DNA from: Deltaproteobacteria bacterium
GTDB lineage: Bacteria > Desulfobacterota > Dissulfuribacteria > Dissulfuribacterales > QOAL01
Assembly: GCA_015489315.1 (NCBI GenBank)
Contig: WFZZ01000072.1
Span: 1-17,054 of the forward strand
Direction: 5' to 3'
Length of the DNA stretch: 17,054 bases
The translations under genes were made by a program, and so were the position numbers. Below the pieces are notes generated by a model. The model saw only the letters and a list, made by a program, of their open reading frames with translations, did no database searches and was not told the origin of the DNA. Shown here piece by piece: positions 1 through 17,054 of this stretch (the first letter of the stretch is position 1; the number at the start of each line of letters is the position of its first letter).

Positions 1-1
1 T

Positions 2-928
2 CAGAATATTTTTTAGCTTTTCCTGAGTTTCTAAAGAATTTTTAATATTATCTTGGCTTATAATTCCAAGAATACTGTTTTTCCTAATTGGAAACTTTAT
101 TTCCAGAACCTTTCCCAAATCCACTCCGAAAAGATAGGACAATTCGTCATAAAAGGCCCTGCAAAAGATACGTGCACCCAAAAGATTTGAGACTCTTTTG
201 ATAAGATCAATATCTTCCAGACCTTTTGTATTTTCATAGATTAAAAGGTCCTTTAGCCCAGAAGTATTTTTTGAAAGAAAAAGCCCCAGTTTTTTGGCCT
301 TTTCCTTTATTCCTTTAGTTTTTTGGGAAATTAAAAACCAGAAAGTTCCTCCATCCCTTCCAAGGAAATCAAGCCCCCCATTAAAAACACTTAATAGAAA
401 ATCAAAAAAGGACCTCTTCTTTTTGGATATCTTGACATCAAAAAAGGAAATTTCAACAAGATCAAGGCCATTATTTTTTTTAATAAGCCTTTTTATGTAT
501 TCAGGAATGGAATCATTTATATGTGTCTTTAAGGAATCTTCTTTTAATCGTACAAGTCTTTCTTCAAGCGCTTTTTCTAAAAGTCCAATTAGCCATTTTC
601 CCTCTTCTGCCCCAATATTTTTGGGCACACCGTTTATTTGAAATATGCCCAAAATATCTTCTTTGTCCTTTTTGCTATCTCCAAGCGGGATAAATATCTG
701 ATGATTTACTCTGTCCCAGAAGCCTTTTCCATGTAATAGGGCCCTTTTGGCCCTCTCCCTTTGCCGGGGAGAAATATCTAGTCCTTTCGGGATGATATCT
801 TCATTTTTGGATGTTATGAGCCCAAGGGAATCGATTGGGAAAATGGATTTTATAAAGGATTCAAGCTCATCTCTAAAAAGGTCAAGGTCTCTTTCTAAAA
901 TTTTTGTCTCTAGGAAAGGATAATCCAC
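2..928 (-). CDS. Hypothetical signalling-type protein, C-terminus cut by window edge (possible GAF-like N-terminal region followed by a degenerate GGDEF-like fold)
   Basis: Absent from the ORF track because it runs off the left edge. My reverse-complement translation from GTG at 928..926 gives 309 sense codons with no stop down to position 2 (VDYPFLETKILERDLDLF...ETQEKLKNIL). This GTG is the first start candidate after the in-frame TGA at 949..947 and lies 9 nt after the selA stop. The segment LDLVEISFFDVK...FLGRDGGTFWFLISQ resembles the GGDEF-domain core (LLIDIDFFK...RYGGEEFvvl) but lacks the acidic pair. The K/E/L/I-rich composition matches neighbouring genes. Confidence 0.6.
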   Translation of the reverse strand, partial: MDYPFLETKILERDLDLFRDELESFIKSIFPIDSLGLITSKNEDIIPKGLDISPRQRERAKRALLHGKGFWDRVNHQIFIPLGDSKKDKEDILGIFQINGVPKNIGAEEGKWLIGLLEKALEERLVRLKEDSLKTHINDSIPEYIKRLIKKNNGLDLVEISFFDVKISKKKRSFFDFLLSVFNGGLDFLGRDGGTFWFLISQKTKGIKEKAKKLGLFLSKNTSGLKDLLIYENTKGLEDIDLIKRVSNLLGARIFCRAFYDELSYLFGVDLGKVLEIKFPIRKNSILGIISQDNIKNSLETQEKLKNIL

Positions 929-936
929 AAAAAATA

Positions 937-2349
937 TTACCCCTTTTCAATGACCCTTTTTATAGAATCTGCGATCAACTTGAACTCCTCATCCTTTATT
1001 GTCCTGGTATCAAAAATGATACCTTCATCCTCTATCCTAGTAATAATTGGTATCCTTTCTGACCTTAGCCTTTTTTCAACAAGGGAAACCGGTAGCTCCC
1101 TTCTTGCGCTTTTGATAAAGACCGCACGAGATTTTAGAACCTGAAGGGGCATTGCGCCTCCTCCTACCCTTGAAGTGGTATCTCGATAACCAAGCTCCAG
1201 GGCTTCATCTCCCACCTTGGCCTTTATTAACCGCAAAAGCCTCCTTGCGCGCCTTTTGGTCTCTTCAAAGCTCATGGTGAGCATCCTGAGAGTTGGTATC
1301 TCTTTAAGGGCCTTTTTTGGGTCCCTGTAAATCCTTAAAACTGCCTCAAGGCCGGCAAGGGTAAGCTTGTCAATCCTAACAGCCCTGTTCATAGGATTTT
1401 TCTTTATCCTTTCAACGAGATCCCTTTTTCCGACAATTATACCGGCTTGTGGACCACCAAGCATCTTGTCTCCGCTAAAGGTCACAAGGTCCGCCCCTGC
1501 CCTTAAGGATTCCTGAACCGTTGGCTCATGAATAAAACCATAGGGGGTAAGATCAACAAGATTTCCACTGCCTAAGTCCTCAATTACAGGTATTTCATGT
1601 CTTTTTCCAAGCTCCTTTAGCTCCTTCATGGAGACTTTTTTAGTAAAGCCAACAACTGCAAAGTTACTCTGATGGACCTTCATCAAAAGCGCGGTATTTT
1701 CATTTATTGCATTTTCATAGTCCCTTAAATGGGTCCTGTTGGTTGCGCCAACTTCCCTTAAAATTGCACCACTTCTTGCCATTACGTCAGGGATGCGGAA
1801 AGAGCCGCCAATCTCCACTAGCTCCCCTCTTGAAACAATAACCTCCTTTCCCTTTGCCAGGGTTTCAAGGGTTAGAAGGACTGCTGCGGCATTATTGTTT
1901 ACCACAAGGGCCGCCTCAGCACCTGTTAGTTCGCAAAGAATCGCCTCCACATGGCTGTATCTTGAGCCACGCTTTCCTTTTTCAAGGTCATATTCAAGGT
2001 TGGAATAATTGACAGCCACATCAAAAATCTCTTCAAATATCTCCTTTGTCAAAAGGGAACGACCAAGATTGGTATGAACCACCACCCCTGTTGCATTGAC
2101 AACTGGCCTGAGCGAAGGCCTCATGGCCCTATTAAGCTCATCCTGAACCCTTTTTAAAACCCTTTCAAAGGAAAGCTCCGACTCTTTCTTTATTTCATCT
2201 GACAAAATTTTCCGGCGTAACTCATCTAAAACCCTCCGACAGACTGAAAGACGTAACCTTTGAGGGATTGTATCTGTCAAATTTTCAAGTAACTTGTCAG
2301 TCTTAGGAATCCTTTTTAAAAGTTCCTTTTTTTCTGAGGAGTTTTTCAT
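937..2349 (-). CDS. selA: L-seryl-tRNA(Sec) selenium transferase (selenocysteine synthase SelA)
   Basis: 470-aa ORF with hallmark SelA motifs: N-terminal LLKRIPKTDKLL, VVNATGVVVHTNLGRS, NLEYDLEKGKRGSR, and the PLP-lysine motif FSGDKMLGGPQAGIIVG. Confidence 0.93.
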   Translation of the reverse strand: MKNSSEKKELLKRIPKTDKLLENLTDTIPQRLRLSVCRRVLDELRRKILSDEIKKESELSFERVLKRVQDELNRAMRPSLRPVVNATGVVVHTNLGRSLLTKEIFEEIFDVAVNYSNLEYDLEKGKRGSRYSHVEAILCELTGAEAALVVNNNAAAVLLTLETLAKGKEVIVSRGELVEIGGSFRIPDVMARSGAILREVGATNRTHLRDYENAINENTALLMKVHQSNFAVVGFTKKVSMKELKELGKRHEIPVIEDLGSGNLVDLTPYGFIHEPTVQESLRAGADLVTFSGDKMLGGPQAGIIVGKRDLVERIKKNPMNRAVRIDKLTLAGLEAVLRIYRDPKKALKEIPTLRMLTMSFEETKRRARRLLRLIKAKVGDEALELGYRDTTSRVGGGAMPLQVLKSRAVFIKSARRELPVSLVEKRLRSERIPIITRIEDEGIIFDTRTIKDEEFKLIADSIKRVIEKG

Positions 2350-2821
2350 GTTAAAAGTCTATCTCCTTTGGCCTGGAAAGACAAAAGAGCCTTGGATAAA
2401 AGAAGGCTTGGAATTTTATTTAAAAAGGCTCAAAAATTACTACCAGGTTACCATAATTGAGACAAGACCTTCAAGGCAAAAGGGCAAAGACCCTGAACAA
2501 TCAATAAAAGAAGAAGGTAGATTTTTACTGGAACAGATAAAAAAGATTGGGGCCGAATGCTATGTACTTGACGTAAAGGGAAGGGAAATATCTTCGGAAG
2601 GGCTTGCCAGGCTAATAAAGGAGAAGGAGGAGACTGGTCAAAAAGGAATGGTCTTTGTTATTGGCGGGGCCTATGGCATTGATGAAGAAGTTCTAAAAAA
2701 GGCCAATAAGGCCATTTCCCTTTCCAAAATGACCTTCACCCACGAAATGGCGCGCCTAATCCTCGTTGAGCAGCTTTATAGGGCCGCCTCCATAAATGCC
2801 GGCAGCCCCTATCATCACTAG
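2348..2821 (+). CDS. rlmH: 23S rRNA (pseudouridine1915-N3)-methyltransferase RlmH (SPOUT family)
   Basis: The internal ATG at 2348 (MLKVYLLWPGKTKEPWIKEGLEFYLKRL...) gives about 157 aa, the usual RlmH length. It is preceded by GAGGAG 6 nt upstream. The C-terminus LSLSKMTFTHEMARLILVEQLYRA matches the RlmH knot motif. The 18-codon extension to 2294 in the ORF track is not RlmH-like. Confidence 0.88.
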   Translation: MLKVYLLWPGKTKEPWIKEGLEFYLKRLKNYYQVTIIETRPSRQKGKDPEQSIKEEGRFLLEQIKKIGAECYVLDVKGREISSEGLARLIKEKEETGQKGMVFVIGGAYGIDEEVLKKANKAISLSKMTFTHEMARLILVEQLYRAASINAGSPYHH

Positions 2822-2822
2822 A

Positions 2823-3050
2823 TCAATCTACTGACTCAACCGAGCTTACTTCCGGCACCTCACTCTTAAGATAGCGCTCAATACCTGCCTTTAAGGTCAT
2901 CTGGCTCATGGGGCACCCCTTACATGCCCCTGTAAGCCTTACATTTACAACCCTAGTCTCCTCATCAACATCCACAAGTTCAACATCTCCACCATCTTGC
3001 TGAAGCATTGGACGGACCTTCTCAAGGGCTTCTTTAACCTTTTCCTTCAT
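2823..3050 (-). CDS. NifU C-terminal (Nfu-type) Fe-S cluster assembly/carrier domain protein
   Basis: [30 protein letters not shown]...[25 protein letters not shown] is the classic Nfu fold with a CxxC motif. The start was moved to the ATG at 3050, which has GGAGAG 7-8 nt upstream. The longer track ORF (to 3131) would overlap thiE by 62 nt. Confidence 0.85.
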
Positions 3051-3069
3051 GTCTAGCTCTCCTTTTTCT

Positions 3070-3705
3070 TTAAAAGATACTTGAAATCTCTTTTGCTCTT
3101 TTTTGAATGTCTTTGCACCTCCAAAGACCACTTATTACAGCCACCATGTCTGCGCCTTTTTTAACAAGTAACCCTGCATTTTCACGGTTAATTCCACCAA
3201 TGGCACAGATTGGGACATTAAGCTTTCTTTTGGCCTTTTTGAGTAAATCCATCTCTGCCTTGACTGCGTCTGGCTTTGTTGGAGAAGGGAAAAATGAGCC
3301 AAAGGCCACGTAATCTGCCCCCATTTTTTCGTATTTCATGGCAAGTTCAAGCCTGTTATAACATGAGACTCCGATAATTGCTTTATTCCCCAGTTCCTTT
3401 CTAGCTTCTTTAAGGGAAATGTCATCTTTTCCAATATGAACTCCATGGGCCCCAATCCTTTTTGCAAGGTTAACCCTGTCATTGACAATGAACAAACAGT
3501 TAAATTCCTTACAAATATCTTTTAATTTCAAGGAAATAGAAATCAGCTCTTCATCCTTATGGGTTTTATCCCTTAACTGAATAATCCTGGCACCTCCCGA
3601 CAGGACCTCTTTGACTTTATCAAGGATTAAATCATAAGGGGTCAATAACTCATCTGTAATGGCATAAAGGCCCTTAAGGCTTTCATTCCTTGTATGTTTC
3701 ACCAT
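3070..3705 (-). CDS. thiE: Thiamine-phosphate synthase ThiE
   Basis: Motifs [60 protein letters not shown] and PICAIGGI. The track start at 3717 is a TTG lying inside the terminator U-tract. The ATG at 3705 (MVKHT...) is preferred, but the start is uncertain. Confidence 0.9.
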
Positions 3706-3715
3706 ATCAAAAAAC

Positions 3716-3742
3716 AAAAGGGGCCAGATTAAGGCCCCTTTT
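3716..3742 (-). terminator. Rho-independent terminator downstream of the rubredoxin gene
   Basis: The minus-strand read is AAAAGGGGCC-TTAATCT-GGCCCCTTTTGTTTTTT. This is a 6-bp GC stem extendable by A/T pairs, a 7-nt loop and a long U-run, 21 nt after the rubredoxin stop codon. Confidence 0.8.
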
Positions 3743-3762
3743 AAGATGCTCTTTAACCAAAA

Positions 3763-3930
3763 TCAATCAGCAGGATAAAAGTTTTCCTTTTCGGCTCCAC
3801 ATTTTGGGCAAACCCAATCATCTGGAAGGTCCTCAAAGGGAGTGCCTGGCTCAATTCCATGCTCAATATCACCTTCTGCTGGATCATAGATATAGCCACA
3901 AGGGCATTCCATTCTTTGCATCTTACTCAT
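3763..3930 (-). CDS. Rubredoxin (variant first Cys knuckle, CPC instead of CxxC)
   Basis: [51 protein letters not shown] aligns along its whole length with clostridial-type rubredoxin (CGYIYDP, PDDWVCPxCG). The ATG at 3930 was chosen because AAAGGAGGAAG sits 5-6 nt upstream. The track start at 3987 is a TTG that coincides with a -35-like TTGACT. Confidence 0.9.
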
Positions 3931-3958
3931 CTTTCTTCCTCCTTTTGAATTTTCACAA

Positions 3959-3987
3959 AAATTAACACATAAATCATATAAAGTCAA
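3959..3987 (-). promoter_or_regulatory. Candidate sigma70-type promoter for rubredoxin
   Basis: The minus strand reads TTGACT (3987..3982), a 17-nt spacer, then TAATTT (3964..3959). This sits about 25-30 nt upstream of the Shine-Dalgarno and ATG at 3930. Pattern match only. Confidence 0.35.
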
Positions 3988-4061
3988 TAAATAAAATAAA
4001 TTTTATCTTATTAATAAAATACATTTTAATCTGTAAGGAATCTAATAAATTACAAAAACTT

Positions 4062-4628
4062 TTACTTCCTAACCCAGTTGCCTGGAGCTTTTTCTATATA
4101 TGTGCCTGAAGGAGCACTTTCCTGCCATTTTTGGGCAAAAATTGCCTGGACCCTAGAAAGTTCTGATAAAGGGATATTAAGGGAACTGGCAACAGCCTTA
4201 TATAGGGCCATCCTGTCACTATTTTCTGCGGTTACAAGCCTTTGGACAGTGGCTTTATCCCTCAAATTAAGGCCAGAGAGGTTTTTTATTACCAAAAGCC
4301 CGTTTGCACCTTCTCCCACAATACCCCTTGACATAAAAGGAGAAAGTAATGGGAAACGATTTTTCATTCTTTCTTTTAACTGCCTGATGGTTGCATTTGA
4401 GACGGTAAGCTCATTTGCCGCATAGACATTTGATTCAAACCCAAGCCAGGAAGTTGGTTTTTCTAGCTTTTTTTCCTTACCCTGGTTCTCAGAGCCCCGA
4501 ACCTCTTTTACAATATCCTCTGCTGCCTTTTGGACCTGGGCAGCGGGGAAATAGATATTCACTGTTACACAGGCAGCCAGAAAAAAAATCACAAACGAAA
4601 CCAGATACCTAATCTCTTTTCTTTTCAT
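4062..4628 (-). CDS. DUF1318 / YdbL-like periplasmic protein in lipoprotein form (possible YnbE-YdbL fusion)
   Basis: The N-terminus MKRKEIRYLVSFVIFFLAAC carries a lipobox (LAAC). The C-terminal half, LKERMKNRFPLL...GIVGEGANGLLVIKN...LVTAENSDRMALYKAVA...IFAQKWQESAPSGTYIEKAPGNWVRK, follows the DUF1318/YdbL pattern (G-E-x-x-G-x-L, aEN.DR.aLY, G.W.RK end). Confidence 0.7.
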   Translation of the reverse strand: MKRKEIRYLVSFVIFFLAACVTVNIYFPAAQVQKAAEDIVKEVRGSENQGKEKKLEKPTSWLGFESNVYAANELTVSNATIRQLKERMKNRFPLLSPFMSRGIVGEGANGLLVIKNLSGLNLRDKATVQRLVTAENSDRMALYKAVASSLNIPLSELSRVQAIFAQKWQESAPSGTYIEKAPGNWVRK

Positions 4629-4632
4629 AACC

Positions 4633-6222
4633 TTAGTAAACCTCCATTTTGCTTTTATCAGACTCTGTTATCCTCTTTAATCTTTCAAGCATGTCTCTGA
4701 AGCTGATTTTTCCATCTGGATTCATATTAACCACATTAACCCCGCCCCAAAAGCCCCTTTTTACAAGATATTCCTTGCCGCCTTCCCTGATTAGACCATG
4801 AAGTTCAAAGACATCATTTTTTAATTTGCAGCTTATACCAATACGCTTATAGGAAAATTCCTTAAAAAACTGACCAATAAGCGACATTGAGCCCTGGCCT
4901 CCACCCAAGATGGATATATTTTCTATTGCCTTTATGCTTATTTTTTTAGGTACATTTGCTGTTTCATCTGTAAGTATCTTAAGAAAAAACTCTTCCGGCT
5001 GACTCCCGCTTATTATCAATCCCTTGATAAAACCATTTATTACACCAGTAATAAGACCAAAGCCCGTATTTGAGGTGATTTCAGAAAGATCAATATGTTT
5101 AAAAAGTATATCACAGCCAATTCTTGGAATTGCTGAAAAGGGATCCAACCATAGATTTTCTATATCAATCTTTCCATTGGCAACTTTGGCTTTTAGAGCC
5201 CCTTCAAATATTACCCGTTCCCCTTTTAGATATGCCTTTTTTATATTGCCTGAAACCTTTATACTTACAGGAAAGTCCTTAAAAACATCCTTTAAATCAA
5301 GTTCATCAAGGTGTAACCCTTCAATTTCAAGGCCCTTTTTTTCAAAAAAAAGCCTTAATTTTTTAAGAAGTAACTCTTTCTCCTTTTTTAAAAATAGGAC
5401 AACTGGCCCTACCTCAAGGTATTTTTTGCACAGACTTATGGGCACTTTATTTGATTTAAAATAGATATTTGCCCCTTCCCTCAAAAGCCTTTTTGGTAAA
5501 AATGGGGAAAGATCAAGCCTTTTCCAGTATATATTTCCATTTTCGCAGAAATCTCCTCCCAAGGGATAGGATAAATTTATGATAAGGCCTTCAAACAGAG
5601 GCCTTTTTCTAAATAAAACTTCCGAAGTCAGGAAAAGGCTGACCCTTTTAGGCATTACCTTGAGATTTATTTTCCCGCTTGGCTCAAGGTCTAATAGAAA
5701 TGGATGGGAATTGGAATAGGCATCCCTCAAAAAAACATTGTACCATGTGTTAAGATTGGCATCTAGTTGAATCTCGCCCTTAAAAAGGCGAGAAAAGCCA
5801 TTTATTTGTTTCCCATTAAAAAATATCTGCATATTATTTGCTCTTAGGTTAAAGGGTCCATGAACCTTAAGATATTTTAAAAGGATATTATCCTTGAGAT
5901 ATGTCCCCTCTGCCTCAAAGGCTCCCCTTAGGGCCTTTAACTCAAAAAACCAGGGATAGATAAAAATTGCGCCATCTTCCCACCCGGCCTTGATTTTAAA
6001 TTCGGTTTGCCCTATCGCCTTCCATCCACTTTCAAACTTCAAAAGGCCTTTTAGGTTTATGCCTTCAAAGGCATGATTTTCATCTCTTTGGCCTGAAAGA
6101 TCTCTCAAATTAAGGTCAATTTGACAATCTAGAAAAGCTGCGAAAGAAGATTGGGAGAAAATAAAGAAAAGGGACTGAATACCCAGGAAAAAAAGTAGAA
6201 AGAAAAGGGGCACTTGCCTCAC
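4633..6222 (-). CDS. Membrane-anchored YdbH-like (AsmA-like / DctA-YdbH domain) envelope protein
   Basis: 529 aa with a GTG start directly abutting the upstream stop (TAG|GTG). It has an N-terminal hydrophobic anchor (VPLFFLLFFLGIQSLFFIF) and a beta-rich repetitive body. The C-terminal segment HIDLSEITSNTGFGLITGVINGFIKGLIISG...GGKEYLVKRGFWGGVNVVNMNP is reminiscent of the YdbH C-terminal domain. Synteny with a DUF1318/YdbL gene 4 nt downstream mirrors E. coli ydbH-ynbE-ydbL. The family assignment is an inference. Confidence 0.5.
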   Translation of the reverse strand: MRQVPLFFLLFFLGIQSLFFIFSQSSFAAFLDCQIDLNLRDLSGQRDENHAFEGINLKGLLKFESGWKAIGQTEFKIKAGWEDGAIFIYPWFFELKALRGAFEAEGTYLKDNILLKYLKVHGPFNLRANNMQIFFNGKQINGFSRLFKGEIQLDANLNTWYNVFLRDAYSNSHPFLLDLEPSGKINLKVMPKRVSLFLTSEVLFRKRPLFEGLIINLSYPLGGDFCENGNIYWKRLDLSPFLPKRLLREGANIYFKSNKVPISLCKKYLEVGPVVLFLKKEKELLLKKLRLFFEKKGLEIEGLHLDELDLKDVFKDFPVSIKVSGNIKKAYLKGERVIFEGALKAKVANGKIDIENLWLDPFSAIPRIGCDILFKHIDLSEITSNTGFGLITGVINGFIKGLIISGSQPEEFFLKILTDETANVPKKISIKAIENISILGGGQGSMSLIGQFFKEFSYKRIGISCKLKNDVFELHGLIREGGKEYLVKRGFWGGVNVVNMNPDGKISFRDMLERLKRITESDKSKMEVY

Positions 6223-7506
6223 CTATTCCTTCCACCTCATTGGAAAAATCAGTCTTACCGTTGTCCCAAGCCCCTTTTGGCTTTCTATATCTATCTTCCC
6301 TTGGTGCTCAAGCATTATATGATGAACCATAATAAGGCCGACCCCTGTACCAGATGGCTTGGTGGTTACAAGTTCCTTGAAAAGACGCCTTTTAATCTTT
6401 TCATCAATTCCAATGCCGTAATCTTTTATCTCAATTGTAGGTCTTCCATTTATCCTGGCGATATTGATCTCTATAGGAGATCCTTCTATAGAGGCATCCA
6501 GGGCATTTTTTAACACATGAAGAAGTGCAACCTTCAGGGTCTTTGGATTTCCGTGAATCTTCAAAGGGCCATCATAATACTTGACCCTTAACCTTATGTT
6601 CTTTTTCTCAAAACCTGGCATCCAAGCCTCCAAGACCTCCTTAACCAGATCATTTAGGTCTAGCTCGACAAAAAACACCTCCTGTTCCTTTACCAGTCCC
6701 TCAAAATCTTTAACTATCTGTTCAAGCTTTTGTGCCTCTTGAAAGATTGCCTGGACCTTGGCCAGAAAAGGCGAATCTTTTGGCATCTTCTTTAAAAGAC
6801 GCCTTGAAAGCCCTCCTATTACAGTTGCCGGGTTTCTTATTTTATCTGCAATCCTTAAGGCAAATTCCACAACAGTCCGCTCATGAACCAGGGATTCCAT
6901 GTCCTTACTTAGTTCCAAAAGTTCTGCATTTACCTTATCAAGCTCTTTATTCTTTATGGTAAGGGTCTTTAAAAGCCTCAGGACCTCTTCGTGCTTTGCC
7001 CGAAGATTTTCCAAATAGGACTCTTCTATATCCTTAAAAAGTCTCTTTTTAATGACATCGTTTTTCTCTTCCAGGTCTTCGCAGGACTGGGTTGCACCAA
7101 AAAAAATAATTCTTATTCGATTTATTTCTCCCTTTTCCCCTTCCTCAAATTCCAAATTGTCAGTGACCTTTTTTGAAGAAGAGATAAAGACCTTGTCACT
7201 AGCTTCATTTTTAATAAATAAAAATGGGGCTTTCTCAGAAGAAAACTCTAACATGATCCCTGATTCAAATTGAGTAAGCCCAGGTATCCTCCTACAGATA
7301 ATAAAGAATGTGGCAAGTCCTCCTTGTGAACGCCTTAAAATTCTCCTTGAAATCTCAGACGAAATAAGGCCAATCTGAGATGACTTTATCTTGGAGAAGC
7401 CAAGGATATCTGAAAGGGCCTTTGCCTTTGTCCTTACCAGGGGTATATCGTTCTCTTTTTTAATGACAAGGCTTAAAACATGTATATTATGATCTATTTT
7501 TTCCAT
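6223..7506 (-). CDS. Histidine-kinase-like ATPase with degenerate RsbT-like N-domain, coiled coil, His-less DHp (H->D) and intact HATPase_c
   Basis: The C-terminus has an N-box (HVLKNALDA), G1 (KDYGIGI), F-box (LFKELVTTK) and G2 (GTGVGL). The H-box position reads FALRIADKIRNPATVIGG, versus the typical aHEIRNPLtaI. N-terminal residues 10-60 (VIKKENDIPLVRTKAKALSDILGF...ISSEISRRIL) resemble the first half of RsbT but lack the Asn and the G-boxes. Confidence 0.8.
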   Translation of the reverse strand: MEKIDHNIHVLSLVIKKENDIPLVRTKAKALSDILGFSKIKSSQIGLISSEISRRILRRSQGGLATFFIICRRIPGLTQFESGIMLEFSSEKAPFLFIKNEASDKVFISSSKKVTDNLEFEEGEKGEINRIRIIFFGATQSCEDLEEKNDVIKKRLFKDIEESYLENLRAKHEEVLRLLKTLTIKNKELDKVNAELLELSKDMESLVHERTVVEFALRIADKIRNPATVIGGLSRRLLKKMPKDSPFLAKVQAIFQEAQKLEQIVKDFEGLVKEQEVFFVELDLNDLVKEVLEAWMPGFEKKNIRLRVKYYDGPLKIHGNPKTLKVALLHVLKNALDASIEGSPIEINIARINGRPTIEIKDYGIGIDEKIKRRLFKELVTTKPSGTGVGLIMVHHIMLEHQGKIDIESQKGLGTTVRLIFPMRWKE

Positions 7507-8588
7507 TGCCAGATAAGTAAGCTTGCATCATCCGAAAACAATTGCTCTTCAGGAACTTCAAATAACATGTTAACAAGAAGAAGTGGTGAAAAATCCATCA
7601 GTTCTTTTGTAAAAATACCTGTCTCTATCCTGGGAATAATCTTTAACCCATCAGAAAAAATTATCCCCATCATATCTTTATGGGCTGAAAATCTTTTTTT
7701 AAAAATACCGTTTTTGACATTTATCTTTCCGATTACGCCTGGATTCCCAACTACAAATTCACCCTTTCCGTTCCAGCTGACAAACTGGGACACGTCACCG
7801 ATTGCATAGATATCAACTAAATTCCTTTCAAAATCAAAATGCACTAGCTGTGCCATCAATCCCCGTGTTCCAAGAAGGGCATTTCCAAGTTCAAATAGAC
7901 AGTCATTTGGGGCAACACTTGGTGAAATCCTTTCAAGAAGACCTTTGGCTTTACATAGAATTTTAGCAGCTTCTTCTCCCTTACCCAAAACATCCATTAG
8001 CATCAATCTCATATATGGATATTCATATACAATTGAAATACCATCACCACTGTATCTTCCAAGTTTATTGGGACATATCAGATAGGAAAATTTTACATGA
8101 GGGGAAATAAAGTCTTCATCTGGAGACCAGAAACAGGCACAAACCACTGTCTTATAAACTGCTTTCTTTTCTAAATTAAAGATATCAGGGCAGGGAACAT
8201 TGCCAAAATGCCCAGAACAAATAGAAAAATCATTACTGAGCCTTTTTACGCAATTAAGACCACTTCTTAGACCTTTCCTCGGAAAATAATTTAAGTCTTT
8301 ACCGTTTAAATCAAAGATACCCGGACCTTCGTCAAGGCTGGAGATACTCATGAAACACCTTTTTTCGTCTATCCTTTGTGAAAATAGCCTTATTATCCCT
8401 CCAGAAGTCTTATGATCAAGATGGTTTTGAGATAGCTCAGAAGTGCAAAGGACAATATCTTCGACCCTATCCTTGTTAAATCCTGCCAAAAGGGCAATTT
8501 CCCTTGAAACTCTCCTTGCAATTAGGACGTGGGACTCTTCATTTATCTCTATCTCTCTAAAATGAGGCTGTATCTTTTCTAAATCCAT
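7494..8588 (-). CDS. RsbT-like GHKL (anti-sigma-type Ser kinase) domain fused to a PP2C/SpoIIE-family phosphatase (RsbX-like)
   Basis: The N-terminal domain reads IEINEESHVLIARRVSREIALLAGF...CTSELSQNHLDH...GGIIRL...SSLDEGPGI...GLRSGLNCVKRLSNDFSI and parallels RsbT. The C-terminal domain has SGDGISI, LMDVLGKGEEAA, GNPGVIGK, IIFSDGL and SDDASLLIW, matching the PP2C/RsbX metal-binding Asp motifs. It overlaps the rsbT stop by 10 nt. Confidence 0.8.
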   Translation of the reverse strand: MDLEKIQPHFREIEINEESHVLIARRVSREIALLAGFNKDRVEDIVLCTSELSQNHLDHKTSGGIIRLFSQRIDEKRCFMSISSLDEGPGIFDLNGKDLNYFPRKGLRSGLNCVKRLSNDFSICSGHFGNVPCPDIFNLEKKAVYKTVVCACFWSPDEDFISPHVKFSYLICPNKLGRYSGDGISIVYEYPYMRLMLMDVLGKGEEAAKILCKAKGLLERISPSVAPNDCLFELGNALLGTRGLMAQLVHFDFERNLVDIYAIGDVSQFVSWNGKGEFVVGNPGVIGKINVKNGIFKKRFSAHKDMMGIIFSDGLKIIPRIETGIFTKELMDFSPLLLVNMLFEVPEEQLFSDDASLLIWQWKK

Positions 8589-8995
8589 TTAATGGCCTCT
8601 ATGTAAGTGCCACCTGTGATATTACTTGCTATCCGCACCTGATCTGCCAGTTTAAAGATGAGATTTAATCCCATGCCAAGTCCACCATCTTCTGAAGAGC
8701 CTGGAAGTAGTGCCTCGTCAAGATCTGAAATGCCCTTTCCCACATCTTCGCCAATTATCTTGACAACAGTCTTTCCTTCTTTGTTTAAAGCCTCTATTGT
8801 CACCCTGCCCCTTTTGCCATGTCTTAGGATATTTTTAGATATTTCATCAAGGATGGTAAGTAGCATGACCTCTTTACTATCCTTTATTTGACCTAAAAGA
8901 TTTAAGATCTTTCTTAGTTCTTTTCTGACAACTGGAATATCTAACTTGGAACGTATCAAAATTTCCTTTTTGACCGCTGGACACCTGGAATCCAT
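8579..8995 (-). CDS. rsbT: Stressosome switch Ser/Thr kinase RsbT
   Basis: MDSRCPAVKKEILIRSKLDIPVVRKELRKIL...ILDEISKNILRHGKRGRVTIEA...IIGEDVGKGISD...GGLGMGLNLIFKLADQVRIAS...GTYIEAIKW aligns end to end with B. subtilis RsbT (about 133 aa). The start was set at the ATG at 8995. The track start at 9106 would overlap rsbS by 92 nt, and that extension has no RsbT counterpart. Confidence 0.88.
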   Translation of the reverse strand: MDSRCPAVKKEILIRSKLDIPVVRKELRKILNLLGQIKDSKEVMLLTILDEISKNILRHGKRGRVTIEALNKEGKTVVKIIGEDVGKGISDLDEALLPGSSEDGGLGMGLNLIFKLADQVRIASNITGGTYIEAIKWI

Positions 8996-9014
8996 GGCCT
9001 TTTTAAAGGCCTTT

Positions 9015-9383
9015 TTATGCGCCTTTAACAATTTTATATCCAAGCCTTTGTAAGGCCTGCTCGGTATCCAGGGCAAAAAGAAGACCCTTTCCAAAAGACA
9101 TCTCAAAACTTTTTAGGGCAGCAATGGCATGGGCCCTCAGCCCAGTAATTACAATCCTTACCTTAAATAGCCTCATGGTATTGGCAAGTCTTTGGATATT
9201 TTCTGCCAAAAAGGTATCTATGACATCAACATCACCAAGATCAACTATAACTGCTTTGCTTTTTCTTTTTTTTACCTGAGAAGACAAGGCCCTTAATAGG
9301 CTCAAGATGCCCTCATCGTCTATCTCCTCCTGGATTGTAACCAGACAAATTTTTCCTAGATGAAAAATAGAATAGGGACGCAT
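9015..9383 (-). CDS. rsbS: Stressosome scaffold STAS protein RsbS
   Basis: A 122-aa single STAS domain (ICLVTIQEEIDDEGILSLL...AVIVDLGDVDVIDTFLAENIQRLANTMRLFKVRIVITGLR). The phospho-acceptor position (B. subtilis Ser59 in VVDSF) is Thr here (VIDTF). Confidence 0.85.
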   Translation of the reverse strand: MRPYSIFHLGKICLVTIQEEIDDEGILSLLRALSSQVKKRKSKAVIVDLGDVDVIDTFLAENIQRLANTMRLFKVRIVITGLRAHAIAALKSFEMSFGKGLLFALDTEQALQRLGYKIVKGA

Positions 9384-9394
9384 TATAAAGATAC

Positions 9395-10267
9395 TTATTG
9401 TTCTTCCATAAACACCGTGCTTTCCCTGTGCCTTTTTTGAAGCTTCATTAGCTTTTGGATCGCATAATGAAGGCCATCTGCCATTCGGCTTCGAACATTT
9501 ATTGTCCCAAGGTCAACTCCAAGATGTGCCATTGTAAGGGCAATTCTTGATGAAATCCCTGTAAGTATCGCCTCACTTCCCATAAGCCTTACTGCATCTA
9601 CTGTTTGAAGAAGATGATTGGCTACAGCAGTATCCACGTTTGGAACACCTGTTATATCAATTATCACAAAGGGGGCCCTTGTATGTTCAATAGTTACCAA
9701 GAGCCTCTCCATGGCCGACTGGGCCCTGTGGCTATCAAGGGTTCCAACCAAAGGTAGCGCCAAAACCCCGTCCCATACTTCTATCACTGGTGTGGAAAGC
9801 TCAAGTATCTCTTCCTGAAGATGCCTTATGTCTTCGTCACGCTTTTTCAAAAGCTCCTCTTGCTGTTTGACAATAAGGCGCTCCTTTTCAAGCCTGTCTG
9901 AAATGTCAATAAAATGCTCAACACAGCCAATAACTTCCCCTTTTAGGTTTTTTAGAGGCCTGCTGGCAAACTCAATGGGAATTTCCTTGTCTCCTACCTT
10001 TAAGGTGGTCTGGCCTTGATTGACACTGTTTTGGCTAGTGGCAACCTTGCATGTGCAATTTTCTGTCTGACACATGGGGGTGTTAAATATCTCATAACAC
10101 TTTCTGTCAAAACAATCTCCTGGGGTCCTTCCAACCATTTCTGCCCCCGCCTTATTGATAATCAGAATATTATGCTCAAGGTCTGTGACAAAGATACCGG
10201 AAGGAACCGCATTGATTATTTCAAATAAAAAACCTTCGTCTCCTTGATAATCCTTGAGATTGTTCAT
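9395..10267 (-). CDS. rsbR: RsbR-like stressosome sensor: N-terminal Cys-rich PAS domain, coiled-coil linker, C-terminal STAS
   Basis: The C-terminus reads STPVIEVWDGVLALPLVGTLDSHRAQ...VIIDITGVPNVDTAVANHLLQTVDAVRLMGSEAILTGISSRIA. This closely matches the RsbRA STAS domain (IDITGVPVVDTMVAHH), with both phospho-Thr positions conserved. The N-terminus is a PAS fold (FEIINAVPSGIFVTDLEHNILIINKAGAEMVG...IGCVEHFIDISD). The second ATG (10267) is preferred because AAGGAG directly abuts the first ATG at 10273. Confidence 0.88.
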   Translation of the reverse strand: MNNLKDYQGDEGFLFEIINAVPSGIFVTDLEHNILIINKAGAEMVGRTPGDCFDRKCYEIFNTPMCQTENCTCKVATSQNSVNQGQTTLKVGDKEIPIEFASRPLKNLKGEVIGCVEHFIDISDRLEKERLIVKQQEELLKKRDEDIRHLQEEILELSTPVIEVWDGVLALPLVGTLDSHRAQSAMERLLVTIEHTRAPFVIIDITGVPNVDTAVANHLLQTVDAVRLMGSEAILTGISSRIALTMAHLGVDLGTINVRSRMADGLHYAIQKLMKLQKRHRESTVFMEEQ

Positions 10268-10273
10268 GGCCAT

Positions 10274-10443
10274 CTCCTTTTTGGTCAGATGATTAAAAAT
10301 TTTATCAGAATTCCAAAATTATGTCTAATAACTTGGTAAAAATTTAAAGTTTTCTATATTTCTATCGATTTTTTTAATAACTCCAATTTTATGTCGATAA
10401 AAACATTAGAAATTTTGAATAGCAAAAAGGAGGAAGTGAAAAA
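10274..10443. promoter_or_regulatory. Divergent AT-rich control region between the stressosome operon and the pilin gene
   Basis: This is 170 bp of non-coding DNA between two divergent start codons. The plus-strand candidate promoter is TTGGTA (10333-10338), 16 nt, TATATT (10355-10360). Pilin SD AAGGAGG lies at 10427-10433. It also contains the tandem TTTCTAT repeat (10351-10366) and the TATCGAT / TATGTCGATA motifs. Confidence 0.4.
10390..10399 (+). promoter_or_regulatory. Copy 1 of shared 10-mer TATGTCGATA upstream of the pilin gene
   Basis: An exact 10-mer, also present at 15179-15188. It lies 45 nt upstream of the pilin ATG. A related TATGTCTAATA occurs at 10320-10330 and an inverted partial TATCGAT at 10363-10369. 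Confidence 0.3.
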
Positions 10444-11124
10444 ATGCTATTTGACTTTTATTTCGCAAAGGAAGAAGAACAGACGTCAACTAAAAAGGCC
10501 GGTTTTACATTGATTGAAATGGCAATAGTGCTTGTCATAATTGGATTAATTATTGGGGCCGTTATGAAGGGCAGGGACTTAATAAAATCTGCCCAAATAA
10601 AAAATGCATATGAGACCTTTTTTGCAGCCCATTACAAACTCATAGGTTCATACTATGACAGGACTGGGAGGATCTTAGGAGACGGAGCTATAAATGGCGG
10701 AAGTGGAAGGCCAAATGGTACAATGGATAATGTTTATCTTGGTAGTGCAGGAAACAGAAGAAGAATAGTAAGGGCACTTAGAAATGCAGGAATTGATATG
10801 TGTTCTCTAATTAAAAGTAATATCACTTCCAATGAATGTGGAAGAAATGGTGTCAACATTGGTCAGATATCACTTACTGGTGAATATCAGAAAACAACGG
10901 CCTGGGTGGGCTATTACTATGGAACCTTTAATGGCAGGACAAAAAACTATCTAAGGATTCAAAATATTCCAACAGATTTTGCAATTGCCCTTGATAAGAT
11001 GATAGATGGAGTGGCAAATTGCCAGTCAGGCTCATTTGTCGCCATAAGTGCGTGTAATAACGGACAATGGCCTGACCCAAGCTCTACTAGAATTTCTCAT
11101 GCCGCATGGCTATCTGAATTCTAA
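10444..11124 (+). CDS. Type IV pilin / pseudopilin with prepilin-type N-terminal cleavage-methylation domain (likely major pilin)
   Basis: KKAG|FTLIEMAIVLVIIGLIIGAV is the canonical class III signal (G-1, F+1, E+5). It is the first gene of the locus, has a strong SD and is followed by a terminator hairpin. There are two Cys pairs in the C-terminal half (CSLIKSNITSNEC, CQSGSFVAISAC). Confidence 0.88.
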   Translation: MLFDFYFAKEEEQTSTKKAGFTLIEMAIVLVIIGLIIGAVMKGRDLIKSAQIKNAYETFFAAHYKLIGSYYDRTGRILGDGAINGGSGRPNGTMDNVYLGSAGNRRRIVRALRNAGIDMCSLIKSNITSNECGRNGVNIGQISLTGEYQKTTAWVGYYYGTFNGRTKNYLRIQNIPTDFAIALDKMIDGVANCQSGSFVAISACNNGQWPDPSSTRISHAAWLSEF

Positions 11125-11156
11125 TTTTCATATCATCCTCCTCCTTCACCTGTTAA

Positions 11157-11194
11157 AAGGCCCACAGTCTCCCCCAACTGTGGGCCTTACTTTA
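11157..11194 (+). terminator. Rho-independent terminator/attenuator after the pilin gene
   Basis: A perfect 12-bp stem AAGGCCCACAGT (11157-11168) / ACTGTGGGCCTT (11177-11188) with an 8-nt loop CTCCCCCA, followed by ACTTTAAAAA. It lies 33 nt after the pilin stop. The T-tract is short, so partial read-through into the ATPase gene is plausible. Confidence 0.7.
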
Positions 11195-11216
11195 AAAATA
11201 CAGAATAGGCAGAATT

Positions 11217-12863
11217 ATGGTTAAAAACAGAAAACCATTAGGAGAACTTTTAAAAGAAAATGGGCTCATAAATGAGCAACAGCTTCAATTTGCATTAATT
11301 GAACAAAAGGCCTCTGGCGAAAAATTGGGGGAATGCCTTAAAAGGCTAGGCATAATAACGGATTCAGAGCTTGCCTTTGCCCTTTCCAAACAAACCGATA
11401 AACCCTTCATAGACCTTAAATCATTTACCCCAGACGAAACAGTACTGAAGATTCTACCGGCGCATCTGGCTAGGACCCATAATATTTTGCCACTTAAGAT
11501 TGAAGGTCACACCATAGAAATTGCAATTGATGATCCTTACAATCTGGAATTACAACAAATAGTCATAAGGGCTACGGGCTTAAGACCGATTTTCTTCATC
11601 GCCTCTGGCTCTGAAATAAGAAAACTTGTTGAAAGGTACTATTATCTAATTGAACATCCCGTTGACCAAGAAATTGCCAGTATAATTGACCTAGTAAGAG
11701 AACGTCCCAATGCCGATGTAGATGTCCTTAGACTTTCCAATCTTATTCTCACCTCTGCTGTCATAAGTAGAGCGACAGATATTCACATCTCTCCAAGTGA
11801 TAAGTCCAGTAGAGTCTTTTTTAGGATTGATGGCGTATTAGAGCCTCGACACATCTTTCCCATCTCTTTACATACAAAGCTCATAACCCATTTAAAGGTT
11901 GAGGCGAGAATGGATATCTCAGAGCAAAGGCGACCTCAGGACGGCAGGATAAGTTTTGAGTTTCTTGGAGATAGCTTTGATATAAGGGTATCCACTGTAA
12001 AAACAAATTTTGGCGAAAACATGGTCTTAAGGCTTTTGCCTTCAAGAGGAGAGTCTTTACTTGGTTTAGAGCAACTGGGGTTTGATGAAGATCAACTTCA
12101 TCTAGTCAACAGACTTTTTTCAAAACCCTACGGCATAGTACTTGTAACCGGCCCAACGGGAAGCGGTAAGACCACTACCCTTTACGCAGCACTTAGAAGG
12201 CAAAATGCCATTGAAAAGAACATAGTCACCGTTGAAGATCCAATTGAATACCAATTTTTAATGATTCGACAGACTCAGGTAAATGAGAGGGCGGGTTATA
12301 CCTTTGCATCAGCTATAAGGACCTTTTTAAGACAAGATCCAGATGTAATATTAGTTGGAGAAATTAGAGACAAAGAAACTGCAACTTTAGCAGTAAGGGC
12401 TGCAATTACAGGCCATTTAGTGCTTTCCACCTTGCATACCAATAGTGCTATTGGGGCCATTGCAAGACTAAAGGACCTTGGAATCTCTCCATTTCTACTT
12501 TCAACAGCCATATCAGGCATTCTCGCCCAGAGACTTGTAAGAAAACTTTGCCCACATTGCAAAATTGCTTCAAAGCCTACTGAAGATGAGGCAAATCGAT
12601 TCAATATTCCAAGGGACTCTGTAATCTATAGACCTGGCAAATGTCCCTATTGTAGAAATACAGGTTATATGGGAAGAACAGTTGTAGCTGAAATACTTTC
12701 CTTTTCAGAAGAGATGCTAAACATGGTTTCAAGGAATGAACCAATTAGCGAAATAAAGGCTCAGGCTGTAAAAGAAGGATTTACCAGTCTTAAAGAACAG
12801 GCCATAAAGAAGCTCCTTAACGGAGAGACAAGTCCAGATGAAATAAGTAGAGTGGTTGGATAA
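11217..12863 (+). CDS. GspE/PilB/MshE-family type II secretion / type IV pilus assembly ATPase
   Basis: Walker A VTGPTGSGKTTTLYA, Asp box, Walker B ILVGEIRD, His box LSTLHTN, and a tetracysteine Zn motif CPHC...CPYC. The N-terminal T2SSE_N/MshEN-like domain reads PLGELLKENGLINEQQLQFALIEQ-KASGE-KLGECLKRLGIITDSELAFALSKQ. Confidence 0.93.
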   Translation: MVKNRKPLGELLKENGLINEQQLQFALIEQKASGEKLGECLKRLGIITDSELAFALSKQTDKPFIDLKSFTPDETVLKILPAHLARTHNILPLKIEGHTIEIAIDDPYNLELQQIVIRATGLRPIFFIASGSEIRKLVERYYYLIEHPVDQEIASIIDLVRERPNADVDVLRLSNLILTSAVISRATDIHISPSDKSSRVFFRIDGVLEPRHIFPISLHTKLITHLKVEARMDISEQRRPQDGRISFEFLGDSFDIRVSTVKTNFGENMVLRLLPSRGESLLGLEQLGFDEDQLHLVNRLFSKPYGIVLVTGPTGSGKTTTLYAALRRQNAIEKNIVTVEDPIEYQFLMIRQTQVNERAGYTFASAIRTFLRQDPDVILVGEIRDKETATLAVRAAITGHLVLSTLHTNSAIGAIARLKDLGISPFLLSTAISGILAQRLVRKLCPHCKIASKPTEDEANRFNIPRDSVIYRPGKCPYCRNTGYMGRTVVAEILSFSEEMLNMVSRNEPISEIKAQAVKEGFTSLKEQAIKKLLNGETSPDEISRVVG

Positions 12864-14065
12864 TGCCAATATATCAATATGAGGCAATATCTTCTACTGG
12901 TGAAAGAATCATAGAACAAGGCGAATTTTCTTCGCCAGTTGAATTATATTCCACATTAAGAAACCAAGGGTATCTTCTGATAGACTATAAAAAAAGGTTT
13001 TTTTCAAATATCCCTTCTATTCCCAAAAAAATAAAAAGACTAGAGCTTGCTGAACTATTAAGAAATTTAGCCCTTGTAACCAGGGGAGGCATTCCCCTTG
13101 TTGATGCCTTAAAAGACATGGTCCAGTCTCCTGGGATGACTGGGCTAAGAAAGATCATTGAAAAGGTAATAAAACGCATTGAAGGCGGAGAGCTTTTTTC
13201 AGAGGCCCTTTCCCATTACAAAACTGCCTTTCCAAATGTTGTTATTATTTTGGTAAGGCTTGGAGAAGAAACAGGAAGACTTGATAAAACTCTGGAAGAT
13301 GCCGCAATCCATTTGGAAAAGGTACAAGAAATTATTGACAAAACCAAAAGAGCAATTAGTTATCCAATCTTTATTTTACTGGCAATGATTGGGGCACTGG
13401 CCTTTTGGATACTATATGTGCTTCCAAAACTCTTTGAACTTTTTAAAAGCCTGGGCTTAAAAGAATTACCTATTACCACAAAGATATTGCTTGCAACTGT
13501 AGAAATTACTAAGACCTATTGGCCTGTGTTCCCTGTACTAATTGCGATTTTTATAGTTCTTGGTTTCTTTTCCTCAAGAAACGAAAAACTCAAGTTTTTA
13601 TGGGATAATTTCTGGACCCATTTCCCAATTATTGGAAGGATACTTAAGTCATCCCAGCTTGCATTCTTTTTTGAATATCTATCTCTTCTTGCATCTTCGG
13701 GTATAGATATCATAAGAAGCCTAGAGATAATGGAAGGGGCTATAACTCACCAGGTATTAAGGCACGGGATCAGGGACATCAGGGCTACAATTGTAGGTGG
13801 CCGAAATCTTTCCGAAGCATTTAAAAAGTGTACTCTTTTTGAGCCATTTATACTCAGAATGGTGAGGGCAGGGGAAAATTCAGGGAATATGCCTGAGCAG
13901 TTAAAAATACTTTCAGACCATTACATGGAAATAGTCAATAGAATGGTTGATTCCATTGCCAAAAAGATAGAACCCATCCTGATTGGATTTGCTGGCATGA
14001 TTTTTGTTATTATAGCATTGGGTCTATTAGGACCTATTTATGACATGATGAGTAATATTAAATAG
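12863..14065 (+). CDS. GspF/PilC/MshG-family inner-membrane platform protein
   Basis: 400 aa with two internally repeated T2SSF-type cytoplasmic domains (LSEALSHYKTAFPNVVIILVRLGEETGRLDKTL and LSEAFKKCTLFEPFILRMVRAGENSGNMPEQL) and three hydrophobic spans. The start overlaps the ATPase stop (TAATG). Confidence 0.92.
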   Translation: MPIYQYEAISSTGERIIEQGEFSSPVELYSTLRNQGYLLIDYKKRFFSNIPSIPKKIKRLELAELLRNLALVTRGGIPLVDALKDMVQSPGMTGLRKIIEKVIKRIEGGELFSEALSHYKTAFPNVVIILVRLGEETGRLDKTLEDAAIHLEKVQEIIDKTKRAISYPIFILLAMIGALAFWILYVLPKLFELFKSLGLKELPITTKILLATVEITKTYWPVFPVLIAIFIVLGFFSSRNEKLKFLWDNFWTHFPIIGRILKSSQLAFFFEYLSLLASSGIDIIRSLEIMEGAITHQVLRHGIRDIRATIVGGRNLSEAFKKCTLFEPFILRMVRAGENSGNMPEQLKILSDHYMEIVNRMVDSIAKKIEPILIGFAGMIFVIIALGLLGPIYDMMSNIK

Positions 14066-14079
14066 GCCAGCAAACAGAA

Positions 14080-15141
14080 ATGGACAATTCCTTTCCAGAT
14101 TATCTGACATGGTTCGGGTTAAAAGAACCCCCATTTAGACTTTCTCCTGATCTCGAATACTATTATCCTTCAAAATCCCATAGACAAGTCTTAGAGGTCT
14201 TAAAATATGGAATAAACAGAGGGGAAGGATTTATGGTCCTTTCAGGCCATGCAGGGACTGGAAAGACCCTGCTTTTAAGACTTCTTATGAAGGAAATGCC
14301 CCCTGAAAAAAGGACCGCCTTTATAGTTATGCCCTCTGTAAGCCCTAGAGGACTTCTTCTCCTTCTTTTAGAAGAGCTTGGTATAAAAACTGGTAACAAT
14401 AACCCAGAACTAGCTCTTCTTTTAAAGACCTTCCAAGAATGCCTTTTAAAACTAGCAAATAGAGGTGAAAAACTTCTCATCATAATAGATGAGGCTCAAG
14501 ATCTTCCTCTCGAAACAGTGGAACAACTTAGGCTTTTATCAAATATAGAAACAAACAAAGAAAAACTCGTCCAAATCCTTTTGGTAGGCCAACCTGAGCT
14601 TAAAAATCTCCTTTCAGACCCAAGGCTTTGTCAATTAACTCAAAGGATTGTTATTAATGAAACCCTTATGCCCTTATCCTTTGAAGAGATGAAGGACTAT
14701 ATCAATTTTAGGCTTACAAAGGCGGGAAGAGGAGATTTAAAATTTGACGACAAATTTTTAGAGCACCTTTATAGCCATTCAAAAGGACTTCCAAGACTTA
14801 TTAACAGGGCAATGGATAGAGCCCTATTGATGGCAGCAGCATCAAGATCTTCCGGACTTCAAAAAAATCATCTCGAAGCTGCTGCATCTACGCTACCAGA
14901 GCCTGGTTCAGTAACAAAAGAAATGGTCAATCCACCTAAAGCCCAAAAGGATATAAAAAATTATATTGCTATAAGTGCCATAAGTATCCTTATAACAATC
15001 CTTCTGATAATTGGTCTTTTTAAATTTGACCTGATAAACATCTCTTGCAATAACAGGAGTCAGGAAGCACCTATTGCCACAAATAAAAAGATTCTAAAAG
15101 AGGATAGGGAGTTTAATCCATCAAATTTTTCAAAAAAGTAA
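14080..15141 (+). CDS. ExeA/GspA/MshM-like AAA ATPase with C-terminal membrane anchor
   Basis: The N-terminus FGLKEPPFRLSPDLEYYYPSKSH...L..G...GEGFMVLSGHAGTGKTLLLR is typical of the family. Walker B is LLIIIDEAQDL, followed by LLSNIETNKEKLVQILLVGQPEL. A C-terminal TM segment (YIAISAISILITILLIIGLF) replaces the peptidoglycan-binding domain of ExeA. Confidence 0.82.
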   Translation: MDNSFPDYLTWFGLKEPPFRLSPDLEYYYPSKSHRQVLEVLKYGINRGEGFMVLSGHAGTGKTLLLRLLMKEMPPEKRTAFIVMPSVSPRGLLLLLLEELGIKTGNNNPELALLLKTFQECLLKLANRGEKLLIIIDEAQDLPLETVEQLRLLSNIETNKEKLVQILLVGQPELKNLLSDPRLCQLTQRIVINETLMPLSFEEMKDYINFRLTKAGRGDLKFDDKFLEHLYSHSKGLPRLINRAMDRALLMAAASRSSGLQKNHLEAAASTLPEPGSVTKEMVNPPKAQKDIKNYIAISAISILITILLIIGLFKFDLINISCNNRSQEAPIATNKKILKEDREFNPSNFSKK

Positions 15142-15178
15142 GAAAATTCTATTAAACACAATTAAAAAATCAACAAAA

Positions 15179-15188
15179 TATGTCGATA
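15179..15188 (+). promoter_or_regulatory. Copy 2 of shared 10-mer TATGTCGATA upstream of the PilMN-like gene
   Basis: An exact repeat of 10390-10399, located in the only other sizeable intergenic gap of the pilus locus (15142-15256), 69 nt upstream of the GTG start. Confidence 0.3.
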
Positions 15189-15256
15189 CTAAAAATGGTA
15201 GAAGCTTACTGATGGCGTAAGTTCCCTGTTTATATCACTTTAAAAGGACCAGGCAG

Positions 15257-16747
15257 GTGAAGATATTACCCTTTAAAAAGAAAATATGGATCGTCTCAAA
15301 AGAGGAGGGATCAATATATAACGGTATCTGCCTAAAAAAATCGGGGAACAGCATTTCTCTCTTAGAATACAGACAATTTGAAGATCCAAAGGAGCTTTCT
15401 TCAAAATCTGTCTATTTGACCTTTTTTTCTGAAAGAACGCTCATTACTAATGATACCTTTGTATCTGCCAAAAGGGATATTTTAGAGCTTCAAATAGATG
15501 AAAGGGTAAAAAATGTCGGCCCTTGGGCAGACGGAACAAGACTTCATCATTCACTTTTTCTTCTCTCCAAAGGAGAACGACAGGATGAATACATTGTCCT
15601 TTCAACTCCAGAGTTGGACATTGAAAGGGTTGTAGATGACTTTAGCGGTTTTCGAATAAAGGGGTGCTTTCCCCATATCGCTGCAATCTCAGCCCTTGTT
15701 GGACAATTAACAGATGAAGCCGTAATATCATGCTTTTTATCAAGGGGCCTTTTAGAGGTAATTGTATCAAAAGACTCCATACCTTATTATTCCCAGATTT
15801 CTCCATTTGATATAGGAGAAGGGCTTGAATTTGAGGTTTTGGCCCAGACAATTTTTTCAGTGCGCCAAATTATTGGCTCAAAGCTAAAAGAAAATGTCAA
15901 AAAAATTCTATTTTTTGACAGGAATTTTACAAGCTATCCTGAAAAAATAGGAAGTGAATCCACCTGGAACCCTGATCTTTCAAATTTAATAAAAGCAGGA
16001 GATGAAACCCTTTTTTATAGATTTCCAGACCTTTTAGGCACTATCTTTTGTGACAAAAATTTTGATTGCCTACCAGCATCCATAAAGAAGAAATATTTCT
16101 TTAATGATCTAAATAAGGCGGTTACCACAATTTCTGCAACCTGTAGTATCTTTTTGGCTTTAGCTTTACCCAAGCTCAATACTGAGTTGAAATCGTCCTT
16201 AGAAAACTATCAAAAAGTTATTGAAAGCATTCGAAATGAAAAACTGAATATTGAAAAAGAGATCCCATCCCATCAAGATACCCAAAAACTTCAGGAAATA
16301 ATAGGCATCTGGAACGAGATTCAGGAAGAACCAAACCTTTCCACAGCCTTAATCGATATATCATCTTTGCTCCCAGATAAGGTCATAATCGCTCATATGA
16401 AAATAGAAAGAGAAGGCCCAAAGGGCCAAGAAGATATGACGGAAGAAGGGGTTAAAGAAATTTCTGAGCCTGATGAAATTATAGCAGAAGAAATAAATGA
16501 TGTCGGCCCAGAAGAAAATATTCTAAAAGATGAAAAACTTATTGGAACATTAAAAATGCATCTAACCCTTTTTTGTCAGGGCGATTTTCATAAAGTCAAA
16601 AATAAATTTGAACAGACTATAAGCAGTTTGAAACAGCACTTTAGGGTCAAAAAAATTAAATGGGGCTATCAAGAAGAAAAGGATTCAGGACTTCTTTATA
16701 TAGAGATACCAATTGAAAAGGATGGCAATGAAAAATCTTGGTCTTAG
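15257..16747 (+). CDS. Hypothetical pilus-assembly protein, PilM-PilN fusion-like (MshI-like) architecture
   Basis: GTG start. A roughly 285-aa cytoplasmic region precedes a single TM (AVTTISATCSIFLALALP, about aa 288-305). This is followed by a coiled coil and a PilN-like C-terminus (LLPDKVIIAHMKIE...LKMHLTLFCQGDFHKVKNKFEQTISSL). The position after GspE/F/ExeA genes and before a PilO-like ORF supports the call. It rests on architecture and context, not strong motifs. Confidence 0.45.
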   Translation: MKILPFKKKIWIVSKEEGSIYNGICLKKSGNSISLLEYRQFEDPKELSSKSVYLTFFSERTLITNDTFVSAKRDILELQIDERVKNVGPWADGTRLHHSLFLLSKGERQDEYIVLSTPELDIERVVDDFSGFRIKGCFPHIAAISALVGQLTDEAVISCFLSRGLLEVIVSKDSIPYYSQISPFDIGEGLEFEVLAQTIFSVRQIIGSKLKENVKKILFFDRNFTSYPEKIGSESTWNPDLSNLIKAGDETLFYRFPDLLGTIFCDKNFDCLPASIKKKYFFNDLNKAVTTISATCSIFLALALPKLNTELKSSLENYQKVIESIRNEKLNIEKEIPSHQDTQKLQEIIGIWNEIQEEPNLSTALIDISSLLPDKVIIAHMKIEREGPKGQEDMTEEGVKEISEPDEIIAEEINDVGPEENILKDEKLIGTLKMHLTLFCQGDFHKVKNKFEQTISSLKQHFRVKKIKWGYQEEKDSGLLYIEIPIEKDGNEKSWS

Positions 16748-17054
16748 TAAACATATTATAATTCTTTTTCAAATACTTGCTGTTTCCATTTTTTTGGTGC
16801 TGTTTTACCAAAATGGGAAAGTTTATAGACAAATAGAATTTATTAAACAAAAGACCAATGAACTTAAAGATAAAAGAATTGCACTAATAGCACTAAAACA
16901 AAAAATTTCCAGATTCCATAAGATTAAAGAGAAACTTATAAAATGTAAGAAAGATTTTATTAACTATAGCTGGCAAGATATAGAACTTTTTTTTGAACCC
17001 ATAAGCTTTAAAGAGTTAATTAGCAGGTTTAACAATCTGGATAATCAAATATCA
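16728..17054 (+). CDS. PilO/MshJ-like bitopic pilus-assembly protein, C-terminus cut by window edge
   Basis: Not in the ORF track because it is open-ended. The ATG at 16728 follows AAAAGGA and gives 109 sense codons to the window end. The sequence MKNLGLSKHIIILFQILAVSIFLVLFYQNGKVYRQIEFIKQKTNELKDKRIALIALKQKI... has one TM followed by a coiled coil. It overlaps the upstream gene by 20 nt. Confidence 0.5.
   Translation, partial: MKNLGLSKHIIILFQILAVSIFLVLFYQNGKVYRQIEFIKQKTNELKDKRIALIALKQKISRFHKIKEKLIKCKKDFINYSWQDIELFFEPISFKELISRFNNLDNQIS

Follow-up and report, generated by a model that had tools for sequence, protein, structure and literature searches.

What does a stressosome control when its genes are followed by no sigma factor? 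This question is raised by a row of seven minus-strand open reading frames, g1–g7 (10273 to 4062), in the window, a 17,054-nt stretch of contig WFZZ01000072.1 from a Deltaproteobacteria bacterium. The sequence-only reading had described these genes with their junctions, and had proposed a stressosome wired directly to envelope homeostasis. Direct reading of the sequence confirmed all seven genes as well as the junctions: gaps of +11 nt between g1 and g2 and of +19 nt between g2 and g3, the latter given a g3 start at ATG 8995; overlaps of 10 nt between g3 and g4 (ATGGATTTAG) and of 13 nt between g4 and g5 (ATGGAAAAAATAG); an abutment of g5 and g6 at 0 nt, TAG being directly followed by GTG at 6223/6222; and a +4 nt gap between g6 and g7. 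The g3 start was picked by orthologue comparison, while the mechanical ORF list opens at an upstream TTG, 9106. Pfam and NCBIfam domain searches detected no receiver, sigma-factor, RsbU/V/W or GGDEF domain across the window, nor an EAL domain, in agreement with the earlier statement that the row holds no sigma factor, partner switch, response regulator or GGDEF gene. The explanation we favour, with moderate confidence, is that two older units, g1–g5 and g6–g7, each conserved on its own, have fused into this row; g5 would be the partner of the stressosome, and the envelope link would lie in shared expression and inheritance.

The first gene, g1 (9395..10273, minus strand, with its start at 10273 or 10267), encodes an RsbR-like co-antagonist with an N-terminal PAS and a C-terminal STAS domain (Pfam PAS_4, 49 bits; STAS, 54 bits). 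Its top PDB match was V. vulnificus RsbR (7o0i, E 4.6e-27); the alignment takes in the GTLDSHRAQ and VDTAVANH segments, and between clades the protein is 83-87% identical. The PAS domain contains a Cys cluster of the form C-x4-C-x8-C-x4-C-x-C (10049..10114, minus strand; read from the translation, CFDRKCYEIFNTPMCQTENCTC). None of its five Cys varies among 20 loci drawn from all clades, and the cluster may bind metal or Fe-S. The second gene, g2 (9015..9383, minus strand), encodes an RsbS-like single-STAS scaffold protein (Pfam STAS, 34.5 bits) with Listeria RsbS as its top PDB match (6qcm, E 1.1e-12); the Thr of its VIDTF motif aligned with the phospho-Ser of RsbS. Together, g1 and g2 are predicted to form the STAS scaffold. 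Next comes g3 (8579..8995, minus strand), an RsbT-like small GHKL Ser/Thr kinase of 138 aa, in which the N-box, G1 and G2 motifs were all found and HATPase_c_2 scored 30.2 bits against a cut-off of 27.4. Its PDB similarity was weak (SpoIIAB, E 8.5e-3), and g3 appears only generically to be a GHKL Ser kinase, the RsbT label denoting likeness and not specific orthology. A GC hairpin in the g2/g3 gap (GGCCTT-TAAA-AAGGCC, 8996..9011) ends at the g3 ATG; it is not a terminator, because the minus strand has no T-run after it, and we can only speculate that it may influence g3 translation.

The fourth gene, g4 (7494..8588, minus strand), joins an RsbT/RsbW-like kinase domain (about residues 1-135) to an RsbX-like PP2C domain (about 165-364), as revealed by profile searches. 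With a three-sequence profile, the top matches were B. subtilis RsbX (3w40, E 4.8e-7) and Moorella MtX (3zt9, 1.4e-5), and the N-terminus, a HATPase_c_2-like domain, matched RsbW and Rv1364c. The GDG, DxLGxGxEAA and DG motifs are invariant in g4, and its Pfam SpoIIE score was 17 bits, under the cut-off. Hence both the RsbR/S/T-type module (PAS and STAS in g1, STAS in g2, HATPase_c_2 over its cut-off in g3) and the RsbT-like::PP2C fusion, named before from the letters alone, were upheld by the searches. By its predicted domains, g1–g4 is a Vibrio-type RsbR–RsbS–RsbT–RsbX stressosome module, in which g3 and the g4 kinase-phosphatase fusion would set the phosphorylation state of the scaffold.

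Loci in which a kinase-type protein, and not sigma-B components, comes after an RSTX module have already been described (PMC9237108, PMC10014275). In V. vulnificus and V. brasiliensis, rsbR-rsbS-rsbT-rsbX is followed by the VvD1 sensor kinase and the VvD2 regulator (PMC9237108, PMC10014275, PMC4976288). The present row shares with that locus the R-S-T-X order, in which the phosphatase gene comes straight after rsbT, the absence of sigma-B, RsbU, RsbV and RsbW, a kinase-type protein in the next position, and a g1 STAS domain most similar to that of V. vulnificus RsbR. In contrast to Vibrio, the sensor is a Cys-rich PAS domain in place of a globin, and RsbX is extended by an additional RsbT/W-like kinase domain. 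The downstream protein g5 is small (427 aa), its RsbT-like N-domain is dead and Asp stands where the phospho-His would be; it is not followed by a response regulator, and the row closes with two envelope genes. In the MtR-MtS-MtT-MtX stressosome of Moorella thermoacetica, too, the gene directly after an RSTX module encodes a non-sigma output, a diguanylate cyclase (PDB 3zt9; cited in PMC4976288). This system also offers a precedent for RsbT phosphorylating a downstream protein; among structural relatives of the g4 phosphatase domain, MtX ranks second. The Moorella output is, however, a GGDEF enzyme, of a kind missing from the window. As in the RsbRST-RsbU-RsbV-RsbW-SigB-RsbX systems of B. subtilis and Listeria, RsbR and RsbS are STAS proteins with phosphorylatable Thr and Ser/Thr positions, accompanied by a small GHKL kinase and a PP2C feedback phosphatase, but here there is no RsbU_N-type target, partner switch or sigma factor.

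We then come to g5 (6223..7506, minus strand), which consists of a degenerate RsbT-like N-domain, a long coiled coil, a DHp domain with Asp in place of His, and a CA domain (Pfam and AF2). The earlier description of a His-less, histidine kinase-like ATPase held: HATPase_c scored 69 bits, HisKA 23 bits (under cut-off), and the H-box equivalent reads IADKIRNP (6829..6852, minus strand; Asp221 codon 6844-6846), 'iaDKIRNP' aligning to 'vaHEIRNP' of ThkA. Asp occupies the phospho-His position in 61 of 62 homologues. Since Asp stands at this site, g5 should be incapable of His-Asp phosphotransfer, and the Asp form is derived, since there is a full-length relative, P0135, that has the His (VAHEIRNP) and lies outside any stressosome context. 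D221, R224, N225 and P226, together with E51 and R54 of the N-domain, are invariant in all 36 aligned sequences, whereas the ATP-binding N-box Asn and the G2 box are each kept in 22 of 36, suggesting that the conserved function of g5 resides in the DHp and N-domain surfaces and not in catalysis. In the window, g5 has kept an intact CA domain and may have real kinase activity, for example on Ser/Thr of STAS proteins. The N-domain lacks the N-box Asn, G1 and G2 on motif comparison; this dead RsbT copy most likely serves to attach g5 to the STAS scaffold or to compete with RsbT for it. Given the predicted loss of phosphotransfer and such a docking or competing domain, the output most likely runs through g5, a dimeric protein resembling a histidine kinase, which would bind a partner encoded elsewhere or use its invariant DHp surface to dephosphorylate or sequester that partner.

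Pseudo-histidine kinases of this general kind include DivL of Caulobacter, which has Tyr for His and binds DivK~P, and RetS of Pseudomonas, which binds the kinase GacS. Both were among the fold matches of the g5 AF2 model (pLDDT 80; top match ZraS, 1e-15) and, like g5, keep the kinase fold but have lost canonical autophosphorylation; g5 differs in its Asp, its RsbT-like N-domain and its tie to STAS genes, and shows no sequence-level orthology to either. By analogy with them, g5 could be a His-less paralogue of an NtrB/PilS-type kinase which, under stressosome control, serves as a phosphatase, a sink or a heterodimer partner for a sigma-54 response regulator (PilR, for example) or for the kinase of that regulator, so that the output would be a two-component or pilus pathway. 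We consider this quite improbable, even though the DHp-CA part of g5 is nearest to AtoS, ZraS and ThkA, all NtrB-type kinases, and the Asn of its phosphatase motif (H+4) and the RNP do not vary although the ATP-binding motifs are decaying. Gene neighbourhoods speak on both sides. pilR-pilS lie directly upstream of the module, in the same direction, in L019, L021, L023 and L035, a PilS-like ORF precedes it in L041 and L042, and a type IV pilus-like cluster diverges from g1 in the window, L009, L010 and L012. However, no pilRS or pilus genes were found within 8-10 kb in L013-L018 or adjoining the module in the distant clades L046-L060, and the g1/pilin intergenic region has no sigma-54 promoter match. 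The adjacency may also be ancestral synteny, as pyrB-pyrC-pilR-pilS precede g6–g7 in L006 as well.

The last two genes form an envelope pair, a beta-rich AsmA-like protein that would be anchored in the inner membrane and a lipoprotein. g6 (4633..6222, minus strand) encodes a membrane-anchored all-beta protein of 529 aa (AF2 pLDDT 84.9; helix 3-22, then beta strands) without any Pfam or NCBIfam match of its own. It is the short form of a family of about 840 aa, residues 40-528 aligning to 344-837 of an 838-aa orthologue. Among 54 family members, matches were to DUF748 (9), YdbH-like (5), YhdP (4) and AsmA (2), and these weak transitive hits through longer relatives point to the AsmA-like superfamily. 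The proposal that g6 is YdbH-like stands only in part: the YdbH-like matches are sub-threshold and occur in longer relatives, and hhalign against E. coli YdbH gave a probability of 0.9%, with no direct similarity. g7 (4062..4628, minus strand) proved YdbL-like as had been proposed (DUF1318, 64 bits; HMM against E. coli YdbL, E 5e-10; both end in G-x-WVRK). It is a lipoprotein whose lipobox LAAC and N-terminal segment CVTVNIYFPAA are invariant in 11 loci. In E. coli, ydbH-ynbE-ydbL form an intermembrane lipid bridge (PMC11126948, PMC13464000). The resemblance consists in a large membrane-anchored beta-rich protein followed, after 4 nt, by a DUF1318 protein whose C-domain is homologous to YdbL. 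Unlike in E. coli, g6 is 529 aa as against 879 aa for YdbH, there is no ynbE gene, and g7 is itself a lipoprotein with a conserved 90-aa N-terminal extension that bears no resemblance to YnbE.

Does the envelope pair, then, constitute the output, such that stress sensed by RsbR is passed on through RsbT, g4 and g5 and alters how much of an intermembrane lipid bridge is present or how active it is? Our neighbourhood survey extended the arrangement beyond one genome: g4 was found in 10 species-representative genomes, every one of which keeps the order g1–g7, and so does each of the 7 metagenome contigs of the clade that are long enough to show it; as assemblies, the two sets partly overlap. Because identical genes and order recur in every related genome found, the array is not due to chance. 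The block stays whole while its flanks vary between subclades and g4 within the clade has diverged to 36-41% identity; pairwise identities of g6 and g7 track those of g5 (r = 0.95 and 0.97), long-form loci have a 22-nt overlap of g5 with g6, and the row offers no other output-type gene. Such retention exceeds what neutral synteny would easily predict and may reflect real functional coupling. Nevertheless, we regard this output as unlikely. Every more distant clade examined has R-S-(T)-(X)-g5 without adjacent g6/g7, g6–g7 occur alone in L006 and L007, and in the outgroup L035 an opposite-strand multihaem cytochrome gene separates g5 from g6; for these reasons the constant partner of the module is g5, not g6/g7. 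All loci with a PAS-Cys RsbR and RsbS also carry g5, while RsbT is absent from L021 and L024, and RsbT and RsbX are both absent from L020, L056 and L059. Moreover, the cytoplasmic part of g6 ahead of its membrane helix is about 2-8 residues long, leaving little for a cytoplasmic signalling protein to contact, and inspection found no membrane segments in g1–g5, so that direct contact is hard to picture; nor is g6 demonstrably YdbH. The direct wiring proposed earlier is therefore unsupported as signalling: inheritance as neighbours is what is seen, and a direct signal to the envelope is hypothetical. Under the two-unit explanation, g1–g5 and g6–g7 would already have been adjacent in an ancestor, and loss of an intervening gene would have left one co-directional, probably co-transcribed row in the clade. 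A cytochrome gene similar to that of L035 precedes g6 in L006.

Finally, we considered whether the two units might be functionally unrelated, merely adjacent and co-oriented, with a promoter for g6–g7 in the 3' end of g5. Across loci, the junctions g3/g4 (-10), g4/g5 (-13) and g6/g7 (-1 to +4) vary little or not at all, and g5/g6 is the sole variable junction, ranging from the 22-nt overlap to +83 nt in short-form loci. This looseness, the independent distribution of the units elsewhere and a promoter-like site inside g5 (6461-6434) would fit such independence. That site is, however, an ordinary 9/12 match of background frequency, and the abutment in the window, the overlap in long-form loci and a linkage that outlasts flank rearrangements all make independence very improbable indeed. 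Promoter-like matches inside the row (20) show no excess over shuffles (16.6 +/- 4.1), which is compatible with the presence as well as the absence of an internal promoter. Co-transcription of g1–g7 is most likely. The best-scoring promoter-like site, TAGACA-17-(TG)TAAAAT, lies upstream of g1 (10299..10327, minus strand; 10/12 with an extended -10, a consensus match only) and is followed by an AAAGGAG ribosome-binding site. No terminator-like site was found on the minus strand between 10273 and 3743, the first such hairpin downstream of g1 being at 3715..3743 (minus strand; 11-bp stem, 6 GC pairs, T-run). The divergent pilus-like cluster on the other side of g1 includes an MshEN ATPase. A rubredoxin gene (3763..3930, minus strand; 55 aa, Pfam Rubredoxin 79.8 bits) lies 131 nt downstream of g7 with its own promoter-like site at 4029-4000, and its membership in the seven-gene unit is uncertain. 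A rubredoxin gene is present in L001 too.

Direct reading of the window sequence places seven co-directional ORFs on the minus strand from 10273 to 4062: genes for RsbR-, RsbS-, RsbT-like and RsbT-like::RsbX-like (PP2C) proteins (g1 to g4), a histidine-kinase look-alike without the His (g5), and an envelope pair consisting of a membrane-anchored beta-rich protein (g6) and a lipoprotein with a DUF1318 (YdbL-type) domain (g7). This row, and all the junctions that a sequence-only reading had described in it, were confirmed. On the minus strand, g1 and g2 are joined by TAA, 11 nt and ATG, and g2 and g3 by 19 nt, given a g3 start at the ATG at 8995 as in the orthologues; g3 and g4 overlap by 10 nt (ATGGATTTAG), g4 and g5 overlap by 13 nt (ATGGAAAAAATAG), the TAG of g5 abuts the GTG of g6 with a purine-rich stretch immediately upstream, and 4 nt lie between g6 and g7. 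The best-scoring promoter-like site of the region was found upstream of g1 (10327-10299, minus strand), promoter-like matches across the row occurred at background frequency in the sequence scan, and the first minus-strand terminator-like hairpin (3743-3715) lies beyond a rubredoxin gene. Sequence scans of this kind fall short of proving that the row is one transcript. The rubredoxin gene itself (55 aa, 3763-3930, minus strand) follows g7 after 131 nt on the same strand, with a promoter-like site of its own; L001, another of the loci compared, carries it too. A small GC hairpin (8996-9011) occupies the g2/g3 gap, ends at the g3 start codon and could influence translation of RsbT.

Known stressosomes are pseudo-icosahedral assemblies of RsbR and RsbS, ~1.8 MDa in size, in which RsbT is sequestered. 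As predicted by Pfam, g1 consists of a PAS and a STAS domain, and its STAS half aligned with RsbR of the solved V. vulnificus stressosome (E 4.6e-27 over 138 residues) with both phospho-Thr contexts kept, VGxxDSxRAQ and VDTAVANH; an N-terminal sensor followed by a C-terminal STAS domain with phosphorylatable Thr is what would be expected of an RsbR. The g2 product, a STAS protein of 122 aa (34.5 bits), found its best PDB match in Listeria RsbS (6qcm, E 1.1e-12), and the Thr of its VIDTF motif aligned with the RsbS phospho-Ser (Ser of IDFIDSF); as a single STAS domain with a phosphorylatable residue, encoded directly after rsbR with a gap of 11 nt, it is a probable RsbS. The earlier naming of these two products thus stood on PDB alignments. 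For g3, size, motifs and gene position fit an RsbT, a small GHKL Ser/Thr kinase encoded directly after rsbS, but its PDB similarity was confined to a weak match to SpoIIAB (E 8.5e-3): the protein is a GHKL kinase of 138 aa, exceeding the Pfam cut-off for HATPase_c_2 (30.2 bits), with N, G1 and G2 boxes intact, and we call it RsbT-like. The fusion of an RsbT-like domain to a PP2C domain proposed for g4 proved correct. It comprises a kinase domain of the g3 type with intact motifs and a C-terminal PP2C domain, whose nearest solved relatives by profile were B. subtilis RsbX (E 4.8e-7) and Moorella MtX (E 1.4e-5) and whose metal-binding Asp motifs are invariant; with the single sequence, Pfam SpoIIE scored 17.4 bits, under its cut-off of 25. 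By these profiles, g4 would supply the PP2C feedback phosphatase, RsbX.

Identity among g1 proteins (83-87%) is far above that of the neighbouring genes. Within the PAS domain, a Cys cluster of the form C-x4-C-x8-C-x4-C-x-C (window 10049-10114, g1 residues 54-75) was invariant in 20/20 loci compared, with all clades represented, which suggests that this domain is a metal or Fe-S redox sensor and, for anaerobes, points towards redox state or a metal as the signal. A further Cys, in IGCVEH, lies downstream of the cluster.

The claim that g5 is kinase-like but devoid of the phospho-accepting His also held. Its CA domain was recognized by Pfam (HATPase_c, 69 bits), its HisKA match was sub-threshold, and alignment of the ThkA H-box 'vaHEIRNP' with g5 'iaDKIRNP' put an Asp at the phospho-His position, as in 61/62 g5 homologues down to 33% identity. 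On this alignment g5 lacks the phospho-accepting His of a HisKA-type sensor kinase, and His-Asp phosphotransfer, as judged from its sequence, cannot occur. The cognate response regulator of a sensor histidine kinase is usually adjacent; no Response_reg domain was present in any window ORF or in the seven-gene block of related loci. In the window, the predicted N, G1 and G2 ATP-binding boxes of the CA domain are present (NALDAS, DYGIG, GTGVGL), while they are degenerate in 14/36 family members, the N-box Asn and the G2 box each being retained in just 22/36 sequences. By contrast, D221, R224, N225 and P226, together with E51 and R54 of the N-domain, were invariant in the 36-sequence alignment. 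The N-terminal 140 residues of g5 align with g3 and with the kinase domain of g4, and many homologues have a precomputed HATPase_c_2 match here, but the N-box Asn, G1 and G2 are missing from this domain in every member. An AF2 model (pLDDT 80) consisted of an alpha/beta N-domain, a long helix through D221, a second DHp helix and a CA domain; its best fold match was ZraS, and the pseudo-kinases DivL and RetS were matched too.

The g5 family is small: when 1.84 billion representatives were searched exhaustively, only ~20 clusters showed full-length similarity at E <= 1e-30. A word-index search with the DHp-CA region alone yielded no more than 6 proteins and added no information. One full-length relative, P0135, has a normal VAHEIRNP and no visible stressosome context, its short contig (4 kb) holding no STAS genes within 900 nt upstream; since such a His-bearing relative exists, the Asp form of g5 is taken to be derived. 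The motif L(K/R)(I/V)ADR(I/V)RNP..IGG followed by a CA domain was also seen on metagenome contigs L061-L074 (e.g. L066:7164-8723, L067:7737-8867, L074:5790-8810), in proteins whose input domains are Tll0287-like, receiver or PAS/SSF and whose genes lack STAS neighbours, which hints that Asp-type DHp domains may define a broader, so far undescribed class of HK-like proteins in signalling.

The envelope pair had been described as YdbH-like and YdbL-like. For g7 this was upheld: the predicted lipoprotein carries DUF1318 in its C-terminal half (64.2 bits, cut-off 27), matched E. coli YdbL by HMM (E 5e-10) and would accordingly be a periplasmic DUF1318 protein of the YdbL type, although it differs from YdbL in being a lipoprotein by prediction and in having an additional N-terminal region. 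The first 25 residues of the mature protein, CVTVNIYFPAAEV.QAAEDI..DVRG (g7 residues 20-45), are invariant in all relatives, distant loci with the pair alone included. In E. coli, the gene for YnbE, a small outer-membrane lipoprotein, lies between ydbH and ydbL; no ynbE-like gene is found between g6 and g7, which are just 4 nt apart, and the N-terminal segment of g7 might take the place of YnbE. A reading of g7 as a YnbE-YdbL fusion found no backing in sequence: outside the lipobox, its N-terminus does not resemble YnbE (hhalign 1.2%).

The g6 product fared differently. YdbH is an AsmA-like protein anchored in the inner membrane, with a repeating beta groove. The sequence of g6 matches the last 490 residues of an orthologue of ~840 aa and adds an N-terminal membrane helix of its own, and its AF2 model, with that helix followed by an all-beta structure, would fit a YdbH-like protein. 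The protein had no Pfam or NCBIfam match of its own, and weak matches appeared only in some long relatives (DUF748 9/54, YdbH-like 5/54, YhdP 4/54, AsmA 2/54). E. coli YdbH was not matched by an HMM of g6 and reached 0.9% probability in hhalign with the g6 family, and no significant match among PDB structures was obtained with Foldseek, the hits being beta-barrels (best E 0.018; TamAB 25th, E 0.27). From the weak matches in long relatives, the negative YdbH profile and the uninformative PDB folds, we consider 'AsmA-like' a reasonable label, while 'YdbH-like' is a lead that rests mainly on the YdbL-type neighbour. In the contig-collection look-up, the 95%-identical protein P0001 stood in for g6. 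Two forms of g6 occur, differing by ~300 N-terminal residues and sharing the N-terminal membrane helix: a short form of ~530-625 aa in the window (4633-6222), L010, L012, L014 and L018, and a long form of ~840 aa in L013 and L015-L017 (example L005:10001-12517).

How strictly the pair belongs to the stressosome genes depends on the clade. When one genome per species was scanned with a g4 alignment, 10 loci were obtained, labelled as Deltaproteobacteria, Desulfobacterales or Thermodesulfatator MAGs, and g1-g7 stood in order in 10/10, one of them being cut by the contig end inside g6. A metagenome scan with a g5 alignment gave 54 loci, and in the clade that scored high for g5, g6-g7 followed g5 in 7/7 sufficiently long contigs. 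All loci share the same g3/g4 and g4/g5 overlaps, and their g6/g7 spacing stays at -1 to +4 nt; between g5 and g6, anything from a 22-nt overlap to a gap of +83 nt was seen. In pairwise identity, g6 and g7 track g5 (r = 0.95 and 0.97, L035 included). In other clades the association fails. Writing R, S, T and X for the rsb genes, L019 (Dissulfurimicrobium) and L023 read pilR-pilS-R-S-T-X-g5; L021, L024 and L042 read R-S-X-g5 without a stand-alone RsbT; L020, L056 and L059 retain R-S-g5 only, with neither RsbT nor RsbX; and g6/g7 are absent from L019, L023, L021, L024, L020, L056 and L059. Conversely, L006 and L007 have g6-g7 and no stressosome gene. L035 combines pilR-pilS ... R-S-X-g5, an opposite-strand multihaem cytochrome gene and g6-g7, and L006 shows pyrB-pyrC-pilR-pilS, two opposite-strand genes including a cytochrome, and g6-g7. 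The cytochrome gene stands directly before g6 in both, and the pyrB-pyrC-pilR-pilS synteny recurs upstream of the stressosome module (L019, L021, L023, L035) or of g6-g7 (L006). In the simplest history, an ancestral neighbourhood would have held pilRS, the stressosome module, the cytochrome gene and the envelope pair, of which lineages lost different parts; loss of the intervening gene in the clade of the window would have left a single co-directional row. The RsbT-less clades also have decayed ATP-binding motifs in g5, and at the second RsbR phospho-site they carry Ala, Glu or Ser instead of Thr.

Wherever the PAS-Cys RsbR and RsbS occur, g5 accompanies them. It is for this reason that we take g5, and not g6/g7, as the downstream element of the module itself. 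As His-Asp transfer is precluded, and only the DHp surface and the dead RsbT-like domain are universally conserved, we propose that g5 docks on the STAS scaffold via this domain, replacing or competing with RsbT, and that its DHp acts on a partner, whether by dephosphorylating it, as a sink, or by forming a heterodimer with it; DivL and RetS offer functional analogies only. The seven-gene block has stayed strictly intact despite flank rearrangement and deep divergence (36-41% identity for g4 within the clade), which speaks for a stressosome wired to the envelope pair, as the sequence-only reading suggested, but direct contact between the proteins is difficult to envisage: few g6 residues are exposed to the cytoplasm and g1-g5 have no membrane segments. 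With the pair missing in some clades and alone elsewhere, we regard such wiring as unlikely, and as less likely still the full proposal that signals pass via g5 to an AsmA-like/YdbL-like bridge encoded in the same operon, and not to a transcription factor or second-messenger enzyme. Of similar standing to the envelope idea is an output of g5 into PilS-PilR or pilus control, to which the recurrent pilRS adjacency and the NtrB-like core of g5 would point, though no such genes lie near L013-L018 or next to the module of the distant clades. On present evidence, the envelope pair is co-inherited and probably co-expressed cargo. The observation of the row is confirmed, and its interpretation supported in part.

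Stressosomes beyond the Firmicutes are poorly understood. RSTX modules that lack sigma-B and precede genes for various signalling proteins, kinases among them, have been documented (PMC9237108; PMC10014275), and eleven downstream types are listed for the globin-coupled RsbR alone (PMC9237108). In Moorella, MtT phosphorylates its downstream cyclase (PMC4976288); in Vibrio, a transient contact between RsbT and a kinase was proposed, and the link from RsbT to the downstream kinase has resisted demonstration (PMC9237108). What is new in the lineage of the window is a compact, strongly conserved variant with a Cys-rich PAS sensor, a kinase-phosphatase fusion, clades that dispense with RsbT and RsbX, a conserved Asp-for-His pseudo-kinase with a pseudo-RsbT domain, and a clade-specific operonic fusion to an AsmA-like/DUF1318 pair. 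The literature searched held no paper on a stressosome together with YdbH, AsmA-like proteins or DUF1318, and nothing relevant on one with a pseudokinase or in Desulfobacterota; the row is the only case found in which AsmA-like/YdbL-like genes stand behind a sensory module. A downstream pseudo-kinase with a dead N-terminal copy of RsbT suggests a concrete, testable docking mechanism; clades without RsbT and RsbX altogether and the invariant Cys cluster of the PAS sensor are further useful features of the variant. If the envelope link is functional, the row would be an entry point to the regulation of bridge-type lipid transport and, if the bridge reading is true, the first dedicated sensory input described for such transport to the outer membrane.

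Divergent from g1, a type IV pilus / T2SS-like cluster occupies the plus strand (10444-16747), with genes for a pilin-like N_methyl protein, a T2SSE ATPase with an MshEN domain, a T2SSF platform protein, an AAA_22 protein and a 496-aa protein without family match. It is conserved with the module only in the subclade of the window (L009, L010, L012), and the flanks differ in L013-L018. The g1/pilin intergenic region gave no sigma-54 promoter match, and window-wide matches were near chance. On the other side, the stretch from selA to the rubredoxin gene carries rlmH, a NifU-like gene and thiE; a TPP riboswitch before thiE was guessed at and dropped, as Rfam gave no match over the whole window. 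The selA gene (937-2349, minus strand, 543 bits) encodes a predicted selenocysteine synthase, which indicates that the organism probably uses selenocysteine.

Follow-up and report, generated by a model that had tools for sequence, protein, structure and literature searches.

We describe a histidine-kinase-like protein, P0001, that carries an aspartate at the position of the phospho-acceptor histidine and whose gene is the last signaling gene of a stressosome operon in the 17,054-nucleotide stretch of DNA studied here (the window, which is the whole contig). The aspartate is a constant feature of its family and of a large clade of DHp-CA modules, undescribed in the literature that we searched. 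Judging from sequence, Asp-type proteins most likely remove phosphate from response regulators, or bind them, rather than phosphorylating them. For P0001 itself, the reading that we tentatively favor is that of a stressosome-module output, a kinase-dead HisKA transmitter acting as a dedicated regulator phosphatase or as a sequestering protein.

Domain Organization of P0001

From the N-terminus, P0001 is made of an RsbW/RsbT-like pseudokinase domain (N-domain), a long S-helix coiled coil, a DHp domain with the aspartate, and a CA domain (Table 1). In the AF2 model of the full-length protein (mean pLDDT 79), the S-helix is part of a single continuous predicted helix (residues 160–240) that joins the N-domain to the DHp; this helix and a second one (248–276), followed by the alpha/beta CA domain, give the DHp hairpin + CA fold. 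The best Foldseek match of the model is ZraS (E 4.5e-16), and DivL (4q20) and RetS are also among the fold matches. The DHp scores below threshold against Pfam HisKA (23.1 bits for a cut-off of 26.9), and the CA domain reaches 69 bits against HATPase_c versus 21.6 bits against HATPase_c_2; by these profile scores, it is of the type that partners HisKA and not of the RsbW type. All four ATP-binding boxes that the initial annotation had described in the catalytic domain could be located: the N-box (H330..N334), G1 (D362-x-G364-x-G366), the F-box (F376), and G2 (G386-x-G388-x-G390-L391).

Table 1. Features of the Asp-type gene, of its product, and of the stressosome genes next to it in the window.
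Feature	Coordinates	Strand	Evidence
Asp-type histidine-kinase-like gene P0001, 427 aa	6223..7506	−	
P0001 N-terminal domain, residues 1–136, SpoIIAB/RsbW/RsbT fold	7099..7506	−	AF2, Foldseek, hhalign
P0001 S-helix coiled coil, residues 160–213	6868..7029	−	AF2 secondary structure, conserved ERT signature
P0001 K171-H172-E173-E174 motif	6985..6996	−	Family alignment
P0001 H-box region F215–G232 (FALRIADKIRNPATVIGG), DHp helix 1	6811..6864	−	
P0001 codon GAT for D221, phospho-acceptor His position	6844..6846	−	
P0001 N225-P226, equivalent to CrdS N375 and P376	6829..6834	−	PMC3510030
P0001 DHp helix 2, residues 248–276	6679..6765	−	AF2 model
P0001 CA domain, residues 280–427	6226..6669	−	Pfam HATPase_c 5e-19
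RsbT-like N-domain fused to a C-terminal domain, gene upstream of P0001	7494..8588	−	
RsbT-like serine kinase, ORF as listed	8579..9106	−	Pfam HATPase_c_2 5e-7, HATPase_c 1.3e-6
RsbS-like single STAS protein	9015..9383	−	Pfam STAS 1.8e-8
RsbR-like PAS-STAS sensor	9395..10273	−	Pfam PAS_4 6.7e-13, STAS 1.1e-14

The helix upstream of the DHp is conserved at precise positions among the 57 full-length homologues of P0001: K171, H172, and E174 are invariant (57/57), as is N193, and E209, R210, and T211 are each conserved in at least 90% of the sequences, ERT being the signature of S-helices (PMC1592074).

An Aspartate at the Phospho-Acceptor Position

The translation of 6223–7506(−) contains VHERTVVEFALRIADKIRNPATVIGGLSRR, with F215–G232 encoded by 6864..6811. 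When aligned by phmmer with kinases of solved structure, D221-K222 falls on the phospho-acceptor H-E of ThkA (3a0r, AHEIRNP), ZraS (9jfj), and KinB (3d36); translation and alignment thus agree with the initial reading of this H-box, in which H-E is replaced by D-K through a GAT codon at 6846..6844. That reading had left it to the orthologues to tell whether the aspartate is shared. Among the 57 homologues, which are 31–97% identical to P0001, 55 carry D at position 221 and the other two carry H; the 97%-identical orthologue also reads ADKIRNP. For the two that have His (P0051 and P0056), no orthologue was found in a 401-genome sample of the phylum, and a metagenome scan returned no contigs encoding them.

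The residue that follows is K in 23 sequences of the family, R in 20, Q in 12, and E in two, the latter being exactly the two His-bearing members, and A220, N225, P226, and G231 are invariant (57/57). An acidic residue directly after the phospho-histidine is needed for kinase activity (PMC3510030). In P0001, both this residue and the H-box histidine are missing, as they are family-wide, which rules out canonical His autophosphorylation at the H-box and upholds the earlier view that the protein is probably incapable of it. Having lost its histidine while keeping the histidine-kinase fold, P0001 qualifies as a pseudo-histidine kinase; its former active site is not relaxed in the manner of PsmA, Asp being fixed in all 111 modules of the clade described below, and Asn+4 and Pro+5 in the 57-sequence family.

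The N-Terminal Domain and the Stressosome Operon

The N-domain was modeled with AF2 from 19 orthologues (pLDDT 92.7). Among the Foldseek matches listed, all those with E ≤ 1e-3 are SpoIIAB, RsbW, or UsfX (E 1.5e-5, TM 0.57–0.67), including chains solved in complex with STAS antagonists, and hhalign aligns the domain with the RsbT of the window (77% probability, E 2e-5). The Asn of the N-box is replaced by Arg (E51-x-x-R54), R54 being invariant in the 19 orthologues, and no recognizable G1 or G2 box is present in this domain. The degenerate RsbT-like N-domain of the initial annotation is therefore borne out: its fold is of the RsbT/RsbW type and its N-box is dead. One has to keep in mind that the Pfam HATPase_c_2 matches of the homologues fall on the C-terminal CA domain and not on the N-domain, so that the assignment of the latter rests on fold and profile comparison; a look-up in the ESM Atlas returned only unnamed clusters. 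With such a fold, docking on the STAS proteins of the stressosome is plausible, and the modeled N-domain is probably a STAS-binding module.

In the window, the rsbR-, rsbS-, and rsbT-like genes and the Asp-type gene overlap or abut in one unit. The end of the gene for the RsbT-like fusion overlaps the start of the P0001 gene by 13 nt; its product matches HATPase_c_2 below cut-off on residues 20–123, and its C-terminal half, called PP2C-like at first reading, has no Pfam or PDB sequence match. The real start of the RsbT-like ORF probably lies further downstream than listed, near 8995. This organization is shared: in 18 of 20 loci from relatives, the Asp-type gene comes after rsbR-rsbS-(rsbT)-[RsbT-like fusion], the fusion gene being kept beside it; of the two exceptions, one is truncated where its contig stops, and the other, L027, has no RsbR or RsbS within 9 kb.

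A Wide Clade of Asp-Type Modules

In a tree of 183 DHp-CA modules, 111 fall in one clade in which all members have Asp and none has His, the monophyly of this entire clade being supported at only 0.5; the stressosome family forms within it a subclade of 68 modules (support 0.996). The +1 residue of the 111 modules is R (51), K (40), Q (15), N (3), or S (2), never E or D; in a 19-sequence sample of this wider clade, all members have Pro+5, and Asn+4 is conserved at 90% or more. A scan with a strict pattern yielded 185 confirmed Asp-type loci, mostly from Nitrospirota.

Asp-type modules are also found behind REC, PAS, RsbU_N, and periplasmic sensor domains, and those with these other inputs come mostly from Nitrospirota MAGs; a search of five Nitrospirota genomes, complete or large, turned up no Asp-type protein fused to RsbU_N. 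Since the clade that it marks is large and has many further input domains, the Asp-type H-box is not a stressosome specialty. We propose that the Asp arose long ago and is the defining mark of a wide clade of DHp-CA modules serving as output ends for varied sensors. The ATP-binding boxes are strictly kept over most of the clade. A distant subclade (P0052–P0063) has lost N, G1, and G2 and kept ADxxRNP and the KHEE motif; ATP binding is therefore dispensable, at least there. Most Asp-type genes have no adjoining regulator gene. In some Nitrospirota operons (e.g., L063, L066, L071, L091, and L105), a REC-Asp-type gene comes after that of a hybrid kinase. Our literature search found no described HisKA family with His replaced by Asp.

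Response Regulators and the PilS/PilR Genes

As stated in the initial annotation, the window holds no response regulator gene: our search found no REC domain anywhere on the contig, and the genome as a whole has 59 REC matches. In the operons of relatives, no regulator adjoins the Asp-type gene; the one exception, found in seven genomes, is a PilR-like gene that lies apart from it, upstream of rsbR. In these seven relatives, which belong to seven families, a PilS-like gene and an NtrC-type (PilR-like) gene lie directly upstream of rsbR, and the PilS-like kinase has an H-box of the same class as that of P0001; the copies of genome G000 are on contig C192, the PilR-like one at L121:1609-3060. 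On account of this adjacency, the PilR-like sigma54 activator is a weak candidate target of P0001.

This link consists of synteny in related, non-independent genomes, and it is absent from the window's own genus. PilS-like genes occur in 41 of 41 relatives, with or without an Asp-type gene, so that phyletic coupling with PilS/PilR is uninformative. The helix-1 residues of the P0001 DHp are closer to those of a paralogue on contig C44 than to those of PilS. The adjacency of the operon to a pilus locus is limited to three genomes of the window's genus, and no sigma54 promoter was found 5′ of the neighboring pilin gene (the three matches in the window do not exceed chance, with 1.9 expected, and none is in the intergenic region).

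A Proposed Stressosome-Docked Phosphatase

Our tentative model of P0001 as a regulator phosphatase or sequestering protein draws on the residues that were kept. The role of Thr or Asn at +4 in phosphatase activity has been defined in CrdS, HK853, and RcsC of strain PA14 (PMC3510030, PMC3842833), and P0001 has Asn at this position, N225, found in 57/57 members of the family. In CrdS, replacing the residue following the histidine (E372A/D/G/Q) abolishes kinase activity and leaves phosphatase activity full, N375A abolishes phosphatase activity, and P376A causes a large drop in it; H371A keeps most of it, with a CrdA~P half-life of 2.6 min, to be compared with 0.7 min with wild-type CrdS and 53 min without CrdS (PMC3510030). 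By analogy with CrdS, the retained and invariant N225 and P226 are the very residues needed for phosphatase activity in this H-box class. A sensor functioning as a phosphatase only is known in RcsC of PA14 (PMC3842833), and the use of an acid together with an amide residue is known in CheZ (DxxxQ) and CheX (ExxN) (PMC3510030).

In this model, P0001 would have lost autokinase and phosphotransfer chemistry, its DHp surface remaining functional and its CA domain nucleotide-binding. The N-terminal pseudokinase domain would dock onto the STAS domain of RsbS or RsbR, and the S-helix coiled coil, of about 80 residues, would relay the docking state to the DHp, as the domain architecture suggests. There, D221-x-x-x-N225-P226 would bind a regulator encoded elsewhere, possibly the PilR-like sigma54 activator, and, as a dedicated phosphatase, dephosphorylate its phospho-Asp or, at a minimum, sequester it. 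N225 would place the attacking water and D221 would fill the supporting role that is normally that of His; the two would pair an acid with an amide at the i/i+4 distance seen in the DxxxQ of CheZ and NarX, and the nucleotide on the CA domain would act as a cofactor.

Alternative Readings

A first alternative, which we regard as unlikely though by no means far-fetched, is that the DHp of P0001, with or without its CA domain, binds a regulator or heterodimerizes with a canonical kinase (e.g., a PilS-like one) without any catalysis, the nucleotide being structural. DivL, with Tyr for His (PMC4211667), and RetS, both among the fold matches, are precedents for it; the subclade P0052–P0063, with ADxxRNP and KHEE but not N, G1, and G2, fits as well, as does the PilS-like kinase of the same H-box class adjoining the operon in seven relatives. 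An inert site should, however, drift as in PsmA, whereas Asp, Asn+4, and Pro+5 stay fixed at about 35% identity, and most of the Asp clade retains the ATP-binding boxes.

This strict retention exceeds the obvious need of a phosphatase cofactor and could instead point to real phosphotransfer: the CA domain would phosphorylate Asp221 (as an acyl-phosphate), or a docked receiver directly from ATP, making P0001 a histidine-free two-component transmitter. The Asp does not vary; as His gives way to Asp, the +1 residue turns from an acidic one into Lys, Arg, or Gln, as would suit a site without need of a general base, possibly one stabilizing an acyl-phosphate; and Asp-type modules bear the full range of ordinary sensor inputs, as working kinases do, with all ATP-binding boxes conserved in most members. 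We nevertheless hold this reading to be distinctly improbable, as the Asp side chain is shorter than that of His, which makes the geometry of in-line attack doubtful, most Asp-type genes lack an adjoining regulator gene, and one subclade kept the Asp though ATP binding was lost. We know of no Asp acyl-phosphate kinase of this type, and our literature search found no precedent.

Plant phytochromes and subfamily-2 ethylene receptors phosphorylate Ser/Thr. P0001 could likewise be a protein Ser/Thr kinase, with its target in a partner (e.g., a STAS protein) or in itself; its ATP-binding boxes are intact and the operon is centered on Ser/Thr phosphorylation of STAS domains. RsbT already does that job in the operon, however, the CA domain belongs with those that partner HisKA rather than with RsbW (HATPase_c 69 versus HATPase_c_2 21.6 bits), no candidate target emerged among conserved Ser or Thr residues, and the invariant Asp, Asn, and Pro of the DHp would be left unaccounted for; the chances of this reading are slim, and neither it nor the ATP-dependent scaffold also suggested by the initial annotation gained any specific support.

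We give even less credit to canonical chemistry on another histidine, either H172 (KHEE) or H208 (VHERT). H172 is invariant in 57/57 sequences and is followed by acidic residues, as in an H-box, and the atypical kinase Lpl0330 is reported to have its acceptor His out of place (bioRxiv 10.64898/2026.02.27.708494). H172 stands, however, 49 residues upstream of D221, about 73 Å along a single predicted helix and beyond the reach of the CA domain, and the KHEE motif is missing from the wider Asp-type clade. H208, whose phosphorylation the first reading had named as a finding that would refute it, was ruled out as an acceptor: conserved in just 34/57 sequences, it directly precedes the ERT of the S-helix signature (PMC1592074). 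Taken as a whole, the initial annotation is supported for its kinase-dead H-box, its ATP-binding boxes, and its RsbT-like N-domain, and unsupported for the Ser/Thr kinase, the scaffold, and the VHERT acceptor.

We also considered a split kinase made of P0001 and its closest paralogue (contig C44, L122:2846-3940): the latter has the His and a decayed CA domain, and P0001 has a CA domain without the His, so that a complementary pair is conceivable. This was not supported; the decay of the C44-type CA domain is limited to the window's genus and occurs also in genomes without an Asp-type gene, and no C44-type match is present in six genomes carrying one.

Finally, CAT to GAT is a change of a single base, but an artefact, be it an error of sequencing, a mutation of this one strain, or a pseudogene in decay, has a negligible probability and was ruled out, the Asp being kept down to 31% identity, in 55/57 homologues and 111/111 clade members, and the reading frame being open, with 0 internal stops, in all relatives.

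Implications

Stressosome outputs outside Firmicutes are poorly understood. P0001 combines a transmitter that cannot be a histidine kinase with an RsbT/RsbW-like docking domain of its own, which hints at a direct link between the stressosome and the phosphorylation state of a response regulator. Beyond this operon, a large clade whose members are named “sensor histidine kinase” by the sources turns out to have an invariant Asp for His together with ATP-binding boxes and the usual sensor inputs. These proteins would be either sensor phosphatases dedicated by nature to that task, of which most examples so far were engineered or deduced from genetics, or the agents of an undescribed phosphotransfer, and either outcome would change the annotation of such genes and the reading of signaling networks in these phyla. 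Should the Asp or direct-transfer chemistry be true, it would amount to a histidine-free branch of two-component systems comprising several hundred sensors of Nitrospirota and Thermodesulfobacteriota, P0001 included.

Comparison with Known Systems

A close likeness is with CrdS of Myxococcus xanthus, an NtrB-type kinase that has in common with P0001 the H-box class xAHEIxNPL (LAHEIKNPL): the phosphatase residues of this class, Asn+4 and Pro+5, are invariant in the P0001 family, and the residues that CrdS needs for kinase activity only (His and the +1 Glu) are exactly those missing in P0001. RcsC of P. aeruginosa PA14 adds the precedent of a phosphatase-only sensor. Both CrdS and RcsC still carry the His, their kinase-dead forms being lab-made or genetically inferred, whereas in P0001 it is naturally and invariantly Asp, with a basic or amide +1 residue, no adjoining regulator, and a stressosome-type input. 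The DxxxQ of CheZ and NarX and the ExxN of CheX also present an acid and an amide on one helix face, and D221-x-x-x-N225 has the spacing of the former; in this likeness, which comes from the motif alone, P0001 differs by its Asn in place of Gln and by its scaffold, which is that of HisKA and not of HisKA_3 or CheZ.

Among stressosomes, that of Vibrio vulnificus resembles the window in that a kinase-like protein, and not a sigma-factor cascade, comes after RsbR-RsbS-RsbT (VvD1/VvD2); in PMC9237108, VvD1 is called a two-component protein or downstream sensor kinase, and other outputs are RsbU_N-bearing signaling proteins downstream of RsbX. P0001 itself lacks the His and has its own RsbT/RsbW-like docking domain in place of an RsbU_N or PAS input, and no receiver or GGDEF partner is encoded alongside it.

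DivL of Caulobacter offers another natural and conserved replacement of the phospho-acceptor His, with a DHp-CA retained as a regulator-binding or sensing surface (fold match 4q20). The replacement is there by Tyr and not Asp, in a membrane-anchored, multi-PAS protein of the CckA/DivK cell-cycle control, and, unlike the P0001 type, DivL has neither a stressosome link nor a wide clade of multiple architectures. PsmA, a scaffold pseudokinase of Streptomyces, is likewise histidine-kinase-like, lacks the His of the H-box, and has no autokinase activity; its His-site residue varies (E, D, Q, V, Y) and its phosphatase motif is lost (PMC12963549). Here, by contrast, none of Asp, Asn+4, and Pro+5 drifts, which speaks for a site that still works.

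The acceptor site and its conservation

Retranslation of the minus-strand gene placed the H-box and D221, the Asp found at the phospho-acceptor His position of the window's histidine-kinase-like protein (P0001), exactly where the initial annotation had put them. In a phmmer comparison with solved kinases, D221 and the next residue, K222, aligned onto the phospho-acceptor His-Glu of ThkA (3a0r), ZraS (9jfj), and KinB (3d36). The Pfam match of P0001 to HATPase_c is strong (5e-19), and its HisKA match is sub-threshold (23.1 bits vs. a 26.9-bit cut-off), being one of the three weakest among the genome's 45 HisKA matches, all three of which fall under the cut-off. Canonical His autophosphorylation cannot be supported by this site. 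The boxes of the catalytic ATP-binding (CA) domain are retained, as was first read from the sequence, namely N334 (N-box), D362xGxG, F376, and G386xGxGL; the window, which is the whole contig, indeed contains no receiver domain, and 59 REC matches are found in the whole genome.

Of the 57 full-length homologues that make up the family (identity 31–97%), 55 carry Asp at position 221 and two (P0051 and P0056) carry His, which settles the question raised earlier of what orthologues carry there. The two exceptions read AHEIRNP and so have both His and Glu. Position 222 is K in 23 members, R in 20, Q in 12, and E in 2; A220, N225, P226, and G231 are invariant, as is N193 further up the same helix; E209, R210, and T211 each reach at least 90% conservation and form the ERT signature of signalling helices (PMC1592074). 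Down to about 38% identity, every member has a full set of CA boxes. In a distant subclade of Desulfobulbaceae-like metagenome proteins (P0052–P0063), the N, G1, and G2 boxes are gone, but ADxxRNP, KHEE, and the ERT signature persist, which makes the helical hairpin with the H-box (DHp) and the coiled coil the conserved core. The Asp is under strong constraint, and most lineages retain the ATP-binding boxes.

Coordinates of the features discussed (nucleotides of the window or residues of P0001)
Feature	Position	Strand	Source or remark
P0001 gene, 427 aa	6223-7506	minus	translation contains LVHERTVVEFALRIADKIRNPATVIGGLSRR
H-box region F215-G232	6864..6811	minus	P0001 translation
D221 codon GAT	6846..6844	minus	P0001 translation
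K171, H172, E174 (LRAKHEEV), start of long coiled coil	6985-6996	minus	
N-domain, alpha/beta	residues 1-136		AF2 model
Single continuous helix carrying H172, ERT signature, D221	residues 160-240		AF2 model
DHp helix 2	residues 248-276		AF2 model
CA domain	after DHp helix 2		AF2 model
RsbT-like fusion protein gene	7494-8588	minus	
YdbH-like and DUF1318 genes	4062-6222	minus	abut P0001 gene at 6222/6223 (stop and start)

The N-domain

The whole protein was modelled with AF2 at a pLDDT of 79, and the N-domain on its own, from 19 orthologues, at 92.7. Anti-sigma-factor serine kinases of the SpoIIAB, RsbW, and UsfX type account for all the significant PDB matches of the N-domain among those listed (E 1.5e-5, TM 0.57–0.67); several of these structures include a bound STAS antagonist, and the family profile of this domain aligns with the window's RsbT (hhalign 77%, E 2e-5). 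An invariant Arg (E51..R54) takes the N-box Asn position, and neither a G1 nor a G2 box can be recognised; the domain is therefore an RsbT/RsbW-like pseudokinase domain, which bears out its initial description as degenerate and RsbT-like, and most plausibly a candidate STAS-binding module. The Pfam family HATPase_c_2 was also considered as an N-domain match in homologues and was discarded, as its matches fall on the C-terminal CA domain instead.

Genomic context

On the minus strand of the window, the gene order is PAS-STAS (RsbR-like), STAS (RsbS-like), RsbT-like, RsbT-like fusion, P0001, YdbH-like, and DUF1318. RsbR and RsbS lie upstream of the P0001 orthologue in 18 of 20 loci from relatives, a count to be read with the relatedness of the genomes in mind, as they are not independent; one of the other two loci ends at a contig edge, and the other has no RsbR/RsbS inside 9 kb. 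P0001, which has an RsbW/RsbT-like N-domain, is tied to a stressosome-type module. With the window's RsbT as the single query, no separate RsbT gene was detected in L030, L033, L035, L036, and L037, and its presence in these five loci is therefore uncertain; the fusion gene directly follows rsbS in four of them, and neither gene was detected in L035. The C-terminal half of the fusion protein, initially described as PP2C-like, gave no Pfam match and no PDB-chain sequence match at E ≤ 1. The YdbH-like/DUF1318 pair follows the Asp-type gene only in the window's taxonomic family, not in the order's other families, and is a later addition to the stressosome unit.

Directly upstream of rsbR, seven genomes from seven families (the window's own included) carry a PilS/PilR-like pair, made of a sigma54-type response regulator (REC, Sigma54_activat, HTH_8) and a kinase (6TM_PilS, PAS, HisKA, HATPase_c); loci named are L028, L030, L031, L033, L036, and L037. 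In the window's genome, the pair has clear orthologues on a separate contig (C192, L121:1609-4658), with an ANTAR response regulator upstream and GGDEF and HDOD genes nearby. PilS-like genes occur in 41/41 relatives and, therefore, give no phyletic signal. An MSHA-like pilus locus is divergent from the window's operon; since this adjacency is found in three genomes of the genus only and no sigma54 promoter was found before the pilin gene, we regard the pilus/PilR link as a lead rather than a result.

Distribution and evolution of Asp-type modules

A profile search across 1.84 billion representatives gave, first, about 20 clusters of full-length family members and, after them, many proteins matching the DHp-CA part alone. 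Among the best 150 proteins, 64 of the 168 matches covering the H-box have Asp (xxVAD[KR]xRNPxxVIG), behind inputs that Pfam identifies as REC (P0146, P0153), REC-PAS (P0156), RsbU_N (P0152), PAS (P0137), or a periplasmic binding domain (P0159); in P0140, the module forms the C-terminus of a complete two-receiver hybrid kinase. When one genome per species was scanned with a strict pattern, 185 of 201 stretches were confirmed; most come from Nitrospirota/Thermodesulfovibrionia MAGs, which have several copies each. A hybrid kinase (HisKA-HATPase-REC) directly followed by a ~375-aa REC-DHp(Asp)-CA gene is recurrent in Nitrospirota MAGs (L063, L066, L071, L091, L105), and the same parts are fused elsewhere into one protein of 1080–1692 aa (L082, L084, L113, L114). 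For most Asp-type genes, no regulator gene lies alongside. P0001 is the sole Asp-type module among the kinase-like modules that the family profile found in its genome.

A FastTree phylogeny (LG+gamma) was built from 183 DHp-CA modules. It groups every D-[RKQNS] module, 111 in all, into one clade without any His, at an SH-like support of only 0.5; within it, the stressosome-linked family makes up a subclade of 68 (support 0.996), and the sister group gathers 19 His-type modules (0.978), including the C44-type paralogues, P0051, and P0056. The residue following the Asp in the 111-module clade is R (51), K (40), Q (15), N (3), or S (2), never acidic; the Asp is therefore old, fixed, and changed together with its neighbour. 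A separate, small group of four D-G/D-C modules (support 0.99) shows a second, independent His-to-Asp change, and related groups keep His with a non-acidic +1 residue (AHGIRNP, AHQ, AHR, AHS), so that relaxation of H-E recurs in this HisKA branch. The proteins are P0197, P0199, P0204, and P0206 (ADGIRNP/ADCIRNP) vs. P0149, P0150, P0225, and P0228 (His).

The genome's nearest paralogue of P0001, on contig C44 (L122:2846-3940, + strand), is a membrane-anchored protein of 364 aa. It shares the signalling helix (S-helix) and has an intact AHEIRNP H-box, but the N, G1, and G2 boxes of its CA domain are missing, a defect that is the mirror image of that of P0001. Only the window's genus shows this decay, together with a drift of the +1 residue (E, N, R, H); orthologues of other genera keep HE and every box. 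No co-occurrence dependence between this paralogue and P0001 was found.

Possible mechanisms and comparison with known systems

The reading we favour, still tentatively, is that P0001 may be docked on the stressosome without kinase activity, as a transmitter that would dephosphorylate or sequester a response regulator encoded elsewhere. The H-box of CrdS (LAHEIKNPL) is of the same class: CrdS H371A retains most phosphatase activity, with a CrdA~P half-life of 2.6 min (0.7 min with wild-type CrdS, 53 min without CrdS); changing E372 to A, D, G, or Q abolishes kinase activity and leaves phosphatase activity fully intact; N375A abolishes the latter, and P376A largely decreases it (PMC3510030). 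Exactly the kinase-only residues are missing in P0001, and exactly the phosphatase residues are kept. Dedicated phosphatases combine an acid and an amide, DxxxQ in CheZ and NarX and ExxN in CheX (PMC3510030), and the spacing of DxxxQ is that of D221-x-x-x-N225.

An unlikely alternative that keeps some weight, given the subclade in which the N, G1, and G2 boxes are lost, is a DivL/RetS-like pseudokinase that only binds its partner; in the scaffold pseudokinase PsmA, unlike in P0001, the residue at the His site is variable and the phosphatase motif is gone (PMC12963549). The boxes kept elsewhere in the family would suit a true kinase using Asp as acceptor or transferring phosphate directly, which we hold to be rather improbable, and also a Ser/Thr kinase, as the initial annotation had suggested, which is less probable still. 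Use of a different His seems even more doubtful: H208 of VHERT, the nearby candidate put forward at first, is conserved in 34/57 members only and adjoins the ERT signature, and H172, invariant in 57/57 along with K171 and E174, lies 49 residues upstream of D221 (~73 Å along the helix) and is, on the AF2 model, beyond the reach of the CA domain. In the nearest PAS-linked relatives, a Q-H pair recurs at the position of this motif. An artefact has a negligible probability, with Asp in 55 homologues.

In the literature searched, we found no description of a HisKA clade in which the acceptor position is invariably Asp, nor of a stressosome output of the P0001 kind; these proteins are named “sensor histidine kinase” or “hypothetical protein” in their sources. 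Stressosomes coupled to two-component proteins are already known in Vibrio (PMC9237108), as are kinase-like proteins without the His, such as DivL and PsmA, and sensors acting as phosphatase only, such as RcsC of PA14 (PMC3842833).

Follow-up and report, generated by a model that had tools for sequence, protein, structure and literature searches.

The stretch of DNA analysed here (17,054 nucleotides, hereafter the window) carries on its reverse strand a gene for an RsbR-like protein, followed by genes for an RsbS-like protein, an RsbT-like kinase and two further proteins. The features were located as follows; residues are numbered from the ATG at position 10273, and the homologues found in the databases begin two codons later, at 10267 (290 aa).

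9395..10273 (-), RsbR-like gene, 292 aa: PAS domain, linker helix and STAS domain
9884..10234 (-), PAS domain, residues ~14-130, from Pfam, AlphaFold2 (AF2) secondary structure and VIA
10049..10114 (-), five-Cys cluster C54, C59, C68, C73 and C75, with the core triad C59/C68/C73
9917..9925 (-), C117-V118-E119 on strand I-beta; E119 is the carboxylate of the subfamily and C117 a clade-specific extra
9797..9901 (-), long linker helix leading from PAS to STAS, residues 125-159, a helix in the AF2 model
9449..9796 (-), RsbR-type STAS domain, residues 160-275, from phmmer and Pfam
9015..9383 (-), RsbS-like single STAS protein, 122 aa, the adjacent gene after RsbR
8579..8995 (-), RsbT-like serine kinase, 138 aa from the ATG at 8995
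7494..8588 (-), 364-aa protein, RsbT-like in its N-terminal half and uncharacterised in the C-terminal one
6223..7506 (-), histidine-kinase-like protein (HATPase_c 5.1e-19, HisKA 7.8e-05), candidate output

The C-terminal half of the RsbR-like protein was matched by Pfam STAS over residues 162-254 (1.1e-14). When its C-terminal 157 residues were compared with the PDB by phmmer, V. vulnificus RsbR (1.2e-27) and Listeria RsbR (8.8e-27) were retrieved, with the motifs LSTPV, PLVGTLDSHRA and IDITGVPxVDT in register; the GTLDSHRA and VDT motifs are conserved in the RsbR-like STAS domain. The best structural match obtained with VIA-align was Listeria innocua RsbR (7b0u_A, Z 18.9, rmsd 2.4 A, 158 residues), in an alignment covering model residues 123-280, that is, the linker helix and the STAS domain. 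By the alignment offset, S181 and T215 occupy the positions of the Listeria RsbR phospho-sites T175/T209. Judged from these matches, the product of 9395..10273 is a stressosome RsbR.

The neighbouring protein aligned with Listeria RsbS (1.1e-12) and B. subtilis RsbS (3e-10). In this protein Thr57 (9213-9215) replaces the phospho-Ser (VIDTF versus the FIDSF of Listeria S56/B. subtilis S59). The RsbT-like kinase was identified by HATPase_c_2 (5e-07) and by matches to NCBIfam spIIAB/RsbA-type families. The 364-aa protein reached 1.9e-4 against HATPase_c_2 (21.9 bits, below the cut-off of 27.4), and its C-terminal half had no Pfam match. The order RsbR-RsbS-(RsbT)-fusion-histidine kinase was found by tblastn to be kept in five orthologous loci (L001-L005), which belong to the five species-representative genomes holding a full-length orthologue. 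A separate RsbT follows RsbS in L001-L003, and L004 and L005 have no stand-alone RsbT: in these two loci, L004:3909-5372 (a Desulfobulbaceae MAG) and L005:7982-9449 (a Deltaproteobacteria MAG), RsbS is directly followed by the 364-aa-type protein. Hence, the 364-aa-type protein with its RsbT-like N-terminal half may be the kinase there. Downstream of the operon and on the same strand lie genes for a NifU-like domain protein (2823-3131, 2e-31) and for the selenocysteine synthase SelA (937-2349, 4.5e-163), which are probably unrelated to the stressosome operon.

The N-terminal domain was assigned to the PAS fold by Pfam (PAS_4 over residues 21-127, 6.7e-13; also PAS_9, 6.2e-10), by the AF2 secondary structure and by VIA, which gave Z values of 11-12 against LOV, PYP, Aer and NifL PAS domains. 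The translation contains GDCFDRKCYEIFNTPMCQTENCTCKV, in which Cys54, 59, 68, 73 and 75 form the pattern C-x4-C-x8-C-x4-C-x-C. Their codons lie at 10112-10114 (C54), 10097-10099 (C59), 10070-10072 (C68), 10055-10057 (C73) and 10049-10051 (C75), so that they span exactly the interval 10049-10114 to which a preliminary description of this DNA had assigned a five-Cys pattern. A sixth Cys, residue 117 in the motif IGCVEHF (codon 9923-9925), had been placed by the same description on a later strand, and it does lie inside strand 114-123 (I-beta) of the AF2 model. No CxxCH motif is present in the whole RsbR-like translation, as had been noted before in arguing that c-type haem is unlikely; with CxxCH missing, c-type haem is ruled out.

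Cys makes up 1.43% of the residues encoded by the ORFs of the source genome, and only 60 of its 2202 ORFs of at least 150 aa have at least five Cys within 22 residues. The Cys cluster of the RsbR-like protein is more than a product of chance. Conservation was assessed in an alignment of the query with its 120 best homologues (121 sequences, 57-100% identity, all PAS-STAS proteins of ~290 aa). C54, C68 and C117 were kept in all 121 sequences, C59 and C73 in 120 and C75 in 118; the comparison of orthologues that the preliminary description had called for thus returned all six cysteines in 118-121 of the 121 sequences. K58, F63, R105, P106, G116 and V118 were invariant as well, and E119 was kept in 120 of 121. 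Position 61, two residues after C59, is Glu in 77 sequences of the alignment, the query among them, Asp in 43 and Asn in one, and position 67 in this RsbR clade is Met, Ile or Leu, not His. Named sources of the homologues are Dissulfurirhabdus, Dissulfurimicrobium, Desulfobulbaceae and other Thermodesulfobacteriota. In the taxonomic order to which the window belongs, a full-length orthologue, one per genome, was found in 29 of the 61 genomes searched (27 of 47 when only high-quality genomes are counted).

The position of the cysteines in the fold was examined in an AF2 model built from 83 homologues, whose mean pLDDT was 80.8 (80-87 over the Cys region). Helix 59-62 (E-alpha) begins with C59, and C68 is in the loop that comes next; C73 and C75 stand where helix 74-81 (F-alpha) begins, and strand 114-123 (I-beta) contains C117. 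A PAS-only profile gave weak but consistent matches to LOV domains of the PDB (6rhg, E 0.0063; EL222, E 0.012), which pair C59 with the Cys of the LOV GRNC motif and put positions 117, 119 and 121 on the I-beta face that also carries the flavin-contacting Gln. The roles of these residues in LOV domains are well established. C59, C117 and E119 are thus predicted to point into the canonical cofactor pocket, and C68, C73 and C75 to sit on its E-alpha/F-alpha wall. The earlier proposal that the cysteines lie in the region of the PAS ligand-pocket helices is therefore supported indirectly by the AF2 secondary structure and the LOV alignment, which map them to that pocket.

YtvA, the blue-light LOV-STAS component of the B. 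subtilis stressosome (PDB 2mwg), has the same PAS-linker helix-STAS arrangement and was the top Foldseek match of the RsbR-like model (6.5e-15), with C59 aligned to the LOV cysteine. However, the flavin motif GXNCRFLQ of LOV domains is not found in the RsbR-like PAS, where the corresponding segment (DRKCYEIF) keeps only the Cys and F121 stands at the Gln position; a LOV/flavin reading was rejected. The NCBIfam YtvA_fam match was confined to the STAS half (83.6 versus a cut-off of 250).

The distribution of the cysteines was then followed beyond the RsbR clade. A PAS-only search against all 1.84 billion cluster representatives returned 9037 matches at E<=1e-3, not all of them with Cys; the best 150 of these 9037 were mostly multi-PAS chemoreceptors, histidine kinases and sigma54 activators. 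A search of the ESM Atlas returned only generic PAS clusters. The hosts that could be named are anaerobes (Dissulfurirhabdus, Dissulfurimicrobium, Desulfobulbaceae, Thermodesulfatator and Archaeoglobales). When 340 related PAS domains drawn from the proteins of the all-library search were re-aligned, the triad C59/C68/C73 was kept in 259, usually with the spacing C-x8-C-x4-C and in six aligned domains as C-x8-C-x3-C. Among the triad domains C75 was present in 46%, C54 in 34% and C117 in 3%; C54 and C75 occurred independently (the share of domains with C75 being 41% when C54 is present and 46% when it is absent). K58, F63, T65, T70, T89, Y102 and above all E119 were specific to domains with the triad. 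E119 was found in 93% of triad PAS domains, whereas Cys-less PAS domains have Gly there. About half of the wider subfamily has a His immediately before C68.

Co-variation was measured by MI-APC on 353 non-redundant PAS domains, a score of co-occurrence across related sequences and not of contact. The pair C59-C73 ranked second, C59-E119 fifth, C59-C68 seventh and C73-E119 twenty-first; several other top pairs (S25-I122, G26-F121 and K92-E97) look like sheet or hairpin neighbours. C75 and C117 coupled only weakly. C54 coupled with A44 and not with the triad, which suggests that it is a packing residue; since it also stands in place of the Val or Leu of the family, C54 was considered unlikely as a ligand. 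On the evidence of these alignments, the family-wide core is C59-x8-C68-x4(3)-C73 plus Glu119 on I-beta, co-varying as a unit, and C54, C75 and C117 are optional extras in the subfamily, all three of which are fixed in the RsbR clade. The subfamily was defined by the signature K-C-[YF]-x-L-F-x-T-x-x-C-x-T-x-x-C ... G-x-x-E. By this measure the Cys-PAS cluster is not peculiar to the RsbR-like protein and marks a large, almost uncharacterised subfamily.

Several other arrangements were seen among the relatives. In a sister class with the motif C-x10-C-x2-C-P, 17 of 28 domains have a Cys at position 117, indicating that a fourth thiol has been recruited at this position more than once. A six-Cys PAS 57% identical to that of the RsbR-like protein is fused to a kinase ATPase domain in P0143 (409 aa), and P0157 (402 aa) joins a six-Cys PAS (53-57% identical, the range being shared with P0143) to a C-terminal region with no Pfam match; the module is thus portable and not restricted to RsbR. 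P0188, P0194, P0223 and P0256 are giant multi-PAS metagenomic proteins of up to 1900 aa, with 3-5 or more tandem four-Cys PAS copies, counting those that were aligned, of the form G-E-K-C-Y-R-x-Y-E-G-x-x-K-x-C-x-G-C-P ... S-C-L-E. If each PAS copy binds a cluster, proteins of the P0188 type would be multi-cluster cytoplasmic sensors.

OrpR was the only characterised relative found for this PAS subfamily. This sigma54 activator of D. vulgaris Hildenborough has an N-terminal PAS domain with a redox-sensitive [4Fe-4S]2+ cluster, which is converted to [3Fe-4S]1+ by mild oxidant; redox sensing depends on its conserved C52, C61 and C65, and the conserved Asp/Glu54 was modelled within 6 A of the Cys triad (PMC8359166). 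These published residues correspond to the signature C-x-[D/E]-x6-C-x3-C, which was present in both PAS domains of a PAS-PAS-AAA+-HTH activator encoded in the source genome (L081), in 22 of the 30 top-ranking sigma54-activator loci retrieved when 301 genomes of the phylum were searched, and in Desulfacinum infernum WP_073040138.1 (P0295, 453 aa; C50, E52, C59 and C63). The 301-genome search returned OrpR-like sigma54 activators only from genera other than Desulfovibrio, and the link to OrpR was made through the published residue numbers and these homologous activators, not through the sequence of the D. vulgaris OrpR itself. The RsbR PAS aligned with the PAS of L081 at 4e-15 and with that of P0295 at 2e-15 (26-29% identity), with C59, E61, C68, C73 and E119 in register with the sigma54-activator PAS and one gap between the second and the third Cys. 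The RsbR-like PAS thus resembles OrpR in having three Cys from E-alpha to F-alpha, the first of them followed at +2 by an acidic residue (C59, E61, C68 and C73, versus C52, D/E54, C61 and C65). Its spacing is C-x8-C-x4-C versus the C-x8-C-x3-C of OrpR, both spacings occurring within one subfamily. The hosts of the two proteins are alike, being anaerobic Thermodesulfobacteriota. They differ in output, an RsbR STAS domain in a stressosome operon here and an AAA+/HTH activator in OrpR, and, unlike OrpR, the RsbR-like PAS has three further fixed Cys (54, 75 and 117).

The PAS domain of NreB had been put forward in the preliminary description as the precedent, with the reservation that its spacing differs. 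In NreB, a sensor kinase for O2 or sulfide in Staphylococcus and Bacillus, the Fe-S motif of the PAS is CX2CX11C(X2C) (PMC13478379). The RsbR-like protein would resemble it in having a cytoplasmic PAS with a Cys-held Fe-S cluster, as proposed here, but NreB has no equivalent of C59, another spacing and a histidine kinase output. The RsbR PAS matched PDB entry 9wex, presumably the NreB PAS of B. licheniformis, at E 0.019, a weak similarity that does not extend beyond the N-terminal half of the domain. The difference in spacing therefore stands; since the motif CX2CX11C is not found in the RsbR-like PAS, NreB is not its closest model. A PAS family survey mentions only nine NreB-like Fe-S PAS domains.

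Since the conserved Cys of the PAS agree with those of an iron-sulfur redox sensor already described, the probable input of this stressosome is redox state or oxygen. We favour, with moderate confidence, an Fe-S cluster in the PAS pocket that would provide a redox/O2 input to the stressosome. The Cys-ligated cofactor (Fe-S or Zn) suggested previously is supported, most likely as Fe-S, by the OrpR-type signature of the PAS domains with which the RsbR PAS aligns at 2e-15 and 4e-15.

Zn2+ bound by Cys3-Glu or Cys4, either as a structural metal or as a thiolate switch that releases Zn on oxidation, as RsrA and Hsp33 do, appears unlikely, though not negligible. The conserved Cys triad with its carboxylate is compatible with tetrahedral Zn, and sequence alone cannot separate Zn from Fe-S. 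However, OrpR, which has the sole PAS of this signature to have been characterised, carries Fe-S; the 8-4 class has no CxxC knuckles, the C-x2-C-P end of the sister class is ferredoxin-like and the family occurs in anaerobes. The Zn ligands of WalK are His, Asp and Glu, and it is not known to use Cys. WalK is the Zn-binding PAS cited in the survey mentioned above. A metal-free domain, in which reversible disulfides among the six conserved thiols (for example C54-C59, or C73-C75 with C68/C117) would sense thiol redox state or oxidants directly, an option that the preliminary description had also raised, is quite improbable: six conserved thiols in one domain would suit it, but it leaves the coupled Glu119 and the conserved Thr/Lys shell unexplained, the presence of C75 does not depend on that of C54 across the family, and a cluster is present in the homologous OrpR. 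A different cofactor or a small ligand, such as an organic ligand or b-type haem with a Cys thiolate as axial ligand, with the Cys as ligands or pocket liners, is the least probable of all, for although PAS pockets are versatile and about half of the wider subfamily has the His before C68, the RsbR clade has Met, Ile or Leu at position 67, no His on F-alpha and no CxxCH, and the LOV flavin motif is absent but for its Cys.

For the Fe-S cluster we infer the identity of the cofactor, the ligand set, the signal and the direction of signalling as follows. The likely ligands are C59, which opens E-alpha, C68 in the E-alpha/F-alpha loop and C73, with which F-alpha begins; Glu119 on I-beta, or else C75 or C117 from among the clade-specific thiols, would supply the fourth ligand. 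A three-Cys-plus-carboxylate site would fit the [4Fe-4S]-to-[3Fe-4S] lability of OrpR. Conversion or loss of the cluster, which would be brought about by a higher redox potential, by O2 or by another species reacting with it, would alter the PAS beta-sheet, its I-beta strand and the linker helix 125-159. The altered linker helix may in turn affect the STAS core shared with the RsbS-like protein and, through it, the capture or activity of the RsbT-like kinase, from which the signal would pass to the putative kinase-phosphatase fusion (364 aa) and the histidine-kinase-like protein encoded downstream.

The RsbR of Vibrio is a haem-globin O2 sensor of the stressosome, which is modulated by O2 binding, and the mechanism proposed here would parallel that modulation (PMC4976288, PMC9237108). 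The Vibrio protein (PDB 7o0i) likewise belongs to a Gram-negative RsbR-RsbS-RsbT module without SigB, and the STAS domains of the two proteins are closely similar (1.2e-27). The sensor domain differs, being a haem globin in Vibrio and a Cys-rich PAS with a predicted cofactor here.

The inputs of stressosomes are a long-standing question and, to our knowledge, only YtvA (LOV) and the haem-globin RsbR of Vibrio have a defined signal. No RsbR with a Cys-rich or Fe-S PAS was found in the literature searched, in keeping with the earlier suggestion of a new input type for an RsbR; nor was any study of the chemoreceptor-type Cys PAS found there. The architecture itself is not new, since a Chloroflexaceae PAS-STAS protein (L023:4953-5831), 32% identical over residues 12-273, has a PAS without Cys, GRSAYDLFPADVV, and thus the RsbR-type STAS pairs with different PAS types. 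As far as the literature searched shows, what is new is the coupling of the Cys-PAS sensor type to an RsbR STAS domain, the Cys-PAS module itself being widespread. If true, a cofactor-bearing RsbR with a spectroscopic handle would add a third system amenable to study, and strict anaerobes would have their first. A broader proposition, which we regard as evenly balanced, is that this would be the first Fe-S RsbR stressosome, with a redox/O2 (or NO/sulfide) input serving strict anaerobes, that the Cys3-Glu PAS would likewise sense redox state in many chemoreceptors, kinases and sigma54 activators of anaerobic bacteria and archaea, and that C75/C117 may allow ligand switching. The analysis also flags a very large PAS subfamily, often present as tandem repeats in chemoreceptors, and with its signature many sensors of anaerobes could be annotated as redox/Fe-S sensors.

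Four more Cys-PAS sensors were observed in the source genome (G000), on contigs C171 (L083 and L084), C252 (L081) and C36 (L082). One is a chemoreceptor with two C-x8-C-x4-C PAS domains and another a hybrid kinase with C-x10-C-x2-C; the OrpR-type motif C-x-[D/E]-x6-C-x3-C is found in the remaining two, the PAS-PAS-AAA+-HTH sigma54 activator and a histidine kinase.
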